DNA of 64,000 nucleotides from Patescibacteria group bacterium. Its GTDB lineage: Bacteria > Patescibacteriota > Microgenomatia > UBA1400 > PJMF01. Location of the stretch: contig JBMORP010000006.1 of NCBI GenBank assembly GCA_049322655.1, positions 512,410 through 576,409 of the forward strand, in the 5' to 3' direction. This document shows positions 1 to 64,000 of the stretch, piece by piece. A program made the position numbers and the translations under genes. Below the pieces are notes generated by a model, which was given only the letters and a program-made list of their open reading frames with translations, was not told the origin of the DNA and made no database searches. Position 1 is the first letter of the stretch. The number at the start of each line of letters is the position of its first letter.

Positions 1-2165
1 ACTCCCGCCTATTCTAGACAATTCCATATACAAAATCAGTGCCAAGTTGTAGTAAAGCTTCACGGGGTCTTTTTGTCCTGCTGCTAGTAGGCCGCATCTT
101 CACGGCCATTTCAATTTCGCCGAGTAATAGTTTAAGACAGTATGAGGCTTGTTATACCTTTCGTGCGGGTCGCCAATTAAGCGACAAGGAACTTCGCTAC
201 CTTAGAACAGTTATAGTTACTGCTGCCGTTCACCGGGGCTTCGATTGAAAGCCCTTGATCCGAAAACCAAGAACCCTCGCAATTAACCTTCCGGCACCGG
301 GCAGGCTTCAGCCCGTATACTTCCTCTTACGAGTTTGCACGGACCTGTGTTTTTGTTAAACAGTCAACCTCATGACATTCACTGCGCCTTGCCTTGCGGC
401 AAGGAGGGCATCTTTCGAGATTACGCCCAGCTGTTTTGCCGAATTCCTTAAACTACCTTCTCTCGCTCCCCTTGGTCTACTCGACCTATCCACCTGTGTC
501 GGTTATCGGTACGATTTTATATAAATCTCCCTGCGAAACTTTTCCAGGACAAAGAAATCAGATATATCAAGAGTCACAAGGACTCAAGACCCATCACACC
601 TCAGATAAACGCCTCGACGGATTTTCCTATCAAGACTGCTTCAGTGATTAGATTTGAAATTCACTTCCAAATATATCTTATCCTTCGTCGTCATTCCCCA
701 AGTCAAACGATCTATACAAAGGACTGGAATATTAACCAGTAATCCATCGGCTACCCTTGCCCTTAAGACAAGGCTGACCTTAGGGTCGCCTAACCCGCAC
801 ACGACGAACGTGGGTGCGGAAACCTTGGATATTCGGGGTTGTGGATTCTCACCACAATTTCGCTACTCATGCCGGCATTCTCACTTCTGATCACTCCAGC
901 ACCTCCTCACGGGGCACCTTCACAGTACACAGAACGCTCCCTTACCACTTCCTACATATTATTGTAAAAAATCCTAAGCTTCGGTTGTATATTTTAGCCT
1001 CGTTAAATTTTCGACGCATGTACCCTACGGCTAGTGAGCTGTTACGCTTTCTTTAAAGGATGGCTGCTTCTGAGCCGACCTCCTAGGTGTCTTAGGATAC
1101 AAACTTCCTTTCCCACTCAATATACATTAGAGACCTTAGCTGTAGGTCTGGATTGTTACCCTTTAGCTCTTGGAACTTAGCTCCCAAGTGCTGAGTGCCA
1201 CGAAACACACATTAGTATTCGGAGTTTGACTAGATGCTGGAAGTTTCCTCCCAAACACCCGATCAGTGCTCTACCCCTAATGCGCTTAACGTGACCCCAT
1301 ACCTAAATATGTTTCAGGGAGAACCAGCTATCTCCAGGTTCGATTGGCATATTACCCCCAACCACAACTCATCCGAGCATCTTGCAGCATACAACGGTGC
1401 GGGCTTCCTTTTTCCTTTCGGAAAAACTCACCCTGGTCATGGTTAGCTCACCTGGTTTCGGGTCATTCAACAACTACCATAAATCGCCCTCTTAAGGCTC
1501 GCTTTCACTGAGGCTTCGACGCGGAACGTCTTAACCAAAGCAGTTGTCAAATACTCGCCGGCTCATTCTTCAATAGGCACGACATCACACAACAAGTGTG
1601 CTTTGTCTGTTTGTTAGCAAATAGTTTCAGGGACTATTTCACGGGGTCTTCAACCCTTCTTTTCACCTTTCCCTCACGGTACTCGTTCACTATCGATCTT
1701 ATCTAGTATTTAGCCTTGGAGTGTGGTCACCCCAGCTTCAGAAGGGAGTTTGCCGTCTCCCAACCTACTCAGGAATCTTCTATGGTCTGTTTTTATTTCA
1801 AATACACGACTTTCACGTTCTTTGGTTACGTACTCCACCGTATTCTTTTATAAAACCAGAATCCAATGTTGAAGTCCTACAACCCCCATATAAATATGGG
1901 TTTGGGCTTTTCCCTTTTCGCTCGTCGCTTACTCAGGGAATCTCTTACGTTTTCTTTTCCTCAGGGTACTTAGATATTTCAGTTCCCCTGGTTACCCCCC
2001 TTCATCAAAGATGAAGAGCCATTATGATCTCTCATAACGAGGTTACCCTATTCGGACACCGCCGGATCACAGCTTTTTGCCAGCTCCCCGACGACTATCG
2101 CGGGCTTGGCGTCCTTCTTCGGCTAGATAAGTCTAGGCATCCACTACTTGCTTTAATTCACATAA
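1..2165 (-). rRNA. rrl: 23S ribosomal RNA, partial (5' about 2/3; 5' end near 2165, window truncates the 3' part)
   Basis: Reverse complement contains conserved 23S blocks. At about 2090-2050: GGGGAACTGAAATATCTAAGTACCC (the domain I 5' conserved block). At about 200-150: GGTAGCGAAGTTCCTTGTCGCTTAATTGGCGACCCGCACGAAAGG (the helix 69/71 region). At about 2155-2120: GTGGATGCCTAGAC...GAAGGACGCC, a 5'-terminal match. ORFs called inside are spurious. Confidence 0.93.
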
Positions 2166-2186
2166 TTAGCGAAATTTGCATTTTTT

Positions 2187-2210
2187 AATTTAAATTTAAA
2201 TTTAAATTTT
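2187..2210. repeat. short tandem repeat (TTAAAT)x4 in the tRNA-23S spacer
   Basis: tttaaatttaaatttaaattt read directly in the spacer. Confidence 0.7.
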
Positions 2211-2391
2211 TAATAAATTCTCGACGAATTTACTATTAGATGACATATCTCTTCACTTTTTAAAGAACAAACTAATCAAGAAGCTTGCGCTCCTTGTTGT
2301 TCGCCCCGAGTAATTAGAATATCTCCTAAAACCCGTGAACGAATAACAAACAGCTCAAATTTTTAAACTTATTGATTATGTTAAGTTGCGG

Positions 2392-2465
2392 TGGACCCTA
2401 AGGGTCTCGAACCCTTGACCTCTACATTGCAAATGTAGCGCTCTAGCCAACTGAGCTAAGGGCCC
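2392..2465 (-). tRNA. tRNA-Ala (anticodon TGC)
   Basis: The reverse complement GGGCCCTTAGCTCAGTTGGCTAGAGCGCTACATTTGCAATGTAGAGGTCAAGGGTTCGAGACCCTTAGGGTCCA folds as a cloverleaf. The 7-nt anticodon loop TTTGCAA gives anticodon TGC. The G3:U70 Ala identity pair is present. The T-loop is TTCGAGA. CCA is not encoded. Confidence 0.9.
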
Positions 2466-2651
2466 ATATTAAAGTCCAGGTTGGCCACAAAAAAAGCCGG
2501 GCCAACTTTTTGGGTTATTCACTTGTTATTAAAATCGGGTGAGGGATTCTGTTGAAAAAAACTCAACTAGAATATCTATTTTCTGCTTTCCCGAACAGAG
2601 AACGATATTATAAGCAAAGATATTTTTTTTTGCAAGTAGGATAAAAAGGGA

Positions 2652-3287
2652 TTATCTCTCAGGCAAAATCTCTACTTTTAAACCAACTTTTTCTAAAACT
2701 TTTAAGTTTTTTTGAGCTGTTTTTTCGTCTAATTCTCCATCAAGTTCATAAAAAAGAGGTAACTCTCTTTTGGCCAATTTATTATAAAACTCAATCTGAG
2801 GAACAAGCACTTCTTTAGCTACTTTGGGAGAAGCAGCCGCTAACCAGTCAGCAGAAATTCTATAACAACCTAAGTTATAAATCTGTTCACCACCACCCAA
2901 AGTAAAACAAATTTTATTAGCTACATGAATTCCCTTTGGTCTAACCATGTGACCCTTGACCTCATCTTTGAGTTTTTTTGGGTCAGAGAAAGGAATAAAA
3001 CCAGCATAAGACAAACCTTCTTGATCTGCCAAAGCTTCAATTTGTTGTTGCATCGAAGCATCTGCTTGCTCAAAGTCAACCAAATTCATTTTACTTTTAA
3101 TCCAGTCATTTTCTTGAGATGCAACAATGCTAATGGCAGGACCAAAAACTTTTTTCAAAGCAGCAACTGCTTTCGAAAAACCAGGTAATTCATAGCCAGC
3201 GCCAGCAAAAGCCAGCCTAGTACCCTCATTAATTTGGACACCTTCATCTCCACATGTAATCACATAAGTGGATTGTTGTTCTGTCAT
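2652..3287 (-). CDS. hypothetical protein (211 aa), no family recognised
   Basis: Long ORF with coding-like composition; no motif I can name. Confidence 0.5.
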   Translation of the reverse strand: MTEQQSTYVITCGDEGVQINEGTRLAFAGAGYELPGFSKAVAALKKVFGPAISIVASQENDWIKSKMNLVDFEQADASMQQQIEALADQEGLSYAGFIPFSDPKKLKDEVKGHMVRPKGIHVANKICFTLGGGEQIYNLGCYRISADWLAAASPKVAKEVLVPQIEFYNKLAKRELPLFYELDGELDEKTAQKNLKVLEKVGLKVEILPER

Positions 3288-3312
3288 ATATTCTTTCTAA
3301 AAGACACTGAAA

Positions 3313-3549
3313 TTAATCTTCAGCTTCTTCTGAGTGGGACATAGCTTGAATAGAGGCTAAATATTGATTCATATCAGCTTCTACTTTTTCCCAATCTCCA
3401 TTTGCTTCACGGATTGCGTTAAACAACAAATCCATGTCAATTAAAAGTTGGTCATCGGTTACGATCATTCTTTGTTTTGCCATAATGTTATTATACCATT
3501 TTCCAGAGAAAAAGTCGATTGAATCGGCTTTTTTCAAAAACTGGCCCAT
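3313..3549 (-). CDS. small hypothetical protein (78 aa; may start at the internal Met about 3483)
   Basis: The ORF start overlaps a strong hairpin at 3541-3566, so a downstream start is possible. Confidence 0.35.
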   Translation of the reverse strand: MGQFLKKADSIDFFSGKWYNNIMAKQRMIVTDDQLLIDMDLLFNAIREANGDWEKVEADMNQYLASIQAMSHSEEAED

Positions 3550-3570
3550 TAGATCGGGCCAGTTTTTATC
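3541..3570. terminator. GC-rich hairpin flanked by T-runs on both strands; likely rho-independent terminator of the S1 gene
   Basis: ctggccc-attagatc-gggccag followed by ttttt on the plus strand. The reverse complement is likewise followed by tttttg. It lies 23 nt downstream of the S1 stop. Confidence 0.55.
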
Positions 3571-3592
3571 AAATACTATTTTAAATTACGGT

Positions 3593-4855
3593 TTATTTAT
3601 AACCCATTGGCGCTTCGGTTAAGATCACACTTAAACTCATGCGACGTTGTTCAGGCACAATGTTTTCCACATTAACAGTTACCTCTTCACCAACTTTTAG
3701 CTCTTTAGCTGGGTCAAGTTTGCTAGAGTGGATTAAACCATCTACACCTGGCTCAACATTAACAAACACTCCAAAAGATTCAACTCTGGTTACTTTACCT
3801 GTAAAAGTGGTACCTACAGCATATTTTTCACCAATAGTTAACCATGGATCATCAATCAATTGTTTAATCGATAAATTGAGCTTGTTGGTTTTTTCATCAA
3901 TCCCCAAAACTTTAACTTTGAGTCGATCGCCAACAGAGTGGTAATCTTTAGGATGATTAACTTTTTCCCAACTAATTTCAGAGATATGGACTAAACCTTC
4001 GACATAACCGACATTGGCTGAATCTGATTTTTCATCAACAGGAATTTCAACGGTGACAAATAAACCAAAATGCATCACCCCAGAAACAACACCTTCATAG
4101 ATTTTGCCAGATTCAACCTTATCCAAAGCTTGATCTTTTTGGGCTAGCTCTTTGGCTTCACTGACGTGTCTCTCTGAAAAAATCAGTCTGTTCTTTTCTC
4201 GATCAACCTCAATCACTTTAACTTGGAAAGTTTCACCTTTTAAGTTGTTAACTTTACCAACAAAGTCTCGGCCAAACTGACTAGAAGGCACAAAACCACG
4301 GACACCATTAACTACCACAATCAAACCACCACGATTGGTTTCAACCCCTTTGGCTTCTAAAACTTCCTCATTCTCAAAAGCTTCTTCGAAATATTCCCAT
4401 TTGGCATCAGAAGCAGCTCCTCTTAAGGAAAGAGCTATTTGTCCACGATCGTTTTCTGAAGAAATCACCAAAGCTGACACTTCGTCGCCAACATTCAAAT
4501 CTTTAATGAACTCAGTGGCAAAATCGTATTCTTTGTCTGCAACAATTCCTTCTGTTTTTGCTCCCAAATCGATCACCAAAGATTTTTTATTCTTGGCAGT
4601 AATAATTCCTTTTAAAGAATCACCTTTTTGTGGCACTACTAGTTCATAGTCAGCACCAGCCAATAACTCCTCCATAGTCTGAGGTTTTTTGTCAGTTTTT
4701 TTAACTTTTGGTTCGGTAACCGGTTTTTCAACCTTCACCTCTTTTTGAGAAACTTCTTGAATTGGTTTTTCTGGTTGGTTTTCTGGAGTTTTCTCCTCAA
4801 CTTGAGAGGTTTGCTCCTCTATTTCTTTTTTATCTTGAGCTTTCTTTATAGCCAT
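3593..4855 (-). CDS. rpsA: 30S ribosomal protein S1 (short form, about 4 S1 domains) with a Lys/Glu-rich N-terminal extension
   Basis: Repeated S1 OB-fold signatures (GKVTRVESFGVFVNV, EGVVSGVMHFGLFVTV, GDEVSALVISSEN). The N-terminal 70 aa are low-complexity K/E/P-rich. Confidence 0.85.
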   Translation of the reverse strand: MAIKKAQDKKEIEEQTSQVEEKTPENQPEKPIQEVSQKEVKVEKPVTEPKVKKTDKKPQTMEELLAGADYELVVPQKGDSLKGIITAKNKKSLVIDLGAKTEGIVADKEYDFATEFIKDLNVGDEVSALVISSENDRGQIALSLRGAASDAKWEYFEEAFENEEVLEAKGVETNRGGLIVVVNGVRGFVPSSQFGRDFVGKVNNLKGETFQVKVIEVDREKNRLIFSERHVSEAKELAQKDQALDKVESGKIYEGVVSGVMHFGLFVTVEIPVDEKSDSANVGYVEGLVHISEISWEKVNHPKDYHSVGDRLKVKVLGIDEKTNKLNLSIKQLIDDPWLTIGEKYAVGTTFTGKVTRVESFGVFVNVEPGVDGLIHSSKLDPAKELKVGEEVTVNVENIVPEQRRMSLSVILTEAPMGYK

Positions 4856-4946
4856 ACACGATAAATCCCCTTTCTTTTGGAATCCATGAAGTATATCATA
4901 CTGATATTAATTTTTCACAAGAACTCCAGAGATAGTAATTATCACC

Positions 4947-5591
4947 ATGATTAAAATTCACCCTTACTATTTTTCCTCAACTAAAAGAGTGTTCGATTTG
5001 CTATTAGCCTTACTACTATCAATTGTTCTTTTGCCAATGCTAGTGATTATTGCCCTAATAATATTAATAACCACTGGTCAGCCAATCATTTTCAAACAAA
5101 AAAGAACTGGGCAAAATGGCAAAACTTTTACTATTTATAAGTTTAGAACCATGGAAAAAAATGCTGCCTTAACCAAGCATAAATATGAAAACCTCAATCA
5201 AGCACCAGCCCCAATGTTTAAAATTCATGATGATCCAAGATTTGTTGGTCTAGGTAGGTTTCTATCTAGAACTGGCTTTGATGAACTACCCCAACTGTTA
5301 AATATTATCGAGGGCAATATGAGTTTTGTTGGACCCAGACCTTTGCCCATAAAAGAAGCTGAAGCTTTACCAAAAAAATGGAAAGCTTTTAGAGAACAGG
5401 TCAAACCAGGGATTTTTTCTGAGTGGTCAATTTCTTGGGAAAGACACCAAAGTTTAGCCAAGTGGCAGAAACTAGAAGAACAAACCATGAAAAATGGGTC
5501 TATTTACAAAGACTTTTTTTATATTTATGAGGTTATTTCGTCACAATTACTTTTACTCTTAAAAAAGAAAAAACTAAAAACCAAAAATTAG
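4947..5591 (+). CDS. undecaprenyl-phosphate sugar phosphotransferase (bacterial sugar transferase family, WbaP/PglC-like small form)
   Basis: N-terminal TM, then KRVFDLLLAL...IIFKQKRTG.NGKTFTIYKFRTM...MFKIHDDPRFVGLGRFLSRTGFDELPQLLNIIEGNMSFVGPRP, the canonical sugar-transferase motif set. Confidence 0.9.
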   Translation: MIKIHPYYFSSTKRVFDLLLALLLSIVLLPMLVIIALIILITTGQPIIFKQKRTGQNGKTFTIYKFRTMEKNAALTKHKYENLNQAPAPMFKIHDDPRFVGLGRFLSRTGFDELPQLLNIIEGNMSFVGPRPLPIKEAEALPKKWKAFREQVKPGIFSEWSISWERHQSLAKWQKLEEQTMKNGSIYKDFFYIYEVISSQLLLLLKKKKLKTKN

Positions 5592-8048
5592 TTGTCTAAT
5601 TTCTTCATATCTGGCTTGATCAAACGATTTTTCCCTAATAGACTCCAAAGCAGTTTTGCATTCGTGGTTATTTTGATTCAACTCAAAACAAGTTTGAAAA
5701 GCATGTTCAGCCTTTTCCATAGAAAACAATCTCGCCAAAACATAGCCTCTTTGGGCAGGAATCCAATATAATCCATAACTATTAGCTTTTAAAAACTCAT
5801 CAAAAACTAACACTTTATTTTCATTGCTATTTTCCAGCAAAAAATCATAATAGCTTTGAAAAACTTTTTCTAAATTAACAGTCTTTTCTTGGAAAAAAAC
5901 CAAGTCTAAATATTGATTAGTTGAATATTCTGACTGAGTGATTTGAGAGATAAGTTGTAAAAGAGAAATATAGTGCCAACCCCACTGCTCTTGATCTGCT
6001 GTAAAAATTAAATTTAGGTTATCTCGGTTAAAATCATCCTTAAACCAAGCGACACTCCATTCTGCCAGGTCTAACATTCTTCTCACAAAATCGCTGCGCT
6101 TTTGTAAATTTTTATCTAAATCCAGATTATTAACTAACAAAGCATAGTAAACTTTAGCCAAAGTTTCACGATTATCGCCCCATTGTTCTGCTGGAATCTT
6201 TTCTAAACTAGTTAAAAAATCAACTTTTTCTGAAAAGGAATACCTTGTAATCAAGAGGTCTTCCAAAAAAGGAAGTTTCTTAGCCAAAGACCACTCATCA
6301 AACTTATAAGCATTTAGTAGGTTGGCTGTAGCTGAAGCTAAATTTTTATTTTTAAAATCATTTTCAGCTAAATAAATAAAAAATCTTGACCAGTCACTTT
6401 TAGTTTTATGATCCAAACTTTCTTTTTGAAAATTAATGTTGGTTTGTCGACTTACAAAAAAATCATCAATAAAAGTCATTGTCTTTCTTAATTTTTCTAC
6501 ATCTTGATGATTGTAGTGATAGGCAGGCAAATCACTTTCAATAACCAACCATGGGTTAGCTGACCACAACTGATACTCGTAAACTTCTTTTTCATCAGCT
6601 GGTAACTTAGTTAAAAGATAATCACTAAATAGAGGGAAGTAATTATCAGCTAACAGTTTTTTATCTTGAATAGAAAAATCATTATGCTCAATAAAAACTT
6701 TGGCATGATGGTAAAAATAAGGAAAAATACGAAAAGCAGTTTTTTCTTTTTCAATAAAGATCAAACCAGATACAAAAAAATTAAAAATCGAAAAAAGTAA
6801 CAACAAAGCAAAGGACAAATTTAAAAAGGGCTTAATTTTTCTAATAGAGACTGAAACTTTATTGTTGCCACCAATGAATAAACTACTTAGTAACAAAAAG
6901 GTCACAGCCAAACCAAACAAGTGAAAATTATAATCAAAAAAGATATCAAAAATAAATGAACCCAAAGCTAAAAAAACTAATTTAAAACTAAAGTCATTTT
7001 TATCTTGACCTTGAGTTTTAATATTCATAAAAACCAATAAAACAATCAAGATAAAAAATAACCCAGCAAAAACCCCACTTTCAGTGAAGATCTGAAGAAA
7101 ATCATTATGAACAAACTTAGTCCATAGTTCTGGTATCTGACGATATTGGTAAGAAACAACTTCAAAAGTACCAGGTCCGTTACCAAGCCATGGATTTCTA
7201 AAAAAAGAAATAATGGCTTGAGACCAATAAAAATGCCTAACATTAAAACTAAAATCTTCTTTGCATAACTGATCTTTATACTGAAAATCAGCAAAGTATT
7301 GACAATTATTTAGACCAGAAAAAACTAGTTGAGAGGCAAGTAATAAAATACTCAAATAAAAAATCACTTTTAAGTTTTTATCAATAAATCTTTCCTCTTT
7401 AAAAGAGTTAAATTTTAAATTAATCAGCACAAATAACTGCAAGATGGAAAGAAATAGCAAAACCCTACCAAAACTAATCATCAGCACTAAATAAAAAAAG
7501 ATAGTAATAAAAAAATAAATTTTTTTGTTTTGTTTTATAAAAGACCTAATTGATAAAGGAGCTAATAACAACAAAAAAGTACCTAAGTGATTATGCCCAT
7601 AAGAAGAATAAATTAAATTTATTGGTGGAATTTTTTCAGCTAGATTGGGCAAAAACATTAAACCGAGAGCGACAAAAGAGAGGGAAAAACCCAAAAAGAA
7701 AAAAATATCCAAAATAAATTCCCTTTCTTTGGCTGAAAAATCTAAACTAGAGAAAAAAATAAAAATCAAAAAAAGACTTACATACCTTATAAAAGTATGC
7801 AAACTAATTGCCCAAGAACTAGAAAATAATAAAGCCAAAAAAACAAATAATAAAAATCCAAAGATGGCCAACAATAAATGTGTGTTTAAGTTTTTCTTAA
7901 AAGGAAAAACCTTCTGACCAACAAAAAATACTAAACAAAATAAAAAAACTACTAAATAGCTATAAATAGTTTCTGCAAACAAAAAACTAGTTAATAAGGC
8001 TACAAAAAACAAAATAAAAAAAATAATCTTTTGCCAAGAGAAATTCAT
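5574..8048 (-). CDS. O-antigen ligase/Wzy-like polytopic membrane protein with a long C-terminal soluble repeat (TPR-like) domain, 824 aa
   Basis: Many TM helices. SSYGHNHLGTFLLLLAP resembles the Wzy_C region. The C-terminal 350 aa are hydrophilic and helical. Paralog of 19181-21181. Confidence 0.65.
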   Translation of the reverse strand: MNFSWQKIIFFILFFVALLTSFLFAETIYSYLVVFLFCLVFFVGQKVFPFKKNLNTHLLLAIFGFLLFVFLALLFSSSWAISLHTFIRYVSLFLIFIFFSSLDFSAKEREFILDIFFFLGFSLSFVALGLMFLPNLAEKIPPINLIYSSYGHNHLGTFLLLLAPLSIRSFIKQNKKIYFFITIFFYLVLMISFGRVLLFLSILQLFVLINLKFNSFKEERFIDKNLKVIFYLSILLLASQLVFSGLNNCQYFADFQYKDQLCKEDFSFNVRHFYWSQAIISFFRNPWLGNGPGTFEVVSYQYRQIPELWTKFVHNDFLQIFTESGVFAGLFFILIVLLVFMNIKTQGQDKNDFSFKLVFLALGSFIFDIFFDYNFHLFGLAVTFLLLSSLFIGGNNKVSVSIRKIKPFLNLSFALLLLFSIFNFFVSGLIFIEKEKTAFRIFPYFYHHAKVFIEHNDFSIQDKKLLADNYFPLFSDYLLTKLPADEKEVYEYQLWSANPWLVIESDLPAYHYNHQDVEKLRKTMTFIDDFFVSRQTNINFQKESLDHKTKSDWSRFFIYLAENDFKNKNLASATANLLNAYKFDEWSLAKKLPFLEDLLITRYSFSEKVDFLTSLEKIPAEQWGDNRETLAKVYYALLVNNLDLDKNLQKRSDFVRRMLDLAEWSVAWFKDDFNRDNLNLIFTADQEQWGWHYISLLQLISQITQSEYSTNQYLDLVFFQEKTVNLEKVFQSYYDFLLENSNENKVLVFDEFLKANSYGLYWIPAQRGYVLARLFSMEKAEHAFQTCFELNQNNHECKTALESIREKSFDQARYEEIRQLIFGF

Positions 8049-8104
8049 TAATTATTTATGATACCATCCTATCAAGACTATGCTAATCGATAATAAATTT
8101 TGAT

Positions 8105-9403
8105 ATGAGCAAAGACATTTTTTCCCTAATCTCCCAAAAATACCTGAAAAATAATCTAATGTTAGTGATGCTGATTGGTTTGGGTAAAGCTATTAGTCTA
8201 ATTTGGAAAAGCATCTTATTGAAACAAAATATTGAGTTAGTAGGAATAATTGAAGTATTGCTAACTACCCTTGGACTATTGACAGCTTTAACCACCTTAG
8301 CAATCCCGGCTGCTTTTGCTAGATTTTCCCTAAAAAATAGATTAAAAATTTTACAATATAAAAACTTTGCTTTGAAACAAATTGGCAAAATTTTTATAAT
8401 CATGGTGCTAGCCATAAGCTTAGTCGCTTTAACTGCAAAAGCTTTCTATCAGCAGGTCTTTATTATTTCTTCAGTAGCTTTTTCATTGTTGTTGTTGACC
8501 AATGTTATTCAGGAACTATTTTTAACTTATATTAATGTTGAAAAAAAATTTATTCTCTATGGATGTTTAAAATTTATCGCTCAACCTTTATTAAAAATTG
8601 GTTTATTAAGCTTAGTTATCGCCCAGTTTCTTCAACAGTCGGTTCTTTTCAATCACGTTATTTGGAGCATTATCATTACCACTGTTATAACAACTATTAT
8701 TTTAAAAATTAAAACCAGTTTTTTTAAACCAGTAATAAAAAAACTCAACATAATTGAACAGCAAGAATTTTTGACTTATACCAAGTTTTTAAGTGGATCT
8801 TTTCTCTCTTTTATTATTTATGGGGCCATAGATATTTATTTAATTCAATATTTTCTAGGAAATTTTTATGTTGGAATTTATTCTGCTATTTTTATGTTTG
8901 TAAATATTTTAGATTTAGTCTTTTCTCCTTTTTTACAAACATTTCAGGTTTATCTAGCAGACAAAAAAAATATTTTTTATAAAAAGAAATTCACCCAAAA
9001 AGCAGTGATTGGCTTACTCTTTTCTGGCTTACTTATTGGACTACCTATTTCTTTGCTGATACCAAGTTTTTTTGAGTTTTTCTTGAATGAAAAAATCTAC
9101 CTAACCACCACTCTGATCTTTGTAATCAGTAAAATCATTCATTCTGCTGTAGTACTAATAATCAGACATTACTTGGATTTTGAAGGCAAAGAACAGTTCA
9201 CTTTTAAAACCATGAACATTGCTCTTATTTCAAAAACAGTTCTAGGTATTTTGTTAATCAGTAAGTTGGGAATTTTTGGTTTAGCAATCAGCCAATTAAT
9301 TACAGAAATAGTTCACTTACTGATTTTAAAAACCCAAGCTGCCTTTATTTTTAAAAAAGATTATTTAAAATTTGATCAACCTTTTTCTCCCAAGAATTCT
9401 TAA
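8105..9403 (+). CDS. polysaccharide biosynthesis protein / Wzx-like oligosaccharide flippase (MOP superfamily)
   Basis: 432 aa with about 12-14 predicted TM helices, in a glycan locus next to Wzy-like and GT genes. Confidence 0.6.
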   Translation: MSKDIFSLISQKYLKNNLMLVMLIGLGKAISLIWKSILLKQNIELVGIIEVLLTTLGLLTALTTLAIPAAFARFSLKNRLKILQYKNFALKQIGKIFIIMVLAISLVALTAKAFYQQVFIISSVAFSLLLLTNVIQELFLTYINVEKKFILYGCLKFIAQPLLKIGLLSLVIAQFLQQSVLFNHVIWSIIITTVITTIILKIKTSFFKPVIKKLNIIEQQEFLTYTKFLSGSFLSFIIYGAIDIYLIQYFLGNFYVGIYSAIFMFVNILDLVFSPFLQTFQVYLADKKNIFYKKKFTQKAVIGLLFSGLLIGLPISLLIPSFFEFFLNEKIYLTTTLIFVISKIIHSAVVLIIRHYLDFEGKEQFTFKTMNIALISKTVLGILLISKLGIFGLAISQLITEIVHLLILKTQAAFIFKKDYLKFDQPFSPKNS

Positions 9404-10457
9404 GAGCAATCTTCCTCTTAGCTGATAACAGAACTAAACTTTTGTTCAAAAAACTATTAATCCCTTGCCAACCATTAACTTCTGGAAAATAAACATGATC
9501 TGGATAATAACTTAGTTCCTTAATAAAAGTAGAAATTACTGGTAAACCAACATAAAAATATTCCATAACTTTCATGGGAAAGGAATTTAAATTAAAAGCA
9601 GTTTTCTTGTAAGGAATCAGACCAATGTCATAATTACTCACTGTTGTTGTAATTTTATCTTTGGCTATTTTATCCAGCCAAAATATCTTTTTTTCAGCTA
9701 CTAATTTTAAAAATAATTTTTTTGATTTCAAGTCAGTTAGTTTCTGAGTAGAAAATGACAGTGGACCAATCAAAGTAAGTTCAAAATTACTATTACTCTC
9801 GATTAATTTCATAATAAAAGAAAAATCAATGCGCGACCCAATCCCACCAACAAAAACTAATCTCTTTTTTCTAGACTGATTTTTAGTCTTTAACTTTAGC
9901 GGTGGTGAATAAAAACCCAGTGGAACTTTTTTGATATCTTCTCTCAAATGCTGATAAGCTTTTTTGAGAGTAGTGGAATTAACAAAGACTTGATCAAATT
10001 TTTTTAAGGCTAGTTGGTGTTCAGCTTTTAAGTTTTCATAAAAAGAAAAGTGATCTACACAATCGAAAACAGAACGATCTCTATAGAGAAACTTCAAAAA
10101 AACTGAGCTATATTTAGGCTCAAAAAACCACATAATTCTTCTCCTCTTTTTATTACTTAAAAAAGCTAAATTAAGTAAAAAGATATTGATTACTAAATTT
10201 AGTTTCTTAACTAACTCAAATCGTTGCCCTGGAATAAACATGATCGGTCTAAAAATAAAGTAGTTTTTTGATTTTTTAATTAAAAAATTTTTTTTCAAAA
10301 ATCCCGAAAAATCATGAAATAAAGAAAATGGATTACCAAGAGCAACCCCTACAACAAAATTCTTTTTTTCTGCCAAAATTCTCATGGTTTGAGTGGAATA
10401 GTCACAAATATCATCAATCAAGGCATTAAAGGGAACAATAAAAATGGTTGACTTCAT
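9351..10457 (-). CDS. glycosyltransferase, GT-B fold (family 1/4-like); paralog of 36257-37381
   Basis: Shares the N-terminal IIPFxxLxDDIxDYxxQT and PGQRFELVKKLNLVINI blocks with the 36257 product. The C-terminal PMKVMEYFYVGLPVIS resembles the GT1 motif. Confidence 0.55.
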   Translation of the reverse strand: MKSTIFIVPFNALIDDICDYSTQTMRILAEKKNFVVGVALGNPFSLFHDFSGFLKKNFLIKKSKNYFIFRPIMFIPGQRFELVKKLNLVINIFLLNLAFLSNKKRRRIMWFFEPKYSSVFLKFLYRDRSVFDCVDHFSFYENLKAEHQLALKKFDQVFVNSTTLKKAYQHLREDIKKVPLGFYSPPLKLKTKNQSRKKRLVFVGGIGSRIDFSFIMKLIESNSNFELTLIGPLSFSTQKLTDLKSKKLFLKLVAEKKIFWLDKIAKDKITTTVSNYDIGLIPYKKTAFNLNSFPMKVMEYFYVGLPVISTFIKELSYYPDHVYFPEVNGWQGINSFLNKSLVLLSAKRKIALKNSWEKKVDQILNNLF

Positions 10458-11362
10458 AACTGTTCTTTCAAGAGTTTTCGGTAAGAAAAAACCATTGTTC
10501 TATGTCTAATCACTGACCAAATAATTTTGGGATAAAGAAAAAAATGACGATTTTTAAATAAAACTAACAAACTATAAAATTGTCCTAGTAATAAAAATGG
10601 CAAAAATAAAAAAATTTTAACTACAGACCAATGAGTTAATAAAATAAAAATTAAGTTTCTATAACCCCAAAATAACTGCTGAGCACTTCCTCTCTTGGCA
10701 GTAATTGAACCAAAATGAGTTAATAAATTTTTTTGATAAATAAAAACTTTTTTGTTTGCTTTTTTCAACCGCAAAGCTAATTCTAAATCCTCTGCATAAG
10801 CAAAAAAGAATTCTGCCAATAAAAAACCAAAAGAATTAAAACTCCAAGCAATAGTTTTTGCAGAAACAAAAAATGCCGTACCAACAAAATATGGATTATT
10901 AATATTAAGAGTTAAATTTGGTTTAGTTAGCCCAGTCATAAGATAATTCATCCCTAAACTTTGGGTACGACCATCACGGTCTTTTACCCCACAAGAAACT
11001 ATCGCTAGATTTTTTTTCAATTGGGGTAACATTTCAACAAAAAAATCTTGATCAACCAAAACATCATCATTACTGACTAAACACCAAGTTGCTTGCCTAA
11101 TTTTTGTGGCAAAAAATACTCCATCATTAACTGCTCCAGTAAAACCTTTATTCACTCTATTTTTAAGATGAAAAACATTGTTTTTACTTTTTTTTGGCAA
11201 AGAAAAATCAACGCCAGAAAATTGATTAAAAACAACAATAAACTCCAAATTGGTTTTGGCCAAGCTGGTTTTTTTCCAAGCCACCAAAAAACTTTTGATT
11301 GCTTCTTGATATAGAAGATTTGCTGGAGAATATAAAATTGGAATAATAACGGCTATTTTCAT
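10454..11362 (-). CDS. glycosyltransferase family 2
   Basis: MKIAVIIPIL...GFTGAVNDG...LVSNDDV (DxD) are typical GT2 motifs. Confidence 0.8.
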   Translation of the reverse strand: MKIAVIIPILYSPANLLYQEAIKSFLVAWKKTSLAKTNLEFIVVFNQFSGVDFSLPKKSKNNVFHLKNRVNKGFTGAVNDGVFFATKIRQATWCLVSNDDVLVDQDFFVEMLPQLKKNLAIVSCGVKDRDGRTQSLGMNYLMTGLTKPNLTLNINNPYFVGTAFFVSAKTIAWSFNSFGFLLAEFFFAYAEDLELALRLKKANKKVFIYQKNLLTHFGSITAKRGSAQQLFWGYRNLIFILLTHWSVVKIFLFLPFLLLGQFYSLLVLFKNRHFFLYPKIIWSVIRHRTMVFSYRKLLKEQL

Positions 11363-12462
11363 TGGTAATTATTAATTAATTTTATAAGTGAGTTTTTGAA
11401 TTTTTTTTCAGAGAAAAAAGCCGCTCGATTTACACAGGCTTTTTTTGAAAACTTTTTCCGCTCGAACCTCATAAGAGCTTGAATTAAAGCTGCTTCTGTT
11501 CTTTCATAAAAAAACATCCCGACATTTTGGTTAAGCACTTCTTTTACTCCACCAGAATAAAAAGCTAATACCGGCACACCCAGGCTCAAAGCCTCCACCG
11601 GCACCAACCCAAAATCTTCTTCGATCGAGGCATAAACTAAACCATAAGCTTTAGAAAAAATTTCCGCTAACTGCTTGTCTTCAACGTAACCAAGAAACTT
11701 AATATTGGTGTTAGCAATTGATTTTAAATATTTTTTTTCTGCTCCTCTACCTACCACCACTAGTTTTTTATCCAACTGGTTAAAAGCCTTAATAATCAAG
11801 TCAATGCCTTTTTGCTTGGCTAATCTAGAGAAACAAACATAGTATTCTTTTTTTGTTGCTGGCTGGTTTACTTGTGAAAAACTAGAAATTGCAGGATAAA
11901 CAACTTTTGCCTCACGACGATAATATTTTTTGATCCTTTGTTTCACTTCTAAAGAATTAGCCACTAAAATATCTGGTCTTTGAGCAGCAATGAAATCTTT
12001 TTGACGAAGCCAAGACATTAGTGGCAATAATAAAATCTTAAAAAACTTATTTTGCAAAACTCTAGTTTCATTAAATTCAGCGTAAAGATACCTGGGAGGA
12101 GTATGAATGTAAGAAAGATGTAAACTAGCTGGTGAAGTAATTACTCCCTTAGAAGAAAAGGAGTGAGAAGAAGAAATTACCAAGTCATAACCTGATAAGT
12201 CAAGATTCTCCCAATATAAATATAAAAATGGTTTTAATAAAATCGAAGCTGAGTGAATAAAAGGAATGTGATTGAAAAAAGAAGAAAAAACTTTACCTGT
12301 AGTTTTACTTTGCAATACTTCTCGGTTGTTGGCTGACAGTAACGGCACAAAAACATCGGCTTTAGGAAACATTGTCACCAAAGTGAGTAACACTCGTTCA
12401 GCTCCACCATTCTCTATAAATACATCATGAATAATGGCAATTTTTTTATACTTTTTCGTCAT
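11359..12462 (-). CDS. glycosyltransferase family 4 (GT-B)
   Basis: KIAIIHDVFIENGGAERV N-terminus; EDFGLVPVEALSLGVPVLA matches the E-x7-E motif. Confidence 0.85.
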   Translation of the reverse strand: MTKKYKKIAIIHDVFIENGGAERVLLTLVTMFPKADVFVPLLSANNREVLQSKTTGKVFSSFFNHIPFIHSASILLKPFLYLYWENLDLSGYDLVISSSHSFSSKGVITSPASLHLSYIHTPPRYLYAEFNETRVLQNKFFKILLLPLMSWLRQKDFIAAQRPDILVANSLEVKQRIKKYYRREAKVVYPAISSFSQVNQPATKKEYYVCFSRLAKQKGIDLIIKAFNQLDKKLVVVGRGAEKKYLKSIANTNIKFLGYVEDKQLAEIFSKAYGLVYASIEEDFGLVPVEALSLGVPVLAFYSGGVKEVLNQNVGMFFYERTEAALIQALMRFERKKFSKKACVNRAAFFSEKKFKNSLIKLINNYQ

Positions 12463-13807
12463 AATATAATTTATAAATATGAGGCAGTAAGCCTCTAATA
12501 AAAAAGAACGTCATAAAGCCTTGTGCACCATAACCATTATCAGTAATACCATAAAGAATCCAAGTCCAAGAACTCAGACTAAATAAAAAATATTTTTTAA
12601 AACTTTCTTTGTTATCGCCTTTATAAAATAATTGAGTTAAAGCCATAAAATCATGTTTGATAAATACTGCTAACAACAATAAAAAAGTAATTAAACCATA
12701 AAGACCAGTGTCAGCTAACCTCTCAATAAAAACATTATGAATTCCAATTCCATGATCCACTTTAAAAGTATACTGCATGGTTCCATCGGAATAATATCTT
12801 CTAATTGGGAAGTCGCTTACAGTGTTGTAAGTATTGCCACCAGTACCAAAAATAGGAAAATGTCTAAAATTATTCAAAGCCGTTTGCCAATAGGTATAAC
12901 GCATGTCAATTGTTTCTTTATCTCTTTCCAATTGAGGCCTCAAAATTCTTTCTTCTAAATTAAAACCAAAATAAGTTTGGGTTACTAATAAGCCAAAAGC
13001 AGCAATCAACATGGCTGGCAATAACAATGAAACAAAAATTTTTCTAGAAAACAAAAAAGCAAAACAAAGAAAATGAAGAGCAATCACCAAAACATCAATT
13101 CTGTTATTACTAATAACAGCCGTCAAAATAGTAATCAGAATCATGAAATAAGATAGAATTTTTTGGTTAATAGAAGCTTTTTTTTCAACTAAAAAAACTG
13201 TTGTTAAAGGAAAAAGAATAATATAAGGACCAATACTTACATACTTACCATATTGCCTAATTTCTTCCAAAGCAAAAATTAGTCGATGATCTAAAAATAA
13301 AAAATAATAAATATTATCGACTGAATATCTAAAAATAATTGAAAAAAATGAAAAAGTGAAAGTTAGAAAAATAAAAGCGATACTCAAAAACAAAAATAAA
13401 TAAAGATGTTTTTTTTCTATTTTCACTCTAGATAAAACAAAAAATATTAAAGTTGCCATCAATGGATACCACAAGTGAAGGAGTGAACTGGCCAAATCTA
13501 AAGAGAAAGCTGCTGATAAAAAAAATGAAGATAAAAATAAAAGAAATACTAGATTATTTGTAACCAAATATTGGTTCTTTTTTTTATCTAATAACATCAA
13601 GCCAAACAACACTAAAGACAATGCTTTGGCAAAACCATGGGTAGCCTTGGGACCAGGAAAAACCCACCTAAAAGACTCAAAGTAACTAATAGAAAAAATT
13701 AAAAAAACCAAAGCAATTAAAATCGAAGCAAAATTTTTTTCAATAAACAAATCAATTAGCAATTGTTTACCAGAAACCAGCAGTTGTTGGTATTTTTTTA
13801 ATCTCAC
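12446..13807 (-). CDS. O-antigen ligase/Wzy-like polytopic membrane protein (453 aa)
   Basis: Multi-TM; the large loop DHGIGIHNVFIERLADTGLYGLITFLLLL matches the Wzy_C signature. Confidence 0.65.
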   Translation of the reverse strand: MRLKKYQQLLVSGKQLLIDLFIEKNFASILIALVFLIFSISYFESFRWVFPGPKATHGFAKALSLVLFGLMLLDKKKNQYLVTNNLVFLLFLSSFFLSAAFSLDLASSLLHLWYPLMATLIFFVLSRVKIEKKHLYLFLFLSIAFIFLTFTFSFFSIIFRYSVDNIYYFLFLDHRLIFALEEIRQYGKYVSIGPYIILFPLTTVFLVEKKASINQKILSYFMILITILTAVISNNRIDVLVIALHFLCFAFLFSRKIFVSLLLPAMLIAAFGLLVTQTYFGFNLEERILRPQLERDKETIDMRYTYWQTALNNFRHFPIFGTGGNTYNTVSDFPIRRYYSDGTMQYTFKVDHGIGIHNVFIERLADTGLYGLITFLLLLAVFIKHDFMALTQLFYKGDNKESFKKYFLFSLSSWTWILYGITDNGYGAQGFMTFFFIRGLLPHIYKLYYDEKV

Positions 13808-13835
13808 AAGATATAGAATACCCTAAGCTAACCAG

Positions 13836-14579
13836 ATGTCAAAACAAAATCATAAAGTTTACGATGCAGTTTTTTTTTCTCCTCATTTGGATGATGCTAT
13901 CTTCTCCTGTGGTGGACTAATCAACCAGCTAAGTCAAAAAAAAGATAAGATAGCGATAGTAAATATCTTCACCAAAGCCCAAGATTATAAAATCCAGACT
14001 GAGGCTATTAAAAATGAGTTAAAAAAAGCTGCTTATCAATCAGCAAAACAAATGTTTTTAACTAGAAAAAAACATGAAAAGAATATAGCTAATAAACTCA
14101 AAATAGATGTTTTTTGTTTAGATTTTATTGATGGTTTGTTTAGAAAAAATCAAAAAGATCAATTTATTTATGATAGTTATCAACGTCTTTTTTCTGGAGT
14201 AATTAGTCAAGATGATCAACTATTAATTAAAAAAATACAAGAAAAAATCTTTAGTTTTATTATTAACCAAACTAATAAAAAAACTGACCTTTATTTACCC
14301 ATCGGTCACGGAGGCCATGTTGATCACCTAATTATTAATCATGTTTTTAAAAATTTTAATAAAAACCACACCAATAATTTATTTTTCTGGCATGATATTC
14401 CTTATGCAAATAATATTAATCACCTCATTAAACTAGAAAAACCAAAAAAAATTATTAGCTTAAACAACAACCAAGCTAAACAAAAAAAACTTCTCTGCCA
14501 AGAATATAAAAAACAATACCAAGACGCAGAAAAAACTGCTTTCTCCACTATCAATTTCTATCAAGAAATTTTATTTTAA
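13836..14579 (+). CDS. PIG-L/LmbE family N-acetylglucosaminyl deacetylase
   Basis: FFSPHLDDAIFSCGG N-terminal motif and HGGHVDH metal-binding histidines. Confidence 0.75.
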   Translation: MSKQNHKVYDAVFFSPHLDDAIFSCGGLINQLSQKKDKIAIVNIFTKAQDYKIQTEAIKNELKKAAYQSAKQMFLTRKKHEKNIANKLKIDVFCLDFIDGLFRKNQKDQFIYDSYQRLFSGVISQDDQLLIKKIQEKIFSFIINQTNKKTDLYLPIGHGGHVDHLIINHVFKNFNKNHTNNLFFWHDIPYANNINHLIKLEKPKKIISLNNNQAKQKKLLCQEYKKQYQDAEKTAFSTINFYQEILF

Positions 14580-14582
14580 ACT

Positions 14583-15746
14583 ATGAAAGTGCTCATTCTC
14601 CACCAAGACATAGCCGGAGGCACTAAAAATGCCACCGAGGCTATTATTAAAGAGCTAAAAACTGAATTACGTAGTCACCAATTTATTGTCTATAAACAAC
14701 CAGATCCAATAATCAAAGGTAGATTGAGGTATACCAGACATTTAATTTGGTCAATTTGGGATTTTTATAGATACTTGAATAAAAGAAAGCTAAAAAATAT
14801 TGACCGAATTTATTTCAATATCTATTCATGTGCGGTGGCTAAATTTTTTTCTCAACATAAAAACACGCCTGCTTTTTTTCATTTTCATGGCAACCAAGAG
14901 TTTGTTAAGTCATTAAAATCAGAAACTAACAGATTTTTTATTGGGAAAATATACAACAAATTACTTGGGAAGATTGTCAATGAACTCCAAAGATTTGCTT
15001 TTTCTTACTCAGATAAGGTCTGTTTTGTATCAGCCTTTGCAAAAAATCAATTTCTTAAACAACAAAAAATGCAAGAATATTCTCATAAAACTATTGTTAT
15101 CCCCAATGGGGTTAATTTTGAAAAATTTTTCCCAATTGATAAATTAAAAAAACAAAAAATCCTAACCAAATTTAATTTTATTCAACCAAAAAACAAAATC
15201 ATTACTTACTCAGGCAGGATTGATGAAAAAAAAGGTATTGATAAAATTATTTTTGCTCTTAAAAAATATGATCACAACAATACTCATTTGTTTATTGTTC
15301 ATCCACAACCACGAGAAAACCAATCGATTCTTTATAAAAAATGGCTAGAACAAACAATCCAAACAAACAACTTAGAAAAAAATGTTCATTTTTTCGAAAA
15401 TCCAGCTGATATTACTTCTTTCTACAAAATTTCTGACTTAGTGATTTTACCTTCTGACCGAGAATATTTTTCTCTAGTTTTACTGGAAGCCTTTGCTTGT
15501 GGCACTCCTTTTATTGGCTCAAAAGTAGGCTTCATTCCAGAGTTTCTAAGAAAAATAGATAAAAGATTAATTTTAGAAAAAAATACTGCCCAGGAAATCA
15601 ATCAAAAACTTAAATGGTTTTTTGCTTTAAGTCATCAAGAAAAAACAAAAATTATTAAAAAAGGGCTTGAAGTTAGCCAACAATTTGATTGGAAAACAAC
15701 TTCCCACAAAATCTTCAATGAACTAAAAAAATTAACCAAAAACTAA
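14583..15746 (+). CDS. glycosyltransferase family 4 (GT-B)
   Basis: Nucleotide-sugar binding motif SLVLLEAFACGTPFIGSKVG (E-x7-E). Confidence 0.8.
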   Translation: MKVLILHQDIAGGTKNATEAIIKELKTELRSHQFIVYKQPDPIIKGRLRYTRHLIWSIWDFYRYLNKRKLKNIDRIYFNIYSCAVAKFFSQHKNTPAFFHFHGNQEFVKSLKSETNRFFIGKIYNKLLGKIVNELQRFAFSYSDKVCFVSAFAKNQFLKQQKMQEYSHKTIVIPNGVNFEKFFPIDKLKKQKILTKFNFIQPKNKIITYSGRIDEKKGIDKIIFALKKYDHNNTHLFIVHPQPRENQSILYKKWLEQTIQTNNLEKNVHFFENPADITSFYKISDLVILPSDREYFSLVLLEAFACGTPFIGSKVGFIPEFLRKIDKRLILEKNTAQEINQKLKWFFALSHQEKTKIIKKGLEVSQQFDWKTTSHKIFNELKKLTKN

Positions 15747-16597
15747 TTAACCGGCTCTATTTCTGTAATTGCACCACTAACATTAACATTGTCGAATGGG
15801 AATAAAATAAAGAATCCCACCTTGAGTGGCTGGAACTCAGCAAAATAATCTATCCCCTCATAACGACTGGCTTTAACCTTGATTTTTAAAACCACATCAC
15901 TGCGCAGTTCATTGGTGGTAATTCTGCCAATACCACGGTCATCGTTGACCCAAACTTTGGCCACCTCAACATCGCTTTCAATAATCTCAGCCAAAACCTG
16001 ACCTTTATTATCAATCATTTTACTCCCCACCTTCATGGCTTCAGCATGCCAAGGCATGATTTCATAAAGACGTAAGGTAATAATTCTTTCTACATCTTCA
16101 CCCAAGTTACCTACTCCAGCAATGCTAATCACATTGGCATTAACATTGATATTACTAGGACTAACTTGAATAACTTTACCAATTTGCAAAGGCTCTCTTC
16201 TAAATCGATATTGATTAGATCTACCAGAGGGAGTAACCTTCAAGCGAACTTTCATCCATAGTCTTTTTCTCTCACCAAACTCAAAAGTACGAACATCCAA
16301 AACCTCAACTAAAACATTACCCTGAGGATCATACTCTACAGCCCCAGCTTGAATTGGATCGGCTAACCAGTATGGAGGATCTGGGTTATTCCACCACCAC
16401 TCACCACCAGAAGCAAATAGTTCTGCTTCAATATAAGTATCTTCCTGCAACAGCACCTTACCCACCAAAACAGCTAAAGTAACAAAAATAATGAAAAAAA
16501 GAGGTTTAAAAAGATCCCATTTACCAAATAACTTCCCATCTTGAGAAATAATCGGCGCCTTTTTATTTTTTTTAAAGATTTTAGAGAAAAACATCAT
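15743..16597 (-). CDS. N-terminal TM-anchored secreted protein with an EWWW motif (DUF4330-like, named from memory); paralog of 33968-34825
   Basis: One TM, then GGEWWWNNPDPPYWLAD. Similar to the 33968-34825 product (EEWWWQTEKQTSYWLIND) along its whole length. Confidence 0.55.
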   Translation of the reverse strand: MMFFSKIFKKNKKAPIISQDGKLFGKWDLFKPLFFIIFVTLAVLVGKVLLQEDTYIEAELFASGGEWWWNNPDPPYWLADPIQAGAVEYDPQGNVLVEVLDVRTFEFGERKRLWMKVRLKVTPSGRSNQYRFRREPLQIGKVIQVSPSNINVNANVISIAGVGNLGEDVERIITLRLYEIMPWHAEAMKVGSKMIDNKGQVLAEIIESDVEVAKVWVNDDRGIGRITTNELRSDVVLKIKVKASRYEGIDYFAEFQPLKVGFFILFPFDNVNVSGAITEIEPVN

Positions 16598-16598
16598 A

Positions 16599-17351
16599 TC
16601 AATTATTCTTAGTAACTTTGGAATAGATAATTCTTAAGAGCTCCCAGAACCAGAGTACTAAAAAAATGGGAATTTGCAAGAGATATCTTCTCCACAATCT
16701 TCTGGGTTCAGTAATCAACCTAAAAAACCACTCTAAACCCAATTGTCTCAACCACTGAGGGGCTTGTTGCTTATGACCTGAAATGAAATCAAAAGCTGCC
16801 CCCACTGGCATAATATAAGCTGGGTGATTTATAAAACCTCTTAGTCTGAGTGAAGCCTCTGCTTGTTTTTTCCCTCCTAAACTAAGCCAAATAAAGTCTG
16901 GTTTGTTTTGCTCTATTTGAGCAAAATATTCATTTTCTTCGTCAGTAGTTAACTCTCTAAAAGGAGGCGATATAACACCAACAAAATTAATTGCCGGATG
17001 TTTTTGCTTAATTTTTTTAACCAATTTTGCTAATACTTCATTAGTAGAGCCATAAAAAAAATGCTTATGATTAGTCTGGGCAGTTTTTTGTAAAACCATT
17101 TCCATAACGTCTGGACCATAGATTCTCTCAGCTATAGGATCTAGTAACTTCATTAACCAAACCATGGGCATTCCATCTGGTATTAAAAAATCAATTTTTT
17201 TTAAGGTTTGTTGGGGAATTTGTAAAAACTCATTCATTGACAAGGCCGTTACAATTTTCGCTTGATCACGTTTGGAAGCTAATAAAAAATCAGTAAATTG
17301 ATCAACACTGCTGGAAACAACTTTTAATGAAAAAATTTTAAGAAAATACAC
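16599..17351 (-). CDS. WecB/TagA/CpsF family glycosyltransferase (GT26, N-acetylmannosaminyl-type transferase)
   Basis: LIPDGMPMVWL, FFYGSTNEV, FIWLSLGGKKQAEAS and EWFFRLITEPRRLWRRY are all GT26 hallmarks. Confidence 0.85.
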   Translation of the reverse strand: MYFLKIFSLKVVSSSVDQFTDFLLASKRDQAKIVTALSMNEFLQIPQQTLKKIDFLIPDGMPMVWLMKLLDPIAERIYGPDVMEMVLQKTAQTNHKHFFYGSTNEVLAKLVKKIKQKHPAINFVGVISPPFRELTTDEENEYFAQIEQNKPDFIWLSLGGKKQAEASLRLRGFINHPAYIMPVGAAFDFISGHKQQAPQWLRQLGLEWFFRLITEPRRLWRRYLLQIPIFLVLWFWELLRIIYSKVTKNN

Positions 17352-17658
17352 GATATTTAATTTTCTTTAAAAGGTTAATAACCGGGTTTATTTTTTTTGA
17401 GTCAGCCTGAATAAAACCCATTTTAATTGCTTCTTCTAACCATTGTTTAACATCTTTTTGGGCAACTGCTTTTTCCACCTTGTACTCAGTCATTACCCTA
17501 GCAATCAATTTTTCCAAAGTTTTTGGTTGATCAAGAGACAAAAAAATAAATGAAGCCAATTCATTTAAATAAAAAACATGTTTTCTGTCTGGAGAAATAA
17601 TCTTCACACCCTCTTCATCAGTATGAAAAACAAAACCACTGACTTTGGAGTAAAACAT
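17338..17658 (-). CDS. PqqD-family protein (RiPP recognition element-like, 106 aa)
   Basis: EEGVKIISPDRKHVFYLNELASFIFLSLDQPKTLEKLIARVMTEYKVEKAVAQKDVKQWLEEAIKMGFIQ fits the PqqD consensus (yy-LN-t-a-IW-ll-g-t-eeI...dv-Fl-L-G-I). Confidence 0.75.
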   Translation of the reverse strand: MFYSKVSGFVFHTDEEGVKIISPDRKHVFYLNELASFIFLSLDQPKTLEKLIARVMTEYKVEKAVAQKDVKQWLEEAIKMGFIQADSKKINPVINLLKKIKYRVFS

Positions 17659-17679
17659 TTGTAAAATTTATCTCTTAGG

Positions 17680-17811
17680 TTAATACTTAAGAACAGCTCC
17701 AAAGGCCATTTTAACCTTAAGAGGCTTTTTATTGGTTTTCGGAGCAGAATAACCTCTTTTTTTTGATTTTTTCATATCTTTCATAGCGATAAATCCCTCA
17801 GGATCAATCAT
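17680..17811 (-). other. unannotated 43-codon ORF (MIDPEGFIAMKDMKKSKKRGYSAPKTNKKPLKVKMAFGAVLKY) between the QueC-like and PqqD-like genes; a candidate small peptide, unproven
   Basis: Found by manual translation of the minus strand. Same strand and operon spacing (21-nt gaps). No strong SD sequence seen. Confidence 0.25.
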
Positions 17812-17832
17812 ACGGGAAAAAAACTACTGATG

Positions 17833-18771
17833 TCAAGCCTTCATCATTAGGTCTTTAGCTTGTTTTACTAACCTATAAATCAAGGTTTTGGGCCAATACT
17901 TGGTCGGATCTACATAACCTGCCACAGCAAACTCTCTTTGCCTGGATTCACAAGTTAAACATTTATTGCCACACTGATACCAACCACTCAAATAACAACT
18001 CCAGGTTTTCTCTAACGGTAACTTATTTTTCATTCCATAAGCAATTAAATCTGCTTTGGTCATAAAACTATTCATTTCCTTTTCAAAAGCAACCGAAGCA
18101 AAATTCCAATCCCACTCAGCCAAAGCTGAACAAATGCCAAGCATAGTGGTTCTCAAGGCAGTAAAAGTCTGACTAGGCACAGCCCGACCATCACCTACAG
18201 CAACAGTACAAAAAACGTGTTTAATATCAAGTTTTTGGGTGTAATACAACTCTTTAGCATAATTAACTCCAAAAAAAGCAAATAAATAAGGAGTGGTGCC
18301 AAAAATATCAATATGAGAGATACCTTTCTTACCCAAATTTTCAAGTAAAAATGAAGGATGAAGTTTTGTCTCAATATTCTTAGCTAAACTTTCCATTTCT
18401 TTAGTTGGTAGGGCTGTTGTATATTCTTTGGGCTGATGAAATTTACCTTGAGGAAAAATCTTTTGATAAAACTTGGTAAAATAATCTACAGCCGCTTTTT
18501 CTTTTTTCCAACGCTTGGTTCCTCGGTGTAAATATAGTGGGTAAACATCAAGCTTTTTAACAAAGGTTAAATAATGCCAAGCCACCGTTGAATCTATCCC
18601 CCCAGAAAGTAATAGAACTACCGGTGTTCCTGGTTTTGGCTCTTTAAAAACATAACCTCTTTTTTTAAGAAAAAATTTTTCGACAGCTTGAATAGTTTGC
18701 CAATCTTCTAGTTTTCTTGATTTGATAAATTTTTTAAAATCTAGCAGATCTGTTTGTAATTTTTTTACCAT
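17833..18771 (-). CDS. QueC-like PP-loop ATP pyrophosphatase (7-cyano-7-deazaguanine synthase family, 312 aa, about 50 aa N-terminal extension)
   Basis: PP-loop VVLLLSGGIDST. C-terminal Zn-ribbon-like TWSCYLSGWYQCGNKCLTCESRQREF parallels QueC TCYNG..GCGQCAACHLR. Paralog of 30909-31895. Confidence 0.75.
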   Translation of the reverse strand: MVKKLQTDLLDFKKFIKSRKLEDWQTIQAVEKFFLKKRGYVFKEPKPGTPVVLLLSGGIDSTVAWHYLTFVKKLDVYPLYLHRGTKRWKKEKAAVDYFTKFYQKIFPQGKFHQPKEYTTALPTKEMESLAKNIETKLHPSFLLENLGKKGISHIDIFGTTPYLFAFFGVNYAKELYYTQKLDIKHVFCTVAVGDGRAVPSQTFTALRTTMLGICSALAEWDWNFASVAFEKEMNSFMTKADLIAYGMKNKLPLEKTWSCYLSGWYQCGNKCLTCESRQREFAVAGYVDPTKYWPKTLIYRLVKQAKDLMMKA

Positions 18772-19184
18772 AATAAATTTTTTATTTTTTTCATTATTTT
18801 ATATCTAAATACTCTGTATTTGAAAAACCTCAAAAAATAAATTCTTTGAAAAAACAGTTTATCTAAAAATATAAATAACTTCTCTTTTGCCTTACCCAAA
18901 ACTATGACTTTTTTACCAGAAAAAACAATCTGAGCAATGCCTTCTATTTGAGAAAAACTAATTTTTTGCAGTTCAAAAGCATTATCACCTTTTAAAAAAA
19001 TATCTTTACCAGTTTTCTTAATAATTCGGTGTAAAACTTTTTTATTCTTATCACTAAATAAAATTAAACTTCCTGACTGTGGATCACTCTTATCAAATGA
19101 TTTAGTAATTAAAACAATATCTTCTACTTCTATTTGTGGAGCCATACTGTCAGAAACTAATTTATAGTAAAAATTTTTCTTCAT
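18765..19184 (-). CDS. S24/S26 (LexA/signal-peptidase-like) serine peptidase domain protein without a TM or HTH
   Basis: SDSMAPQIEVEDIVLIT matches the GDSMxP-DlvlV catalytic Ser motif. KKVLHRII matches the K-R general-base region. 139 aa. Confidence 0.55.
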   Translation of the reverse strand: MKKNFYYKLVSDSMAPQIEVEDIVLITKSFDKSDPQSGSLILFSDKNKKVLHRIIKKTGKDIFLKGDNAFELQKISFSQIEGIAQIVFSGKKVIVLGKAKEKLFIFLDKLFFQRIYFLRFFKYRVFRYKIMKKIKNLLW

Positions 19185-21181
19185 TTAATTGACCATAAAT
19201 CTAATATTTTTAACACTTCTTCTTTTTTTGGCGAAACATGATTATCAACATTAGAGCTTTCTACCGAACTTTTTAAGAAACCATAATAATCATAGCCATA
19301 ACCACCCAAGTAACTAAATCTAATATCTTTAAAATTAATAATAAAATCAAAAAAATCAATACTGGGCATATCATCGATAAAAATAGGTTGATGATAATCC
19401 AAAGACCATGGATCCAATTCCCTAGTTAAAACATAAAGTTCACCAGCAGAACTAACATCACCCTCTCTATAAAAATCATCAGCTATTAAAAAAATCTTGT
19501 CAATTAAAAAAAGCAAGTTACTGTGATCCAACCTCTCTGTAAAATCGTTGTTTCTCGTTTTTAAAAAATCTACCATTTGAATAACCATGTTTTTTTTATC
19601 TTCCAAAGAAAACTGGTTATCACCCAAATAACTAAGAGATAAATAAAATCCAGACCATGGATTAACCTCATTTAATTTTATTAATAATTTCTGCTGAAAT
19701 AATTTATCCAAATCATTTTCTGCTAAAGCCTGTAAAACCAAACTATTGTTTTGGTTTATTGAGAATAACTTTTGTTTATCATCATAAGCGAGTTGCTTAC
19801 TTTTGGCATATAAAACGCTGTGCCATTTTGAATAAGGAAATAAATTAAAAGCTAATTTTTCCTTTCCCAAAGAAACTAATAAATCAATAAAAATATAAAA
19901 AACTAGAAAAATTAAACAAACAAACCAAGTCAAAAAAAATGGTAATTTAAAAAATTGTTTGTGGTGTTTATTTTTTTGTTGAGGAATCAGTTTTACTAAA
20001 AAAATTAAAGTTAAAATAAAAATACTTTCAAAATTTAAGTCATAATCAAAAAGAGAATTTAGATAAACTCCAAATAAAGCTAAACCAATAAAAAAATGTA
20101 TGTCTTTTTTCTGAAAACTTTGCTTGAAAAATTTAATAAATAATCCCCAAAAAATAAAAATAAATAAACTACCACCCAAAAAACCATTTTCAGCAAAAAC
20201 CTTAAGAAAAAAGTTATGAGGATGAGCAGAAACTACACTTCGATCTTGAATATATTTTTTGGAGAAAAAAGCATAATTACCCTGACCAACTCCTAAAAGT
20301 GAATTATTTTTAATAATTTCACCAGCTGTTTGCCAATAAGCAATTCTACTTTGACCACTTTTAATCCTACAAATCTTCAAGTTATCTGAACTAGCTTCTT
20401 GATTGTAACAACTCACTGCAGTAATAAACCAAAAAGAAACAAAAGATATTGTTAAGACTAAAAAAACTTTTAAATAAGTTAAAAAGTATTTTTTATTCAA
20501 CTCAGTGAGTTTGTTAATAAAAAAATTTCTAAAAAAAACAAAAAAGAAAAAGTGTTGAAGAACAATAATAATAGAAATGATTCTTCCCATCGACAAAAAT
20601 CCAAATAAACTAAAAATTCCAACCACTAAAAGCTGTTTTTTATCACCATTTTTTAAAAAGTAGAAAAAAGATATTGGCAACAAAAACAATGAAACTACTG
20701 CTGCATGATTATGACCAGTAGAAGAATACAATAAATTAGACTCAGGCAATTTTTCACCCAAACTAGGAAAAAATGAAAAAAATAGAGAAAAAAAGATTAA
20801 AGAAAAACCAATTAAGGTAAATAAAGGAAAAAAATTTTTAAAATCAAATTCTTCTACTTTTAACAGTAAAAAAAAATGAAAAAAATAAAAACTAAAAATG
20901 AAAAAAATAAAATAATCTAGACTATAAGGAATATTTTTAGTCCAAAAAAAAGATAAACCCAAAAAAACAATTAAAAGTAACCAAGCTAAAGAATATTTTT
21001 TAGTGATAAAGATTTTAGAAAAATCTAGACTTTTCCAAAAAAAAACTGAACCAATTAAAAAAAATAGTAGTAGATAAGGAGATAAAAAAGAATTACCCAT
21101 TAGTAATAATAAAAAAAACCAAACAGAAACAAAAAAAGATAATTTGTTTTTAGCCAAAGACTCAATTAATAACTTAGTCAT
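19181..21181 (-). CDS. O-antigen ligase/Wzy-like polytopic membrane protein with a C-terminal soluble domain (666 aa); paralog of 5574-8048
   Basis: LLYSSTGHNHAAVVSLFLLP is shared with the 5574 product (LIYSSYGHNHLGTFLLLLAP). Multi-TM. C-terminal hydrophilic domain of about 250 aa. Confidence 0.65.
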   Translation of the reverse strand: MTKLLIESLAKNKLSFFVSVWFFLLLLMGNSFLSPYLLLFFLIGSVFFWKSLDFSKIFITKKYSLAWLLLIVFLGLSFFWTKNIPYSLDYFIFFIFSFYFFHFFLLLKVEEFDFKNFFPLFTLIGFSLIFFSLFFSFFPSLGEKLPESNLLYSSTGHNHAAVVSLFLLPISFFYFLKNGDKKQLLVVGIFSLFGFLSMGRIISIIIVLQHFFFFVFFRNFFINKLTELNKKYFLTYLKVFLVLTISFVSFWFITAVSCYNQEASSDNLKICRIKSGQSRIAYWQTAGEIIKNNSLLGVGQGNYAFFSKKYIQDRSVVSAHPHNFFLKVFAENGFLGGSLFIFIFWGLFIKFFKQSFQKKDIHFFIGLALFGVYLNSLFDYDLNFESIFILTLIFLVKLIPQQKNKHHKQFFKLPFFLTWFVCLIFLVFYIFIDLLVSLGKEKLAFNLFPYSKWHSVLYAKSKQLAYDDKQKLFSINQNNSLVLQALAENDLDKLFQQKLLIKLNEVNPWSGFYLSLSYLGDNQFSLEDKKNMVIQMVDFLKTRNNDFTERLDHSNLLFLIDKIFLIADDFYREGDVSSAGELYVLTRELDPWSLDYHQPIFIDDMPSIDFFDFIINFKDIRFSYLGGYGYDYYGFLKSSVESSNVDNHVSPKKEEVLKILDLWSIK

Positions 21182-22151
21182 GATTATTTTTTAATCTTTT
21201 TTCAATATCCAAAATTGTTTTCTTTAAACCATCTGCAAAAGAAATTTGTGGTTGCCAACCAATTTGTCTAATTTTAGAACTATCCAACATTCTTCTTTTT
21301 GATCCCTCTGGCTTACTTAAATCAAAATTAAAAGTTACTTTTTTATTCAAAGTAGATCTAATAAGTTCTACCATTTCTTTTATAGATTTTTCCTCCTGAG
21401 GATCAATATTATATGCTTCACCATTTTTGCCTTTATTTGCCAAAGTGATTAAACCATTAACAGCATCTTTAACATACAAAAAAGATCTTTTTTGTTCACC
21501 ACTACCAAAAACTTCAACTTGTTTTTTGGCAGAAAGAATTTTTCTAGTCATCATTGGAATAAAGTGACCCAAATCATCAAAATGATCATTTTCGCCATAA
21601 ACATTAACGAATCTAGCAATAGAGGTTTCTAAATTGCTGTTTTGAGCATACCAAATCGCTAAGTTTTCACCCATTTTTTTAGCCAAAGCATAGCCCAGTT
21701 TAGATTCTTCTGGACTACTAGTATCAGCCGACTCAGGGGTGGGCACCTTTTTTTCCATTGCCTCTTTGGTATACACACTGGCACTGCTTACTTGAATGAA
21801 TTTTTTTATTGACTTAGTTTTTCCAGCCACCCTAAGAGGAATTAACTGTAATAACATATTTTCTTCAAACATCAACTCAGTTCTACCTTTATCAAAATCA
21901 ACTCCCGTATTCAGGGCAGCTAAATTAAAAACCAAGTCATAACCTTCAAAAATCTTTAATAAACCAGTCTCACATCTCAAATCAACTTCATAAAAATTTA
22001 TTTGATCTAGTACATCAAGTAAGTTTTCCTTTTTACCCCTAGAAAGATTGTCTATTACTCCTACTTCCTTGCCCATCGCTAGTAATCTTCTAATTAAATG
22101 GAAACCAACAAAACCAGCACCTCCAGTTATCAATACTTTGTTGTATTTCAT
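21174..22151 (-). CDS. NAD-dependent epimerase/dehydratase (SDR family nucleotide-sugar modifying enzyme)
   Basis: VLITGGAGFVGFHL Rossmann motif, YxxxK context, 325 aa. Confidence 0.85.
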   Translation of the reverse strand: MKYNKVLITGGAGFVGFHLIRRLLAMGKEVGVIDNLSRGKKENLLDVLDQINFYEVDLRCETGLLKIFEGYDLVFNLAALNTGVDFDKGRTELMFEENMLLQLIPLRVAGKTKSIKKFIQVSSASVYTKEAMEKKVPTPESADTSSPEESKLGYALAKKMGENLAIWYAQNSNLETSIARFVNVYGENDHFDDLGHFIPMMTRKILSAKKQVEVFGSGEQKRSFLYVKDAVNGLITLANKGKNGEAYNIDPQEEKSIKEMVELIRSTLNKKVTFNFDLSKPEGSKRRMLDSSKIRQIGWQPQISFADGLKKTILDIEKRLKNNHD

Positions 22152-23293
22152 AAATTTTCCTTCAAAAATCTGATCAAGCTATTCAAAGAATAGAAATTTT
22201 TAATATTAGCGCTAGCCCCTTTAGATAAATTAAGTCTTTTTTTATTGTCTCTCAAAAGCTCATTTATTTTACTAGCAAAATCTTTGTTGGATGCAATTAC
22301 GACACCTTTTTTAGAAAAAAGTCCAGATGTTGCCTCTGGAAAAGCAATTACAGGCAAACCATACTGCAAATAATTCAAAACCTTTACTTTTACTCCAAAA
22401 TTAACAAAAATTGGAGCAATCGCTAAAGCTGACTTATGATAAATAGTAGTTAAATCATTAACAAAACCATGCTCAATCACATTTTTACTTGATTTAATTA
22501 GGGTTTTTAGTTCTGGAGAAGCTCCTCTGCCAATAATATGAAAATTGACTCGATTTTTATTAACTAACTTTGGCCAAATTTTCTTTAAAAACCAACTTAA
22601 ACCTCTAATATTTTCTTCCCAATCTAGAGTACCAGTAAAAACAATATCCTTGGATTTAACAGAAAAAACATTTGTTTTGCGGTCAACTAAAAAAGGTAAT
22701 TTTAGTTTTTTTGTTTTTTCAGCAAAATAGGAGTTAATATTTTTTTCATTAAGCAACCAAATTTGTCTAAAGTTTTGGAAAAAATACTTTTGGTAAATAG
22801 TTGCTTTTACAAACTCACTCAATAAAAAAAATTTAGTTAATATGTTTTTTTCACCACAGAAACGAGCCCAAAAGATCTGAGACATGTCTTCATCTTCTAA
22901 ATAAATAACTTGATTGCCAATCAAATATTGGGCATACTGAACCATCACATAGCCGTGAATAATAATATTATCGTAATTATTTTTTTCAATTTCTGTTTGA
23001 ATTTGATTTAAAAATTTTTGCTCAAAAAACTTAGTTACTAAAAAAGGCTTAAAACTGAATAAGAGCTTTAATTTCCCTAATGAAGAAAGAGTTTTATATT
23101 TCCAATTAACCGTTTTTAACTTAAATTGATTAGCAACATCATTGTCATAATTTTTTTCTTTGAAGGCAATAACTGTAAGATTTTTACTTAACTTAGCCAA
23201 ACCTTTTAATACTCCAGACGATATAAATGAATCACCAGAATCACCTAGTGGAACAAAAGGAGTAATAAATAAAGTTTTTTTATTTTTCACCAA
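22148..23293 (-). CDS. glycosyltransferase family 4 (GT-B)
   Basis: C-terminal nucleotide-sugar binding region (NYLQYGLPVIAFPE); architecture typical of GT1/GT4. Confidence 0.65.
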   Translation of the reverse strand: MVKNKKTLFITPFVPLGDSGDSFISSGVLKGLAKLSKNLTVIAFKEKNYDNDVANQFKLKTVNWKYKTLSSLGKLKLLFSFKPFLVTKFFEQKFLNQIQTEIEKNNYDNIIIHGYVMVQYAQYLIGNQVIYLEDEDMSQIFWARFCGEKNILTKFFLLSEFVKATIYQKYFFQNFRQIWLLNEKNINSYFAEKTKKLKLPFLVDRKTNVFSVKSKDIVFTGTLDWEENIRGLSWFLKKIWPKLVNKNRVNFHIIGRGASPELKTLIKSSKNVIEHGFVNDLTTIYHKSALAIAPIFVNFGVKVKVLNYLQYGLPVIAFPEATSGLFSKKGVVIASNKDFASKINELLRDNKKRLNLSKGASANIKNFYSLNSLIRFLKENL

Positions 23294-24407
23294 TGAAATA
23301 CTCTCTTATAGCAGTTTTTATTCTGTTAATTTCTGCTTCTGTTAATTCGGGGAATAAAGGTAAAGAAATTGTTTGTCGAGCAAATTCTTCTGCCACAGGA
23401 AAATCTCCTTTTTTATAACCTAAAAACTTCATTGAGGGCTGGAGATGAACCGGCGTAGGGTAATAAATACCAGTCGAAATTTGTTGATCATTCATAAATT
23501 TTTCAAATTTTTTTCTGTTTTTCATTTGCACAGAAAAAACATAAAAATTTGGTTTACTGGTCGGATAGCAAAACATTCCTTGATGACCAAATTCTCTAAA
23601 AACATGATTATATTCTTCAACTATTCGCCTTCTTTTTTTGATCCATTCAGGAAAAAACTCTAGTTTTTTAAGCAAAAATGCAGCCTGAATATTGTCAATT
23701 AGTTCATTCATACCAACCAAAGAATGTAGATATTTTTTACTTTTATCTTTAATTCCATGGTGAGCATATTGTTCTGCTTTTTTTATTAATTTGGCAGAGT
23801 TACTTGTTAACACCCCAGCATTGCCCAAAGAACCCAAAGACTTGGAAGGATAAAGAGAGAAACAACCAAAGTGACCAAAAGAACCAACTTTTTTACCATT
23901 TAGTTCACTGCCATGAGCGTGTGACGCATCTTCAAGTAAAAACAACCGGTGTTGATTAGCTATCTTTTTTAATCTAAACATATCAGCCGGAACTCCATAA
24001 AGATGAACTACTAGAATTGCTTTAGTATTTTTAGTTATTTTTTCTTCCACTGACCGAGGGTCTAGATTACCTGTTTTTGGATCAACATCTGCAAAAACTG
24101 GCTTGGCACCAGCTAAAATAATAGCGTCAACCGTAGCACTAAAAGTGGCAGGGGTCGTAATAACCTCATCATGACTAGTTAGACCAAGAGATTTTAAAGC
24201 TACCCACAAACTAGCTGTTCCAGACCTAATGCCCAAAGCAAACTTACTATCATGCATTTTGGCAAATAAATTCTGAAAATCTTCAGTTTCACGCCCATAA
24301 GTAAAAGCCGACTGATCAAGTAACTTTGAAAAAATCTGCTCAAAATCTTTTTTAAGAGCTAAATGTTGTCGAGATAAATCAAACAGGGGTATTTTTTTAG
24401 ATGACAT
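23280..24407 (-). CDS. DegT/DnrJ/EryC1/StrS family PLP-dependent sugar aminotransferase
   Basis: DASHAHGSELNGKKVGSFGHFGCFSLYPSKSLGSLGNAGVLTSN is the characteristic block with the PLP-Lys in the SKSLG context. Confidence 0.85.
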   Translation of the reverse strand: MSSKKIPLFDLSRQHLALKKDFEQIFSKLLDQSAFTYGRETEDFQNLFAKMHDSKFALGIRSGTASLWVALKSLGLTSHDEVITTPATFSATVDAIILAGAKPVFADVDPKTGNLDPRSVEEKITKNTKAILVVHLYGVPADMFRLKKIANQHRLFLLEDASHAHGSELNGKKVGSFGHFGCFSLYPSKSLGSLGNAGVLTSNSAKLIKKAEQYAHHGIKDKSKKYLHSLVGMNELIDNIQAAFLLKKLEFFPEWIKKRRRIVEEYNHVFREFGHQGMFCYPTSKPNFYVFSVQMKNRKKFEKFMNDQQISTGIYYPTPVHLQPSMKFLGYKKGDFPVAEEFARQTISLPLFPELTEAEINRIKTAIREYFIGEK

Positions 24408-25152
24408 AATAATATTTACCTTGTTTTTTTAAAAATTCTATATATTCATCAATCACTTCTTCTCCACCATCACCTCTGATAATACCTTTTTCCAACCAAA
24501 TAATCCGATTGCAATTTCTTCTAATATACTCAAGCCAATGGCTAACTAAAATAATTGTTTTTCCATGTTTAGAAAACTCATTAATTTTTTTCATTGATTT
24601 TTTACGAAACTTCTCATCACCAACAGCAATTTCTTCATCCAGAATCAAAACATCAGGGTTCGAGTGGATAGCAATTGCAAAACCCAATCGCAGTGACATT
24701 CCAGAAGAGTAAGTATAAAGTGGCGCATAAATAAACTCTCCAAGGCCGCTAAACTCTACAATTGACTCAAATTTTCGTTGGATTTCATCTTTATCCATAC
24801 CAATCACCAAACCATTCAAAAAAATATTTTCCTTACCAGTTAGTTCTGGATGAAAACCAGCTCCAAGTTCAATTAGTGAAACAACTTTACCATAAGTCTT
24901 TATTTTTCCCCCGCTTTGAGTAGTTATACCTGAAGCAATTTTTAATAAAGTTGTTTTACCTGAACCATTAGAGCCAATAACCCCAATTTTTTCTCCTTTA
25001 TAAATTTCAAGAGAGACATCTTTTAAAGCAAAAAACTTTTGTCGTTTTTCTATCCCAAAAATAGTGCCAAAAAAAGTTGGTTTTTGGTGGTGCAAAACAT
25101 ATTCTTTAGATATCTTATTGATCGTAATTGCTTTACTATTCTTTTTTCTCAT
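24397..25152 (-). CDS. ABC transporter ATP-binding protein, polysaccharide/teichoic-acid export type (Wzt/TagH-like)
   Basis: Walker A GSNGSGKTT, signature YSSGMSLRLGFA, Walker B ILILDE. Confidence 0.85.
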   Translation of the reverse strand: MRKKNSKAITINKISKEYVLHHQKPTFFGTIFGIEKRQKFFALKDVSLEIYKGEKIGVIGSNGSGKTTLLKIASGITTQSGGKIKTYGKVVSLIELGAGFHPELTGKENIFLNGLVIGMDKDEIQRKFESIVEFSGLGEFIYAPLYTYSSGMSLRLGFAIAIHSNPDVLILDEEIAVGDEKFRKKSMKKINEFSKHGKTIILVSHWLEYIRRNCNRIIWLEKGIIRGDGGEEVIDEYIEFLKKQGKYYYVI

Positions 25153-25156
25153 TTAA

Positions 25157-25924
25157 CTACATCCAATCATCAAAGTTTTTGCTTTCTTTTCTAAAAACAG
25201 TTAAAGCTAAAACAAAGATTACAAAACTAATTAACAAGTTAATGACCAGCTTAATAGAAACATCTTCAATTGGATAACCAGATAAAGAAAACCTAATAAC
25301 TTCAACAGTCAGTGACAATGGGTTCAAATAAATAATTGATCTTAAAAACTTTGGAATCATCTCTAGTGAATAAACAATGGGGGTAGCGTAAAACCAAAGA
25401 GATAACATTGCTTGAACAATAAAGTTAATATCCCGGTATTTAACATTTAAACTAGAAAATAAAAGTGAGATACCAATCGTAAAAAAAAGTAATAGAAATA
25501 AGCCTGGAATTAACCAAAAAATCTTCAAAGAAAAACTCAAAGTTAGTAATGAAAATAAAGCAAAACCTATCAACAAATGAAATAAATTAGAAAGAATAAC
25601 TGAAATCACCAAAGATTCTCTAGGAAAAATGGCTTTTTTAATTAAATATCTTTCATTAACAAAAATAGGAACTGCTTTAGAAAAACTTAATGAGAAAAAA
25701 TTCCAAGTTAACAATCCAGAAAACAAAAACACAAAATAATTATCAATCTCAAATTTAATAAAAAATTGAAAAACAAAACCAATCACTAACATTTGAAACA
25801 ATGGATTTAAAATCATCCACAAAAAACCAAAAGCAGCGTGCTTATATCTTGATTTTATTTCTCTCTCTGTCAGAGTGACCGTAAAATCAAACCAATGTTT
25901 CAATTTTTTGTTGCTCTTTAGCAT
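25157..25924 (-). CDS. ABC-2 type transporter permease (Wzm/TagG-like)
   Basis: 255 aa, 6 TM, adjacent to the Wzt-like ATPase. Confidence 0.8.
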   Translation of the reverse strand: MLKSNKKLKHWFDFTVTLTEREIKSRYKHAAFGFLWMILNPLFQMLVIGFVFQFFIKFEIDNYFVFLFSGLLTWNFFSLSFSKAVPIFVNERYLIKKAIFPRESLVISVILSNLFHLLIGFALFSLLTLSFSLKIFWLIPGLFLLLFFTIGISLLFSSLNVKYRDINFIVQAMLSLWFYATPIVYSLEMIPKFLRSIIYLNPLSLTVEVIRFSLSGYPIEDVSIKLVINLLISFVIFVLALTVFRKESKNFDDWM

Positions 25925-25925
25925 T

Positions 25926-26801
25926 TTAATTCAATAAATAATTAATTAATTTTAATTGGTTAATAGTTTTCGCCAAAGGTAGCTTTGTTTTTTTAGCAAA
26001 AAAATCACTAATTAATAATTCTAAAGGACTAGGTTTAGAAAAATTAAGCTTTTCTTCGATAAGTTTTTGGTTTTGTTGATAAAAAGTGACTTCATCAAAA
26101 CCATTTTTTTTGATCCAAGTAATTTTTCCTTCAATAAAATCAAAAATCATTTCCCTTTCAACTTGTTTGGCATACCAATCATAGTCAAATATAAATTTAG
26201 TTTTTTCAATAGAAAAAGAAAAAACAGACCGATTAACTAAAAACTCTTGTTTCTCTATTGAGTTATTTATATCATTTTTATTCAAAGTGGAACAATCTAA
26301 TAAATTTAAAAACTCAAGAATATATAAATCATGAGGAAGCAGGTCATGGATAATACTGATATTTTTTGGTTGGCTCAAGGAACTCCATCTTTTAGAAAAA
26401 ACTGATTTTAGTTTTGAGAGTTTATGTTGAACAATTAATTGTCTAACTTTTAATAAACTTTTGTCATATAAAAAAACCTGATCAACAGCTAGATATAAGT
26501 TTTTTGACTCGGCTAAGGCTTTTAGTTCTTTGGCCTGCTCCACCGTCAAGGCCAGCGGCTTCTCAACAAAAACATGTTTGTTAGCCAATAAACACTCTTT
26601 GGCTAAGGCAAAATGTGTCTCTTCTGGAGTAACAATAAAACAATAATTAACCTTTGGGTCATTTAAAACTGTTTTCTTTAGGGTGGTTTTTTTAGTTGAT
26701 AAATGTTTTTTTTCTATAATTTCAACCTCAACCCCCAATGATTTTAAAGTGGAATAAACCTTTTGTCCCCAATAACCAAAACCAAAAAGTGCTGCCTTCA
26801 T
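25926..26801 (-). CDS. Gfo/Idh/MocA family NAD(P)-dependent oxidoreductase
   Basis: N-terminal MKAALFGFGYWGQK Rossmann motif; EKPLALTVEQAKEL motif. Confidence 0.75.
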   Translation of the reverse strand: MKAALFGFGYWGQKVYSTLKSLGVEVEIIEKKHLSTKKTTLKKTVLNDPKVNYCFIVTPEETHFALAKECLLANKHVFVEKPLALTVEQAKELKALAESKNLYLAVDQVFLYDKSLLKVRQLIVQHKLSKLKSVFSKRWSSLSQPKNISIIHDLLPHDLYILEFLNLLDCSTLNKNDINNSIEKQEFLVNRSVFSFSIEKTKFIFDYDWYAKQVEREMIFDFIEGKITWIKKNGFDEVTFYQQNQKLIEEKLNFSKPSPLELLISDFFAKKTKLPLAKTINQLKLINYLLN

Positions 26802-27682
26802 AACATAAACTTACTAAGTTTATTAAACACTATTGATAAAAAAACGTGGAAGTAAATCGCTAACCTATCTAAAAACTGCAAGTTTTCTCTTTCCATAAAA
26901 CTATTCAAAAAATCAATTATTTTTAATCTAGAACTAGCAGTTAACTTACTTCTAAAATCTGCCCACCGTTGTTCATAAAGAGCATGAGATTTGGCTGAAA
27001 AAACTAATTTTTTGTAATACCACACAAGGTTGGTTGGATCTTTATGCTCAATATACATCTCAGCCGCATAATAGGCTTTACCACCAGCTTGTTGTAACTT
27101 CATACCCAGATCACTATCTTCACAAGCACCATTGAAATATTTAACAATTTCCTCACTAAAAAAGGTGTTTTCTTTCAAAAGAAATTTTTTATTATAAGCA
27201 ATGTTCTTATTATCCAAAATTTCCAAATCAACCACGCTATCATCCTTATTAATAGCTGATTTTTTCCAAAATTCATCAAAAATCAACGTTGTTAATGAAA
27301 AAATATTCTTTTTATAAAAAGTGTGGCTACAACCTAAAATAGCAGCTGCCTGGGGCTGAGATTTAATCGCTCTTTTAACTGAACTAAACCAATAATCTGA
27401 GGCTACACAATCATCGTCAATGAAAGCTACCCAATCATAGCTAGCCTCACGAATACCTCGGTTATAAACAAGCGGATAACCCTGAGTTTTTTCTAAAATA
27501 TATTTGACTGGAAAATTGGTATTTTTTATGAAGTTCTTGACTAACTGCTTGGTTTCATCATCAGAGTTATTATCAACTACAATTAACTCATCCAATTTTT
27601 GATCCTGAGTAGCCAAACTTCCCAGAACATGCTTTAATTCCTGAGATCTATTTCTTGTTACAATAATCGTTGAAACCTTCAT
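26798..27682 (-). CDS. glycosyltransferase family 2
   Basis: VSTIIVTRNR...IVVDNNSDDETKQ...FIDDDCV are GT2 motifs. Confidence 0.8.
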   Translation of the reverse strand: MKVSTIIVTRNRSQELKHVLGSLATQDQKLDELIVVDNNSDDETKQLVKNFIKNTNFPVKYILEKTQGYPLVYNRGIREASYDWVAFIDDDCVASDYWFSSVKRAIKSQPQAAAILGCSHTFYKKNIFSLTTLIFDEFWKKSAINKDDSVVDLEILDNKNIAYNKKFLLKENTFFSEEIVKYFNGACEDSDLGMKLQQAGGKAYYAAEMYIEHKDPTNLVWYYKKLVFSAKSHALYEQRWADFRSKLTASSRLKIIDFLNSFMERENLQFLDRLAIYFHVFLSIVFNKLSKFML

Positions 27683-27688
27683 CGCCTG

Positions 27689-28891
27689 GTGATTATAACA
27701 ACAGTCTTTATGAAAAACATTCTGTATCTTACTGAAAACTTAGATTTTTATGCTGACAGCGGGGCCAAAATTAAAACCATTAACACTTTACGCTGTTTAG
27801 ATAAAAATTTTAACATCAAAGTTTTAAGTCTCAACTCTACAAAACAACTCAATAAAAAATATCAAAAAAACTTCAAAAACCTTGATTTCATTTATCTTAC
27901 TGATCAAAAAATAGAAGTTCCAGTCAAAAAGAGACTGTTAGAAACACTTGCTAATTACTTATTGGGTAGACCATATTATTTTTTTCAATATAAAAATTTA
28001 AAATTTCAAAACTTAGTTAATGACACAATCAGAAGTTTAAAACCAGATTGTATTCATATTGACCACCTAACTATGGCTCAATATTTACCAAAAATAAAAA
28101 ATGAACAGTGGATCTACGAAGAACATAATATTGAGTATAAATTAAGACTACAAATGGCCAAATTCTCTAAAAAAATTGGTTATCATTGGTTAATCTGGCT
28201 GATAGAAAGCTTGTTTTTGTATTTTCAAGAAATAAAAATAATAAAAAAATTTGACTACATTTTTGCCATTTCCAAATCAGACCAACAATTTCTTACCAAA
28301 ATAACTAAAAAAAACAATGTTTATCTGCAAAATATTTTTATGCCTTACAAAAAAAGTAAGAAAAAAAACGAGACAATTAGTCGAACACTTCTGTTTGTTG
28401 GAGACCTTGAGTGGTTGCCAAATAGAAATGGAATAAGCTGGTTTATTAAAAAAATTCTACCCAAACTAGATAATGTCAAATTACAGATTGTTGGCAAAGT
28501 AGATCATGGTTTTAAACAACAGTATTCAAATGCAAAAATCAATTTTTTAGGGTATCAAAAAGAAATAAGTAATTTTTTTAACCAAGCTGATATTTTTATT
28601 GTCCCCTTAAAAATAGGTGAGGGAGTCAGACTAAAAATCCTTGATGCCTTTGCTAGACAAATACCAGTCATTTCCAGCAAAAATGCTATTAAAGGCTTGG
28701 CTATTAAACATAAACAAGAATTACTAATAGCAAAAAATCAATTTGAGTTTGTCTCCTTGATTAAAAAAGTTCTTGATAAAAAAATAGAAACCAATACTAT
28801 ACTAGAAAACGCATTAAGTTATTTAAAAGAAAACCACTCTGATGAAGAAAATAAAAAATTTATTAAAAGATACCAAGAAATACTTGGTTAA
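27689..28891 (+). CDS. glycosyltransferase family 4 (GT-B)
   Basis: LLFVGDLEWLPNRNGISWF and GEGVRLKILDAFARQIPVISS. Confidence 0.75.
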   Translation: MIITTVFMKNILYLTENLDFYADSGAKIKTINTLRCLDKNFNIKVLSLNSTKQLNKKYQKNFKNLDFIYLTDQKIEVPVKKRLLETLANYLLGRPYYFFQYKNLKFQNLVNDTIRSLKPDCIHIDHLTMAQYLPKIKNEQWIYEEHNIEYKLRLQMAKFSKKIGYHWLIWLIESLFLYFQEIKIIKKFDYIFAISKSDQQFLTKITKKNNVYLQNIFMPYKKSKKKNETISRTLLFVGDLEWLPNRNGISWFIKKILPKLDNVKLQIVGKVDHGFKQQYSNAKINFLGYQKEISNFFNQADIFIVPLKIGEGVRLKILDAFARQIPVISSKNAIKGLAIKHKQELLIAKNQFEFVSLIKKVLDKKIETNTILENALSYLKENHSDEENKKFIKRYQEILG

Positions 28892-30338
28892 TTTTAAAAA
28901 AAATAAAACAATTCTTACCCAAGTAGTTATTTTTTTTATATCCCTCTCTATTTCTCTTCCTTTGCTTATCAAACCAATGATTGCGGAGGGAGATGCTTAT
29001 GTGAGATCTTATCTTGCTTTTGAAGATTTCCAAGACCAAAGACTTTTCAAGTCTTATGGTGGGACATGGCTTCCATTTCATAAAATAATAATAGGTTTGC
29101 CACTTTATATTTATAATAATTACTTTTTAACCCCAAGATTAATTACTTTAATCATTAGTAGTTTAACAGTTTGTTTGATTTATATTCTGAGCATAGAACT
29201 TTTCAAAAATTATAAACAAAAGAAAATAATTGCTTTAATAACAGTTGGAATTTTTTTACTATTTCCACAAAGAATATTTTTATCAACCCAAACTCTCACT
29301 GAACCAGTTTTTACTTTTTTCTTTATTTTGGGAATTTATTTATTAATAAAGAATAAACTACTAACCAGTACAATTTTTTTAAATATCTCACATGGCATCA
29401 GATACGAGTCATGGTTTTTAACTCCAATAATATTTTATTACCTTTATATAAACAAAAAAATATCAATCAAACAAAAAGTTCTTTATGGAAGTTCACTACT
29501 TTTGTTCCCCACTTATTGGTTTCTTTTAAACTTAGTAAATAATGGTAGCGGTCTTGCTTTTTTTTCAGAAAAATATCAAATTGCTCAAAATGCTGGTTTT
29601 ATTCAAGAATATTGGAATTTCCCGCTATCATTTAATGTCTGGCTAAATAATTCTTTTGATTTAATTGGTTTAATTGGCTTAATTTCTTTAGTACAGGGAA
29701 TTATTTTTTATGCAAAAAATAAAAAAACAAATACTAGTGGGATTTTTTTCTTATCTACAAGTATTTATTTATTTAGTCTTTTAGTTTTGCAAGTTTTCAT
29801 GGGAACCATGGAGTGGTTTCCTCATAGATACTTATATATTCCACTCACTCTTTTTTTCCCATTTATAGCTTATGGTCTACTAATCACACTTAAAAAAATA
29901 AACAAAAAAAACTTAATAATCTTCTTAGCTTTACTACCAATTACTTTAATTGATATTTTTTATGTTTATCAACATACACATATTATTAGTGCTCCAGATA
30001 TGAAATATCCAATAGATAAAGAAAAAAAATTAAACGAAATTTTATATTTTTATAAAAAAATTTCTATGAATGAAAATGATATAACTTTATATATTTATAA
30101 AGAAGATGAAAATAGTTGGCTATACCCTCACTTTGTTTATTTCAACCAAGTAACTGAAGAAAGCATCCCATCTATAGAAATAGAAGATCTTAAAAATAAA
30201 GTTTATTTAAATGAGACAAAAAATTATTATTTTGTTTTTGAAAAACCAGCTTTTACCATTATAAAAAAAGATCAATTTGGTCAAGAGATATTTTCTAATT
30301 CTTCTTTTTCAATCACTAATCTAAAAAATGATAAATAA
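28842..30338 (+). CDS. GT-C fold membrane glycosyltransferase (ArnT/PMT-like, GT39/GT83-type), 498 aa
   Basis: About 11 TM helices, with an acidic first extracytoplasmic loop (EGDAYVRSYLAFEDFQD). A C-terminal soluble domain follows the last TM. Confidence 0.55.
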   Translation: MKKIKNLLKDTKKYLVNFKKNKTILTQVVIFFISLSISLPLLIKPMIAEGDAYVRSYLAFEDFQDQRLFKSYGGTWLPFHKIIIGLPLYIYNNYFLTPRLITLIISSLTVCLIYILSIELFKNYKQKKIIALITVGIFLLFPQRIFLSTQTLTEPVFTFFFILGIYLLIKNKLLTSTIFLNISHGIRYESWFLTPIIFYYLYINKKISIKQKVLYGSSLLLFPTYWFLLNLVNNGSGLAFFSEKYQIAQNAGFIQEYWNFPLSFNVWLNNSFDLIGLIGLISLVQGIIFYAKNKKTNTSGIFFLSTSIYLFSLLVLQVFMGTMEWFPHRYLYIPLTLFFPFIAYGLLITLKKINKKNLIIFLALLPITLIDIFYVYQHTHIISAPDMKYPIDKEKKLNEILYFYKKISMNENDITLYIYKEDENSWLYPHFVYFNQVTEESIPSIEIEDLKNKVYLNETKNYYFVFEKPAFTIIKKDQFGQEIFSNSSFSITNLKNDK

Positions 30339-30912
30339 AAAACTGATCAAAAAATTAACTGAAGAGATTCTAAAATTTAGAGAAGCTAGAAACTGGAAAC
30401 AATACCATTCTCCAAAAAACATGGCTATTTCTTTCTATATAGAAACAGCTGAATTGGCAGAATACTTTCAATATGGTTTTGATGAAGTTTTTGAACAAAC
30501 AAAAAAATATCAACAGAAAGTTGCTGACGAAATCATTGATGTTTTATGGTGGACTCTATTAATTGCTTATGAATATAGTATTGAACTAAATAAAAATAAG
30601 GCAACTAAATCAAAAAATATTTTTAAACCAAGAAATTCTTTAATGAGAATCTTTAACAGTATTGGGAAAATTAGTAACGAACTAATTAAATCACAAGATA
30701 TCATCAAAAAAAAATATAAAACTAAAAATCCAAAAATCCTTGAAAAAGAATTGCAAAATATTTTTAATCAAGTTGTAAGTTTTGCCAAATTTATTAACAT
30801 GGACATTGAAAAGGAATTTTATAGAAAGCTAGATAAAAATAAAAAAAGGTATCCAATCAAAAAAGCTTCTTTTTTAAAAGTTTTTAGTGTTAAACTATAT
30901 AAAAATATATGA
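30328..30912 (+). CDS. MazG-like all-alpha nucleoside triphosphate pyrophosphohydrolase domain protein
   Basis: ILKFREARNW.QYHSPKNMAISFYIETAELAEYFQ......QKVADEIIDVLWWTLLIAYE fits the MazG/dCTPase EExxE...E/D pattern. Confidence 0.65.
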   Translation: MINKKLIKKLTEEILKFREARNWKQYHSPKNMAISFYIETAELAEYFQYGFDEVFEQTKKYQQKVADEIIDVLWWTLLIAYEYSIELNKNKATKSKNIFKPRNSLMRIFNSIGKISNELIKSQDIIKKKYKTKNPKILEKELQNIFNQVVSFAKFINMDIEKEFYRKLDKNKKRYPIKKASFLKVFSVKLYKNI

Positions 30913-31895
30913 AAAAAGATAGTATCCTCCCACAAAATACTCCAACAAAAACACTCAAAGAAATTGCTAAAAATCCATTAGAAGATATTGAATATATAAA
31001 AAATATTGAAAAACAATTGAAAAAAAGACGTGGCTATTCATTTAAAATGCCAAAACCAAAGACTCCAGTTATTTTAATGTTTTCTGGGGGGTTGGATAGC
31101 ACTACCATTTGCGATATTTTACTTAGAAAATACCAGTTACAAGTTTATCCACTCCATCTTAGAAGGGGTCAAATTAGGATGCCAATCGAAGAAAAAGCGG
31201 TAGCTGATCTTTCAAAGCATTTTACCAAAGAGTTTCCTAAACTTTACCACCAGCCACAAATAGTTAATGCCTTTATTCCACCATTAGAGTTTAGGTTTGA
31301 TGTAACCGCTCATGCTGAAGTAAGAGCTAATAAAAAAAACAAGCAATGGCTGGGTATACCTATGTATACATCGATGGCAGCTGAATATGCTGTTAACTAC
31401 GCTATTTTTCTAGAAAAAACTAAAGGTATAAAAATTAGAGACATATTTTTTGGAATTATGAGCAAAGATGGTTTGGTGATGAAATATGAAACTCTCACTT
31501 TTTTGAGATCAATGACAAATCATATTTGTCAATTAATGGGTGACTATTCTTGGCAAGTATCATCGCTTCCAGTAGAAAAAGAGCTTGGTTATTACTTTGA
31601 TAAGGAACCATTAATTAAATGGTGCGCCAAATACAATGTCCCAATTCATAAATCATTCAGTTGCTTAGATCCTCACTACTATCACTGTGGCAGTTGTTAC
31701 TACTGTCAAAGAAGAAAAAATATCACTAAAGAAATTGGTGAAAAAGATAATACTTTTTACATAGATGAACAGCCATTTCAAAGGCTAGTTAGATTATTAG
31801 ACAAAATACTTTATGTTAAAGAATATACTAAATTTTTCATCAAAATTAATAAAACATTTTTGAAATATTTCATTAAATACTTCAATGGAAGATAA
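30909..31895 (+). CDS. QueC-like PP-loop ATP pyrophosphatase (328 aa); paralog of 17833-18771
   Basis: KRRGYSFKMPKPKTPVILMFSGGLDST aligns with KKRGYVFKEPKPGTPVVLLLSGGIDST of the paralog. C-terminal Cys cluster SFSCLDPHYYHCGSCYYCQRR. Confidence 0.75.
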   Translation: MKKDSILPQNTPTKTLKEIAKNPLEDIEYIKNIEKQLKKRRGYSFKMPKPKTPVILMFSGGLDSTTICDILLRKYQLQVYPLHLRRGQIRMPIEEKAVADLSKHFTKEFPKLYHQPQIVNAFIPPLEFRFDVTAHAEVRANKKNKQWLGIPMYTSMAAEYAVNYAIFLEKTKGIKIRDIFFGIMSKDGLVMKYETLTFLRSMTNHICQLMGDYSWQVSSLPVEKELGYYFDKEPLIKWCAKYNVPIHKSFSCLDPHYYHCGSCYYCQRRKNITKEIGEKDNTFYIDEQPFQRLVRLLDKILYVKEYTKFFIKINKTFLKYFIKYFNGR

Positions 31896-32712
31896 CATGC
31901 AAATCAATAAACTACAAAATATTTATAATAAAATTCAGTTGAATCTGGGTGTTAAAACCTTTTTTGAAAATAATTTTCAAAAAACTAAGTTATTTTTTGA
32001 CCAAAATTTAATTTTTCCCCTGTCTAAAAAAATAAATGATTATTTATTTGATCAAGTTATTGCTCATTACGGAGCAGACTATAAATGGGATGACCAAAAA
32101 AGCCAAAACATCAATAAAAAAACCAAAAATTATGGTTACGGTTTATTTCATTACTCAATGATTAAAAACCAAAAACCAAAAAGAGTTTTGATCGTTGGTT
32201 CAATGTTTGGTTTTATTCCATACATGATGGCTAAAGCTTGTGAAGAAAATGGTTTTGGTAAGGTTGATTTTGTTGATGCTAGTTTTGACTTGAAAGATGA
32301 AGATGATAAAAATACCCATTATTTTGGCCACGGTTTTTGGAACAAGAAAACAGCCAAAAAACATTTTTCTTACCTACTCAATCCAAGATATATTGATACT
32401 CATGTGATGACCACTGATGAATTTGCTAAGAAATATCCTCAAAACAACTATGACTATATTTGTTTGGATGGTGACCACTCTTATAAAGGAGCAAAACTAG
32501 ATTTAAAATTATTTTGGTCCAAACTCAACAAAGAAGGCTTCATTTCTTTTCATGATATTCACCTAAAAAAAGAGTTTTTAAAAAAAGAAGCCAGAGAAAT
32601 GGATTTGGAATTGGGATATAGGAAAATTTGGCAAGAATTGATAAAAACTAAGAAATACAAATTTGAATTATCCAATCACTATTCAGGATTAGGATTTTTA
32701 CAGAAATTATAG
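31885..32712 (+). CDS. class I SAM-dependent methyltransferase-like protein (CmcI/TylF-like fold); paralog of 37378-38076
   Basis: VLIVGSMFGFIP...VDFVDA...YDYICLDGDHSYKGAKLDLKLFWSKLNKEGFISFHDI matches the D-G/S-DH-S/T and FHD motifs of the CmcI/TylF O-methyltransferase-like families. Confidence 0.55.
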   Translation: MEDNMQINKLQNIYNKIQLNLGVKTFFENNFQKTKLFFDQNLIFPLSKKINDYLFDQVIAHYGADYKWDDQKSQNINKKTKNYGYGLFHYSMIKNQKPKRVLIVGSMFGFIPYMMAKACEENGFGKVDFVDASFDLKDEDDKNTHYFGHGFWNKKTAKKHFSYLLNPRYIDTHVMTTDEFAKKYPQNNYDYICLDGDHSYKGAKLDLKLFWSKLNKEGFISFHDIHLKKEFLKKEAREMDLELGYRKIWQELIKTKKYKFELSNHYSGLGFLQKL

Positions 32713-32714
32713 AT

Positions 32715-33971
32715 ATGTTTGGAATAAAAAGTTACTTTTCAAAAAAAATTAACTTAAGATTCAAAAAAATTGTTAGTGAAACTCAACTTTCAAAAAAAAG
32801 TTTATCATTTATTGATAAAAAAATAACTGAAATTGCTATTTTTAGAAAACTAACAAATGAAAACTGGGATAAACAAATTCAATCACCAGTATCTTCCTAT
32901 ACTAACCCTGAATCTAGAAAAATAGTCAAAGTTATTAGTAAATTTAATCCAAATAACCTAGGAAACTGGTCAGAAGAAAAAAGTTTTCATCTGTCTGGAT
33001 TATTGGAAAAAAAAATAATTGATTATTTAGTTAAACTTCTAAAAGCAAAGAACAAAGAAATGGGTGGATATTTAACTAGTGGCGGAACTGAGGCAAATAT
33101 TTTTGCTATGTGGTTGGGTCGAAATTCACTTCAAAAATCAATTAAAACCAATCAAATCATAGTTTTAAAAACTAGTCTCACCCATTATTCAATTGAAAAA
33201 GCTACTGATTTAGTTGGATTGAATTATACAGATATCTCAATTGATTCCAAATTTTGGGGAATGAGCCTAAAAAATTTAGAAGAGACAATCAAAAAAGAAT
33301 ATAAAAAAGGCAAAAAAGGATTCTTAATTCCATTAACACTAGGTTACACCATTACTGGATCGGATGATCCAATCAAAGAAATCAATAATCTAATCAATAA
33401 ATTAAAAAATCAATATAAAGAAATAAAGTTTTTTTGTTGGATTGATGCGGCATTTTCTGGAATAGTAAAACCATTTTTAGAAGAAAACTTCACTCCATTT
33501 TCCTATAACAATATTCAGGCTTTCCTCACTGACTTTCATAAAGTTATGGCTGTTCCTTATCAATCAGGAATAATCATCTATAGAAAAAATCTAATAAAAA
33601 ATATAGAAAATGAAGTTACTTATATTGGTAGAAAAGATACAACTTTGCTTGGTTCAAGATCAGGAAGTTCAGCTATTATCACTTGGTTTACCCTTATCTC
33701 CTTAGGACAAGATAAAATCATAAAAATAATTGAACAAGCTATAAAAGAAAAAAATATTTTTATTAAACAAATTCAAAAAAAAATACCAAATATAAAAATA
33801 ATTAATCAAAAAAGTAATATCCAAATTGGTTTAGTTGCAAATAGCAAAAATCAAAAAAATATTTTAAATAAAATGAACTTAGAAGAAACAAAACAGAAAA
33901 TTTTGCTTAATGGGAAAAATAAAAAAATCTCTATTTATAAAATATATTTTTTGCCATTTTTTAAAAACTAA
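32715..33971 (+). CDS. group II pyridoxal-phosphate-dependent decarboxylase (MfnA/GadB/HDC-like fold)
   Basis: LTSGGTEANIFAM (TSGGTEAN motif) and DFHKVMAVPYQSG (D-x-HK PLP-lysine motif). Confidence 0.7.
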   Translation: MFGIKSYFSKKINLRFKKIVSETQLSKKSLSFIDKKITEIAIFRKLTNENWDKQIQSPVSSYTNPESRKIVKVISKFNPNNLGNWSEEKSFHLSGLLEKKIIDYLVKLLKAKNKEMGGYLTSGGTEANIFAMWLGRNSLQKSIKTNQIIVLKTSLTHYSIEKATDLVGLNYTDISIDSKFWGMSLKNLEETIKKEYKKGKKGFLIPLTLGYTITGSDDPIKEINNLINKLKNQYKEIKFFCWIDAAFSGIVKPFLEENFTPFSYNNIQAFLTDFHKVMAVPYQSGIIIYRKNLIKNIENEVTYIGRKDTTLLGSRSGSSAIITWFTLISLGQDKIIKIIEQAIKEKNIFIKQIQKKIPNIKIINQKSNIQIGLVANSKNQKNILNKMNLEETKQKILLNGKNKKISIYKIYFLPFFKN

Positions 33972-34825
33972 ATTTCTTTGAAATCAATTATTTTAGCTTG
34001 ATCTCCTCCTATAGAAAAAGAGTTTAAATATACTTTAATGTCACTACCAATTCCAAGTTTAGTACCATCCAATAAATAATAATTATCAGCATTTTTATAA
34101 GCTTTTAATCTTAAATTAATTGTTAAATCTCTATAATCTGGATCAATAACCTTAATATTTTCTCCCCTAATATCAGAAAACTCATAATTAGAATGAATTT
34201 CACTGGTAAAATCCATTACTTCAGCTAAAATCCTGCCTTGTTCATCACTCATGATCATCCCCTTTTCTAATTTTGCAGCCACATCTAAATCAACCCACTT
34301 TACTTTAACCAAAACAGCCAAATCAACTTGGTCTGAAATCAATTTATCACCAATAAAAGAAATTACTCCATCGACATTGTTTTTCCCAAAAGTCAAATTT
34401 AAACTTCTGCCTACTTCAATAGGCTCAGAATTAAAAAGATACAGGCCTCTTTTGTTATCAAAATATGAACGTACATCCAAAACCACAAAAATAGTACTTC
34501 TACCCTCTCCATCTTCAAATGTTTGCTTATCAACAACTTCAGCAATTGTTTCGCCAAAAGTGTTTTTAGCCACATCACCAATAGCTAAATCATTAATTAA
34601 CCAATAACTAGTTTGTTTTTCAGTTTGCCACCACCATTCTTCATTAGAGATAAAAAGGCCAACTCGCACCCATTCTTCTTTTTTGATTAATTTTGAAATA
34701 ATAAGACTTGAAAATATAGCAAAAACAATCAAAATAATTAAAAAATCTAACCTTTTTAATTTTTTTGAAAAAGAAACAACACTAGTGAAAAATTTTTTAC
34801 TAAACATATCAAAACAATCCTTCAT
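33968..34825 (-). CDS. N-terminal TM-anchored secreted protein with an EWWW motif (DUF4330-like); paralog of 15743-16597
   Basis: See the entry for 15743-16597. Confidence 0.55.
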   Translation of the reverse strand: MKDCFDMFSKKFFTSVVSFSKKLKRLDFLIILIVFAIFSSLIISKLIKKEEWVRVGLFISNEEWWWQTEKQTSYWLINDLAIGDVAKNTFGETIAEVVDKQTFEDGEGRSTIFVVLDVRSYFDNKRGLYLFNSEPIEVGRSLNLTFGKNNVDGVISFIGDKLISDQVDLAVLVKVKWVDLDVAAKLEKGMIMSDEQGRILAEVMDFTSEIHSNYEFSDIRGENIKVIDPDYRDLTINLRLKAYKNADNYYLLDGTKLGIGSDIKVYLNSFSIGGDQAKIIDFKEI

Positions 34826-36260
34826 CGCAGATTATATCGGAAAAGGGATAAGTTTCACCTACAATTTATTTCCTTACTTTTTTATAACTCTAACTTTTCT
34901 GTTAAGTTTACTATTTGTCAGCTCAAATTTAACTCTATTAATAACAAGTATTATTTTTTCTTTTGTTCTCTACCAAAAAACCAAGAATTTAGAACTAACC
35001 ATTTTTTTAGGACTAATAACTACACTACCATTTGCTAAAGGTAAAACTTTTGAACTCATTTTGTTAGAAAACAATCAGGTTTCAACAAATTCATTATTTG
35101 ATATAGACTATTCTTTCCCAATCTACCTAAGTGATATTTTTTTGTTCGCGCTAATTTGGGTTTTAATTCGTAATAAAAATATAGTAAATAAAATAAAAAA
35201 CTTTAATATTTCAACAAGCCAAACCTGGTTTGTAGTTTTTATATTGATAACCATAGTATCAGGGTTTTTTTCTAAATTTCCGATTGTTTCTTTACTATCA
35301 TCAGCACAAATACTCAGATTACTTTTATTAATGGTTATTCCTTTAATTATAAATTCAAAAATAAAAATAAAAACAATAATAGAAACTACTGTAGCCTCGG
35401 TTTTATTTCAGACTCTGTTAATCTTTCTACAAAAAATAAACAATGGAACTCTAGGAATATACATAGAATCATTTATGCTTAAAGAAGAATTTGGCATCAG
35501 ATCAAATGAAAACATTGATATTCTTAGATTAACTGGCTCATTTTTTGAACCAAGTATTTTGGGTACTTTTCTTTTGATAAACTTCTCTTTGCTATTAAAT
35601 AGCCTCAAAAAGTTAAAAAATAATAAAATTAAAAAATTAGTTTTATTAGCATTATTAGGTTGTTTCATAGGAATTATTCTTACTGCTAGTAGAGGAATTT
35701 ATTTACTTTTCTTTGCTTATATCATTTATGAAATAATATTGGTAGTCAAAAATAGGAATTTAAAATTAAAAACAATAAACAAGAACTTATTATTGGCAAT
35801 AATAATCATAGTTGCTGTTTTTTTACCATATTTTTCCAATAGAATCTTTGATTTTTCAAAAATATTTTCTAAACTAGGAAGTGGTACTTACAGATTACAG
35901 TTAGCTGAAGAGTCTTTTTTATTAGCTAAAAATAATCTCTTAGGAGTTGGAATTAATCTTTCTCCTTATAATTTTGCAATACAAAAATTTTCAAAAGAAA
36001 TAATTTTTGATCCAGCTCATCCTCATAATATATTTTTTCAAATTTTAGCTGAAACAGGCTTTATTGGTTTAACAATATTTAGCTTTTTTATATTTTATAC
36101 AATCAAAGAAATTCCACAATTAAACAAAAATTTGTTTTTTTACCCAATAATTTTGTTTTTAATAGCCGCACAGTTTTACCCAATTTTTATTAATCAATCA
36201 GAAATTACTAGTTATTTGTTTTTATTCATAGGACTAAGTAAAAAATATAGCAAATCATGA
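34683..36260 (+). CDS. O-antigen ligase/Wzy-like polytopic membrane protein (525 aa); start uncertain (the ORF overlaps the divergent upstream gene by 143 nt)
   Basis: Multi-TM; DPAHPHNIFFQILAETGFIGLTIFSFFIF matches the Wzy_C-type signature. Confidence 0.6.
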   Translation: MINFEIIRLENIAKTIKIIKKSNLFNFFEKETTLVKNFLLNISKQSFIADYIGKGISFTYNLFPYFFITLTFLLSLLFVSSNLTLLITSIIFSFVLYQKTKNLELTIFLGLITTLPFAKGKTFELILLENNQVSTNSLFDIDYSFPIYLSDIFLFALIWVLIRNKNIVNKIKNFNISTSQTWFVVFILITIVSGFFSKFPIVSLLSSAQILRLLLLMVIPLIINSKIKIKTIIETTVASVLFQTLLIFLQKINNGTLGIYIESFMLKEEFGIRSNENIDILRLTGSFFEPSILGTFLLINFSLLLNSLKKLKNNKIKKLVLLALLGCFIGIILTASRGIYLLFFAYIIYEIILVVKNRNLKLKTINKNLLLAIIIIVAVFLPYFSNRIFDFSKIFSKLGSGTYRLQLAEESFLLAKNNLLGVGINLSPYNFAIQKFSKEIIFDPAHPHNIFFQILAETGFIGLTIFSFFIFYTIKEIPQLNKNLFFYPIILFLIAAQFYPIFINQSEITSYLFLFIGLSKKYSKS

Positions 36261-37381
36261 AAAAACTTTTTATTATTCCTTTTGAACTTCCCTGGGATTG
36301 GACAGCTGACTATCAGCGACAGACTATTTTTGAGCTAAACAAAAATAATAACAAAGTTTTGGCTTACATGAATAAAGATAGTTATTTATTTTTAAAAGTA
36401 AAACAAAAAAAAAACTATCCCAATATAAAAAATACTGATTTTTATCAACCACGAAATTTGCTGCCTTTTCAACGTTTTGAGCTTGTTCAATCTCTGAATC
36501 AGCTAATTAACCTGATAATAATCAGGTTAAAAAACCTTAACAAAAAGATTTATCTTTGGTCTTTTGATCCAGATTTTTATTTGTTGAATTACTTAGCAAG
36601 GTTTTTGGGGATAATCACTATTTACGATTGTGTTGATTATCACAGCCATAACAATCAAACAATTAACCAACAAATAAGAACTAAAGAAGATAAAATCATT
36701 AAAAATTCTAAATATTTCTTTGTTAACTCAAGAGAACTAGCTAAAATTCATAGCAAAAAAAGAAAACCAACTGCAATTGTCCCACAAGGTTTTGATTTAA
36801 CTACTTTTGAAACAAAATTAAAAAAACTAGCTTTTTTTAATAAAATTAAAAAACCTATTATTGGTTATGTTGGAGGTATAAACTATCGACTCGATTATGA
36901 TTTGTTAATTAAGTTAGCCAAAAACAATCCTAATTGGCAATTTGTTTTTTGGGGACCAATACAAAAACAAGATGACGATCAACAAAATCAAGTAGAAGAG
37001 AAACAAAGAACTCTTTTTTCACTAGCAAATGTTTCTGTTAGTCAAAGTGAACGTAAAAATATCCCCGCCGTAATTAATCACTTTGATGTTTGTCTAATTC
37101 CCTACAAAACTAATTATCTATTTAACAAACATTGTTACCCAATGAAAATTTTTGAGTATTTTTACCTAAAAAAACCAATCATTTCGGCTCCAATTAATGA
37201 GTTAAAAAGATTTCCTGAAAAACTAATTTCAATTGCTAAAGACTACTCATCTTGGCAAAAAAAAATTGAAGAAAAAATAGAAAAAAAAGAATTAGACACA
37301 GTTAAAAAAACTAAGCAAAGGCTAGCTTTTGAAAATTCTTGGAAAAATAAAATTTCTAATATTTTAGAAAAAATTAATTAA
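36257..37381 (+). CDS. glycosyltransferase, GT-B fold (family 1/4-like); paralog of 9351-10457
   Basis: Whole-length similarity to the 9351-10457 product; C-terminal CYPMKIFEYFYLKKPIIS. Confidence 0.55.
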   Translation: MKKLFIIPFELPWDWTADYQRQTIFELNKNNNKVLAYMNKDSYLFLKVKQKKNYPNIKNTDFYQPRNLLPFQRFELVQSLNQLINLIIIRLKNLNKKIYLWSFDPDFYLLNYLARFLGIITIYDCVDYHSHNNQTINQQIRTKEDKIIKNSKYFFVNSRELAKIHSKKRKPTAIVPQGFDLTTFETKLKKLAFFNKIKKPIIGYVGGINYRLDYDLLIKLAKNNPNWQFVFWGPIQKQDDDQQNQVEEKQRTLFSLANVSVSQSERKNIPAVINHFDVCLIPYKTNYLFNKHCYPMKIFEYFYLKKPIISAPINELKRFPEKLISIAKDYSSWQKKIEEKIEKKELDTVKKTKQRLAFENSWKNKISNILEKIN

Positions 37382-38076
37382 CTGATATTTTTCTGTAAAA
37401 CACCTAAACCAGAACCTAAAAACTCTAAAGAAAAAGCATTTTTCTTCGATATTTTTTGCCAAAGTTTCCAAACTCCATACTCTCCTTCTGGTTTTTTACC
37501 TTTAATAGAGATATCGTGAAAAGCAATAAATCCGCCTGCCCTTAACATTGGCCAAAAAAGTTCATAATCTCTGGAAACTCCTTTAAAAGAGTGGTCACCA
37601 TCTATATAGATGTAATCATATTTAACTTTTTTATTGGCAATTTTTTTAAATTCTTCAGTAGTCATGACATGCAAAGTAATAAAGTTTTGTAAGTCAAATC
37701 TTAGAAAAGCAGTTTTGCCAGCTTCTGTTTTCCAATAAGCCTCTCCAGTCCAATGATTGGCGTCTTCATCCCCAAAACCAGCGTCAACAAAATCAACATG
37801 ACCAAATCCGTTATCCTTACACGCTTGAGCCAAAATACCAGGAATATAGCCATGTCTAGAGCCAATACATAACACATTCCTTGGCTTAATTGCTCTTAAT
37901 AAACCATAGTGAACCCAGCCATAGCCTAAATCTGCTGTAGTAAAATTAGCTCTATGACCATATTCATCAACTCTAAATTGATGCATTAATTTTTTGATTT
38001 TTATTTCAGAAACAAGAGATTTCCCTTCTTTAATTAAAGAGATTATTTTTTTTATTTTAGTTTTTATTCCTAACAT
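37378..38076 (-). CDS. class I SAM-dependent methyltransferase-like protein (CmcI/TylF-like); paralog of 31885-32712
   Basis: VLCIGSRHGYIP...VDFVDAGFGDED...YDYIYIDGDHSFKGVSRDYELFWPMLRAGGFIAFHDI. Confidence 0.55.
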   Translation of the reverse strand: MLGIKTKIKKIISLIKEGKSLVSEIKIKKLMHQFRVDEYGHRANFTTADLGYGWVHYGLLRAIKPRNVLCIGSRHGYIPGILAQACKDNGFGHVDFVDAGFGDEDANHWTGEAYWKTEAGKTAFLRFDLQNFITLHVMTTEEFKKIANKKVKYDYIYIDGDHSFKGVSRDYELFWPMLRAGGFIAFHDISIKGKKPEGEYGVWKLWQKISKKNAFSLEFLGSGLGVLQKNIS

Positions 38077-38195
38077 AAAATCTTTTTAAACTGTTAAACT
38101 AGCACTTATTCTATCAAAATAAATATAAGTTTTATTAGAAAAAAGAACTGATTTCTCCTAAATAAAAAATATGCTACACTTTCTAGCTAAAGGCC

Positions 38196-38966
38196 ATGAT
38201 AAATACTATTTCTAACCCTAACACCAGTAGTAACACTTCTTTTCCGATGGGAAATATCCCTTCTGATCCAGTAGCTAATATTCCTAGTGCTGAAGAAAAA
38301 GTTGAAAAAAAATTTTCTAAAGACCAAAAAAAGAAAATGCCTTCCAAATATATTCTGGCAGGAATTTTGCTATTAATCTTAACCATTGGTGGTGGAATTA
38401 GCATGTACTTAATAAATAGAAGCCAAGATTTAAGGCAACAAGCCGATGTTGGCGATTATACGAGGCCTCCTGCTGGTGGCGACTGTTCTGGTTCATCAGC
38501 AGCTCAATGTCAAGGTAAGAACCCTGGAGATAGTTGTGGAGGAGATGGTACTTGTCGAGACTTACCTAATCAAATAGGTAATGATGGAAAAGTAAAGTGT
38601 ACTTGTGACACTGGCTCTACCAATCCTACAACAGTACCAACCACAGCACCAACAATTGAGCCGACCACTGCCCCAACTGGCGAACCAACAACCAGCCCAA
38701 CAGAGGAGCCAACGGGGGAACCAACAGCAGAACCGACAAATTCTGATGATAGTGGCAACGATGATGATAGCGATAGTAGTTCAGAAAGTTACTCAGAGAG
38801 TAATAGTTCCGCCACAGTTAACATCAGTACCAATACTACTACAACTACTAGCCAACCAAACCTGCCTTCACAACTACCTCAATCTGGTCCTGAAGACTGG
38901 TTGAAATACTTACAAATTGGACTAGGAGCACTCGGAGCTGGAGCTCTTCTGCTACTTTTCCTCTAG
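38196..38966 (+). CDS. Cys-rich, Pro/Thr- and Ser-rich cell-surface protein, paralog 1 (N-terminal signal-anchor plus C-terminal LPQSGPEDW-hydrophobic tail)
   Basis: N-terminal TM followed by SQDLRQQADVGDY. A module with 9 Cys. A (TAPT/EPT)n linker. A D/S-rich region. C-terminus LPSQLPQSGPEDWLKYLQIGLGALGAGALLLLFL. Confidence 0.7.
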   Translation: MINTISNPNTSSNTSFPMGNIPSDPVANIPSAEEKVEKKFSKDQKKKMPSKYILAGILLLILTIGGGISMYLINRSQDLRQQADVGDYTRPPAGGDCSGSSAAQCQGKNPGDSCGGDGTCRDLPNQIGNDGKVKCTCDTGSTNPTTVPTTAPTIEPTTAPTGEPTTSPTEEPTGEPTAEPTNSDDSGNDDDSDSSSESYSESNSSATVNISTNTTTTTSQPNLPSQLPQSGPEDWLKYLQIGLGALGAGALLLLFL

Positions 38967-38983
38967 AAAATTAAAAATAAATT

Positions 38984-39017
38984 AAAGGCCTGTTCTTGAA
39001 AACAGGCCTTTTTTTAT
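38984..39017 (+). terminator. rho-independent terminator
   Basis: aaaggcctgtt-cttgaa-aacaggcc followed by ttttttt, 18 nt after the stop codon. Confidence 0.8.
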
Positions 39018-39085
39018 TGAACATATATCCTAATTGACTGACCCCTCAAAAAAGTTATATCCTTATTAAGGAATGATTTAAGTTT

Positions 39086-40069
39086 ATGGAATCAGGAAAT
39101 CCAAATAACACCGAATTAACTCAACAAACACATACTTCTGCTGATAACAAAGAAGTTAAGTTTGCTCAAAGTCCAAAGTCAAACAAAAAAATTGTTTTGG
39201 GCTTGATTTCTTTGTTGTTTTTGGTGATTGGTGGTGGGATTGGGCTTTACTTAACAGAAGTCAGTCAGGATTTACGACAACAAGCCGATACTGGTGACTA
39301 CAGCAATTATGAATGTAACTTGAATGATCCAAATGCTTGTGGAGGAAATCCAGAACAATGTCACTGTACTGGCGGTGACGCCTGTACTGGTACAGAATGT
39401 GATGATTCTATTCAAACCTCCTGTGAACTACAAGGTAGAGCTTACTGTACAAATTGGCAGGGTCAAGGAACAACTTGTTGTGTCCCGGGATATGTTTGCT
39501 GTCCTAACTCAGATGGTTGTTGCGCTGGTGGAGGACCAACTAACCCTCCCCCTCCGACTGAACCTCCAACAACTATTACCCCAACTAGAACTCCCACTCC
39601 AAGTCCTACCGTAACAATTACTCCCACACCGACCCTTACTGCAACTCCAACACCTACCACAACTATCACTCCAACTCCGACTACTCCAGTTGGACCTCAG
39701 TGTTTGGATATTAAAATGTACAGCATGACCAATGGACAAAGTGATATTGTTAACCTGACAAATAATGATGATGCAAATTTAGTACCTGGAGAAAGTATTG
39801 TTAGATTAGTTTGTAGTAGTACAGATGGTCCTACTTTACCAGCAGGCTACTTCTATGCCTTTAGAATTTATGAGCCATGTGGCAGTGGCAACCACTACGA
39901 ACCTCTAGAATTTGTTAATAATGAAGGAGAAAATGGTATCAACTATACCATTGGTTTCTCTGGAGACTATATGGCTCAATGTGCAATTTGTGAGGTTGAT
40001 GCTGCAGGAGACACGGTTTGTGGTTGGGAAAGTTTAACACCAACAGCCTGTGACAGTGATTTAGACTAA
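39086..40069 (+). CDS. Cys-rich Pro/Thr-rich secreted protein, paralog 2 (same N-terminal anchor motif, lacks the C-terminal sorting-like tail)
   Basis: TM then SQDLRQQADTGDY. About 30 Cys in repeated CxxC/CC arrangements. A (TPTP)n linker. C-terminal domain of about 130 aa ending CDSDLD. Confidence 0.7.
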   Translation: MESGNPNNTELTQQTHTSADNKEVKFAQSPKSNKKIVLGLISLLFLVIGGGIGLYLTEVSQDLRQQADTGDYSNYECNLNDPNACGGNPEQCHCTGGDACTGTECDDSIQTSCELQGRAYCTNWQGQGTTCCVPGYVCCPNSDGCCAGGGPTNPPPPTEPPTTITPTRTPTPSPTVTITPTPTLTATPTPTTTITPTPTTPVGPQCLDIKMYSMTNGQSDIVNLTNNDDANLVPGESIVRLVCSSTDGPTLPAGYFYAFRIYEPCGSGNHYEPLEFVNNEGENGINYTIGFSGDYMAQCAICEVDAAGDTVCGWESLTPTACDSDLD

Positions 40070-40070
40070 A

Positions 40071-40829
40071 ATGATAGACACTAACAATAACACACCAGTT
40101 CAAAATGAGTTGCCACAGAACAAAGTGGTTGCTGGTATTCCTAGTTTTACAAAAAAAGAAGAAAACCAACCAAAAAGAAGTATTAAAAATACTGTTTTAC
40201 TTGTTCTTGGTTTATTAGCTTTTTTTGTTACTGGTGTGGCTGGAGTAATGATTGCTCAAAAACAATTCTTAGATGATTCTATTACCGCTCCCAATGCTCC
40301 ATCATCTCAACCAGCTGCCTACATTAGCCAAGAAAGTTGTCATATTTCATTTACTGTACCAGGCCAAGAGGTTACCCCTACTCCAACCCCAGAACCAGCT
40401 GAATGTGGTTCTACTCCCTGTGAAACTGATAATGATTGTTCAACAGACCTCATCTGTGTAACAGCCGAAGATGGAGAAAACTACTGCTCAATGCCAGAAT
40501 ATGAAGAAGCCTGTATTAATAACCCCGGAATTAATACTTGTTGTAACGAACCAACCAATACCCCCACTCCGACTCCAACGCCAACCCAAGGAAGCTCCTC
40601 CAGTAGCTCCAGCTCAAGTTCTAGTAGTTCTTCTGTCACCGTAAAGGTTGAAAACAACACCAAAATCTCTGGCAATACTAACACCAGCAAAACTACCACT
40701 ACTACCAAAGGCCAACAACCAGAATATCCTGAAACTTTGCCTCAATCAGGACCTGAAGACTGGTTGAAATACCTCCAAATTGGTTTGGGAGCACTTGGAG
40801 TAGGAGCTTTATTAATCCTCTTCCTCTAA
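40071..40829 (+). CDS. Cys-rich, Pro/Thr- and poly-Ser surface protein, paralog 3 (different N-terminal anchor, conserved C-terminal tail)
   Basis: ECGSTPCETDNDCSTDLICVTAEDGENYCSMPEYEEACINNPGINTCC module, shared with paralog 4. An S16 tract. C-terminus LPQSGPEDWLKYLQIGLGALGVGALLILFL. Confidence 0.7.
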   Translation: MIDTNNNTPVQNELPQNKVVAGIPSFTKKEENQPKRSIKNTVLLVLGLLAFFVTGVAGVMIAQKQFLDDSITAPNAPSSQPAAYISQESCHISFTVPGQEVTPTPTPEPAECGSTPCETDNDCSTDLICVTAEDGENYCSMPEYEEACINNPGINTCCNEPTNTPTPTPTPTQGSSSSSSSSSSSSSSVTVKVENNTKISGNTNTSKTTTTTKGQQPEYPETLPQSGPEDWLKYLQIGLGALGVGALLILFL

Positions 40830-41012
40830 TGATTGACTAACCTGGCTAAAAAGAGCTATCCTTAATAGGATATAAACATCGATGTCTGATTTTGTAGTTG
40901 AAAAAAACCAAGCAAATACCCAAGCAAACCCTTCAGAAAAAAAGAGGGTTTTTCTAGTTTCAAAAATAAAAAATCAAACAATCTAAATAATAAAAAGAAA
41001 ACAAAATTAATT

Positions 41013-41984
41013 TTGGGTTTTCTGTCATTGTTGCTATTGATTCTTGGTGGGACTATTGGTCTTTACATGACGAAGATAAGCCAAGATTTAAGGCAGCAAG
41101 CAGATGTTGGTGACTATACTGGCACTGGTGACGTTTGTACCGCCAGTGGTGGTCAATGGGTAGGAAACTTATGTTGGATGGGAGGAACAGCTACTTGTGC
41201 TGGGCCAGGACAAGGCGGTGGAGATCCATGTGCTGCTAATGGTGGAATTTGTTCTGGAACTAATGTAATTAGATGCCAATGTGGTAACGCTTGGGTCGCT
41301 GGTAAAGCTGGTTCAAGTTGTAGTGATTTATGTGGTGAGGCAAACCTTAACTGTGATGATGATTGTACCCCTACCAATCCACCAAATAATCCTACTAACC
41401 CACCACCAAATCCAACCAATACTCCAACCCCAAGACCAACTAGAACACCCACCCCTACGCCCAGTGCTCCACCTAGTCCAACGCCAACTTTACCTCCCAA
41501 TGTAACCCCAACCATTACTCCAACCATAGTGCCAACTATTATTCCTGGTTGTGGCTTTGGTCCATGTACGGATAATAGTGGTTGTGATGATGACCTAATC
41601 TGTGTAACGGCTGATAATGGCAATAGTTACTGTTCACTCCCAGAATATGAAAATGCTTGTATTTCTGAACCAGGCGTTGAAGCTTGTTGTACAGCTCCGA
41701 CTGTCACTCCAACCACCCCACCTAACGAACCAACCTCAACTCCCACTGCCACTCCAACCCAAACAAGTAGCAGTAGTAGTTCTTCATCTAGCTCTAGCAG
41801 TAGCACTGCATTGGTCAACATTACTAATAACACCACTACTTCAACAGCTACCAATAGATATGTCCAAACAACACCTACTTTGCCTCCAGAATTACCAAAA
41901 AGTGGCCCAGAAGATTGGTTGCAATACTTACAAATTGGTTTAGGCGCTCTTGGAGTTGGTGTACTATTGTTACTATTCTTATAA
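41013..41984 (+). CDS. Cys-rich, Pro/Thr- and poly-Ser surface protein, paralog 4. The ORF as called starts at a TTG; the probable true start is ATG 40882 in another frame (a -1 frameshift is needed at A_AAA_AAG, 40936-40946).
   Basis: TM then SQDLRQQADVGDY. Shares the Cys module with paralog 3. C-terminus LPPELPKSGPEDWLQYLQIGLGALGVGVLLLLFL. The upstream frame encodes MSDFVVEKNQANTQANPSEKK, which resembles the paralog N-termini. Confidence 0.65.
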   Translation: MGFLSLLLLILGGTIGLYMTKISQDLRQQADVGDYTGTGDVCTASGGQWVGNLCWMGGTATCAGPGQGGGDPCAANGGICSGTNVIRCQCGNAWVAGKAGSSCSDLCGEANLNCDDDCTPTNPPNNPTNPPPNPTNTPTPRPTRTPTPTPSAPPSPTPTLPPNVTPTITPTIVPTIIPGCGFGPCTDNSGCDDDLICVTADNGNSYCSLPEYENACISEPGVEACCTAPTVTPTTPPNEPTSTPTATPTQTSSSSSSSSSSSSSTALVNITNNTTTSTATNRYVQTTPTLPPELPKSGPEDWLQYLQIGLGALGVGVLLLLFL

Positions 41985-42123
41985 GAATAATAAAACAAAA
42001 TTTCATAACAAACCCCTTTTCCCCAAGGGAAAGTGTCTCAGGTTAACCTGACTACAAAAGAACTAATCAAACTACCTACCTGGTTCTTAGTTTTTTGTTT
42101 TATAATTACCTCCTAGAGAAAAA

Positions 42124-42196
42124 GCGTGCGTAGCTCAATTGGCAGAGCGCCAAGCTTATACCTTGGTGGTTCTAGGTTCAAGTCCTAGCGCACGCA
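42124..42196 (+). tRNA. tRNA-Ile (anticodon TAT)
   Basis: GCGTGCGTAGCTCAATTGGCAGAGCGCCAAGCTTATACCTTGGTGGTTCTAGGTTCAAGTCCTAGCGCACGCA folds as a cloverleaf. The anticodon stem is CCAAG/CTTGG with loop CTTATAC, giving anticodon TAT. T-loop TTCAAGT. Discriminator A. No CCA encoded. Confidence 0.75.
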
Positions 42197-42216
42197 CTAA
42201 AATAGTAAGAAAAGCT

Positions 42217-43266
42217 ATGAAAAAAAATCTTAAAAATATTATTCAAAAATTTAAAACAATTTGGCAAACCAAAAAATGGCTAGTGATCACTTCTCTGATT
42301 GTTTTGCTGGTAGCAGGCAATAAACTTTACCAAAATAAAAAAAACCAACCAAACTTAACTTTTGCTTATCCAACCAAAGAGACTATTACTAAAACCCTAG
42401 ATGTATCTGGAGTTATTGATGCTAAAGAAAAAGTTAGCTTACGCTTTGCTGCTGGGGGCAAAGTCGTTTATCTGGGAGCACAAGAGGGAGATGCTATTAA
42501 AAAATGGCAAACTATTGCCACGATTGATCAAAACACTGCTTTAAAAACTAAAGAAAAATACCTCAATAGTTACTCCAAAGAACGATTAGATTGGGATCAA
42601 AGACAAACTGATATTGGTGATGGCACTACTGTTGATGAAACTTTGCAAAGAACAATTGATAAAGAACAATATGACTTGAATAACTCTGTCTTGGATGTTG
42701 AATTAGCAGCAATTTCTATTACTAACAACACCATAACCGCTCCTTTTAGTGGGATTTTGGTTAAAAGTCCAACTCCTGTAACTGGAGTACAATTACTGGC
42801 CACAGATACTTTTGACTTAGTTAACCCAGAAACTTTAATTTTTAGAGCTTTGGTTGATGAAGCTGATATTGCCTTAGTTTCTAAAAACCAAACAGCTGAA
42901 ATTCAGCTCGATGCTTATCCAGATGATGAAAAACTCACCAGTTCAGTAAGTTACATTTCTTACCAAAGTGTGCCCTCTTCTAATGGAACTTCGTTTGTTG
43001 TTGAATTTCCTATTTCCTCAATTGATCTTAGTAAATATCGATTGGGCATGAACGGTGACGTAGAAATAAAACTAGAAACAAAGGAAAATGTCTTAACCAT
43101 TCCATTAATTGCTATTAAAGAAAGAGATGGCAAGATTTTTGTGGAAGTTAAAACGGGTACCGCCACTACAGAAGAAAAAGAAATTGAGATTGGATTAGAA
43201 ACAGATGAAAAAGTTGAAGTGCTTAGTGGTTTAACTGAAACAGATGAAATTGTTATTCCAGAATAA
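42217..43266 (+). CDS. efflux transporter periplasmic adaptor subunit (HlyD/MacA-like membrane fusion protein)
   Basis: N-terminal TM, then coiled-coil and beta-barrel regions. Immediately upstream of a MacB-type ATPase and permease. The ORF-track start at 42139 runs into the tRNA and is rejected. Confidence 0.7.
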   Translation: MKKNLKNIIQKFKTIWQTKKWLVITSLIVLLVAGNKLYQNKKNQPNLTFAYPTKETITKTLDVSGVIDAKEKVSLRFAAGGKVVYLGAQEGDAIKKWQTIATIDQNTALKTKEKYLNSYSKERLDWDQRQTDIGDGTTVDETLQRTIDKEQYDLNNSVLDVELAAISITNNTITAPFSGILVKSPTPVTGVQLLATDTFDLVNPETLIFRALVDEADIALVSKNQTAEIQLDAYPDDEKLTSSVSYISYQSVPSSNGTSFVVEFPISSIDLSKYRLGMNGDVEIKLETKENVLTIPLIAIKERDGKIFVEVKTGTATTEEKEIEIGLETDEKVEVLSGLTETDEIVIPE

Positions 43267-43271
43267 ATTAA

Positions 43272-43964
43272 ATGTCTAAGAAAATAGTTGCTAAACCAGT
43301 TGTTCTAGAACTCAAAGATGTTGTTAAGGAATATACTTTGGGTACACAAAAAATTAAAGCCCTTGATGGTGTTTCCTTGAAAGTAAAGGCAGGAGATTTT
43401 TTATCGGTCATGGGACCATCTGGATCGGGAAAATCTACTTTTTTACAAGTTGCTAGTATTCTAGCCTCTCCAACAACTGGAAAAATCTTTATTAATGGCA
43501 AAGATACAACTACATACAATGAAAATGAGCGAGCTCATCTTAGAAATAAAGAGATTGGTTTTGTTTTTCAAAACTTCAACTTACTAGCCAAAACATCTGC
43601 TTTAGAAAATGTGGCTTTACCTCTTGTTTATGCTGGAATCGAAGAAAAAACTCGGTTAGAAATAGCCAAAAATATGTTAGAGAAACTTGGCTTAGGTGAC
43701 AGATTAAATAATACTCCGGCTCAACTTTCTGGAGGCCAACAACAAAGGGTAGCTATTGCCAGAGCCCTAATTAATAACCCTTCAATTATCTTTGCTGACG
43801 AGCCAACCGGCAACTTAGATTCAAAATCGGGCAAAGAGGTGGAAAAAATTCTCAAAGAACTAAATCAAGAAGGCAAAACCATCATCATGGTCACCCACGA
43901 ACATGATGTTGCCAAGATTGCCAGATCAAGTATCGAGATTCATGATGGGAAAATCAAGAAATGA
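43272..43964 (+). CDS. ABC transporter ATP-binding protein (MacB/LolD-type)
   Basis: Walker [10 protein letters not shown], signature [15 protein letters not shown], Walker [13 protein letters not shown]. Confidence 0.9.
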
Positions 43965-45169
43965 AGTTAAAAAATACCTTCTTAGTGGCTCTCAAAGCTA
44001 TCATGGTCAATAAGGGTAGATCTTTTTTAACCATGCTCGGAGTAATTATTGGTGTTTCGTCAGTAGTTTTATTAACTTCAATTGGAACTGGCTTACAAGC
44101 TTTTGTAACTGAACAGTTTGAAGAACTAGGTTCCAATAACATTATTGTCCTACCAGGAGATATTCTAGGAGAAGGTGGTGGTTTTAACCGAGAAGCTCAA
44201 CAAAATGCTCTCATTAATAACAAACTAAAACTAAGTGATGTTAAAGATATTGAAAGCCTAAGAGAATATGTTGAGTTTGCTCTACCAATGAGTACTCAAT
44301 CAGATACTGCTGCTTTTAGAGATGAAACAAAAAATGCCTCAGTAATCGGCACTTATTATCAATTCGAAGAATTCATTTCTGGAGTTGAAAAAGGCCGATT
44401 TTTCAACAAAACTGAAGACCAAGGAGCCGAAAGAGTTGCTGTCCTTGGCTGGGAAATAGCTGATCAATTATTTGGTCAAATTGATCCAATTGGTAAAAAA
44501 TTTAAACTAGGCACTCAAACTTTTAAAGTTGTTGGTGTGGCAGAAAAGCAGGGAGGTGGTTTTGGTGGACCTTCTTTTGATACTTATATCTATATTCCTC
44601 TAGAAACAGCCTCTAGAATTTATGACTCGGATAAAATTGTTGAAATCATGGTAAAAGCCAAAGATAAAGATAAGATGCAGGAAAGTATTACTGCTATAGA
44701 AGAAACTCTAAGCAAAAGGCTAAAAGATGATGAATTCAGTGTCATTGACCAAACAGAGATCTTGAACACTATCAACACTATTCTCGGGGTTTTAACTGCC
44801 GGACTTGGTGGAATCGCGGCAATCTCGCTAGTAGTTGGAGGCATTGGCATTATGAACATCATGCTGGTCTCAGTTACTGAAAGAACTAGAGAAATTGGTC
44901 TGAGAAAAGCTCTAGGAGCCACTCCCAACCAAATTTTATTTCAATTTTTGATTGAGTCAGCCCTCCTCTCTATCATGGGTGGATTAATTGGCTTAGCAAT
45001 TGCTTACTTAGGTTCATTGGGCCTACAAGCATTTTTCCCGGCTAAAGTAACCATGGAGGCAATTATGTTGGCTTTTGGGGTCTCTGCTGCTGTAGGCATC
45101 ATTTTTGGTGTTGCTCCAGCCAAAAGAGCTGCTAACCTCTCTCCAATTGAAGCCCTGAGATATGAGTAA
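43961..45169 (+). CDS. ABC transporter permease (FtsX/MacB-like, 4 TM with a large extracytoplasmic domain)
   Basis: N-terminal TM, a periplasmic domain of about 220 aa, then a C-terminal FtsX-like 3-TM bundle (LVVGGIGIMNIMLVSVTERTREIGLRKALGA). Confidence 0.85.
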   Translation: MKLKNTFLVALKAIMVNKGRSFLTMLGVIIGVSSVVLLTSIGTGLQAFVTEQFEELGSNNIIVLPGDILGEGGGFNREAQQNALINNKLKLSDVKDIESLREYVEFALPMSTQSDTAAFRDETKNASVIGTYYQFEEFISGVEKGRFFNKTEDQGAERVAVLGWEIADQLFGQIDPIGKKFKLGTQTFKVVGVAEKQGGGFGGPSFDTYIYIPLETASRIYDSDKIVEIMVKAKDKDKMQESITAIEETLSKRLKDDEFSVIDQTEILNTINTILGVLTAGLGGIAAISLVVGGIGIMNIMLVSVTERTREIGLRKALGATPNQILFQFLIESALLSIMGGLIGLAIAYLGSLGLQAFFPAKVTMEAIMLAFGVSAAVGIIFGVAPAKRAANLSPIEALRYE

Positions 45170-45210
45170 CTTTACTTTTTGTCCAGACTTTGCCAAACTA
45201 GATTGAACTC

Positions 45211-45567
45211 ATGAAAAAAAAACTTATTATTGGTCTAGCCATTTTTTTAATCTTAGCTGGCTATGTCTATGCTAGTTATAACAACCTATTACCAGAAAAC
45301 ATCCCCACTATTCCCAAAGAAAAAATTGAAGAAGTTAAAACAAACACCCCAACTTTTAACTCTGTCCAAGGAGAAACTCAAACTCAATTAGAAATTTTTT
45401 CTGCAAGAGCTAAAGAGCTTGGCTCTTATGCTCAAGAAGCCTTAAAAACAGGTATTCAAGAAGATAATTCTCAGCCAGTTCATGAAAAAGCTATTGAATA
45501 TGGCCAATATATTTATTGCAAACAAATCGTTGAGAGCTACGAGGTTAATCAACCAAACCAAAACTAA
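45211..45567 (+). CDS. small secreted hypothetical protein (signal peptide/TM)
   Basis: N-terminal hydrophobic segment; no recognised family. Confidence 0.4.
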   Translation: MKKKLIIGLAIFLILAGYVYASYNNLLPENIPTIPKEKIEEVKTNTPTFNSVQGETQTQLEIFSARAKELGSYAQEALKTGIQEDNSQPVHEKAIEYGQYIYCKQIVESYEVNQPNQN

Positions 45568-46379
45568 CTAATTTCTGTCCCCAACCAACTTTTCCCAGTA
45601 AAAAAATTGTAGAGATTATCGCTTTTACCAGACATAATATAAGTTTTAAGACCAAATTTGCTGTTTAAAGCCATTGATTCTTCAATCTTCAAATCCATGC
45701 CACCAGTGACATCAACTCCCTGAGTCTCTCTAAGATGTTTTTTTAGTTCAGGCCAAGTTTGTTGATTAATATGACCAACAACTTGTCCTTTATCATCTAA
45801 AAAACCAGAAACCTCAGTAAGATGAATTAATCTCTCTAACCGATAGCCATGTTCCGTTAATTTTTCAGTAAAAAAACTTAAGATTTTCTCGGTCGACCAA
45901 ATCGTACATCCCATCGATTCGTCAAGAATAACATCACCACAAGTAATTGGAAATAAACCTTTTTCCAAATATTTTTCTAGTAACATAAAAAAATCTGCAA
46001 CTGCTTGTTTATTGTTGGTAATCAAAGAGTTGCTCATTAAAAATGAAACTGCAGCGACATCTTGTTCAATAAAAGCTTTCACTATTTCTCTATTCAGTCT
46101 AGCAGCCATATCCTGAACGACAGCCATACCATAGGCACTATCTTCATTAATAAAACCAGCCATGGTTTTATATTTGTGAGCAGGCAAGTGTGCATAACTA
46201 CCTTGTCCATGACCAATAATTAGTTGTTCATCGGGAAATTCAGCTCTTACCAACTTAATTTGTTTAATTAGCTCACTAATTGTCTCTTTTTTTAAAGACA
46301 TAAACTCTGCTTTATTAGTAATTACTGAACCACCAAGTTTAATCAAAGTAATAGGTTTATTTTTGGTAAATTTTTTCAT
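45564..46379 (-). CDS. amino-acid-kinase family protein, probable isopentenyl phosphate kinase
   Basis: ITLIKLGGSVIT N-terminus and IIGHGQGSYAH (IPK HGxGSFGH-like motif). Confidence 0.5.
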   Translation of the reverse strand: MKKFTKNKPITLIKLGGSVITNKAEFMSLKKETISELIKQIKLVRAEFPDEQLIIGHGQGSYAHLPAHKYKTMAGFINEDSAYGMAVVQDMAARLNREIVKAFIEQDVAAVSFLMSNSLITNNKQAVADFFMLLEKYLEKGLFPITCGDVILDESMGCTIWSTEKILSFFTEKLTEHGYRLERLIHLTEVSGFLDDKGQVVGHINQQTWPELKKHLRETQGVDVTGGMDLKIEESMALNSKFGLKTYIMSGKSDNLYNFFTGKSWLGTEIS

Positions 46380-46918
46380 AAGTTATATGCTGTAATCAGA
46401 GCCTGTTGGGCTGCTGGTCTAATTTTAGCTTTTTCTTGTGCCAAAAAATCAGCTATTTCAGACTCTTTAACTAATACTACTTCTGTTTTTTCTTTTAATC
46501 TCAAAATTTGGTTTTTTTCAATTATCACTCTACTAACTACCCACAACAAAAATGTTACTTCTTCATCATATCTTTGCTGTTCAATCACTCCATCTCTTCT
46601 GATTTCAGCAGCTTTCAAATCAATAGGCAACTCAAATTCTTCCTGAGCTTCTCTCTCCAATGCCTTTAACAAAATTGCATTACGATCAGAAACTTCCATT
46701 GCTTCTAAATCAGAATTAGTCTTTACTCCACCACTAACAAAACCTAACATCCCAGCACTTAACAAAGTCCAAAATTCATCACCCTTAACTCTTTCTTTTT
46801 TTTCTTTACCTCCAGCTTCTTTGGGCAATGAATCTTCTTTAGGTAAACTAAGAAAAACCACCTGCTCATCGTGGGTCAAAACACCGATCACACCGTTTCT
46901 TATTCTTGCTTTTTCCAT
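46376..46918 (-). CDS. hypothetical protein (180 aa)
   Basis: Translationally coupled to the kinase gene (4-nt overlap). Confidence 0.4.
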   Translation of the reverse strand: MEKARIRNGVIGVLTHDEQVVFLSLPKEDSLPKEAGGKEKKERVKGDEFWTLLSAGMLGFVSGGVKTNSDLEAMEVSDRNAILLKALEREAQEEFELPIDLKAAEIRRDGVIEQQRYDEEVTFLLWVVSRVIIEKNQILRLKEKTEVVLVKESEIADFLAQEKAKIRPAAQQALITAYNL

Positions 46919-46962
46919 GGTTTAGAAAGACTATGTGATATTAGTCGGATAAAAAATTAAAA

Positions 46963-48156
46963 TCATTCAATTTCTTTAAGCAATGATTTAGCCAGTGGTA
47001 AAACGCTAAAGATCGTGATCACACCTAAAACGCTAAACATTAATCTAGTTGTTCCAAAAGCAATAATTGGACCAGAAATAATCGCAAAAATAGTATAAAA
47101 AACACCAATAATCATACTTAGCGTAGAAATAGCTGTAGATCGATATTTAGAAGAAAAATGATTGTTAGTCATTCTACCCAAAACAATCCATCTGGCAGTT
47201 GATGCCGCCATTGAACCAGCTACAAAAGGTAGGGCCCACCAACTCTGTAAAACCAAGCCTGGTAAAAGTGAAAAAATCATTAACAAGGGAAAAAATAAGA
47301 TCGAGTTTCTTTCACTAAACAACTTTTTGTTTTGCAAAAGTTTGGTCAAAAAAATAATGTTAAATAGCCTCATTCCCCCAATTAAAAAGCCCCTTATTTC
47401 ATCACTAAAACCCAAATCAACCATCAAAGAATTATTAAAGTACAAAGCTGCTGACCAAGTAATACTACCCACAAAAATATAAAACCAAGAAAGTTTTTTG
47501 AGAAATTTATTTTTAAATGCTTCCTTGGCTCCCCACTTAATCTGTCTTAAATAGTTTTTTAAAGTAAAAACTTCAGAATCAACAGTAGGTTCTCGCAAAA
47601 AAGTGGCAAAAATCCCACCTAGTAAAAAGAAGCTTCCTTCTATGAAAAATGGAGCAAAAATATTCCACTTATAAACAACTCCACCCAAAACAGTTCCAAT
47701 AATTAAGCCAAGCTGATAAACAACTCCTTGCTTGGCCACAATATCTCCAAATTCTTGTTCCCGACCATCTTGTTTCAAAGAGTCATACAGTAAAGCATCA
47801 ACTGAACCAGATAAAAAAGAATCAGCCAAACCAATAAAAGCAGCTAAAATCAAATAGTGACTAAAACCACTCGCAAAAGGAAGTAGTAAAGAACTGGCTG
47901 AAAAAAATATAAAACCAATAATAATTGAAACCTTTTTACCCAAAATATCAGCAAAGGCACCTGTTGGTAGCTCAGAAATAATTTGAATAAAGTACTGAAA
48001 ACCAACTAAAAAAGAAATTTCTTCAATGGTGATAACTCTTCTATAAAACACAATCCAAATTGGAATGGAGAAAATTAAAGAGTGACAAAACTGCATTAAA
48101 TAATAAACAGCAATGTTTTTCTCAGAAATAGTATCTTTTCTAAAAGGATTAAACAT
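46963..48156 (-). CDS. MFS transporter
   Basis: 12 TM; MFS-like loop FLIGGMRLFN between TM halves. Confidence 0.65.
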   Translation of the reverse strand: MFNPFRKDTISEKNIAVYYLMQFCHSLIFSIPIWIVFYRRVITIEEISFLVGFQYFIQIISELPTGAFADILGKKVSIIIGFIFFSASSLLLPFASGFSHYLILAAFIGLADSFLSGSVDALLYDSLKQDGREQEFGDIVAKQGVVYQLGLIIGTVLGGVVYKWNIFAPFFIEGSFFLLGGIFATFLREPTVDSEVFTLKNYLRQIKWGAKEAFKNKFLKKLSWFYIFVGSITWSAALYFNNSLMVDLGFSDEIRGFLIGGMRLFNIIFLTKLLQNKKLFSERNSILFFPLLMIFSLLPGLVLQSWWALPFVAGSMAASTARWIVLGRMTNNHFSSKYRSTAISTLSMIIGVFYTIFAIISGPIIAFGTTRLMFSVLGVITIFSVLPLAKSLLKEIE

Positions 48157-48261
48157 AAAAAATATTTCAAGTTAATGAAAAGAGGTATTATAGCTGAAAA
48201 AAACAAAACCACTCCCCTCAACCCCCAAGAGTAAGCATCTCATACCAACCTGAACAGAAAA

Positions 48262-50598
48262 TTACAATCTAGCCCTAACCTGAATCTCAGCTTCAACCAC
48301 TTCTCTATCCTTACCATATTTAAGTCTAGACAGCTGCTTAATCATCTCAGCCAGCTTAGGATTCATCCTGGCCTTAACTTCATCCATATCCTTCTCTAAA
48401 GACATACTAAAGGCTGGCACTGGCTCATTGCCGACGATGGTTTTAATATAAACATGAAATTTTTCAACATTAGCTAAATCATTTTCAGTAAAAGTGGGTG
48501 TAAATTCATGTTGCAAGAAATTGGCATCAGTGACACCAACTCTAAAAGAAACAATCGTGCCAACGTTACCAAAGACAGCGTTTTTTACTTCTTCATCAAT
48601 TTGACCAATAAATTGATTAGCCACAGTTAAGTTGAGCTTATATTTACGAGCTTCAGAAAGAATGGTGGCAAAATCTTCTGTCGCATAGTTTTGAAATTCA
48701 TCAACATATAAAAAGAAGTCTTGACGTTGATCCATCGGAATATCTTGACGACTCATTGCGGCAGTCAAAACCTTTGGCACCAGAATCAAACCTAAAAATT
48801 TAGCATCTTCTTCACCAAGAATACCTTTGGATAAATTACATAAAATAATCTTCTTTTCATCCATTGCTTTTCTGAAATTAAATGCACTATATGGCTGACC
48901 AATAATGTTTCTCATGGTCTTATTGGTTACAAAACGACCAAATTTAGACACAATGTAATCCAAAACTTCTGACTTATGAAAATCACTGGTTTGGGCCATT
49001 TGATCTGTCCAGTAACGTTTAACTACAGGGTCTTTAACTAAAGGCAATAACTCTTCAACAAATTTTTGATCGGTCAAAGCCCGGACTAACTCAATAAAGG
49101 TGGAACCTTCCTTAGACATAATCGTTAGCATGGCATTACGAATAGCATGCTCAAAACGAGGCCCAATAATACCAGTACGATGTGGGTCATAAAGTTTGTA
49201 CATTAAACCAATCACCGAACTTACCACAAAATGTTTTTGTTCCTCTGTGTCAGCCTCCATCATATTTAAACCCATCGGTCTAGCCAGGTCAGATGGGTTA
49301 AAGTAAATGACATCTTCAGCTCTTTCAGGCGGAACAAGTTGCAAAATGTCTTCAACAAACTCTCCGTGAGGATCAATGGCACAAACCCCCTGACCACTCT
49401 CGATATCTTGCATAATCATTTCTTTTAAAAACTCAGACTTACCAGTACCAGTTTTACCAATGATGTACATGTGTCGTTGTCTATCCTTGAGACTCATATA
49501 AACATTTCTGACTTCTCCACGGTAAACAGATTTGCCCAAAAACAAACCCTGGTTAGGAATTAAATGAGGTGCTGGAGCATTCTTGGCTGTCAACCATTTA
49601 ATGTGATGGGTCTCAACTGTTTTATTAGGAAAATGAAAGACCGTTGCTAATTCTTCAGTATTCAAAACAAAACTCCCCCAACCAAAAAGAGGCATATAAC
49701 GATAGATAAAATCAATCATGAATAAATGCTTAATAAAAAACCAAGGTTTTTCAAACTCATTGTATGCAGAGGTAAATTGAGCAAAAGCTCCATGAATATT
49801 GCTTAGGTGAGACTCTGCTGCTACTTCTGTTGGTGAAGAGACCACCATTCTAATGGAAACTCTAAAACCTGGTTTTTCCACCTTAGTTGTTACTGCTTCC
49901 ATTTCTTTGGGGTCATGACCATAGGTAGCTTTTTGTGGATCGGCCTCTCGTTTCTTTTCATTCTTGATGTAATTTCTACCTTTTTTCTGCCATTTATTCC
50001 CCTCAGGGTGAATTAAAATTTGCAAAATCGCCCCTTCTCCTTCTCCCATTTTGGAAAAAGCAGAAGTAATTAAAGACAAACCGTCTGTTGGTAAATCTTT
50101 ATAAGTTTTTAAAGGCAAATATTGGGCATCTTTTAATTTCAAAGAGGTGAAAGCTACCCGACCTTTTTCATTAAAAATATTTACCTCATCTTGTTCTTTA
50201 ATATCAGCGAAAGGATAAGCTCCATGAATTTGTTTCTCGACTAAATCTCTAATTTTTTTGGAACAACTAACATAAAAACCGATTTCTTCTTTTAACCCAA
50301 CCAACTCAAAACTAATCAACTCCTCTGGTTCCAGAAATGAAAAAAAACCACTTTTCTTTAAAGAGTGCAAACCAGCAAACATTTGCTCAGCGGCATCAAT
50401 CTTGATTTCATTATCCTTTGGTAAACGAACTAAGAGCGTCACAAAGTCTAAAGAATAATCTTCTCTTCTTCTGTGCTTAAACCATTGAAAAAACAAATAA
50501 CTCAGAAAGAATAAGGCTACCCCCAATACCAACACCAATAATAGATTCATAAAAAACAAAGATACTTGATTGACAAAGTCAGCAGAACCAAACATCAT
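48262..50598 (-). CDS. membrane-anchored P-loop ATPase, DUF87/TraG-VirD4 (type IV coupling protein)-like, 778 aa
   Basis: Two N-terminal TM helices. Walker A IIGKTGTGKSE. Walker B FFLYVDEFQNY. The motif NLTVANQFIGQ is typical of the TraD/TrwB/HerA-like family. Confidence 0.55.
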   Translation of the reverse strand: MMFGSADFVNQVSLFFMNLLLVLVLGVALFFLSYLFFQWFKHRRREDYSLDFVTLLVRLPKDNEIKIDAAEQMFAGLHSLKKSGFFSFLEPEELISFELVGLKEEIGFYVSCSKKIRDLVEKQIHGAYPFADIKEQDEVNIFNEKGRVAFTSLKLKDAQYLPLKTYKDLPTDGLSLITSAFSKMGEGEGAILQILIHPEGNKWQKKGRNYIKNEKKREADPQKATYGHDPKEMEAVTTKVEKPGFRVSIRMVVSSPTEVAAESHLSNIHGAFAQFTSAYNEFEKPWFFIKHLFMIDFIYRYMPLFGWGSFVLNTEELATVFHFPNKTVETHHIKWLTAKNAPAPHLIPNQGLFLGKSVYRGEVRNVYMSLKDRQRHMYIIGKTGTGKSEFLKEMIMQDIESGQGVCAIDPHGEFVEDILQLVPPERAEDVIYFNPSDLARPMGLNMMEADTEEQKHFVVSSVIGLMYKLYDPHRTGIIGPRFEHAIRNAMLTIMSKEGSTFIELVRALTDQKFVEELLPLVKDPVVKRYWTDQMAQTSDFHKSEVLDYIVSKFGRFVTNKTMRNIIGQPYSAFNFRKAMDEKKIILCNLSKGILGEEDAKFLGLILVPKVLTAAMSRQDIPMDQRQDFFLYVDEFQNYATEDFATILSEARKYKLNLTVANQFIGQIDEEVKNAVFGNVGTIVSFRVGVTDANFLQHEFTPTFTENDLANVEKFHVYIKTIVGNEPVPAFSMSLEKDMDEVKARMNPKLAEMIKQLSRLKYGKDREVVEAEIQVRARL

Positions 50599-51371
50599 TT
50601 TTGATCCTCCTCAACAAAGCGATAAATTACTTTACCAGAAAAAACCTTCATGATTTTTCTGCTCCATTCCACTAACCAACGAATACTAAATTTAGGGCTC
50701 TTTGTAGCTCCTTGTTTTTCTTCTTCTGAAGTTATTGGTAAAACCACGACTGGCTGAGCAGGATAATGGTGGTCAGTGGGTTGGGTATTAGAACCATCAG
50801 CAATTACTATTTCTTTTGGAGCAGTGGCTGTATGATCTTCAACTTTTTGTAAATAACTTTCCACTTCTGGAGGAATCTCTGGCGTTGGCTCTAACTCGAC
50901 TTGTTGAGCACCTCTTGCCGCATCAACAGCTAATTGATCTAAAGAAACACTTTCAACTGATTCCTTGCTTCCAGCTGGGCCAACTGGATACTGAGGATTT
51001 AGAGTATTTGTTTTATCAGCAATTACTTGAGGAACCACTTGAGATAACAACCCTGTTTGAACATCTGAACCGCTAGCAGATCCGACCTCATCAGTTTCTA
51101 CTTCAGTTATTGCCTCAGCCAACAAATCCAGAGCACGATTGCTAGGAGTTTTTAAATCAGAAGAGGTTGTTAAATTATTAAGATCATTTAGATCTGCTGT
51201 TAAATCTGAAATTGGTTTATCTGGGACTGATTTAGACGAAGAAGTTTGAACTGACTGGTTTTGAGTTGCTCCAATAATGCTTTTTTTCAACAAATTACCA
51301 ATCGCTGAATTGGGATTGCCAACAAAACGACTGACCATCTTTTGAGCTGGTTGGGCAGAACTATCTGACAC
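50595..51371 (-). CDS. hypothetical low-complexity protein (258 aa) translationally coupled to the ATPase
   Basis: 4-nt overlap with 48262-50598; S/T/D/E-rich; no recognised family. Confidence 0.4.
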   Translation of the reverse strand: MSDSSAQPAQKMVSRFVGNPNSAIGNLLKKSIIGATQNQSVQTSSSKSVPDKPISDLTADLNDLNNLTTSSDLKTPSNRALDLLAEAITEVETDEVGSASGSDVQTGLLSQVVPQVIADKTNTLNPQYPVGPAGSKESVESVSLDQLAVDAARGAQQVELEPTPEIPPEVESYLQKVEDHTATAPKEIVIADGSNTQPTDHHYPAQPVVVLPITSEEEKQGATKSPKFSIRWLVEWSRKIMKVFSGKVIYRFVEEDQK

Positions 51372-51424
51372 CCTTTTATAATACTTGTTTTATGAGGCAG
51401 AAGAAAGGGTTAGTCATTCAGAAA

Positions 51425-51889
51425 TTACTGATTTATATCAAAAAGTTGTAGGTTCTTGCTAACGGGAATTTCGAGCACCATATCAACTAAGCCGGGAGAA
51501 TAATATTTAGGTAAATCTTCTTGATCATTTAGATCAAGGGGTGGCTGAAGATTGCGTTCAACTCCGATGATTTTGCCTTCTCTAATCCAATATAAATCGA
51601 TAGCAAACCTCATATCTTTCATCCAAAAAACTGGATTAACTGGCTCAGCAAACACAAATAACATCCCATCGGCTTTTTCCAAAGAAGGTCTTCTACCTAA
51701 ACCTTGAGCAATGCTTTCTGGAGTTTTAACTACTTCAACTCTTAGTTTCTGTTTATTTATTTGCCAACTAATGACTTGACGATCTTGAACCAAACCAAAG
51801 TTTTGTTTTCGACTAGCAAAAATAAAAATGACAACTCCAACAAAAAGACCAATAATTAACAAGATAATTAGCTTTTTGTTTTTTTGCAT
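51425..51889 (-). CDS. DUF192 (COG1430) domain protein (probable start at the internal Met; the ORF could extend to 51943)
   Basis: MLFVFAEPVNPVFWMKDMRFAIDLYWIREGKIIGVE is the DUF192 core. Confidence 0.6.
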   Translation of the reverse strand: MQKNKKLIILLIIGLFVGVVIFIFASRKQNFGLVQDRQVISWQINKQKLRVEVVKTPESIAQGLGRRPSLEKADGMLFVFAEPVNPVFWMKDMRFAIDLYWIREGKIIGVERNLQPPLDLNDQEDLPKYYSPGLVDMVLEIPVSKNLQLFDINQ

Positions 51890-52620
51890 TGATTCATTAT
51901 CCAACAAACTACCACTAAAAAGCCAACCAAAAAAATAAACCACTGATTAGTTCCCAAACCCAACCAAACAAAACTTTTGTCTATTCTTAAAAAATCTAAA
52001 AGAAAACGAATCAAACCATAGTAAACTAAATAAAAAACAAAAAAATCACCTTTGCCAAACTCAAAAAATCGTCGTTTTTTTAGAAAAAATAAAACCAACC
52101 AACCAACTAGAACTAACAACCCTTCATATAAAAACAAAGGATGAAAATAGTCATTATCTAAAAAAGCAACCGGCCTATTTTCCGGTTCAATGTAAATTCC
52201 CCAAGAAAATTCTGTTGGCAAACCATAAAGCTCTTGGTTTAAAAAATTTGCCCACCGACCAATAAATTGGGCAATAGGTAAACCAAATGCCACTCCATCC
52301 AAAAAGATTTTTTTATTAATTGTTAATTTTTTTGCTGCAAAATAGAAACCAACCATTCCACCAATAATTGCTCCCAAAATACTAAGACCACCCTGCCAAA
52401 CAAAAAAAACTTGCAAAATATTATCTTGATAGAGGTGAAAATCTGTCACCACATGCCAAAACCTAGCTCCTACCATCCCACTCAACAAAACTAAAAAACT
52501 TAATTGATAAAAAACTTTCTCTGAAAACCATTTTTTAGTGAATCTTTCCGTCACCAACACTCCACACACAATAGCGATACCAACAACTAGCCCATACCAA
52601 TGAAACTGCAATAAACTCAT
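51868..52620 (-). CDS. lgt: prolipoprotein diacylglyceryl transferase
   Basis: GGLSILGAIIGGMVGFY and the GRWANFLNQELYG signature. Confidence 0.85.
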   Translation of the reverse strand: MSLLQFHWYGLVVGIAIVCGVLVTERFTKKWFSEKVFYQLSFLVLLSGMVGARFWHVVTDFHLYQDNILQVFFVWQGGLSILGAIIGGMVGFYFAAKKLTINKKIFLDGVAFGLPIAQFIGRWANFLNQELYGLPTEFSWGIYIEPENRPVAFLDNDYFHPLFLYEGLLVLVGWLVLFFLKKRRFFEFGKGDFFVFYLVYYGLIRFLLDFLRIDKSFVWLGLGTNQWFIFLVGFLVVVCWIMNQCKKTKS

Positions 52621-52622
52621 AG

Positions 52623-53123
52623 TTAAAGTAATACTAATAAATGTAAAATTAAAAAAAATAAAACACTACCAGCTATGATTTTTTGTAAGCTTTGCTTAGT
52701 GGGTTCCACCTTCACTCCAGCTAAAAATTTGGCAAAGAAAAAGCTGGGATTAGCTAGCTTTCTAAACATCTCAACAATAAAAAAAAGAATCAAACCACCC
52801 ATAAAACCCATGGCAAAAAAGCTTCCAGAAGAAGTAAAAACAAAAATAGCAGTAGGAATCAAAGCCAAAATATAAAGTGGTGATCGGGTCACAAAGAATT
52901 TTTTAACAGAAAAATTTTTATCAAGATCTTTATCTTGATAAAAAGAAAACAAGTATTCTTCGTCAAACATGGTAAAACTTACTCCCAAGATAGCTCCAAT
53001 TAAAAAGAAAAGGAAATCCCAAAAACTACTAGTAAAAAAGAAAATAATTAATGAATAAATCAGGGCCGACACAACATAAATTCCAACTTTGTTAACGATT
53101 TTTTTTAAATCATTTGCAGTCAT
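52623..53123 (-). CDS. hypothetical membrane protein (4 TM)
   Basis: Hydrophobicity pattern only. Confidence 0.4.
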   Translation of the reverse strand: MTANDLKKIVNKVGIYVVSALIYSLIIFFFTSSFWDFLFFLIGAILGVSFTMFDEEYLFSFYQDKDLDKNFSVKKFFVTRSPLYILALIPTAIFVFTSSGSFFAMGFMGGLILFFIVEMFRKLANPSFFFAKFLAGVKVEPTKQSLQKIIAGSVLFFLILHLLVLL

Positions 53124-53139
53124 GATAAATTCCTCAATA

Positions 53140-54309
53140 TTAGTCGATTATTTTAAGGTCTAAAATCTTTAATAAACTTTGATCAACCGTAGTTTTAAAC
53201 TCTTCATCTTGTTCATAGTTAGCTGCTAAAAATTCAACCATACTTGCTAGATCATCATAGTTTACTTTTTCCCCAAAAACTAAAACATCATTGCCAGCAA
53301 TAATTGCCATTTTGGCCGTCATCTCAAGAGAAACTTCTTCACCATTTTCATCAGTAATTCTAGCTGACTCCATTTCTAAAGCATCAACAAAAACCATTAC
53401 ATCAGGAAAATGAACTGGAAAAGGGTCAAGACAAACTTTGCTCAAACTACAGGGCAAACCAGCTGTTCTATCAGGGACAACTACATGAGCAGACATCACA
53501 CCAATATTAGGAAAAGCCGAAAAAAGTCTTTCAAAGGGGGTAGTATCCTGAGAACCAGGATAAACCTCTTGTTGATAAAAATGTAAATCTTTAGTCAAAC
53601 TACCAATTCCCGGATAATGTTTAACTACTGCCAAAATTCCTTGCTCACCAAAAGATTTGATGTAATCTTCAGCCGTACTCAATAAGGCAAGTTGGTCTTT
53701 ACAAGCTCTAGTTTTCAAAAAAGACCCTTCTCTTGGCACATCAACTACTGGAGCAAAAACAATGTTGACACCAGCAGATCTAAGTTCTCTTGCTGATTGT
53801 TCAAAAATAGATAATTTTTCTCCAGTTGATTCTTGGCAAATAGCCGCCCAACTAGGCAAACTCAAAAAACCATCACCAGCCAAACGTTGGACCGTCCCAC
53901 CCTCGTGATCAACTGCAACCAAAGGCACAAACCCAGCTTCAGCAACGGGTAAATGTTGAGTAAAATCTTTAACTGTTTCCATATTAAGCTTTGAACCAAA
54001 AATCGTCACAAAACCAGGCTGATGTTCATAAATAAACTCCATTTCAGCAGTTTGAGAAGCTTCTTGATTGTTTTCAAGGGAAACAGGCAAACTAACTAAT
54101 TGCCAAATTTTTTGTTCTGTAGAAAAACTATCTAGAATTTGCTGTTCTTGAGAAAGAGTCGGCTGAGGGGTAACACTCGCCAATTGTTGATTGGCCGTTT
54201 GTTGAGCTTGAAAAAACTTTAGAAATGGACGTTGAAAATAATTGTAACCACTCAACACAGTTAACAAAAAAAGGGCAACAATTAAAATCTTGGTTGAAGA
54301 GTTATTCAT
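53140..54309 (-). CDS. nagZ: glycoside hydrolase family 3 beta-N-acetylhexosaminidase (NagZ-like), with N-terminal signal/TM
   Basis: VKHYPGIGS (the KHFPGHG motif), a GH3 N-terminal domain, 389 aa. Confidence 0.75.
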   Translation of the reverse strand: MNNSSTKILIVALFLLTVLSGYNYFQRPFLKFFQAQQTANQQLASVTPQPTLSQEQQILDSFSTEQKIWQLVSLPVSLENNQEASQTAEMEFIYEHQPGFVTIFGSKLNMETVKDFTQHLPVAEAGFVPLVAVDHEGGTVQRLAGDGFLSLPSWAAICQESTGEKLSIFEQSARELRSAGVNIVFAPVVDVPREGSFLKTRACKDQLALLSTAEDYIKSFGEQGILAVVKHYPGIGSLTKDLHFYQQEVYPGSQDTTPFERLFSAFPNIGVMSAHVVVPDRTAGLPCSLSKVCLDPFPVHFPDVMVFVDALEMESARITDENGEEVSLEMTAKMAIIAGNDVLVFGEKVNYDDLASMVEFLAANYEQDEEFKTTVDQSLLKILDLKIID

Positions 54310-54649
54310 CTTTTTTAGCTTTCTTCTCGTCCTTTAATTGTTTTACTTTCCACATAAAAAGTCTAGCTTTACTTCTTGCATTAGCATCACTAACAAAAGA
54401 CAAAGCCCTTTCCAAGAGCCCTCGCTCTTCTTTTTTAGCCATTCTCATATATAAGCTAACTCTCTCTAAGTCACCTAATTCAACAGCTAACCGGTAACCA
54501 AAATCTTGGAACTCTTTTGATATATAGCCAGGTTTTTCTTTAATTTGGTATTTATCAAATAATTTTTGAACAGACTCAAAACCTAATTTTGATTGTTTTT
54601 TTGATTTATCTTTTGGAGAAGAAACCTGGGGGAAAAGACCATCCTGCAT
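54302..54649 (-). CDS. hypothetical basic protein (115 aa)
   Basis: ORF only. Confidence 0.35.
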   Translation of the reverse strand: MQDGLFPQVSSPKDKSKKQSKLGFESVQKLFDKYQIKEKPGYISKEFQDFGYRLAVELGDLERVSLYMRMAKKEERGLLERALSFVSDANARSKARLFMWKVKQLKDEKKAKKDE

Positions 54650-54669
54650 CTTGGTTATATTCTAACAGG

Positions 54670-55908
54670 TTAGTCCTCATGTTTTTTACTGATTAACAAA
54701 CTCAATAAAGTTCCAATCGCTGCTACCAAAAACAAACCATTCCATTCCATGGAAGAAAACAAGAAAATAACAACAAACAATAACCAAAAAATGACTGTAG
54801 CAAAACTCACAATCATTTCTCTATAAGTAAAATAAGAAAAAGCTTCTCTACCCTTACCCCTATTCATTAATACTCGATCAAAAAACAACCAATGAAAATT
54901 ACCAGTAATTTTGTCGATCGCATCTGTCAGCGCAATTGACCAAAACCCAAGAATTTGTGACCTGATATACCACAAGAAAGATAAAATTCCACCAGAGACA
55001 AAAAATGGTTGCTTTTTAATCTCTGAATCTAAGCGCAACCCCACAAATAAACTCAAAATCATTGAAACCAAAAAAGATAAACTATAAACAATCCCTACTT
55101 TCTCTGTGTTCCCCAAAAGCAAAAATACATATAATGGCCAGATATAAACTGAATTATCATAAAAAGCTTTTCCAACAAGAGAAATACCCAACTTCCAAAA
55201 CCGCCAATCATTTAACCAAAATTTAAACTCCTTAAGAGAAATATTGTCTTTCTCCTGAGCAAAATCGATAAAATAAGAAAGAAAAGATCCCACAGCTACC
55301 ATTGCCACTCCAATACTAAACAAAGTTTCATAACCAAAAATAAAAATTACAAAACCACTTAAGGCTGGGGCGACCAACCAAGTCAAATTAAGTAAAACCT
55401 GCATAAAACCCAAGTCTGTGCCCATCCTAGACCTTCTGGCTCCTTTTGAAAGAAGAGTATTAAATCCACCCCACATTAAGGCTGTTGACATAGCATCAGC
55501 TGGAATTGCTAGCCACAACCAATTGGGGTTTTGGGTAGCAAATCTCAATGCAATCAACTCAATAGCATAGGTCAAAAATGACAACATGAAACTGGCTGAA
55601 AAACCATATTTTTTCATGAATTTTCCAGAAGGAATAAGTAAGAAAAAAATTAATAATCTAGCCAAGATAAAAAACCCAGCTAATAAGACCACTCCCCCCT
55701 GAAAAGGGGTTAAACCAAACTCTGTAGATAAAAATCTTATTTCTTGACCAAGCTGAAATAAAAAAACTGGTAAGAAAAACAGCGCGAATTTATTGGCTAA
55801 TTCTCTAACTACCCTAATTGCAAACAACAACTTCATGTTTTTTGACCCATCAACCGAAATTCTTGGGAACTGAAAATGGTGAGAGTGATTGAAGTTTATA
55901 CTGGGCAT
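54670..55908 (-). CDS. polytopic membrane transporter (MFS-like); likely start at Met near 55834
   Basis: About 12 TM. Confidence 0.5.
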   Translation of the reverse strand: MPSINFNHSHHFQFPRISVDGSKNMKLLFAIRVVRELANKFALFFLPVFLFQLGQEIRFLSTEFGLTPFQGGVVLLAGFFILARLLIFFLLIPSGKFMKKYGFSASFMLSFLTYAIELIALRFATQNPNWLWLAIPADAMSTALMWGGFNTLLSKGARRSRMGTDLGFMQVLLNLTWLVAPALSGFVIFIFGYETLFSIGVAMVAVGSFLSYFIDFAQEKDNISLKEFKFWLNDWRFWKLGISLVGKAFYDNSVYIWPLYVFLLLGNTEKVGIVYSLSFLVSMILSLFVGLRLDSEIKKQPFFVSGGILSFLWYIRSQILGFWSIALTDAIDKITGNFHWLFFDRVLMNRGKGREAFSYFTYREMIVSFATVIFWLLFVVIFLFSSMEWNGLFLVAAIGTLLSLLISKKHED

Positions 55909-55917
55909 GGAATCAGA

Positions 55918-56439
55918 CTATCGTAGCAACTCTTGTGCCACTTGCTCAATAAGAGCTTTAATTCCAGGCTCTTCTTCTCTGTTAAAATTGGCCAAAACAT
56001 AACTCGATCCGGGCATGCTTCGATCTCCAGCCCGACCATCAATCCCAATTCTAAAGTGCATAAAATCAGCTGTACCCAAATGTTGATAAATAGAGCTCAA
56101 GCCATTATGGATTTTGGGGCCAACCCCCTGTTGCCGTTTAATTTTACCCAACTCAATATCCAAATCATCGTGGACCACAATCAACTCAGTAGTTGGATTT
56201 ATTTGGTAATAATCACAAACCGCTCTCACTGCCTTACCAGAGTCATTCATAAAAGTCTGTGGTTTAACCAAGATATACTCTTGGTTTTTAGCTACTAACG
56301 AAAAAGTTTTAGACGAATTAGTAAAGTTGAGTGCTAGCTTTTGAGCTAGCAAGTCAGCCACCATAAAACCAACATTATGTCTGGTTTGTTGATATTTATC
56401 GCCAATATTACCTAAGCCAACAATTAATTTCATAATCAT
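55918..56439 (-). CDS. pth: peptidyl-tRNA hydrolase
   Basis: MKLIVGLGNIGDKYQQTRHNVGFMV is the canonical Pth N-terminus. Confidence 0.9.
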   Translation of the reverse strand: MIMKLIVGLGNIGDKYQQTRHNVGFMVADLLAQKLALNFTNSSKTFSLVAKNQEYILVKPQTFMNDSGKAVRAVCDYYQINPTTELIVVHDDLDIELGKIKRQQGVGPKIHNGLSSIYQHLGTADFMHFRIGIDGRAGDRSMPGSSYVLANFNREEEPGIKALIEQVAQELLR

Positions 56440-56441
56440 AA

Positions 56442-57350
56442 TTGTATCAATCTGTTTTACAATGTACGAACCTAATAATTAAACCTATGTTAAAAAAACC
56501 TTTTTTTTCCATTGTTACTCCTACTTTAAATGAGGAAAAATATTTACCTCTTTTGTTAGAAGATCTCGCCAAACAAACTTGTACTGATTTTGAGGTGATC
56601 CATGTAGACGGCAACTCTGAAGACCAAACGGTTAAAAAAGCTGGTGAATGGAAAAGAAAAATTTTTTTAAAAACAGAAAAAACAAAAATTAGGAATGTTG
56701 CCTTTCAAAGAAACTTGGGAGCCGACAAAGCTAGAGGTAAATGGGTGATTTTTATGGATGCAGACAACCGTCTGCCAAACTATTTTCTCCAAGGACTAAA
56801 GTACCAAATTGATAAAAATCCTGATGTGGGAGTATTCACTACTTGGATTCAGGTAGAAAAAGACTTACCACTCGGTAAAACCATGGAAAGTGCCATTAAT
56901 TTGGGTTATGAAGTTTATTCACTAATCGGTAAAGATGGTGCGTTGGGAGCTCTAATTGGCGCCAAGGCAGAAGTGGTAAAAAAAATAAAATTTAGAGAAA
57001 AAGCACAGATTTTTGAGGATTCATTTTTTGTTCAAGATGCTGAAAAACTTGGTTATAAATTTCAAATATTTAAAGAGCCAAGATATTTTTTCTCTCTTCG
57101 TAGAGTGAAAAAAGAGGGTAGTTTGAAAATGTTCAATATTGTAGCCAAAGCCCAAATTAATTACATTCTTTTGGGCAAAAACTTTGAAAAAGACAACCAT
57201 GGTTATGTGATGAAAGGAGGTGGTTATTATGATGAACAGTCCCCTTCTCCATTAAAAAATCTACAAAGTTTTATTGAAAAAGCCTCAAGAGACCAGCTAA
57301 CCAGAGCCAAAAAATTATTAAAAAATATTCAAAATCAGTTAGAAATTTAA
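56442..57350 (+). CDS. glycosyltransferase family 2
   Basis: FSIVTPTLNEEKYL...VIHVDGNSED...VIFMDADN (DxD). Confidence 0.8.
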   Translation: MYQSVLQCTNLIIKPMLKKPFFSIVTPTLNEEKYLPLLLEDLAKQTCTDFEVIHVDGNSEDQTVKKAGEWKRKIFLKTEKTKIRNVAFQRNLGADKARGKWVIFMDADNRLPNYFLQGLKYQIDKNPDVGVFTTWIQVEKDLPLGKTMESAINLGYEVYSLIGKDGALGALIGAKAEVVKKIKFREKAQIFEDSFFVQDAEKLGYKFQIFKEPRYFFSLRRVKKEGSLKMFNIVAKAQINYILLGKNFEKDNHGYVMKGGGYYDEQSPSPLKNLQSFIEKASRDQLTRAKKLLKNIQNQLEI

Positions 57351-57410
57351 ATAAAGAAGCCAAATAACTATCACTTAATTGTGAACAAAAAGATATAAAA
57401 GCCCTAGAAA

Positions 57411-59225
57411 CTAAGCTAGATGAGAAATAGAAGCCAACTCCTTAACAGTAGTTGCTTGTTCAACACTTTTATCATCCCTAAAACGTACTAAGCGTGGAAA
57501 TCTTAACGCTTTACCTGGTTTATCCTCTGTTTTGCCAGCAGCGTGAATTTGTGAGTGAGTAATTTCATCAGCGGCTATTTCAACTACTAGTTCTGGTTTC
57601 ACCCAAACGTCTGGATATAAATTTTTATGAACTCGATATTGAGTGGGTTTTTCTTTGGTAATAAAGTCATTGGTTCTTTCTTTAAATTCTTTAAATTGTT
57701 CATCCGATAACCCAGTACCAACTTTTGCTACCGTTTCAATCATGCCATTGTCTGCCACGACTCCTACTAAAAAAGCCCCTAGACCAAAGCCTGCCCTTTT
57801 CCCTCTGCCTGCATAGTAACCCATAACCACACAATCCAAAGTATCACTGAGCTTTCCTCTGTTGCCTTCTACTTCCTTGATTTTTACCCACCGCCAACCC
57901 TTTCTACCGCTTTTATATAAAGAATCATCTTTTTTCATCACTGCTCCCTCTAATCCTTGAGTTAGTTGGTTCTCATGAAAAGCTTTTAATTCTCGAGCAT
58001 CTTGAGTAATCAAAAATGGAGTAGGTACAAACACCTTAGCTGTAGTAAGCATCTTCTCCAAAAGTTTCTTTCTTGCTAAAAGTTGAGTATCAAGTAAAGA
58101 TTGACCATCTTTATACAACAAATCAAAAACATAAAAACGAACTGGAATTTCAGCCGCTTTTTCATCAATGCCATGTTTTCTTCTTCTAGTTGCTGTTTCC
58201 TGAAAAGGTAAAATCTCCCCTGTTTGCTTATCTACCCCAACTACTTCTCCATCAACAATACAATTTTCACAACCGATTTCACTGAAAGCTTTTTTTAGTT
58301 CTGGAAACATCTGTGATGTTTCTTCTAGGTTTCTAGTAAAAGACCTAACTACTTGAGCTTTTTTATCCAAATGAATCTGAATTCTCAATCCATCATATTT
58401 GGGCTCAACAATAACTCTACCCATTTTTTCAATAATTTCTTGAGCTGTATTTAACCGCTGACAAAGAGCCGGCACAATCGGGATTCCTAGCTCTGCTTGG
58501 TAGTTTTCTAGTAAAGTTTGGTCATTAGTATTAGTTAGGTATTCTTGAGCTAAAACTCCAAGATCTGCTTTTCTCTGAAATAGCTCTTCAAGTAAGACAG
58601 AATCTTCTTTGGTCTGCTTTTTTGCCCAAGATAAGGCATCTAGAATGGTCATGGTTGAGAAACCAAGCCTAAGTTTACCAACAACAATTCTACTAACAAA
58701 CTTGGCTGAAACTGGATCTAAACTTTGGAGTAATTTCAAGAGTAAAGAGGTCTTCCTTTCCTGAGAACCTTCTCCAGATTCTTGGGCAATGGTTTTTAAA
58801 TCTTGATAAACCGCCAAAATTGTTTTGGAGTTACCTAATTTTTTACTAACAACCATTAGTACTTCTTCTGTTGTTTTACCAATATCTCCATTGGTTTTAT
58901 AAATCTTATTTACCTTACTTTCATAAAGACTATAATCAGCTTCAGCAAATAGATTAGCCACTGGCAAATCAACTCCATAAAGATCTGGATTTTGAACCAT
59001 TTGCTGAGTTAAAACTCGCAATACCATCGTGGTGGAAAGCTGAAACTCTAAAGTCTGGTAAGCAGGGACTAATTTGCCCAAAGATAAATAGATAGCTGGA
59101 GGTATTTCCTCTTTTTCTAACTTAGAAAAAAGTTCAGCCAGCTGGTAAGTCATCTCTAAACGAGATGAAGTACTTTCTAATTTTTGTAAATGTTGAGCAA
59201 AGTTAGAAAAAAGCATAGAACTCAT
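57411..59225 (-). CDS. ATP-dependent DNA ligase (archaeal/eukaryotic-type, with an N-terminal DNA-binding domain)
   Basis: Motif I EPKYDGLRIQIH, motif IV IVDGEVVGV, motif V WVKIKE; 604 aa. Confidence 0.85.
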   Translation of the reverse strand: MSSMLFSNFAQHLQKLESTSSRLEMTYQLAELFSKLEKEEIPPAIYLSLGKLVPAYQTLEFQLSTTMVLRVLTQQMVQNPDLYGVDLPVANLFAEADYSLYESKVNKIYKTNGDIGKTTEEVLMVVSKKLGNSKTILAVYQDLKTIAQESGEGSQERKTSLLLKLLQSLDPVSAKFVSRIVVGKLRLGFSTMTILDALSWAKKQTKEDSVLLEELFQRKADLGVLAQEYLTNTNDQTLLENYQAELGIPIVPALCQRLNTAQEIIEKMGRVIVEPKYDGLRIQIHLDKKAQVVRSFTRNLEETSQMFPELKKAFSEIGCENCIVDGEVVGVDKQTGEILPFQETATRRRKHGIDEKAAEIPVRFYVFDLLYKDGQSLLDTQLLARKKLLEKMLTTAKVFVPTPFLITQDARELKAFHENQLTQGLEGAVMKKDDSLYKSGRKGWRWVKIKEVEGNRGKLSDTLDCVVMGYYAGRGKRAGFGLGAFLVGVVADNGMIETVAKVGTGLSDEQFKEFKERTNDFITKEKPTQYRVHKNLYPDVWVKPELVVEIAADEITHSQIHAAGKTEDKPGKALRFPRLVRFRDDKSVEQATTVKELASISHLA

Positions 59226-59249
59226 AGTTTCTTTACTTTAACAGAAAAT

Positions 59250-60335
59250 CTAAACTAAGGAGTAACTTACTCCTTTAGTAACTCCCTCTTTCTTGACCAC
59301 TCCTTTTTTGATTAAATCTCTAATATCACGCAAAATAGTATCAACTGAAATATTAGGTAAAACTGCTTGAGCCTCATCTGAAGTGATTTTCCCTTGGTTT
59401 TGCAAAAGTTCCAATAAAATAATTTGTCTTTCTGACAAAGCTACCTGAGAACCAAGCTCCTTTTTGAGCTTAAGATCTTTAGATAACTTTTGGACTTGAT
59501 GTTTTACTTTGTCTATTTCAACAGCCAAACCATAGCAAAAATATTCCATCCAAAAAGTCATATCAACGTTAGGATCCTGTTGAACAGATAGTAAGGCTTT
59601 ATAGTACTGCTGGACATCATTATCAAAGTACTGCTCTAAGGAAAAAAATCTCTTAAAATCGTAACCTAATAAATACAAAACTAAAGTAGCGAAAGCCCTA
59701 GCAGTTCGACCATTACCTTCTACATAGGGGTGAATATAAACCAGTTGATAATGAGTAATTGCTGCTTTAAAAATAGGATGAATCTGATTATTTGGGTCAT
59801 TTAACCAAGCAAATAACTCATTAACCAAAAAAGCTACCTCTACTGAGATTGGTGGCCGAAAAACTACCTTTCCATCACCAACTCCTCTAACAATCACTTG
59901 TTTTTTTCTAAAACTACCCACCTCATCCTCTTCAATCAAGCCATTCATTGTTAAAGAATGAAGCGTATGGAGTGTCGCTAAGTTAAATTCTGGTTTTCTC
60001 TCCAAAGCTTTTTGTTGGTCGATCCAAAGCAAAACATTGCGGTAATTAATTACTTCTTGAATATCTCTTTCTCTAGCAATAACTCCAGTTTTTTCAGAAA
60101 AATCTTTATTATCAAACTCTCCTTTAAAATGAATAACTTGCTTGGCTTGTTCTTCGCTAAGATCATTGCCTTCAATCTTTGTCCCAAAATGAACTGTTCT
60201 AGTCAAGGCTTCATCTCTAAACTTTGCCTCCCAAGCTGGAACTAAAGGAGCGCTATCAATAATTGCCTTGCTAGCCTCAATACTAGCGATGTAAGTCAAT
60301 AAGTTGTGAGTAATTTGAAAAACTGGCTGATACAT
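59250..60335 (-). CDS. Fic family protein (AMPylation/phosphocholination fold) with a C-terminal wHTH-like domain
   Basis: Fic motif HPYVEGNGRTARAF. An inhibitory-helix-like GTKIEGN lies in the N-terminal region. Confidence 0.85.
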   Translation of the reverse strand: MYQPVFQITHNLLTYIASIEASKAIIDSAPLVPAWEAKFRDEALTRTVHFGTKIEGNDLSEEQAKQVIHFKGEFDNKDFSEKTGVIARERDIQEVINYRNVLLWIDQQKALERKPEFNLATLHTLHSLTMNGLIEEDEVGSFRKKQVIVRGVGDGKVVFRPPISVEVAFLVNELFAWLNDPNNQIHPIFKAAITHYQLVYIHPYVEGNGRTARAFATLVLYLLGYDFKRFFSLEQYFDNDVQQYYKALLSVQQDPNVDMTFWMEYFCYGLAVEIDKVKHQVQKLSKDLKLKKELGSQVALSERQIILLELLQNQGKITSDEAQAVLPNISVDTILRDIRDLIKKGVVKKEGVTKGVSYSLV

Positions 60336-60445
60336 TTTGATATTATTCTAGAATAATTTTTGCAAAATATGCAAGGAATTTTAAAAACAACCAACCCAAC
60401 TTTTTATATACCTTCAGATTAATTCCAGTATAATAGCCATTAACT

Positions 60446-60751
60446 ATGTCAAATATTGATCCTCCTAAATCTATTCAAGATATGCCTCTAGTGATCATTA
60501 AAAACATGATTGCTCTAGCCACCAGTGGTTTCGGAGTTGTAGTTGCTCTAGCCTGGAATGAAGCGATTAAAACTACTGTTCAAACCTATATTTCTCCTAT
60601 TTTGGGAGAAAATAGTGGAGTTATTTCTTTATTTATTTATGCGGTAGTAGTCACTCTTTTGGCGGTGATGGTCACCATGCAACTAACTCAAATCCAAAAA
60701 ACTTTGGAAGAAGTTAATGAAACGTTTTTAAAAAACAAAAAAAAGAAATAG
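60446..60751 (+). CDS. small membrane protein (2 TM), function unknown
   Basis: Hydrophobicity; lysine-rich C-terminus. Confidence 0.45.
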   Translation: MSNIDPPKSIQDMPLVIIKNMIALATSGFGVVVALAWNEAIKTTVQTYISPILGENSGVISLFIYAVVVTLLAVMVTMQLTQIQKTLEEVNETFLKNKKKK

Positions 60752-60754
60752 ATA

Positions 60755-61546
60755 ATGACTAAGCCTCAAGAATTTTTCCAAAAGCTCAAGCTTCCTCATC
60801 CTGATTCACATAAGGGCCAAAATGGAAAACTGCTCATTATTGGTGGCTCCGAGCTATTTCATGCCGCCAGTAAGTGGAGTTTAGACATTGCTTCAAAAAT
60901 TGTTGATATGGTTTTTTATTCTTCAGTTCCAGAGAATAACGAATTGATTAAAATAGCCAAGCAAAATTTTTGGAATGGCATTGTAGTTCCCAGAAAAGAC
61001 CTTACAAAATACATTGAAGAAGCTGATTGTATTTTGATTGGACCTGGTATGGATCGATCAATAGAAACAGAAACAATCACTAACAACTTATTAAAAAAGT
61101 ATCAAAGTAAAAAATGGGTGATCGATGCAGGAGCTTTACAAATGCTAAATCCCAAACTTCTAACCAAAACTCATATTATTAGTCCTCACCATCAAGAATT
61201 AGTAAGACTAGAAAAAAACAATTTTTCATTGAAAGATTTTTCTGGAACAGTTCTTTTAAAAGGAAAAACTGACCAAATTTTAACCCCAACCGAACAAATT
61301 AAAGTTACAGGAGGCAACGCTGGTATGACCAAAGGCGGGACGGGAGATGTTTTGGCTGGTTTAGTAGCTGCCCTTTACTGTAAAAATTCAGCAATTACCT
61401 CCGCCACCGTCGGGAGTTTTATCTGTAAAAAAGCAGGAGATCAGCTTTTTGAAAAAGTGGGCCCATATTTTAATGCCTCTGATCTAGTTGAAGAAATTCC
61501 GAGAGTTTTGTGGCAACAACAAACTGCTAAAAAAGTAAATAATTAA
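60755..61546 (+). CDS. nnrD: ADP-dependent NAD(P)H-hydrate dehydratase (YjeF C-terminal domain)
   Basis: LIGPGMDRS and GGTGDVLAGLVAAL signature motifs. Confidence 0.8.
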   Translation: MTKPQEFFQKLKLPHPDSHKGQNGKLLIIGGSELFHAASKWSLDIASKIVDMVFYSSVPENNELIKIAKQNFWNGIVVPRKDLTKYIEEADCILIGPGMDRSIETETITNNLLKKYQSKKWVIDAGALQMLNPKLLTKTHIISPHHQELVRLEKNNFSLKDFSGTVLLKGKTDQILTPTEQIKVTGGNAGMTKGGTGDVLAGLVAALYCKNSAITSATVGSFICKKAGDQLFEKVGPYFNASDLVEEIPRVLWQQQTAKKVNN

Positions 61547-61586
61547 AACTAAAAAATAGTGAACTTATATAAGAAGACCTAGTTTT

Positions 61587-62636
61587 TTAAAGCTTAACTA
61601 CCTTTAAATCTTTAATTTTATTCTTTAAAAACTCCTCAGTTTCTTCATGAGCCGTTGAAATCACGGTTTGGTATTTATTTACTAATTCTAGAACCATTTC
61701 TTGAGCATCCTCATCTAGTTCAGAAAAAATGTCATCTAGTAAAAAAACCGGTAATTGAGCCCTTATTTTCTCAACAAACTGCAACTCTCCCAACTTAAGC
61801 CACAACACCGCCAACCGTTGTTGCCCTCTAGAACCAAAAGCCGCTACATCCCTATTGTGGAGTTTTTCACTAACGAACAACACTTGGAAGTCATCTTTAT
61901 GAGGACCAGTTAATAAGTGGCCTGCAGCGATGGCTTTTTCTCGACGAGAAGAAATATCATTTTCGCTAATTTCAGAAATTAAATATTTGATATTAAAATC
62001 AAAAGGAAAAATCACGGTTCTTAAAAAACTAAAAAACTCTTGTCTTTTGACTTGCAAGTATTGACCATGTTTGACCAACATCATTTCCCAATATTGCAAT
62101 ACTGACCGCGGCTGTTCTCCTTCTCGAACCAACTCAAATAAACGATTAATTCTCTTCAAAGCCTGTTCATAATTATGCAAAGAATGAGCATAATTAAGAT
62201 CAATCGTACTCAAAACACCATCAATAAACGCCCTTCTTCTGCCAGGAGAACCCTCAATCAATCTCATGTCTTCTGGTCTAAAAATTACTGCAAAAAATTG
62301 CCCAACAAAATCTTTTTTTCTTTTTTTAGCTCCATTTAAGGCATAGTGTCTTTTAAGAGTTCTTTTTCCTTGGATTTTTCCTCTAGTCAAAGTTATCTCT
62401 AAAGTATCCTCGTCTATCTTTCCACCCACTCTGGACAAATCTTTTTCAAAAGTAATCATTTCATCTATAACAGAGGCTCGAAAACTATCCCCATGAGAAA
62501 GTAAATAAATTCCTTCCATAATGGTGGTTTTTCCGACTCCATTCTTTCCTGAAAGGAGCGTTCTTTCAGCAAAATCGACTTGTTGCTGAAGAAAAGTTCT
62601 AAAGTCTTGAAAAAGTATAGTCTTGATTACTTGCAT
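61587..62636 (-). CDS. recF: DNA replication and repair protein RecF
   Basis: Walker A SGKNGVGKTTIMEGI. RecF signature GPHKDDF. Walker B VFLLDDIFSELD. Confidence 0.85.
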   Translation of the reverse strand: MQVIKTILFQDFRTFLQQQVDFAERTLLSGKNGVGKTTIMEGIYLLSHGDSFRASVIDEMITFEKDLSRVGGKIDEDTLEITLTRGKIQGKRTLKRHYALNGAKKRKKDFVGQFFAVIFRPEDMRLIEGSPGRRRAFIDGVLSTIDLNYAHSLHNYEQALKRINRLFELVREGEQPRSVLQYWEMMLVKHGQYLQVKRQEFFSFLRTVIFPFDFNIKYLISEISENDISSRREKAIAAGHLLTGPHKDDFQVLFVSEKLHNRDVAAFGSRGQQRLAVLWLKLGELQFVEKIRAQLPVFLLDDIFSELDEDAQEMVLELVNKYQTVISTAHEETEEFLKNKIKDLKVVKL

Positions 62637-62641
62637 ATGAT

Positions 62642-62974
62642 CTATTTTTTAGTTTTCCAAGCATACCAAAATCTAAAAAATAAATAACATAAAACTAATT
62701 GCCAAATAAGACAAAAATACTTGATCCAAAACCATAAAAAAGTTTTTAATGTTTTTAATTCAGGAAAAAACTCAAAAGCTCCCAAAAAAACAAACACTAA
62801 CTTAAAAAACAAGAGTATTAAGATTGGAGAAAAAATTAAAATTTTAAATAAATCCTTTCTAACTAAAAACTGCACTGTTTGGTATGGGTGAAAAAACAAT
62901 CCCTGAATTACTTGAAAAACAGAAAATCCCAAAGATGATGACCAATAAGATATTTTTATCACACCATTTTTCAT
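62642..62974 (-). CDS. hypothetical membrane protein (110 aa, 3 TM)
   Basis: Hydrophobicity only. Confidence 0.4.
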   Translation of the reverse strand: MKNGVIKISYWSSSLGFSVFQVIQGLFFHPYQTVQFLVRKDLFKILIFSPILILLFFKLVFVFLGAFEFFPELKTLKTFLWFWIKYFCLIWQLVLCYLFFRFWYAWKTKK

Positions 62975-63153
62975 AAATAATTAACTCTTAATAACGACAA
63001 AGCTGCAGCCACTCCCAAAACGATTTTCCACATGTGAATAATAAAGTAACTAGCAAGACCACTTAATGAACTAGGTAGTAAGTGAGTCTGCTCTAACTTG
63101 GCTTGACGTTTTGCTTCTGTTTCTAGAACTTTTAAGAATTGCTGTTCTTTCAT
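62971..63153 (-). CDS. 60-aa single-TM protein, candidate minimal anti-sigma factor
   Basis: Start overlaps the sigma-factor stop. N-terminal charged helix plus one TM. Confidence 0.35.
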   Translation of the reverse strand: MKEQQFLKVLETEAKRQAKLEQTHLLPSSLSGLASYFIIHMWKIVLGVAAALSLLRVNYL

Positions 63154-63728
63154 TAGTCAAGGTACCCTTTGGCCAAATAAATTTCTTTAAATTCTCTTCT
63201 GGCCCTAAACAAATCGGCTTCAACAGCTTTAACTGTTTTTTTTAGTTTTTGAGCAATTTCAGTCACTTTTTTCTTATCAAAGTATTTCAATAACAATAAG
63301 TTTTTATAATCAGTTCTCATTTCATTCAGCACCTCTTCAACTTTGTCATTCAATTCGCTAGAACCCAACAGTGGTTTCTGTAAAATTTCTTCAAACAAAG
63401 GAATTACTTTTAAAGCTTTTTTTGCGTATTTCTTTCGGTAAAAATCAGCTATTTCATGCAATAAAATACTAGTCATCCAGGTTTTTAACTTAGACTTTTC
63501 TTGGAAAAGATGGATTTGCTTAAGAGCATTAATAAATGTCTCTTGAACTATCTCTTCTGCATCCTTTTTGTTAGCTACTTTTTTTAAAGTTAGCCTTAAA
63601 AAACTTGGAAAGTAGTTTTTATACCAAGTCCTAACAGCTCGCTTATCACCAGCTTTTAGTTTTTTAACTAAAAGTGTTGGCTCTTTTATTTGCGGTAGAA
63701 CTGATAATAGATTCTTATTATTCACCAT
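63153..63728 (-). CDS. RNA polymerase sigma-70 family ECF sigma factor
   Basis: Region 2 DAEEIVQETFINALKQIHLFQEKSKLKTWMTSILLHEIADFYRK and region 4 HTH (KKVTEIAQKLKKTVKAVEADLFRARREF). Confidence 0.8.
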   Translation of the reverse strand: MVNNKNLLSVLPQIKEPTLLVKKLKAGDKRAVRTWYKNYFPSFLRLTLKKVANKKDAEEIVQETFINALKQIHLFQEKSKLKTWMTSILLHEIADFYRKKYAKKALKVIPLFEEILQKPLLGSSELNDKVEEVLNEMRTDYKNLLLLKYFDKKKVTEIAQKLKKTVKAVEADLFRARREFKEIYLAKGYLD

Positions 63729-63755
63729 AATTTTACTGTTATAATAACACTAACA

Positions 63756-64000
63756 TGTTAAGTTCTTTGATTGCGCAAAATGTAGGAGGTGGTGGAATTG
63801 ATCTTGGGTCAACTCTTACTCTGGGAGATGGCCGAGCTGTTAAGGATGTTTATAAGACTCCAGCAGATTTAGTCAATCTATTAGTTCCAAACTTGTTTAT
63901 TATCGGTGGAGTTATTATTTTTGGACTAATGTTAATTGCTGGTTATAAATTTATTTCCGATTCTGCTAATGCCAAAAAAGAAGCTTTGGTTATTTTCAAA
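63756..64000 (+). CDS. partial ORF (5' end), small Gly-rich membrane protein, possibly pilin-like
   Basis: MLSSLIAQNVGGGGIDLGS...LFIIGGVIIFGLMLIAGYKF; truncated by the window end. Confidence 0.3.

Follow-up and report, generated by a model that had tools for sequence, protein, structure and literature searches.

Gene content of the locus

The 64,000-nucleotide stretch of DNA analysed here (the window), which comes from a very small, uncultured Patescibacteria (CPR) bacterium, carries on its minus strand the four elements that an original prediction had named, namely a PqqD-like protein, a QueC-like enzyme, a peptidase and a 43-codon ORF. Each was found where it had been placed, and profile searches confirm the PqqD, QueC superfamily and S24/S26 assignments. 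The module had been drawn too narrowly, because a Wzm/Wzt-type exporter, a Methyltransf_24 protein, a PLP decarboxylase and a second QueC-like paralogue lie outside its original limits.

The discrete PqqD-family RRE (106 aa; positions 17338..17658, minus strand) matches PF05402 (E=1.8e-13; 51 bits, cutoff 23.4). Its best NCBIfam match, which remains below cutoff, is the lasso peptide PqqD chaperone model NF033536 (E=1.8e-6). A 14-nt overlap joins the PqqD stop to the start of the neighboring gene for a WecG/TagA-family glycosyltransferase (16599..17351, minus strand; PF03808, E=7e-53), and this arrangement recurs in two related loci, L001 and L090. From the overlap we infer that the two genes share an operon and that the cassette is therefore tied to glycan synthesis.

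QueC-family PP-loop ATPase paralogue 1 (Q1; 312 aa; 17833..18771, minus strand) matches PF06508 with E=2.6e-11 over only its C-terminal Zn-ribbon part, and the PADLOC QueC model (E=6.8e-14) covers both the PP-loop and the C-terminus. A SGGIDS PP-loop and a Cys ribbon are present, the AF2 model has a pLDDT of 92, and the top Foldseek matches are QueC (2pg3/3bl5) and Cap9 (9nto_B), the latter also being the closest solved relative by sequence profile (E=1e-12). Alignment of the Q1-type family with canonical QueC by hhalign gave a probability of 99.95%, and in this alignment the YxQxH, VPxRN and YPDC motifs are not conserved in the family. The enzyme retains the QueC fold, the PP-loop, the Zn ribbon and a conserved Asp and Lys, but it has lost the CDG-binding motifs, which for canonical QueC were taken from PMC13329287. 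Q1 belongs to a distinct family, mostly from CPR bacteria, with at least 253 representatives (clusters at 50% identity) at E<=1e-30. We propose that it is an RRE-dependent peptide-modifying enzyme.

The 139-aa soluble protein encoded at 18765..19184 (minus strand), whose start codon overlaps the stop of an upstream Wzy_C gene, matches PF00717 (E=1.4e-6, 28.4 bits versus a cutoff of 23.3). Its best NCBIfam match is the archaeal-type signal peptidase I model TIGR02228 (E=6.9e-9, below cutoff). Its earlier placement in the S24/S26 family holds, but its description as a Ser-Lys enzyme does not. The predicted catalytic residues are S13, H52 and D67, and the Ser of SM.P, the His of HR and the Asp of GD are invariant in 26 unique homologous peptidase domains. 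The C-terminal tail is basic-aromatic and amphipathic, and an ABC-fused homologue matches SEC11C/SEC11A in the PDB (E=2.4e-4). This "S24" protein is thus predicted to be a SipW/Sec11-type (SpI, S26B-like) Ser-His-Asp signal peptidase, for which we propose a role as leader peptidase. In cassettes that reside within polysaccharide loci, a SipW-like peptidase with an S/H/D triad acts as an RRE-dependent leader peptidase (PMC13381572).

The permease (25157-25924, minus strand; NF050109 Wzm/RfbD, E=1.4e-23; PDB 6m96, A. aeolicus Wzm, E=4e-26) and ATPase (24397-25152, minus strand; TagH, E=8e-62) of a Wzm/Wzt (TagG/TagH)-type ABC-2 transporter share a minus-strand gene string with the cassette. In a related locus (L089), such genes directly adjoin those for the peptidase, QueC-like enzyme, peptide and PqqD protein. 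We propose that this pair is the exporter of the cassette.

Paralogue 2 (Q2; 328 aa; 30909..31895, plus strand; PF06508, E=5e-12) matches our custom HMM with E=1e-82, is 33% identical to Q1 and keeps 20 of the 21 family-invariant residues. No RRE or peptidase adjoins it, and it groups with the enzyme of L004, which likewise has no RRE nearby. Q2 is adjoined (30.9-34 kb) by a Methyltransf_24 methyltransferase (31885-32712, plus strand; PF13578, E=1.7e-13) and a group II PLP-dependent amino-acid decarboxylase (32715-33971, plus strand; PF00282, E=1.5e-20), whose nearest relatives are histidine, serine and Tyr/Asp decarboxylases. Among related loci, 15 of 24 have the methyltransferase gene, and 11 of 24 the decarboxylase gene, no more than 5 kb from the QueC-like gene. 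In compact cassettes these enzymes are found beside the RRE, peptide and peptidase.

The precursor peptide gene and its promoter

The small ORF is a genuine gene. However, the 43-codon version (17680-17811) does not have the correct start: homologues begin at a later Met, and its ATG falls within the -10 box of a sigma-70-type promoter. The precursor or scaffold peptide gene MKDMKKSKKRGYSAPKTNKKPLKVKMAFGAVLKY (17680..17784, minus strand) probably encodes a true peptide of 31-34 aa that starts at 17775 (the 31-aa form) or 17784. The peptide is rich in Lys at its N-terminus, carries the leader motif YSAPKT (YxxPx) and ends in a short hydrophobic tail. It belongs to no family in Pfam or NCBIfam, is matched in the window by a custom peptide HMM with E=6e-15, and is unannotated in the NCBI record, where the accessions of the flanking genes are consecutive. 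Conservation at the amino-acid level is evident, with purifying selection in frame (dN/dS 0.06-0.13, versus 0.5-2.5 out of frame), which was one of the checks named in the original prediction.

The promoter (TTGACA-18-TATGAT; 17807..17836, minus strand) is dedicated to the peptide gene, directly follows the Q1 stop codon and, with 11/12 consensus positions, is the best match of the region. Across the region, promoter-like sites are no more numerous than shuffling predicts, and therefore the case for this promoter rests on conservation and not merely on the scan. A TTGACA-N18-TAT(G/C)AT or TACTAT layout is also kept in L001, L089 and L090.

Conservation and fusions among related loci

The module is kept across distant relatives. 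Of 24 well-flanked loci, the same 19 carry genes for both the PqqD protein and the S24 peptidase beside the QueC-like gene, so that the peptidase domain accompanies PqqD in 19/19 cases, and this co-occurrence spans both deep branches of the family. Furthermore, a Met...YxxP...stop ORF is located directly upstream of the PqqD gene in 19 of 21 related loci compared with 1.6% of control windows (P~2e-32), which places the association of these parts far beyond chance.

The upstream peptides of these loci (20-34 aa in related cassettes) are Lys-rich and share the motif KK-Y-x-x-P-x-(L/V), in agreement with the leader motif [Y/W]xxPx[L/V/I/F/A] that discrete RREs have been demonstrated experimentally to bind (PMC13381572; PMC12710340). 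The spacing from motif to C-terminus is nearly constant at 13-19 aa. Net charge reaches +11, and Lys positions past the leader are not strictly conserved. Six peptides, including that of the window, have no Asp or Glu, and therefore the C-terminus is their sole carboxylate. No core is obvious in these very short peptides, whose C-terminal tails show little conservation.

Domain fusions also join the parts. PqqD is fused to the QueC-like enzyme in other relatives, with at least 35 such fusions detected by HMM among 217 family members, two of which (P0075 and P0081) were confirmed with Pfam. One protein (P0108) is a QueC-like-S24 fusion, and a Wzt/TagH-like ABC ATPase bears a C-terminal S24 peptidase domain in 9/24 loci. 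A QueC-like-PqqD fusion in L092 is accompanied by YcaO, a nitroreductase-type dehydrogenase, ScmC and two further YxxP peptides, which is an unmistakable RiPP context. The remaining 5/24 QueC-like genes (including Q2 and those of L004 and L006) have the methyltransferase and decarboxylase near, and no RRE, peptide or peptidase was found within 5-7 kb of them. Therefore, part of the family may work without a peptide or on another substrate.

A proposed QueC-based maturation pathway

We conclude that the cassette is probably a conserved, previously undescribed peptide maturation unit inside a cell-surface glycan operon. The combination had been predicted to be new, and full-text literature searches returned no description of any QueC-family enzyme in a RiPP context. 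What sets it apart is that its leader-binding protein, its protease of the signal-peptidase kind and its polysaccharide-type exporter are grouped with a QueC relative and not with one of the known RiPP enzymes.

We consider it probable, although well short of certain, that the locus represents a new RiPP-type maturation cassette built around a QueC-family PP-loop ATPase in a Patescibacteria glycan operon. The observed identities of the parts, their conservation and co-occurrence, the selection on the peptide, its YxxP motif and the fusions all support the minimal RiPP-like maturation module that was first suggested. In this pathway, a dedicated strong promoter would drive expression of the 31-34-aa Lys-rich peptide, whose YxxPx(L/V/T) leader motif would be bound by the discrete PqqD-type RRE and thereby presented to Q1. 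There is no biochemical evidence for either this binding or the site of modification, both of which are inferred by analogy. With ATP, Q1 might then adenylate a carboxylate, and the activated group could become an amide, a nitrile or an amine-coupled product. The chemistry and the modified atom are inferences. The most likely target is the C-terminal alpha-carboxylate, 13-19 residues from the motif, which is favored by the motif-to-end distance, by the FzmA and PesC precedents discussed below, and by the peptides that lack Asp and Glu.

The histidine/serine-decarboxylase-like PLP enzyme and the Methyltransf_24 protein that often accompany the cassette could supply and methylate the amine. These roles are also inferred, and that of the decarboxylase must be indirect because such an enzyme cannot act on a peptide-bound residue. 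The leader may be removed by the Ser-His-Asp peptidase (SipW/Sec11 type), whose cut would probably follow a small residue located 3-5 positions from the C-terminus. Export of the product would then fall to the Wzm/Wzt-type ABC-2 transporter, to whose ATPase the peptidase is fused in many relatives. The cleavage site and the exported product have likewise only been inferred.

Several observations run counter to a RiPP reading. The exporter is nearest to glycan and teichoic-acid exporters rather than to typical RiPP exporters, and the near-constant glycosyltransferase surroundings are not explained by a free secreted peptide. To these are added the lack of an obvious core in the peptides, the 5/24 QueC-like genes without an RRE, peptide or peptidase nearby, and the fact that losing the canonical QueC motifs does not alone rule out a 7-deazaguanine substrate.

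Alternative explanations

It is possible, though we consider it unlikely, that there is no free product and that the QueC-like enzyme instead amide-ligates a ribosomal peptide to a nascent cell-surface glycan, for example at an amino sugar that the operon's DegT/GFO_IDH_MocA enzymes produce, or through a decarboxylase-derived amine linker. The leader would serve as a handle that is clipped at export by the signal-peptidase domain on or beside the Wzt-like ATPase. The short peptide cap would stay on the glycan, much like the caps that end chains in ABC-dependent O-antigen export and are recognized by the C-terminal domain of Wzt. Wzt proteins have a carbohydrate-binding domain at their C-terminus, which is where the peptidase is attached to the Wzt-like ATPase in the 9/24 loci noted above. 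This explanation also accommodates the Wzm/Wzt/TagGH-like exporter, the PqqD-WecG overlap, and the overlapping minus-strand string that holds the cassette, Wzm/Wzt, DegT, glycosyltransferases, Wzy_C and WecG. Moreover, in every Pfam-called locus except L007 the QueC-like gene is bordered by glycosyltransferase or Wzy_C genes, a GT1 gene overlaps the QueC-like-PqqD gene in L092, and related SpI/RRE cassettes likewise reside in capsule loci for reasons that are unknown (PMC13381572). However, direct evidence of a conjugate is lacking, and position in a glycan locus might merely reflect co-regulated surface functions. ABC-2 transporters also carry small molecules and peptides (DrrAB and lantibiotic-protection matches), and L003 and L013 hold a second ABC-2 pair without peptidase, which suggests that the fused pair is reserved for the peptide rather than the glycan. 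The glycan-amidation alternative raised in the original prediction is not our primary reading, although as an inferred connection with the surrounding locus it is not excluded.

The ancestry of Q1 raises other options. Cap9 is its closest solved relative and among its top fold matches, and QueC-family enzymes can acylate protein N-termini (PMC13329287; bioRxiv 10.1101/2025.04.06.647259). The enzyme might therefore adenylate a small acid (7-carboxy-7-deazaguanine, or a different metabolite that the decarboxylase and methyltransferase perhaps make) and move it to an amine of the Lys-rich peptide (Lys or N-terminus) without activating a peptide carboxylate. QatC also has no canonical motifs, yet it deazaguanylates a protein (PMC13329287), and by this analogy motif loss alone does not exclude a 7-deazaguanine substrate. 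We regard such conjugation as quite improbable: queD, queE, TGT, CD-NTase and QatABD genes were not found among the scanned neighbors, PADLOC matches were limited to the generic QueC model, the Lys residues beyond the leader are not strictly conserved, and the constant motif spacing together with the FzmA and PesC precedents favors the C-terminus. Very little credence can be given to a sugar amidotransferase (WbpG/PseA/WbuX type) or a genuine preQ0 synthase with the PqqD gene and small ORF as incidental neighbors. The glycan locus, the absence of an RRE near Q2 and in L004 and L006, the NCBI label of 7-cyano-7-deazaguanine synthase for both paralogues, and the presence of the O-antigen enzyme WbpG in the PF06508 superfamily (PMC13329287) are all compatible with this proposal. 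Nevertheless, neither Q1 nor Q2 matches the sugar-amidotransferase model, their scores of 26-34 bits fall far short of the TIGR00364 QueC cutoff of 150, and the CDG-binding motifs are missing. In addition, one family member resides in a YcaO RiPP cluster with a single glycosyltransferase nearby, and the fusions to PqqD and peptidase, with near-perfect pairing to a selected YxxP peptide, cannot be incidental.

Comparison with known systems

The RiPP-type pathway that we favor has partial counterparts in several systems. QueC, Cap9 and QatC share with the window enzyme a common fold (Foldseek TM 0.68-0.78, normalised to target), the SGGxDS PP-loop, a C-terminal Cys4 Zn ribbon with a TWSCY motif, and a conserved Lys. 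Cap9 (type IV CBASS) and QatC (QatABCD) reveal that this scaffold can form amide bonds to polypeptides (PMC13329287; bioRxiv 10.1101/2025.04.06.647259). In contrast, the window family lacks the canonical CDG-binding motifs YxQxHxxE, VPxRN and YPDC, has about 90 additional residues (an insertion and a helical extension at the N-terminus that contains an invariant KKRGY motif), and partners with an RRE, peptide and peptidase rather than with CD-NTase/TGT or QatABD. It is absent from the ten clusters analysed in a 2026 QueC-family survey.

Split B1/B2 lasso systems also use a discrete PqqD-type RRE for a YxxPxL leader, and the lasso chaperone is the best NCBIfam match of the window RRE. They further resemble the window system in having a carboxylate-adenylating PP-loop ATPase, a leader peptidase and an ABC exporter, although these functions are only proposed for the window. 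However, the window has no transglutaminase-like B2 protease or Asn-synthetase-like cyclase, several peptides of its type lack the Asp or Glu needed for an isopeptide ring, and their post-leader region is too short for a lasso.

In peptidase-containing ABC transporters (PCATs), a half-transporter bears a C39 leader peptidase domain at its N-terminus. The S24-ATPase fusions of relatives similarly join leader peptidase and exporter, and cleavage might therefore be coupled to export. Here, the peptidase is an S26B-like serine enzyme rather than a C39 cysteine type, the fusion is at the C-terminus of a separate ABC-2 (Wzm/Wzt-type) ATPase subunit, and in the window itself the peptidase stands as a separate protein.

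The best mechanistic analogues, in our assessment, are fosfazinomycin FzmA/FzmZ, where an RRE-fused asparagine-synthetase-like PP-loop enzyme amidates the C-terminus of a 22-mer YxxP peptide before methylation (PMC13622209), and the nitrilobacillin nitrile synthetase PesC, for which C-terminal nitrile formation has been demonstrated (PMC13060819). Those enzymes are of the Asn_synthase family (PF00733), whereas the window enzyme is of the QueC family (PF06508) with a Zn ribbon and no glutaminase domain, and the accessory enzymes differ. Common to all are a PP-loop ATP pyrophosphatase coupled to a discrete or fused RRE, a very short scaffold peptide (about 22 aa) with YxxP near its N-terminus, and C-terminal carboxylate chemistry (hydrazide, amide or nitrile) followed by a methyltransferase, which for the window is inferred.

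The Bacillota cassettes for linear polyphosphorylated peptides (LPP) or of paeninodin type (PMC13381572, Nat Commun 2026) differ from the CPR/Patescibacteria system in their enzymes (an HprK-like kinase and NTP transferase versus a QueC-family ATPase, Methyltransf_24 and PLP decarboxylase), their exporter (MsbA-like versus ABC-2 Wzm/Wzt-type, often with a fused peptidase in relatives) and their peptide length (35-200 aa versus 20-34 aa). Nonetheless, both combine a discrete PqqD-type RRE, a precursor whose N-terminal leader motif is YxxPx(L/V), a dedicated ABC exporter (a role only proposed in the window), and a soluble SipW/archaeal-type Ser-His-Asp peptidase, which in LPP cleaves the leader in an RRE-dependent manner, and both are embedded in polysaccharide biosynthesis loci.

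Genes of the cassette

Four genes of interest lie within a cell-surface glycan operon of a Patescibacteria MAG and, as the original prediction held, all are co-directional on the minus strand in the ORF listing. These encode a 139-aa peptidase-like protein (18765-19184), the 312-aa QueC-like protein Q1 (17833-18771), a 43-codon ORF (17680-17811), and a 106-aa PqqD-like protein (17338-17658). Start and stop codons of the cassette overlap the flanking genes, which code for a Wzy_C protein upstream and a WecG glycosyltransferase downstream.

Profile searches support the families that had been proposed, with one correction. The 106-aa protein is PqqD-like (PF05402, E=1.8e-13, 51 bits vs a cutoff of 23.4), and its best NCBIfam match, which falls below cutoff, is the lasso PqqD chaperone. 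The assignment of Q1 to the QueC-family PP-loop ATPases is upheld by a match to PF06508 (E=2.6e-11) that is confined to the C-terminal Zn-ribbon region, and by a match to the PADLOC QueC model (E=6.8e-14) in two stretches that include the PP-loop. The third protein does belong to the S24/S26 peptidases (Peptidase_S24, E=1.4e-6), but it is not of the Ser-Lys type that had been expected, as its predicted catalytic residues are Ser-His-Asp. Both Q1 and its paralogue Q2 are named "7-cyano-7-deazaguanine synthase" at NCBI (record set MFZ5438243.1, MFZ5438244.1, and MFZ5438257.1). The small ORF has no NCBI annotation, as is evident from the consecutive accessions of its two neighbors.

The peptide gene and its leader motif

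A short Lys-rich ORF also occurs on the same strand directly upstream of PqqD genes in related loci. The 360 nt upstream of each PqqD gene were searched for a fixed arrangement (Met, at most 25 aa, YxxP, 10-22 aa, stop), which is present for 19 of 21 genes; in control windows taken from these loci, the frequency is 98 of 6042 (1.6%; binomial P~2e-32). The L005 match as scored was spurious, since it ran across a stop codon, but the genuine L005 peptide fits the arrangement too and leaves the total unchanged. Representative peptides from five of these loci are MKKMKKKKYTAPKTDKKPLKVKMAFGIVIKY (L001), MKKTAKKKYSAPKTAKKPLKVKMAFGAVVKY (L090), MKKYTKPSLKKSKIKINFAFTIVKT (L003), MKKYNKPVLKKAKVKISIAAVEMN (L008), and MKKKSYNKPSVKKVALVAVAFAEPI (L018), and in a sixth (L089) the peptide gene had already been called by a gene caller. 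The peptides share the motif KK-Y-x-x-P-x-(L/V/T), followed by Lys residues alternating with hydrophobic residues.

Conservation of the small ORF at the amino acid level, a check that had been suggested for it, is borne out by four close relatives, in which dN/dS is 0.06-0.13 in frame, with synonymous sites near saturation, vs 0.5-2.5 in the two other frames. The possibility that this Lys-rich ORF encodes a ribosomal-protein-like or other known small protein was rejected, given that no Pfam or NCBIfam family matches it at E<=0.1. A sigma-70 promoter (TTGACA-18-TATGAT, an 11/12 match; 17836->17807, minus strand) directly follows the stop codon of Q1, and this promoter is also conserved in three relatives (L001, L089, and L090). 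Its -10 box includes the ATG of the 43-codon ORF, and therefore translation most likely starts at Met10 (17784) or Met13 (17775), which is in line with the homologues. Thus, the predicted gene is real, but a later Met is the likelier start.

The peptide motif YxxPx(L/V) fits the published leader motif [Y/W]xxPx[L/V/I/F/A], which is bound by the discrete RiPP recognition elements (RREs) of lasso-type and linear polyphosphorylated peptide (LPP) systems (PMC13381572; also PMC12710340). Mutation of YxxP has been reported to abolish complex formation (PMC13381572). That the RRE binds the leader, and that a modified peptide product exists, is inferred here by analogy, as there are no binding or mass-spectrometry data.

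A QueC-like enzyme family coupled to an RRE

In a large-database search, Q1 matched about 80 clusters of proteins of 290-350 aa, after which E falls sharply from 3.5e-20 to 1e-8 and canonical QueC proteins of about 220 aa follow. An exhaustive profile search gave 253 family representatives at E<=1e-30 (50% identity clusters). The AF2 model of Q1 (pLDDT 92) has QueC (2pg3, 3bl5) and Cap9 (9nto_B) as its best structural matches in Foldseek, and a search of the PDB with the single Q1 sequence returned spurious SENP2 and fractalkine matches and, weakly, Cap9.

Canonical QueC and the family align with 99.95% probability over 221 columns in a profile-profile comparison (hhalign). The family keeps the PP-loop SGGxDS, a Glu, D194, K239, and the Zn ribbon TWSCY...CG..C..C..R. 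Absent from the aligned family columns, the Glu excepted, are YxQxHxxE, VPxRN, and YPDC, the motifs of the QueC CDG site as defined by a 2026 survey of the family (PMC13329287), in which PqqD, RiPPs, peptides, and Patescibacteria go unmentioned. Scores against the QueC model TIGR00364 are only 26.1 bits for Q1 and 33.7 bits for Q2 vs a cutoff of 150.3. Because the CDG-binding motifs are absent and the scores fall far below this cutoff, the name 7-cyano-7-deazaguanine synthase is probably a systematic error for the whole QueC-like family. Also, no QueD/PTPS or QueE-type genes were found among the window ORFs that were scanned (not every ORF) or in related loci. A deazaguanine substrate is nevertheless not strictly excluded by the loss of motifs, since QatC also lacks the canonical QueC motifs (PMC13329287).

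Pfam identifies two family members (P0075 and P0081) as QueC-like-PqqD fusions, and a custom HMM finds a C-terminal PqqD domain in at least 35 QueC-like proteins (35 of 217 members). For a census of neighbors, custom HMMs were applied to the 24 QueC-like genes with at least 6 kb of flank, counting features within 5 kb. PqqD is present in 19 of the 24 loci, and the peptidase is present in the identical 19. Other features are less frequent, including Methyltransf_24 (15/24), an ABC-2 permease (14/24), a PLP decarboxylase (11/24), and a peptidase-ABC ATPase fusion (9/24). The joint occurrence of RRE and peptidase is found in both deep branches of the family tree. The fusions and the co-occurrence in 19/24 loci indicate that the modifying enzyme is coupled to the RRE, and on sequence grounds we regard the QueC-like proteins as a distinct family with this coupling.

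Other architectures also occur among family members. One protein of 447 aa (P0108) joins a QueC-like domain (1-322) to a signal-peptidase-like (SpI-like) domain (335-438). In four loci with distant members of about 29% identity (L028, L029, L032, and L033), the QueC-like enzyme is fused to PqqD, and each locus has additional, unfused PqqD genes along with a pair of genes for SpI-like peptidases. In L033, a longer YxxP peptide of 51 aa (7090-7245, minus strand) lies beside the fused enzyme of this distant clade.

A second paralogue and members lacking an RRE

The window encodes a second QueC-like protein, Q2 (30909-31895, plus strand), which is 33% identical to Q1 and keeps 20 of 21 invariant residues. 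Within the same region (30328-33971, plus strand), its gene is followed by genes for a Methyltransf_24 protein and a PLP enzyme resembling histidine and serine decarboxylases. The start of the Q2 gene overlaps the end of a gene for a MazG/dUTPase-like NTP pyrophosphohydrolase (30328-30912), and a further Methyltransf_24 gene is located elsewhere in the window (37378-38076, minus strand). No RRE or peptidase adjoins Q2, and in the family tree Q2 groups with the enzyme of L004, which is likewise without a nearby RRE. Three other loci (L006, L007, and L024) have no RRE within the sequence available. A single enzyme accompanied by all partners is found in nine compact cassettes (L002, L003, L009, L012, L014, L017, L019, L027, and L091). 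Either the two paralogues each carry out one of two steps, or some family members act independently of the peptide.

Peptidase and proposed exporter

From the first four gene contexts, the S24 peptidase gave the impression of a lineage-specific add-on. This idea was discarded because elsewhere the domain is fused to an ABC ATPase or lies in a small unannotated ORF. Pfam places the domain at the C-terminus of the ATPase in three loci (L002, L003, and L008), and in L005 it is a small protein of its own. We count both the peptidase and the exporter as parts of the module. The Ser of SM.P, the His of HR, and the Asp of GD are invariant in all 26 unique peptidase domains, and the predicted triad of the window protein is S13/H52/D67. 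The best NCBIfam match of the window peptidase is TIGR02228, the archaeal-type signal peptidase I (E=6.9e-9, below cutoff), and the fused domain from L003 matches SEC11C (E=2.4e-4) and SEC11A (7.6e-4) in the PDB. A word-index search with the window peptidase recovered only seven close relatives. The AF2 model made from a shallow 7-sequence alignment has a pLDDT of 63 and no significant Foldseek match, and the Tudor/PWWP barrels returned are meaningless. Hence, it is the sequence matches and invariant residues that mark the protein as a putative SipW/archaeal/ER-type (S26B-like) signal peptidase. A precedent is LppS, a SipW-type enzyme with catalytic residues S29/H68/D93 that serves as an RRE-dependent RiPP leader peptidase and whose cassettes occur in capsule loci (PMC13381572).

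The exporter of the window (24397-25924, minus strand) lies 5.2 kb upstream of the cassette in the same gene string, and it directly adjoins the cassette in L089, an 84%-identical relative. Its permease matches Aquifex aeolicus Wzm (6m96) with E=4e-26, and its ATPase matches TagH with E=8e-62. Other best matches for the exporter are Wzm/RfbD and TarG, and all exporter matches are below equivalog cutoffs. The peptidase-fused ATPases show the same TagH/Wzt-type similarity as the window ATPase. The exporter is thus predicted to be Wzm/Wzt/TagGH-like, with a substrate that cannot be inferred from sequence. In L003/L013, there are two Wzm/Wzt-type ABC-2 pairs (4662-6500 and 12101-13629), and only the RRE-adjacent pair carries the peptidase domain, which suggests that this pair is a dedicated paralogous exporter.

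A YcaO locus with the same enzyme

The fusion gene for P0081 is located on a Logan SRR22388067 contig (L092, 441-7747), where it adjoins genes for YcaO, a nitroreductase-type dehydrogenase, a ScmC-family protein, and an SpI-like peptidase with a hydrophobic tail. This is an azole-forming YcaO and nitroreductase cluster that also includes a methyltransferase and a GT1 protein. Two YxxP peptides are encoded on the minus strand (3720-3872 and 6287-6409), one of which ends in GGSSSS, an ending typical of azoline-forming substrates. By its predicted gene content, the locus is an independent RiPP context for the QueC-like-PqqD fusion, and probably a different RiPP subclass with the same enzyme.

Other features of the window

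The glycan locus extends from a Bac_transf initiating transferase (4947-5591) to about 38 kb. It contains four Wzy_C (O-antigen ligase/polymerase-like) membrane proteins of 453-824 aa (5574-8048, 12446-13807, 19181-21181, and 34683-36260) and two DUF4330 paralogues (15743-16597 and 33968-34825), one closing each QueC-like sub-cluster. Such redundancy of Wzy_C and DUF4330 proteins is unusual for a small CPR genome. Beyond this locus, four consecutive ORFs on the plus strand (256, 327, 252, and 323 aa; 38196-41984) have no Pfam match, and their GC content is 0.38-0.44 vs 0.23-0.33 in the glycan locus.

The window begins within a 23S rRNA gene (1-2167, minus strand; model positions 1-2154), the 3' part of which is cut off, and this gene accounts for the high GC over the first 2 kb. 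It is preceded by tRNA-Ala(TGC) (2390-2465, minus strand). The window also carries an uncommon tRNA-Ile with the anticodon TAT (UAU) (42124-42197, plus strand); in most bacteria, AUA is decoded by a CAT tRNA that carries lysidine. Additional genes encode an HlyD-like/MacB-type tripartite ABC efflux set (HlyD_D23, ABC_tran, and MacB_PCD-FtsX; 42139-45169, plus strand), a HerA/TrwB-like ATPase of 778 aa (48262-50598, minus strand), an ATP-dependent DNA ligase (57411-59225), and a Fic-HTH protein (59250-60335).

Possible chemistry and product

PP-loop enzymes of the QueC superfamily adenylate a carboxylate or carbonyl, and in the reaction of QueC itself a carboxylate becomes first an amide and then a nitrile. 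Six of the peptides, including that of the window, contain no Asp or Glu, and therefore the C-terminus is their only carboxylate. Ten peptides lack Cys, Ser, and Thr in their tails. Although the tails vary in sequence, the C-terminus lies 13-19 residues (mostly 17 +/- 2) from the proline of YxxP. We infer that this near-constant distance fits an RRE-anchored "ruler" that would bring the peptide C-terminus to the QueC-like active site. The nearest known parallels are FzmA/FzmZ and PesC, which are RRE-dependent Asn-synthetase-like enzymes. The RRE-fused FzmA installs a hydrazide at the C-terminal carboxylate of a YxxP peptide of 22 residues, with methylation as the following step (PMC13622209), and PesC makes a C-terminal nitrile (PMC13060819). 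The decarboxylase that often adjoins the cassette has histidine, serine, and Tyr/Asp decarboxylases as its nearest matches, and perhaps an amine nucleophile could be provided and methylated by this enzyme and Methyltransf_24. Most of the peptides have Ala or Gly, a small residue, 3-5 positions from the C-terminus, which is compatible with signal-peptidase-type cleavage; such cleavage would free a very short modified peptide.

Among the loci with Pfam calls, the cassette sits among glycosyltransferases throughout, the QueC-like gene of L007 excepted. These surroundings, along with the glycan-type exporter, keep alive an alternative in which the product is a peptide-glycan hybrid and the ribosomal peptide is a building block or a removable handle in surface polysaccharide assembly. 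In such a pathway, the QueC-like enzyme would amide-link the peptide C-terminus to the glycan or its amine linker, and the signal-peptidase domain on the Wzt-like export ATPase would clip the leader during export of the conjugate. The carbohydrate-binding domain of Wzt reads sugar caps, and the leader might replace such caps as an export or chain-termination signal. We consider a hybrid product unlikely, but if it were true, this would be the first RiPP-polysaccharide hybrid pathway.

Significance

It is the modifying enzyme that defines a RiPP class. If the cassette is a RiPP pathway, as we prefer to read it, then the pairing of an RRE with a QueC-family PP-loop ATPase would extend RiPP biosynthesis by a new family of enzymes and, probably, by C-terminal chemistry that is also new. 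The same result would correct the systematic misnaming of these proteins as 7-cyano-7-deazaguanine synthase and recover a missed peptide gene. Furthermore, it would document a new type of peptidase-bearing ABC transporter, in which the peptidase is of the S26B type and the ATPase is Wzt/TagH-like. The system occurs widely in CPR/Patescibacteria, whose genomes are tiny and in which hardly any secondary metabolism is known, and given its constant setting in surface-glycan loci it may bear on envelope building or decoration, or on host interaction, in epibiotic CPR bacteria.

Comparison with known systems

In the literature searched, there was no QueC-like enzyme in a RiPP context, QueC and PqqD appeared together only in unrelated genome papers, and nothing relevant emerged on RRE-containing systems in Patescibacteria. 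Also unfound there were a QueC-family partner of an RRE, a fusion of an S26B peptidase with a Wzt-like ATPase, and a recurrent decarboxylase/methyltransferase pair. The absence of a QueC-family RRE partner agrees with the original prediction that the combination is undescribed.

Two other identities for the enzyme were considered. A Qat or CBASS defense system was rejected because only the generic QueC model of PADLOC matched; for the four proteins searched, PADLOC found none of the Cap9/QatC partners (a CD-NTase with the Cap10 TGT, or QatA/QatB/QatD), and the neighbors are glycan genes. The NCBIfam sugar-amidotransferase model (WbpG/WbuX/PseA) matches neither Q1 nor Q2, whose NCBIfam matches are limited to QueC, the PRK08349 subfamily, ThiI, QatC, and an ArgG-related model.

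With canonical QueC, the cassette enzyme shares the PP-loop SGGxDS, the Cys4 Zn ribbon, and the QueC fold, but it lacks the CDG motifs and the cassette has no que genes. With RRE-dependent RiPP pathways in general, the cassette shares an RRE, a selected short precursor with a leader motif, and a modifying enzyme coupled to the RRE. In lasso pathways, the core acceptor is Asp or Glu, whereas six cassette-type peptides, including the one from the window, have neither residue, and no B2 transglutaminase-like protease or Asn-synthetase-like cyclase is present in the window operon or in related loci. Unlike the Asn-synthetase-like group, which uses a PF00733 enzyme, the cassette has none. The LPP cassettes share with it a SipW-like Ser-His-Asp peptidase, a discrete RRE, and a YxxP leader, and the 39-residue spacing from Ser to His in the window peptidase is the same as that between S29 and H68 of LppS. 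However, the LPP transporter is MsbA-like, whereas the cassette has an ABC-2 transporter of the Wzm/Wzt type, and no HprK-like kinase, NTP transferase, or MsbA-like transporter was found in the window or related loci. RRE-dependent RiPP pathways in general aside, the cassette lacks defining features of every one of these systems. Among them, the LPP family comes nearest overall, the RRE-dependent Asn-synthetase-like enzymes come nearest in mechanism, and QueC, Cap9, and QatC are nearest in structure. The leader, RRE, peptidase, and exporter of the cassette follow the logic of known RiPP pathways, and we regard the cassette as a candidate for a new RiPP class.

Follow-up and report, generated by a model that had tools for sequence, protein, structure and literature searches.

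A divergent GT-C-fold glycosyltransferase in a Patescibacteria glycan locus and its relation to neighbouring Ser/Thr/Pro-rich surface proteins

Patescibacteria are tiny, mostly uncultured and live attached to other cells, and to our knowledge almost nothing is known about the chemistry of their surfaces. [quoted passage not shown] What does this enzyme glycosylate: the glycan made by the surrounding genes, a membrane lipid or the surface proteins? The initial annotation had raised the last possibility, seeing in the GT-C, the Wzy_C proteins and the surface proteins a possible protein O-glycosylation system.

Table 1. Coordinates of the features of the window that are discussed in the text.
Feature	Position (nt)	Strand	Basis or remark
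Priming phosphoglycosyl transferase (Bac_transf)	4947-5591	+	NCBIfam
Wzy_C protein	5574-8048	-	Pfam
Wzx-like protein	8105-9403	+	Weak match, E = 1.6e-4
Wzy_C protein	12446-13807	-	Pfam
PIG-L deacetylase	13836-14579	+	Pfam/NCBIfam
DUF4330 protein	15743-16597	-	Pfam/NCBIfam
WecG/TagA homologue	16599-17351	-	Pfam/NCBIfam
QueC-like protein	17833-18771	-	Pfam/NCBIfam
SipW-like signal peptidase I	18765-19184	-	Pfam/NCBIfam
Wzy_C protein	19181-21181	-	Pfam
Epimerase/dehydratase	21174-22151	-	Pfam/NCBIfam
DegT-type sugar aminotransferase (ArnB-family)	23280-24407	-	Pfam
TagH-like ABC ATPase	24397-25152	-	Pfam; NCBIfam TagH 8.4e-62
Wzm-like ABC-2 permease	25157-25924	-	Pfam; NCBIfam Wzm 1.4e-23
GFO_IDH-type sugar 3-dehydrogenase	25926-26801	-	Pfam; UDP-GlcNAc 3-dehydrogenase 1.8e-16
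Soluble GT2	26798-27682	-	Pfam
GT4 glycosyltransferase (GT4e)	27689-28891	+	Pfam Glyco_trans_1_4 3.3e-21; first gene of GT-C operon
GT-C-fold membrane glycosyltransferase	28842-30338	+	498 aa, ATG start; real ORF
Putative catalytic Asp51 of GT-C	28992-28994	+	Within 'AEGDAY'
MazG-like protein	30328-30912	+	Pfam/NCBIfam; GT-C operon
QueC-like PP-loop ATPase	30909-31895	+	Pfam/NCBIfam; GT-C operon
Methyltransf_24 protein	31885-32712	+	Pfam/NCBIfam; GT-C operon
PLP-dependent group II decarboxylase	32715-33971	+	Pfam/NCBIfam; GT-C operon
DUF4330 protein	33968-34825	-	Pfam
Wzy_C protein, 525 aa	34683-36260	+	Pfam
GT4	36257-37381	+	Pfam
Methyltransf_24 protein	37378-38076	-	Pfam; last glycan-locus gene before surface proteins
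S/T/P-rich, Cys-rich surface protein	38196-38966	+	N-terminal TM, [SN]QDLRQQA motif
S/T/P-rich, Cys-rich surface protein	39086-40069	+	N-terminal TM, [SN]QDLRQQA motif
S/T/P-rich, Cys-rich surface protein	40071-40829	+	N-terminal TM; without [SN]QDLRQQA
S/T/P-rich, Cys-rich surface protein	41013-41984	+	N-terminal TM, [SN]QDLRQQA motif
Sortase-type signals	38874, 40737, 41892	+	Motif coordinates
HlyD/YknX-like adaptor with MacB-type ABC ATPase and permease	42139..45169	+	Pfam, NCBIfam

Fold and family of the GT-C protein

The N-terminus of the GT-C reading frame (MKKIKNLLK...) is kept in homologues of 43-62% identity. The product is 100% identical to a hypothetical protein in a 'Patescibacteria group bacterium' MAG and is the only GT-C of the window. 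Its AlphaFold2 model (pLDDT 84.6, pTM 0.85) is polytopic, with a transmembrane (TM) core and a small C-terminal external domain of ~110 residues. In a Foldseek comparison of this model with the PDB, the top 26 matches were nearly all GT-C enzymes, the exceptions being the GPI-transamidase entries at ranks 19-20, and 12 matches had E <= 1e-3. The structural matches include STT3, ArnT, ALG9, PglB, AftA, Pmt1/2/4, ALG3 and PimE, with TM-scores of 0.5-0.6 for the best of them; ArnT and ALG9 gave TMq values of 0.57-0.60 as against 0.29-0.42 for the Pmt structures. A GT-C fold of the GT-C_A class can be predicted with confidence from the model, and the initial annotation of a GT-C membrane glycosyltransferase stands.

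The model places Asp51 (D51) in the first external loop, after TM1 (residues 22-38) and at the start of a helix (50-64). All of 14 homologues compared have this residue. Across a set of 139 relatives of 15-62% identity it is at least 90% conserved, as are R55, W76, P78, P142, E189, P223, R329 and P340, and R187 and W191 are invariant across the whole set. E154 and G321-W325 are further conserved residues with a predicted extracytoplasmic position. The helix order of the model and the strongly basic N-terminus suggest that D51, E154, R187 and R329, together with R55, W76, P78, P142, E189 and W191, are on the external side. The spacing of 103 residues between D51 and E154 mirrors that of D74-D176 of MtPMT (PMC12331936).

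Direct scans gave no Pfam or NCBIfam match for the query itself, sequence and profile searches against PDB sequences returned nothing significant, and ArnT was absent from the hmmsearch matches among PDB sequences. PMT_2 (PF13231) is matched at E <= 0.01 by 59/97 wider relatives (relative P0015 with 34.5 bits vs a cut-off of 26.1), and the family profile aligns with the N-terminal (TM1-TM7) core of E. coli ArnT over 198 columns (hhalign 86%, E = 4.9e-6), the identity with ArnT being only 10-12% (Foldseek; TMq 0.57-0.59). Thus the label 'PMT/ArnT-like' that the protein had been given is justified at the superfamily level but not by any Pfam match of the query, and the protein is a divergent member of the PMT_2/ArnT-like superfamily. 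Since PMT_2 is the domain of most characterised Gram-positive GT-Cs acting on cell-wall polymers (PMC8035078), the family name implies no protein acceptor. The subfamily comprises 260 cluster representatives at E <= 1e-30 and 1,642 at E <= 1e-10. An OST-like role in N-glycosylation was rejected, the protein having no WWDYG motif and a small external domain; the WWD motif is absent from the translation and Pfam STT3 is matched by 1/97 relatives.

Gene neighbourhood and a probable role in glycan assembly

A homologous-locus search for the GT-C was seeded with a 9-sequence alignment, and 14 distinct loci were compared (loci are cited by L numbers). The GT-C operon opens with GT4e, the 3' end of which overlaps the GT-C start by 50 nt, so that the two genes are translationally coupled; GT4e homologues are found near the GT-C in L002, L005, L006, L009, L019, L020 and L025. 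The frames of the four operon mates on the 3' side (30328..33971) overlap or abut, their order is repeated in L002, L003 and L014, and they probably encode cytoplasmic sugar-tailoring enzymes. A five-gene unit (23280..27682, - strand) is divergent from the operon. The locus contains many GT2 and GT4 enzymes, some of them in its upstream part (4947..22151), and all four Wzy_C proteins have the Wzy_C domain (Pfam, E = 1e-11 to 2e-20); the priming transferase, the Wzx-like protein (weak match) and the four Wzy_C proteins had been listed earlier and were all recovered.

Homologues of the glycan genes of the window lie within 10 kb of the GT-C in 12/14 loci. DegT is directly upstream of the GT-C and abuts its start in five loci (L005, L006, L009, L018 and L028), and carbamoyltransferase, SGNH esterases and an Alg13/Alg14-like pair, all carbohydrate-acting, are found in the other loci. 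The donor pathway was sought among the GT2s of the window. Those at 26798-27682, 10454-11362 and 56442-57350 have soluble elongating GT2s as their best matches (chondroitin synthase, SpsA, TarS and rhamnosyltransferase), DPMS being matched only at 2-4e-4, and comparisons of the three with the PDB and NCBIfam did not turn up a GtrB/CsbB/DPM1/ArnC-like polyprenyl-phosphate sugar synthase among the genes of the 64-kb window. The window also has no GtrA-type flippase, and the sole flippase candidate is the weak Wzx-like protein, 19 kb from the GT-C.

One role to be weighed against this neighbourhood is an ArnT-like one, in which the acceptor would be neither polymer nor protein: the GT-C would place a sugar, possibly the amino sugar that the GFO_IDH/DegT pair makes, on a lipid of the membrane or on a lipid-anchored glycolipid. 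Indeed, the best structural matches include ArnT, which has the same layout of TM core and small C-terminal external domain, the profile alignment with E. coli ArnT agrees with this, and in the five loci above the GT-C is closely linked to DegT, an aminotransferase of the ArnB family. However, no genes for an ArnA-like formyltransferase or for ArnC-, ArnD- or ArnE/F-like proteins were found near the GT-C, the GT2 at 26798-27682 is not ArnC-like (pairwise E = 0.014 with E. coli ArnC), and the neighbouring genes make up a polymer pathway. In addition, Patescibacteria are, as far as we know, generally described as lacking LPS, and we know of no lipid A made by them. A lipid acceptor is thus very unlikely.

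The explanation that we prefer, with a probability somewhat better than even, is that the GT-C is an extracytoplasmic PMT_2/ArnT-like enzyme assembling or decorating the envelope glycopolymer(s) of the surrounding locus, because its conserved neighbours are sugar-polymer synthesis genes. In this scheme the Bac_transf enzyme and TagA/WecG would start the glycan on polyprenyl phosphate. The GT4 and GT2 enzymes, the GFO_IDH and DegT amino-sugar pair and the tailoring enzymes of the operon would then extend and modify it in the cytoplasm, and export would be via the TagH/Wzm-type ABC transporter, the Wzx-like protein or both. On the outside of the membrane, the GT-C would move sugar from a polyprenyl-phosphate donor onto the exported glycan, either as a single sugar or as an oligosaccharide en bloc. 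Asp51 would serve as the catalytic base, and E154, R187 and R329 may help to bind the donor phosphate. We infer the lipid-linked donor and the choice between one-sugar and block transfer, and the glycan acceptor from gene context only. Among the PMT_2-domain GT-Cs GacL, GtsC, GtlB, GttB, CsdD, CsdF and YkcB, the ones with an established function have wall polysaccharides or teichoic acids as acceptors, some of them downstream of ABC-type export (PMC8035078), and for WpsH/WpsJ the proposed task is to polymerise an Und-P-linked oligosaccharide and attach it to rhamnan (PMC10821137).

Surface proteins as candidate acceptors

The four proteins at 38196-41984 are S/T/P-rich surface proteins with long PT and poly-Ser tracts, just as first described: their S+T+P content is 0.29-0.37 vs 0.139 +/- 0.03 in the remaining 58 ORFs of the window, and each has PT or poly-Ser linkers as well as small modules rich in Cys. 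The first of their genes starts 7.86 kb past the GT-C stop codon. Three of the four carry a C-terminal LPXTG-type sortase signal (LPxSG-PEDW...GLGALG...LLLFL), for which homologues have LPQTG, LPETG, LPKTG and LPVTG variants; these signals are an addition to the initial annotation. In the AlphaFold2 model of a surface protein the PT linker is disordered and the C-terminal domain is an Ig-like beta-sandwich, for which a fold search gave only generic Ig-like or FN3-like beta-sandwiches (E > 0.01). The HlyD/MacB module is the invariant 3' neighbour of the cluster, with the same order in L013, L014, L015 and L016. A preprint on a CPR pilus (10.64898/2026.03.03.709456) is unrelated and mentions neither glycosylation nor LPXTG.

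On its 5' side the surface-protein cluster is always adjoined by a variable glycan island, which carries different GT-C paralogues. A GT-C superfamily gene lies within 10 kb in 5/5 surface-protein loci having at least 9 kb of upstream sequence, and there the surface proteins do not occur apart from a GT-C. In L013, L014 and L015 the GT-C beside the cluster belongs to other subfamilies and is swapped together with the glycan island, which fits a glycan-specific enzyme and not a conserved protein-directed one. Single unannotated membrane proteins (495 aa in L014, 508 aa in L001) gave hhalign values of 10-23% with the GT-C family profile, and only a profile of ten such proteins gave 97.9%; the envelope-glycan loci contain a second unannotated GT-C paralogue family ('GDE-motif'). 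Seen from the GT-C side, LPXTG/PT-rich proteins are near it only in the closest relative, and 13/14 homologous loci are without them.

These distributions bear on whether the GT-C is a PMT-like protein O-glycosyltransferase that would transfer sugar from polyprenyl phosphate to Ser/Thr of the PT/poly-Ser linkers as the LPXTG-anchored proteins emerge. The fold and the Asp/acid/Arg constellation are common to PMTs (PMC12331936), Pfam PMT (PF02366) is matched weakly by 3/14 and 21/97 relatives, the long PT and Ser tracts are disordered, and a GT-C gene is close to the surface genes in all five informative loci. On the other hand, PF02366 is not matched by the query, PMT_4TMC is matched by none of the 111 family members scanned, and the Pmt structures are the weaker structural matches. 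The acceptor-binding EL4 element of PMTs consists of MIR domains in eukaryotes and of a WW-like beta-hairpin in MtPMT, where ~45 residues bind proline-rich acceptors (PMC12331936), whereas EL4 of the GT-C model has ~25 residues, lying between one helix that ends at residue 234 and another that begins at 260, and forms one short helix (239-250); no beta-strand precedes residue 413, and the hairpin is absent. Furthermore, the GT-C is co-transcribed with cytoplasmic tailoring enzymes and not with the surface proteins, from which the absence of the latter in most GT-C loci and the exchange of GT-C subfamilies beside the cluster also dissociate it. Thus the identification of the GT-C and of the other listed parts stands, but the features that define PMTs and a specific link to the surface proteins are missing. 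We consider this role unlikely, and glycosylation of the nearby surface proteins by the GT-C is unsupported.

Transfer to protein might instead fall to a Wzy_C protein acting as an O-oligosaccharyltransferase (PglL/PilO- or WsaB/WsfB-like) that moves the glycan en bloc to the surface proteins, the GT-C only decorating it. Four Wzy_C proteins in a group with no lipid A that we know of would suit this role, and we take the set of priming transferase, ABC-2 exporter and Wzy_C to match the S-layer glycan clusters of Geobacillus and Paenibacillus. The 525-aa Wzy_C protein (34683-36260) is encoded 1.9 kb upstream of the surface genes and matches PEP_O_lig_1, a 'putative O-glycosylation ligase' (1.2e-13), and TfpM (1.1e-3), yet its scores are far under the NCBIfam cut-offs (50.7 vs 188 and 18 vs 600 bits, respectively). 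In L016 a Wzy_C gene and DegT immediately precede the surface cluster, but in L013 and L015 the 10 kb before the cluster contain no Wzy_C. A large Wzy_C paired with the priming transferase is conserved in loci without surface proteins, which fits a polymerase or ligase role in the glycan pathway. PglL_A (PF15864), the PglL-specific Pfam motif accompanying Wzy_C (PMC3643930), is matched by 0/4 Wzy_C proteins at E <= 0.001-0.01, a weak test for CPR as the model was built from Gram-negative enzymes; as far as it goes, it speaks against the earlier suggestion of PglL-type O-OTases. We find transfer by a Wzy_C protein quite improbable.

The variable island and the LPXTG-anchored PT/Ser-rich proteins might together also constitute a Patescibacteria protein O-glycosylation system, in which either the island GT-C or a Wzy_C protein would load the disordered linkers, outside the membrane, with the glycan of the island or with sugar from a lipid-linked donor, and sortase would then anchor the glycoproteins to the wall. 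To this broader proposal we give a small but appreciable chance, and the glycan of the locus could end up on protein. As for the preferred role in glycan assembly, two observations count against it: the window holds no donor synthase or GtrA flippase, and the island always adjoins the surface cluster.

Significance and comparison with known systems

The GT-C gene comes from a sizeable unannotated subfamily that is a standard component of Patescibacteria envelope-glycan loci, and recognising this subfamily together with the 'GDE-motif' paralogues should lead to better annotation of Patescibacteria genomes. Its presence there suggests, too, that glycans of the CPR envelope are routinely modified outside the cytoplasm. 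If the glycan were to end on the sortase-anchored proteins, these would be surface glycoproteins that may mediate attachment to the host, and the island and surface proteins would make up a protein glycosylation system, the first to be described for the Candidate Phyla Radiation.

Pmt (GT39; Rv1002c of M. tuberculosis, Pmt of S. coelicolor) is a protein O-mannosyltransferase whose donor is polyprenyl-P-mannose and whose acceptors are Ser/Thr residues. Like Pmt, the protein has a GT-C fold, an Asp in EL1 with an acidic residue ~100 positions later and, in a late external loop, an Arg that is conserved, and candidate Pro/Thr-rich acceptors are encoded nearby. Unlike Pmt, it has no PF02366 match, PMT_4TMC or WW-like EL4 hairpin, is embedded in a glycan locus and resembles Pmt structurally less than it does ArnT, ALG9 and STT3. 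With ArnT (GT83, the lipid A L-Ara4N transferase) it shares the overall architecture, remote profile homology over TM1-TM7 and a DegT/ArnB-family neighbour, but identity is 10-12%, equivalents of arnA, arnC, arnD, arnE and arnF are lacking and the group is not known for lipid A.

Also close to it are PMT_2-domain GT-Cs from multi-component transmembrane glycosylation systems of Gram-positive bacteria: GacL of S. pyogenes, GtsC of B. anthracis, GtlB/GttB of Listeria, CsdD/CsdF of L. lactis and YkcB of B. subtilis. In contrast to the GacL/GtsC/CsdD group, the GT-C has no adjacent GT-A polyprenyl-phosphate sugar synthase or GtrA flippase, and partners of the GtrABC, CsbB-GtcA-YfhO or GacIJKL type (GT-A synthase and flippase) are not encoded with it in the 64-kb window. 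It also falls under every Pfam threshold and is co-transcribed with GT4, MazG-like, QueC-like, methyltransferase and decarboxylase genes. What it has in common with that group is the GT-C fold, PMT_2-type relatives, a predicted external active site, a monoderm-type envelope and a position within or close to a secondary cell-wall polymer locus that encodes an ABC-2 exporter and a linkage enzyme of the TagA type. From the locus of L. lactis WpsH/WpsJ, the GT-C polymerase and ligase proposed for the assembly of a dual-chain cell-wall polysaccharide, the present one differs in its four Wzy_C proteins, any of which might be a polymerase or ligase, and in that no WpsA/WpsB-like initiator was identified. 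Both loci combine an ABC-exported chain with Wzx-type components, a likeness by description and not by sequence, and the GT-C might, like WpsH/WpsJ, act outside the membrane to join lipid-linked oligosaccharides or to polymerise them (PMC10821137).

Family and fold of the membrane glycosyltransferase

The 498-aa glycosyltransferase (GT-C) is encoded in an AT-rich window, the glycan locus of which has a GC content of only 27-30%. A hypothetical protein from a 'Patescibacteria group bacterium' MAG, on the 652-kb contig carrying ACOZAK_04360, matches it at 100% identity, and the start codon of the GT-C gene is backed by the N-terminus MKKIKNLLK, which is kept in homologues at 43-62% identity. The query itself had no match in Pfam, NCBIfam or the PDB sequences. 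The AlphaFold2 model, based on 14 homologues (pLDDT 84.6, pTM 0.85), comprises approximately 11 transmembrane helices, followed at the C-terminus by an alpha/beta domain some 110 residues long. When the model was compared to the PDB with Foldseek, the first 26 matches were almost all GT-C glycosyltransferases, the exceptions being two GPI-transamidase entries at ranks 19-20. The TM-scores (TMq) were 0.57-0.59 for ArnT, 0.52-0.60 for ALG9, 0.49-0.56 for yeast and human STT3, 0.50 for PglB, 0.42-0.43 for AftA and 0.29-0.42 for Pmt1/2/4; ALG3 and PimE were likewise among the matches.

An exhaustive profile search retrieved 8,586 cluster representatives of the family at E <= 1e-3, 1,642 at E <= 1e-10 and 260 at E <= 1e-30. 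Among the relatives, PMT_2 was detected in 59 of 97 and PMT in 21 of 97, and the N-terminal core of Escherichia coli ArnT aligned to the family profile with an hhalign probability of 86%. Over 139 relatives, R187 and W191 do not vary, and conservation reaches at least 90% at D51, R55, W76, P78, P142, E189, P223, R329 and P340. Judging from the very basic N-terminus and the helix order in the model, D51, E154, R187-E189-W191, the GTMEW motif (321-325) and R329 are predicted to lie in external loops. D51 is found at the position of the catalytic acid of all GT-C_A enzymes, and the D51-E154 spacing of 103 residues corresponds to that of the acidic residues D74-D176 in the Mycobacterium tuberculosis protein mannosyltransferase, MtPMT (PMC12331936). 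Fold, family profile and conserved residues therefore justify the 'GT-C, PMT/ArnT-like' label of the initial annotation, at the superfamily level only.

It had also been suggested that the enzyme may be of the PMT type and directly O-glycosylate the PT/Ser linkers of the surface proteins encoded nearby. This now seems unlikely: there is no PF02366 match in the query, PMT_4TMC is absent from all 111 family members scanned, and the Pmt structures are weaker fold matches. In addition, external loop 4 (EL4) is modelled as a stretch of about 25 residues containing a single helix, whereas EL4 of MtPMT carries a WW-like hairpin binding proline-rich acceptors (PMC12331936). Modification of a lipid in the manner of ArnT would agree with the good fold and remote sequence similarity to that enzyme, but no arn partners were found in the window apart from a DegT/ArnB-family aminotransferase and the adjacent GT2 is not ArnC-like, and we consider it very unlikely. 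An OST-like identity was rejected, as the WWDYG motif is missing and the external domain is small.

Glycan locus in the window and in related genomes

The GT-C gene belongs to a compact operon (see the table), the end of which is convergent with a DUF4330 gene. Divergent from the operon are genes for both parts of an ABC exporter (a Wzm-like permease and a TagH-like ATPase, 8.4e-62), for a GFO_IDH-type sugar 3-dehydrogenase and a DegT aminotransferase, and for a soluble GT2. WecG/TagA, an epimerase/dehydratase, several GT4s, a PIG-L deacetylase, three Wzy_C proteins, a Wzx-like protein and a priming transferase are encoded farther upstream. No other GT-C is found in the window. [quoted passage not shown] The priming enzyme, the weakly matching Wzx-like protein and the four Wzy_C proteins named in the initial annotation were all located. 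Its proposal that some of the latter could be of the PglL type gained no support, since none of the four matches PglL_A (PMC3643930), although this model was built from Gram-negative enzymes and the test is therefore weak here. That a Wzy_C enzyme transfers the glycan en bloc to protein, with GT-C decorating the glycan only, seems quite unlikely.

Besides the QueC-like gene of the operon, a second one is found elsewhere in the locus. Speculatively, decarboxylation could yield an amine that is then attached to a glycan uronic acid through an amide bond, in an ATP-dependent manner. The two DUF4330 proteins each have a single N-terminal transmembrane helix and adjoin Wzy_C, WecG or methyltransferase genes. 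The trio DUF4330, Wzy_C and Methyltransf_24 recurs in three of the compared loci (L011, L018, L025), and DUF4330 proteins may be co-polymerases or chain-length factors.

Coordinates of features in the window and in loci of other genomes (L numbers)
Feature	Locus	Coordinates	Strand	Remark
Bac_transf priming enzyme	window	4947-5591		
Wzy_C proteins (four)	window	5574-8048, 12446-13807, 19181-21181, 34683-36260		
Wzx-like protein	window	8105-9403		weak match
DUF4330 proteins	window	15743-16597, 33968-34825	-	
Second QueC-like gene	window	17833-18771		
Signal peptidase I-like ORF	window	18765-19184	-	SipW/archaeal type
GT4	window	27689-28891	+	first gene of operon; 50-nt overlap with GT-C start
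GT-C	window	28842-30338	+	second gene of operon
MazG-like	window	30328-30912	+	operon
QueC-like PP-loop ATPase	window	30909-31895	+	operon
Methyltransf_24	window	31885-32712	+	operon
PLP decarboxylase	window	32715-33971	+	operon; histidine/tyrosine-decarboxylase-like
Surface protein	window	38196-38966	+	motif from 38421; tail 38874-38966
Surface protein	window	39086-40069	+	motif from 39263
Surface protein	window	40071-40829	+	tail 40737-40829
Surface protein	window	41013-41984	+	motif from 41079; tail 41892-41984
HlyD/YknX adaptor and MacB-type ABC transporter	window	42139-45169		
'GDE ... HPxxYY' family	L001	16041-17567		420-510 aa (whole family)
	L005	11427-12863		
	L009	11366-12808, 14956-16317		
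	L013	545-1834		
	L014	6798-8285		
	L015	2228-3487		
	L018	15121-16599		
	L028	11460-12920, 14101-15525		
Frameshifts in GT-C homologues	L006	~10726-10781		
	L009	~10435-10491		
	L028	~10419-10441		
Degenerate tandem second GT-C copy	L020	11546-13026		
Large S/T-rich proteins	L006	3087-4838		
	L009	1452-3089		
	L011	19890-21044		

The window proteins were compared with the ORFs of 14 distinct loci that carry a GT-C homologue (27-45% identity) and have flanking sequence; almost all belong to Patescibacteria/Paceibacterota MAGs. Homologues of the window's glycan genes lie within 10 kb of the GT-C homologue in 12 of them. In five (L005, L006, L009, L018, L028) DegT runs up to or into the start of GT-C and is itself immediately preceded by GFO_IDH. 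The epimerase, GT4, WecG and the priming transferase are recurrent neighbours as well, as are two copies of GT2 and a large Wzy_C protein. The loci without those genes carry instead NodU-type carbamoyltransferases, membrane-anchored SGNH/GDSL enzymes and an Alg14/Alg13-like split glycosyltransferase, also carbohydrate-acting.

Several GT-C homologues are split by frameshifts at A7-A8 or T8-T9 homopolymer runs, and L020 has a degenerate tandem second copy; sequencing errors in the MAGs or phase variation by strand slippage would account for this. Runs of A8 and T8 abound in the whole glycan locus of the window. Some public records seem mislabelled. L004 (CP011212.1, 'candidate division TM6 bacterium GW2011_GWF2_28_16') and L001 (DNBD01000001.1, a 'Candidatus Pacebacteria' MAG) have the same ORF set, with BLAST statistics (identities and E-values) that coincide for almost all ORFs, and 'Pseudomonadales' (L006, L009) and 'Methanoperedens' (L010) records carry Patescibacteria-type loci; these taxonomic labels look unreliable.

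Surface proteins and their neighbourhood

The existence of four S/T/P-rich proteins with linkers and Ser/Thr tracts, as initially annotated, was confirmed by composition and translations: their S+T+P fraction is 0.29-0.37 vs. 0.139 +/- 0.03 in the other 58 window ORFs, and they contain long (T/P)n and poly-Ser tracts. Their genes start 7.86 kb past the GT-C stop, as units separate from its operon, with the genes for the fourth Wzy_C, a GT4 and a methyltransferase (the last in opposite orientation) lying before them. All four have an N-terminal transmembrane segment and small Cys-rich modules with PT linkers between. Three end with LP[QK]SG followed by PEDWLxYLQ[IV]GLGALGxGxLLLLFL, homologues having LPQTG, LPETG, LPKTG or LPVTG at the LP[QK]SG position. 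This ending is an LPXTG sortase-type signal, the tail of which is unusually conserved and lacks the basic end; no sortase gene is present in the window. In three proteins the motif [SN]QDLRQQA, not found in the third (40071-40829), directly follows the N-terminal helix, and 14 homologues all share Q61, D62, R64, Q65, Q66 and A67 (alignment A5). The motif may serve in processing or recognition. A signal peptidase I-like ORF lies inside the glycan locus and is kept in the close relative L002. The 327-aa member was modelled with AF2: its linker comes out as disordered and its last 120 residues as an Ig-like beta-sandwich, for which a fold search gave no specific match in the PDB.

Among the 14 GT-C loci, surface proteins with the LPxTGPEDW signal occur only in L002/L003, a fully syntenic close relative. 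Large S/T-rich surface proteins of another family are found near three GT-C loci of other Patescibacteria, adjoining pilus-assembly-like genes; they combine FN3/Big-like domains with a transmembrane helix at the N-terminus and the signal '[VL]P[VL]SGSVGTT + TM' at the C-terminus.

Clusters of 2-4 surface-protein genes were examined in four additional genomes (L013-L016). Their most conserved neighbour is the HlyD/YknX-MacB module, located directly after the cluster in all five genomes with a visible downstream region, an association that may be functional or may simply reflect core-genome synteny. A glycan island always precedes the cluster, with differing content: that of L014 resembles the window's, the different island of L013 and L015 includes an ABC-2 exporter and radical-SAM genes among others, and in L016 DegT and a Wzy_C protein are present. 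No member of the GT-C family lies within 10 kb of the cluster in L013 or L015. Both of these loci (419-429 aa) and L014 (495 aa) encode further polytopic proteins that lack annotation and share the N-terminal signature 'GDE ... HPxxYY'. A profile of ten such proteins matched the GT-C family profile with an hhalign probability of 97.9% (E = 4.8e-13), which identifies them as GT-C paralogues. Their genes are often convergent with GT-C in Patescibacteria glycan loci and have no Pfam match on record. Some GT-C thus always accompanies the island beside the surface proteins, but is swapped together with it. The constant adjacency keeps the glycoprotein idea alive, which would be considerably more interesting if true; a hypervariable surface region at a fixed chromosomal site explains it equally well.

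Proposed role and known counterparts

With moderate confidence we favour a role for GT-C in extending, branching or joining the envelope glycopolymer of the locus outside the membrane. The donor would be a polyprenyl-phosphate-linked sugar on the outer face of the membrane, the acceptor would be the glycopolymer made by the locus, and either one sugar or a block would be transferred. This role is based on the fold, on acidic and basic residues conserved on the external side, on the coupling of the genes within the operon and on a neighbourhood that is kept between loci. That a cell-wall glycan locus contains a GT-C was known before; new is only that Patescibacteria glycan loci regularly include a divergent unannotated GT-C subfamily and a second family of paralogues. 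The enzyme has its counterparts in the PMT_2-domain enzymes GacL, GtsC, GtlB, CsdD and CsdF (PMC8035078) or, alternatively, WpsH/WpsJ, a proposed polymerase and ligase (PMC10821137).

Follow-up and report, generated by a model that had tools for sequence, protein, structure and literature searches.

A four-gene cassette with a QueC-like enzyme, which looks like half of an undescribed peptide-modification system in Patescibacteria

The four-gene cassette and its surroundings

The window analysed here is a stretch of 64,000 nucleotides from a Patescibacteria group bacterium. An earlier note on this DNA placed four genes, named A to D here, inside a glycan locus, and this setting was borne out: GT1, GT2, three Wzy_C genes, WecG, DegT, an epimerase and Wzm/Wzt-like genes were found at ~5.5-38 kb, with a GC content of 27-30%. 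The cassette, the two genes before it and a second methyltransferase gene are as follows.

27689-28891 (+): GT1 glycosyltransferase gene (Pfam GT1)
28842-30338 (+): 498-aa polytopic membrane protein, an ORF upstream of A
30328-30912 (+): A, MazG/DCTPP1-like all-alpha NTP pyrophosphatase, 194 aa (Pfam, PDB matches, motifs)
30909-31895 (+): B, 'B-type' QueC-fold PP-loop/Zn-ribbon ATP pyrophosphatase, 328 aa (Pfam, AF2/Foldseek, motifs)
31885-32712 (+): C, cation-dependent class I SAM methyltransferase (Methyltransf_24, MT24), 275 aa (Pfam, AF2/Foldseek)
32715-33971 (+): D, group-II (fold type I) PLP-dependent amino-acid decarboxylase, 418 aa (Pfam, PDB, motifs)
37378-38076 (-): C2, second Methyltransf_24 paralog (Pfam PF13578, 66 bits)

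The coordinates of A to D given in the earlier note were exact, and its four domain assignments agreed with Pfam, motifs and PDB/Foldseek relatives. Its observation held only in part for the junctions, where three overlaps had been claimed: A and B overlap by 4 nt (ATGA) and B and C by 11 nt, but C and D are separated by a 2-nt gap, since the TAG stop of C ends at 32712 and is followed by AT and the ATG of D at 32715. The membrane protein ORF, missed at that time, overlaps A by 11 nt and is itself overlapped by the GT1 gene, with stop and start codons overlapping. From this chain of overlaps the transcription unit probably starts upstream of A, and the GT1 gene and the membrane protein would probably be co-transcribed with A-D. 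The order of A-D was kept in the syntenic relative L039, together with the arrangement of two QueC-like paralogs, while the 498-aa membrane protein was missing there and is thus a non-core part.

The second QueC-like gene, which the earlier note had placed at 17833-18771, lies at these coordinates on the minus strand, among the following features.

17338-17658 (-): PqqD-family RiPP recognition element (RRE), 106 aa (Pfam PqqD)
17680-17784 (-): candidate precursor peptide MKDMKKSKKRGYSAPKTNKKPLKVKMAFGAVLKY, a small ORF with a conserved motif between B2 and PqqD
17833-18771 (-): B2, 'B2-type' QueC-like PP-loop paralog, 312 aa (homology to B)
18765-19184 (-): soluble signal-peptidase-I-like (S24/S26, ER/archaeal type) peptidase, 139 aa (Pfam Peptidase_S24, S26)
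24397-25152 (-): ABC exporter ATPase, TagH/Wzt-like (NCBIfam TagH 209 bits, cutoff 320; Wzt 170 bits)
25157-25924 (-): ABC-2 permease, Wzm/TagG-like (Pfam ABC2_membrane)

Properties of the encoded proteins

A matched Pfam MazG with 27.3 bits (cutoff 22) as well as MazG-like and dUTPase_2. Its closest solved relatives in a PDB sequence search were the pyrophosphatase 4qgp (1.4e-13) and DCTPP1/RS21-C6 (1e-8, in two pieces). The metal motifs E39-x2-E42-x2-E45 (ETAELAE at 39) and E68-x2-D71 (EIID at 68) were present, and a segment is inserted at about residues 97-132.

B matched Pfam QueC (E 5e-12) and carries SGGLDS at residues 59-64 and the cysteines C252/C260/C263/C266. Its AF2 model (pLDDT 89) gave QueC 2pg3 and Cap9 9nto_B as best Foldseek matches, and its C-terminal helix, judged by eye, is basic/hydrophobic and possibly amphipathic. 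B2 shares 33% identity with B (E 6e-46) and groups in a clade whose members adjoin precursor, PqqD and peptidase genes. The Pfam QueC match, the PP-loop and the Zn-Cys4 motif would suit a QueC of ordinary queuosine/preQ0 biosynthesis, yet there is hardly any chance of that role. The score is 33.7 bits against the TIGR00364 cutoff of 150.3, and while SGGxDS and the Zn cysteines are kept, all three QueC substrate motifs (YxQxHxxE, VPxRN, YPDC, with the essential Y35, R99 and Y131) are lacking in B and B2. E. coli QueC, QueD, QueE and QueF, used as queries, matched none of the window's ORFs at E <= 1, and the surrounding genes were unrelated to queuosine synthesis. The preQ0 synthase function, which the earlier note regarded as the refuting case, was thus not indicated, and by their sequences B and B2 are not preQ0 synthases. 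Precedents exist for PP-loop enzymes that modify the ends of peptides or proteins: PesC acts at a RiPP C-terminus (PMC13060819), and Cap9 and QatC act at protein N-termini (PMC13082051).

C (Pfam PF13578, 51.8 bits, E 1.7e-13) has a long helical N-terminal extension and the motifs VGSMFG at 104 and DGDH at 195, and its AF2 model (pLDDT 88.7) matched COMT/CCoAOMT-like O-methyltransferases, TrmR and MeT1 in Foldseek. C2 represents the MT24 type found most often beside QueC-like genes in other loci, and it was the best match to the QueC-adjacent MT24 of L002, L006, L014, L019, L025, L030 and L031. D matched Pfam Pyridoxal_deC (73.7 bits, E 1.5e-20) and stayed below the NCBIfam cutoffs of HDC (172 vs 305) and MfnA (137 vs 299); its PDB relatives were HDC 7erv, plant serine decarboxylase 8jij and MfnA, and its motifs are SGGTEAN at 122, DAA at 244 and HK at 275.

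The PqqD protein scored 51 bits in Pfam (cutoff 23.4), with the lasso-peptide PqqD chaperone as best NCBIfam model, below its cutoff. The peptidase has no N-terminal TM anchor and matched archaeal-type SPase I and SipW of NCBIfam below cutoff; its SDSMAP, HR and GDN are invariant among orthologs. The candidate precursor is signal-peptide-like with 31-34 aa. A Shine-Dalgarno GAGGGA precedes its ATG at 17784 by 9 nt (alternative starts 17811 and 17775), and the peptide fits the family motif described below imperfectly, with YSAPKT and a 3-residue insertion.

Conserved neighbourhood of the QueC-like genes

In ~30 loci, mostly of Patescibacteria, QueC-like, MT24 and decarboxylase genes recur with PqqD, peptidase, Wzm/Wzt-type exporter and a small ORF. 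Within 5 kb of 34 QueC-like genes from non-redundant loci, MT24 was found in 19/34, S24/S26 peptidase in 17/34, PqqD in 15/34, the pair of ABC ATPase and ABC-2 permease in 14/34 and group-II decarboxylase in 13/34. The earlier note saw B2 in a different gene context from B. It would instead belong to the other half of one conserved module, as indicated by the loci L009, L017, L019 and L031, in which a lone QueC-like gene has the tailoring genes directly on one side and the peptide genes directly on the other (deC, decarboxylase):

L009: deC, MT24, QueC, precursor, PqqD, ABC::S26
L017: S26, PqqD, precursor, QueC, MT24, deC, MT24
L019 and L031: MT24, deC, QueC, precursor, PqqD, S26, ABC

A family of at least 17 small ORFs (24-46 aa), most with a visible Shine-Dalgarno, occupies the same position across loci, and in L023 the precursor is present in three tandem copies. 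These precursors, called on conservation only, share the consensus M(K/Q)..YxxPx(L/I/V/C/D/T)(K/E)K, after which come a hydrophobic segment and a brief tail of variable sequence. A regular-expression search for the motif in all six frames of 363 kb returned 16 matches, of which 13 lay where a precursor was expected and 3 did not. The motif YxxPx(L/I/V) resembles the leader motif YxxPxL, which is bound by the PqqD-like B1 protein of actinobacterial lasso peptides (PMC6784204).

QueC::PqqD fusions were present in 35/188 family sequences, on both the B and the B2 side; a QueC::S24 fusion (P0138) lies beside a decarboxylase gene, and the ABC ATPase is fused to S26 in L009 and L015. The QueC-like protein of L001, 46% identical to B, is adjoined by PqqD and peptidase. 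Some members are exchanged or added: an unrelated Orn/Arg/DAP-type (fold-III) PLP decarboxylase takes the position of the group-II enzyme in L015, a spermidine-synthase-like or other class I methyltransferase stands in for MT24 in L016, SerA-like and HAD-phosphatase genes lie between the decarboxylase and the QueC-like gene in L014, and an extra radical-SAM/SPASM gene between deC and MT24 in L025. QueC-like and MT24 genes were also found with neither PqqD nor precursor within 7-10 kb in L002, L013, L014, L020 and L036, all except L013 with a decarboxylase.

A putative peptide-modification module and its alternatives

The small ORF with YxxPx(L/I/V), the PqqD protein, the peptidase and the QueC::PqqD and QueC::peptidase fusions point to a ribosomal peptide rather than a uronic acid as the acceptor. 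The four genes look like one half of an undescribed system widespread in these ultra-small bacteria, in which a small ribosomal peptide appears to be modified by QueC-like ATP-using enzymes. We give about an even chance to the reading that A-D are the tailoring cassette of an undescribed RRE-dependent, RiPP-like peptide-modification module, mainly of Patescibacteria, whose core in the window would consist of the precursor, PqqD, B2, the soluble signal-peptidase-like protease and the Wzm/Wzt-type ABC exporter (24397-25924). Against it, neither precursor nor PqqD adjoins B, and the two halves lie 12 kb apart in the window. The five loci without PqqD or precursor, the imperfect motif of the window precursor and the sugar genes interleaved with the module also speak against it. 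The interpretation in the earlier note is supported in part by the neighbourhood comparison: its chemical logic of carboxylate activation by a PP-loop enzyme, an amine from a PLP decarboxylase and a methyltransferase would survive, strengthened by the analogous displacement of the decarboxylase in L015, but its uronic-acid glycan acceptor found no direct support.

We infer every step of the pathway chemistry. PqqD would bind the YxxPxPhi leader, as suggested by the motif, the PqqD family assignment and the QueC::PqqD fusions. A carboxylate could then be adenylated by the QueC-fold PP-loop enzyme, judging from fold and SGGxDS, a chemistry common to QueC, Cap9/QatC, asparagine synthetase and lasso cyclases; the C-terminal carboxylate is the most probable target because no other acid group occurs in every precursor. 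The amine from D would displace AMP to give an amide, a step supported by the locus where a non-homologous enzyme has taken the decarboxylase's place, and the product may be methylated by the MT24 enzymes, in line with their fold. Finally, cleavage by the peptidase would fall behind a small-x-small site that lies 2-7 residues before the C-terminus, and the product would be exported through the ABC transporter, as the precursor pattern and the ABC::peptidase fusions suggest.

Glycan decoration apart from the peptide genes is considered unlikely. Here B would adenylate the carboxylate of a glycopolymer or of a nucleotide- or lipid-linked precursor (e.g. uronic/ulosonic acid) and amidate it with the amine of D, C would methylate the product, and the decorated polymer would leave through the Wzm/Wzt-type exporter. 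The probable co-transcription of A-D with a glycosyltransferase and a polytopic membrane protein favours it, and WecG, Wzy_C, DegT and GT1 interleaved with module genes in single operons, together with the TagH/Wzt-like ATPase, make a glycan role possible. Among the enzymes similar to C is the sugar 3-O-methyltransferase MeT1, and an MT24 homolog (P0075) is fused to a Bac_transf initiating transferase. Among the loci with QueC-like and MT24 genes but neither PqqD nor precursor within 7-10 kb, L036 and L002 adjoin WecG and an ABC-2 exporter, and L013 adjoins GT1, PIG-L deacetylase and CapD-like dehydratase. In the Campylobacter jejuni capsule, GlcA amidation uses a serine-phosphate/ethanolamine-phosphate route. 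The SerA-like and HAD-phosphatase genes beside the decarboxylase in L014 are reminiscent of this route and favour glycan decoration; against it, the known GlcA amidoligase of C. jejuni is an ATP-grasp rather than a PP-loop enzyme. No uronic-acid-forming gene, including UDP-sugar 6-dehydrogenase, was found among the window genes scanned, while fusion or adjacency to PqqD or peptidase is pervasive in the family, on the B and the B2 side alike. B also lacks the signature SGGxDSxY with CxxC(x)6CxC of the WbpG-type branch, the known sugar amidotransferases of PF06508 (PMC13082051).

A nucleotide or nucleobase route is viewed as quite improbable. A would turn a (d)CTP-like NTP into NMP, and B would act on a pyrimidine nucleotide or base, through ring-carbonyl activation like GMP synthase or TilS or ring-carboxylate activation like QueC or Cap9; the activated group would join the amine of D or a peptide, giving a modified nucleotide or a nucleobase-peptide/peptidyl-nucleotide conjugate. 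It is favoured by the ATGA overlap of the DCTPP1-like A with B, by the likeness of C to the nucleobase O-methyltransferase TrmR, and by Cap9 and QatC, the sole QueC-family enzymes known to modify proteins, which attach a nucleobase (PMC13082051). Pyrimidine-nucleotide enzymes (MazG, Ham1, HD 5'-nucleotidase, ThyA-like, dCMP deaminase) recur beside family members. The position of A is held elsewhere by the unrelated hydrolases Ham1 (L002, L021) and HD/YfbR-like 5'-nucleotidase (L020), genes of a sister subclade are arranged as ThyA-like, QueC-like, Ham1, AAA_17 kinase (L003, L011, L021, L028, L035), a QueC-like protein is fused to Ham1 (P0139), and the QueC::PqqD locus L041 includes dCMP deaminase. 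But nucleotide enzymes are entirely absent from most precursor-bearing loci (L009, L016, L017, L019, L030, L031), so the core does not require one. The ThyA subclade shares only 31-37% identity with B and has no MT24, decarboxylase or PqqD, and genes of a carboxy-nucleobase pathway (queD/E) were not found in the window.

The recurrence of the pyrimidine-nucleotide enzymes is left unaccounted for by a plain peptide-amidation model and counts against the peptide reading. Within that reading, A would either clear a toxic nucleotide by-product or provide NMP, and B would carry out a further ATP-dependent amidation, or would apply the same chemistry to another substrate.

The operon at 30328-33971 and its two QueC-like proteins

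Four genes were located exactly where the earlier note had placed them, and its domain calls were borne out by Pfam and by motifs:

30328-30912, +: A, MazG/DCTPP1-like protein
30909-31895, +: B, QueC-like protein
31885-32712, +: C, Methyltransf_24 (MT24) protein
32715-33971, +: D, group-II PLP decarboxylase

A and B overlap by 4 nt (ATGA) and B and C by 11 nt, as had been claimed, while C and D, also described as overlapping, are separated by a 2-nt gap. The surrounding glycan locus was recovered as well, covering about 5.5-38 kb of the window with 27-30% GC. A is overlapped by 11 nt by the ORF of a 498-aa polytopic membrane protein (28842-30338, +), which is overlapped in turn by a GT1 gene, so the transcription unit probably begins near 27689. 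No significant family assignment was obtained for this membrane protein, and since it is missing from the otherwise syntenic relative L039, it is a lineage-specific insertion in the operon. The start codons of the divergent GT2 (-) and GT1 (+) genes are only 6 nt apart (window 27682-27689), thus both promoters must sit within neighbouring coding sequence.

Protein A matched Pfam MazG with 27.3 bits (cutoff 22), in addition to MazG-like and dUTPase_2, and the metal motifs ExxExxE (ETAELAE at 39) and ExxD (EIID at 68) were intact. Among solved structures, a PDB sequence search placed it nearest to the archaeal pyrophosphatase 4qgp and to DCTPP1/RS21-C6, with an insertion splitting the match in two, and A is a predicted all-alpha NTP pyrophosphatase. 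Its sequence agrees at 100% identity with that of an NCBI Patescibacteria MAG. Protein C reached 51.8 bits against Methyltransf_24 (cutoff 26.3), with both the Gly-rich SAM loop VGSMFG and the metal/SAM motif DGDH present, and its structural model resembles cation-dependent O-methyltransferases, TrmR and MeT1 (Foldseek matches to COMT, CCoAOMT, TrmR and MeT1 at E ~4e-9). Protein D scored 73.7 bits with PF00282, the group-II PLP decarboxylases (cutoff 27), and carries SGGTEAN at 122, DAA with the Asp for the pyridine nitrogen at 244, and the PLP-lysine HK at 275. With the equivalog models its scores all fell short of the cutoff, as for histidine decarboxylase (NF002748, 172 bits, cutoff 305) and MfnA (TIGR03812, 137.4 bits, cutoff 299.4), so no substrate could be assigned to D.

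The QueC-like protein B (Pfam QueC, E 5e-12) has a second copy, B2, which was confirmed at 17833-18771 with 33% identity to B, its strand being minus. The PP-loop SGGxDS was intact in both (SGGLDS at 59-64 of B, SGGIDS at 56-61 of B2) and invariant in the family alignment. The Zn cysteines C252/C260/C263/C266 of B, which are also invariant, aligned with C188/C197/C200/C203 of E. coli QueC, and the Zn motif of B2 contains one extra residue (CGNKC). When B was modelled with AF2 (pLDDT 89), the closest structures were QueC 2pg3 and Cap9. The PP-loop, the Zn motif C(x)7-8CxxCxxC and the overall fold are common to this family and to QueC (preQ0 synthase) and ToyM, but in an alignment the family shared with E. 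coli QueC nothing beyond the PP-loop and the four Zn cysteines. The substrate motifs of QueC (YxQxHxxE, VPxRN and YPDC, with the essential Y35, R99 and Y131) have been defined experimentally (PMC13082051); at these positions the family has (L/I)RRGQxR..EE, IP(M/L)Y(T/S) and xDG, and Y35, R99 and Y131 are all replaced. Two further features set the B family apart from QueC and ToyM, namely a conserved N-terminal addition of about 50 residues (..LED..I..IE..L.K.RGYxFKMPKP) and a helix at the C-terminus.

Against the QueC equivalog TIGR00364 (cutoff 150.3 bits) B scored 33.7 and B2 26.1, and E. coli QueC, QueD, QueE and QueF gave no phmmer match (E <= 1) among the ORFs of the window (64 kb, from a genome of 652 kb or more). 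A true preQ0 synthase accompanied by queD/queE/queF, which the earlier note took as the sign of ordinary queuosine metabolism, was thus not what the motifs, the TIGR00364 scores and the phmmer search of the window revealed. Canonical queuosine synthesis was rejected for the lost substrate motifs, the low curated score and the lack of queD/E/F in the window, and B and B2, judged from their sequences, are not QueC.

Cap9 (type IV CBASS) and QatC (QatABCD) are QueC-family enzymes which conjugate 7-carboxy-7-deazaguanine to a protein N-terminus (PMC13082051), and by analogy a similar repurposing of the QueC fold for a polypeptide is proposed here. Cap9 was the best PDB sequence match of B (E 0.025) and its top structural match (TM 0.71, normalised to Cap9). 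However, the QueC/Cap9 substrate motifs Y/FxQ(x)5E and YPDC are not conserved in the B family, and the partners differ, being a PqqD RRE, a peptidase, MT24 and a decarboxylase. B reached 19.5 bits with NCBIfam QatC (cutoff 280), and no CD-NTase, Cap10, QatA, QatB or QatD (TatD-like) partner was revealed by domain scan among the scanned window neighbours. Qat or CBASS defence was rejected on the lack of partner genes among those scanned neighbours and a QatC score far under the cutoff.

Conserved neighbourhoods and candidate precursor peptides

Only 11 relatives were returned by a word-indexed homolog search, while an exhaustive profile search returned hundreds, with 250 representatives (50% identity) at E < 1e-30 and 870 at E < 1e-10. 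The genome-neighbourhood analysis of homologues, suggested in the earlier note as a check, revealed conserved module partners in about 30 non-redundant loci, mostly from Patescibacteria (Berkelbacteria, Gottesmanbacteria, Microgenomates and Saccharibacteria).

Partner genes within 5 kb of 34 QueC-like genes
MT24: 19/34
S24/S26-like peptidase: 17/34
PqqD protein: 15/34
TagH/Wzt-like ABC ATPase with ABC-2 permease: 14/34
Group-II decarboxylase: 13/34

In single-copy genomes the lone QueC-like gene stands between the tailoring and the peptide gene sets.

Gene order in homologous loci
L009: decarboxylase, MT24, QueC, small ORF, PqqD, ABC::peptidase
L017: peptidase, PqqD, small ORF, QueC, MT24, decarboxylase, MT24
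L019 and L031: MT24, decarboxylase, QueC, small ORF, PqqD, peptidase, ABC

The order QueC, precursor, PqqD, S26 (opposite strand) and ABC was kept in L006, L009, L015, L016, L019, L025, L027, L030 and L031, and L025 has an additional radical-SAM/SPASM gene between decarboxylase and MT24. In the window, B2, precursor, PqqD and S26 peptidase stand together, with the ABC pair 5 kb away:

17338-17658, -: PqqD protein
17680-17784, -: candidate precursor
17833-18771, -: B2, QueC-like protein
18765-19184, -: S24/S26-like peptidase
24397-25152, -: Wzt/TagH-like ABC ATPase
25157-25924, -: ABC-2 permease

Precursor, RRE, modifying enzymes, protease and exporter, whose co-location is the generic criterion for a RiPP cluster, were all found, and the split arrangement with two paralogs is kept in the syntenic relative L039.

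The small ORF (24-46 aa) is the gene immediately before PqqD, in the same orientation, and is usually preceded by a Shine-Dalgarno sequence.

Small ORFs beside PqqD genes
L009: MKKYTKPSLKKSKIKINFAFTIVKT
L016: MKKKSYNKPSVKKVALVAVAFAEPI
L019: MQAYQAPSCEKIVISVLCGENETIE
L023, 950-1177, three tandem paralogs in alternating frames: MKKYAKPTDKRLKIKVVMSLLAVK, MKKYRKPMDRRMKIKVILPLMTVK, MKKYIKPSDKRNKIVIKKLLMAAKM
L041 (QueC::PqqD locus): two, of 30 and 46 aa

The motif YxxPx(L/I/V/C/D/T) was present in at least 17 small ORFs, and a regular expression of the shared pattern gave 16 matches in 363 kb read in six frames, 13 of them at the expected position. The shared element YxxPx(L/I/V) corresponds to the leader motif bound by PqqD-like B1 proteins of actinobacterial lasso peptides (PMC6784204). 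The single precursor copy of the window, between B2 and PqqD, has a GAGGGA ribosome-binding site, and its motif YSAPKT is an imperfect match to the YxxPxL-type leader; a second copy near A-D was not found within the window. The adjacent PqqD protein scored 51 bits in Pfam (cutoff 23.4), with lasso PqqD chaperone models as its best NCBIfam matches, under cutoff. On visual inspection these peptides look like signal peptides in miniature: the N-region is rich in Lys, a hydrophobic stretch comes next, and a small-x-small site precedes a variable tail of 2-7 residues. Such a pattern agrees with the associated protease, which is signal-peptidase-I-like with invariant SDSMxP, HR and GDN and has no membrane anchor.

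Fusions link the same components. QueC::PqqD fusions make up 35 of 188 family sequences, on the B side and the B2 side alike, and the QueC-family protein P0138 is a QueC::peptidase fusion adjoined by a decarboxylase. In two loci the ABC ATPase carries the peptidase as a C-terminal fusion, with SxSMxP, HR and GD(N/S) intact:

L009, 9312-10355, -: ABC ATPase with C-terminal signal-peptidase-I-like domain
L015, 11368-12759, -: ABC ATPase with C-terminal signal-peptidase-I-like domain

Some Wzt proteins have a glycan-cap-binding module at the C-terminus of the ATPase. Displacements were also observed: an Orn/Arg/DAP-type decarboxylase replaces the group-II enzyme in L015, a spermidine-synthase-like or other class I methyltransferase replaces MT24 in L016, and SerA-like and HAD-phosphatase genes are inserted in L014. 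Taken together, the fusions and displacements argue that the module needs both a decarboxylase and a SAM enzyme in order to function, and that a peptide-binding domain and a peptidase are working partners of the QueC-like enzyme.

Predicted pathway, known systems and rival explanations

The best-supported reading of these gene sets is that A-D is the predicted tailoring half of an RRE-dependent peptide-modification pathway, whose core half would be the genes at 17.3-19.2 kb and whose exporter would be the pair at 24.4-25.9 kb. The PP-loop enzyme would adenylate a carboxylate, most probably the peptide C-terminus, since this is the sole acid group common to all precursors. An amide would then be formed with the decarboxylase-derived amine, MT24 would methylate, the peptidase would cleave, and the ABC transporter would export the product. 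At the amide-forming step a primary amide or a nitrile would be equally permissible, given QueC's own chemistry and the precedent of PesC, the asparagine-synthetase-like enzyme of the nitrilobacillin pathway which changes a RiPP C-terminal carboxylate to a nitrile (PMC13060819). Both PesC and the enzyme here are of the ATP-dependent adenine-nucleotide alpha-hydrolase superfamily, with a peptide C-terminal carboxylate as the (here predicted) target, and QueC chemistry, from carboxylate through amide to nitrile, would allow a PesC-like outcome. PesC, however, is of the AS-like branch and has MNIO and alpha-KG HExxH partners, whereas the enzyme here is QueC-like and stands with PqqD, S26 peptidase, MT24 and decarboxylase.

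A lasso system is composed of precursor A, B1 (PqqD-type RRE), B2 (leader protease), C (asparagine-synthetase-related PP-loop lactam synthetase) and D (ABC exporter), and the module has predicted counterparts of all of these: its precursor is short and has a YxxPxL-type leader, recognition would fall to a stand-alone PqqD-type protein, carboxylate activation to an ATP-dependent PP-loop enzyme, leader cleavage to a protease and export to an ABC transporter. Nevertheless, the PP-loop enzyme here is of QueC fold and has a Zn ribbon, instead of being of the asparagine-synthetase type (the Asn_synthase match, E 0.014, was under the gathering score and covered the PP-loop only), and the protease is a signal-peptidase-like Ser/His enzyme (S24/S26), not a transglutaminase-like Cys protease as the lasso leader protease is. 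Only 10-13 residues follow the leader motif, compared with a lasso core of at least ~15 residues with Asp/Glu at 7-9, and no acidic position is conserved, so a lariat is impossible. Decarboxylase and MT24 are additions as well. A true lasso peptide was therefore rejected, cyclase and protease being of the wrong families and the core too short.

In microcin C, MccD is a SAM-dependent aminocarboxypropyl transferase of methyltransferase fold, and the N-terminal domain of MccE is a PLP decarboxylase. The combination of a methyltransferase-fold enzyme with a PLP decarboxylase is thus shared, and nucleotide chemistry stands nearby here, which by analogy may recall the ribosomal peptide-nucleotide conjugate of microcin C; but the activating enzyme there is the E1/ThiF-like MccB instead of a PP-loop enzyme and the exporter is MFS, and C and D have no sequence relationship to the microcin C enzymes. 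The ATPase fusions of L009 and L015 are like peptidase-containing ABC transporters (PCATs), in that a leader-type peptidase is coupled to a part of the ABC exporter that lies in the cytoplasm. In PCATs a C39 domain is at the N-terminus of the half-transporter, whereas here the ATPase is a separate Wzt/TagH-like subunit with an S26-like domain as its C-terminus.

Several observations do not fit the peptide pathway well. B is 12 kb from the precursor; L002, L013, L014, L020 and L036, which carry the trio of QueC-like, MT24 and decarboxylase genes (L013 without decarboxylase), have no PqqD or precursor within 7-10 kb; module genes are interleaved with sugar genes; and unrelated nucleotide enzymes stand beside family members (MazG here, Ham1 in L002/L021, HD 5'-nucleotidase in L020, dCMP deaminase in L041). 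For these reasons the amide-linked glycan decoration proposed in the earlier note and a nucleotide or nucleobase product were both kept as rivals. The interleaved sugar genes speak for glycan amidation, and known systems of that kind also combine a glycan locus with a set of PLP decarboxylase, phosphatase and ATP-dependent amide ligase. One of them is the GlcA amidation set Cj1435-Cj1438 of C. jejuni, whose ligase is an ATP-grasp enzyme. The WbpG/PseA-type sugar amidotransferases form cluster 5 of PF06508, with SGGxDSxY and CxxC(x)6CxC in reversed order relative to QueC (PMC13082051), but by motif inspection B is without this signature, having SGGLDSTT (no Tyr) and a QueC-type C-terminal Cys4. 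Moreover, neither the WbpG/PseA nor the C. jejuni systems have RRE, precursor peptide or peptidase, unlike the module here.

The recurring nucleotide enzymes favour the nucleotide model, as does a subclade in which ThyA-like, QueC-like and kinase genes are combined. The QueC-like protein P0139 (L035), fused to Ham1, was considered as evidence tying a pyrophosphatase directly to B; this was rejected because P0139 belongs to that separate ThyA/kinase subclade, so it supports the nucleotide rival only. An improbable further reading is one in which the mini-peptide would be no free natural product. QueC-like ligases would join it covalently to the cell-wall glycopolymer or a pyrimidine-nucleotide-derived group, the peptide would be the cap or export handle of the conjugate, and the signal-peptidase domain, fused in some genomes to the C-terminus of the Wzt-like ATPase, would read and clip it. 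If true, a ribosomal peptide would act as leader for polysaccharide export in these bacteria.

Significance of the proposed peptide-modification module and further gene sets

Patescibacteria (CPR) make up a very large and nearly uncultured share of bacterial diversity, and their surface and secreted molecules are essentially unknown. The peptide-modification pathway would be a widespread module among them, in which a QueC-fold ATP-pyrophosphatase is combined with a RiPP recognition element, a signal-peptidase-like protease and a Wzt-like exporter. In the literature (full text) no description of this module was found, nor of a QueC-family protein linked with PqqD/RRE proteins, and it is mentioned neither in two RRE-mining papers nor in a 2026 survey of PF06508. 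Eight of the ten clusters in that survey are characterised, none of them like the B family. Since neither RiPP logic nor the use of QueC paralogs on proteins is new, the module does not make a new category; potentially it is a RiPP class of its own, with most of its known loci in Patescibacteria. If confirmed, the QueC-like enzyme would be the defining feature of that class; following Cap9 and QatC, it would be the third case of a QueC scaffold directed at a protein or peptide, and possibly a new biocatalyst for modification of peptide C-termini. It would also give a first handle on surface decoration or signalling by these episymbionts, and the unannotated family of 25-aa ORFs is now a directly testable substrate.

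The separate QueC-like subclade is a set of ThyA-like, QueC-like, Ham1 and AAA_17 kinase genes in differing order, without MT24, decarboxylase or PqqD:

L003, 7255-10051
L035, 6265-9048
L028, 864-3156
L011, 9307-10852
L021, 160-2182

Its ThyA-like protein scored 40 bits against the thymidylate synthase cutoff of 174, and the set looks like an undescribed pathway for NMP-level pyrimidine or purine conversion or modification.

In L025 (1088-3826, -) and L027 (4146-6887, -) a protein of about 912 aa stands between the ABC-2 exporter and the QueC-like gene. It starts with a class I methyltransferase domain, followed by a long unassigned rest, and may be a chain-terminator-like enzyme. NTP_transf_5 proteins with an N-terminal S24/S26-like domain were observed in L012 (8583-9911, -) and L001 (5240-6538, +), where they co-occur with ScmC/HprK-like proteins and QueC-like genes, a context of Haft's uncharacterised 'HPr-rel-A' type. 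The name ScmC comes from the SynChlorMet cassette (SCM), as in the TIGR04248 description for ScmD. Within 1-9100 of L041, two QueC::PqqD fusions, a free PqqD, ScmC, NTP_transf_5 and a UbiE-like methyltransferase are found in one locus, together with an FAD_binding_4 oxidoreductase, a dCMP/cytidine deaminase and two YxxPxI small ORFs; Bac_transf, DUF4330 and WecG genes adjoin.

The stretch of about 6000-38000 in the window, with the glycan genes and the peptide module, has 27-30% GC, compared with 32-46% in its flanks. By Rfam at gathering threshold the window has rRNA and tRNAs only, with no riboswitch or other family hinting at a metabolite. These RNA genes and the recurring protein genes of the window are as follows:

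1-2167, -: partial 23S rRNA gene (Rfam)
2392-2465, -: tRNA gene (Rfam)
42124-42196, +: tRNA gene (Rfam)
5574-8048, 19181-21181 and 34683-36260: three Wzy_C paralogs
15743-16597 and 33968-34825: two DUF4330 genes

DUF4330 recurs near the module in L013, L015, L019 and L041.
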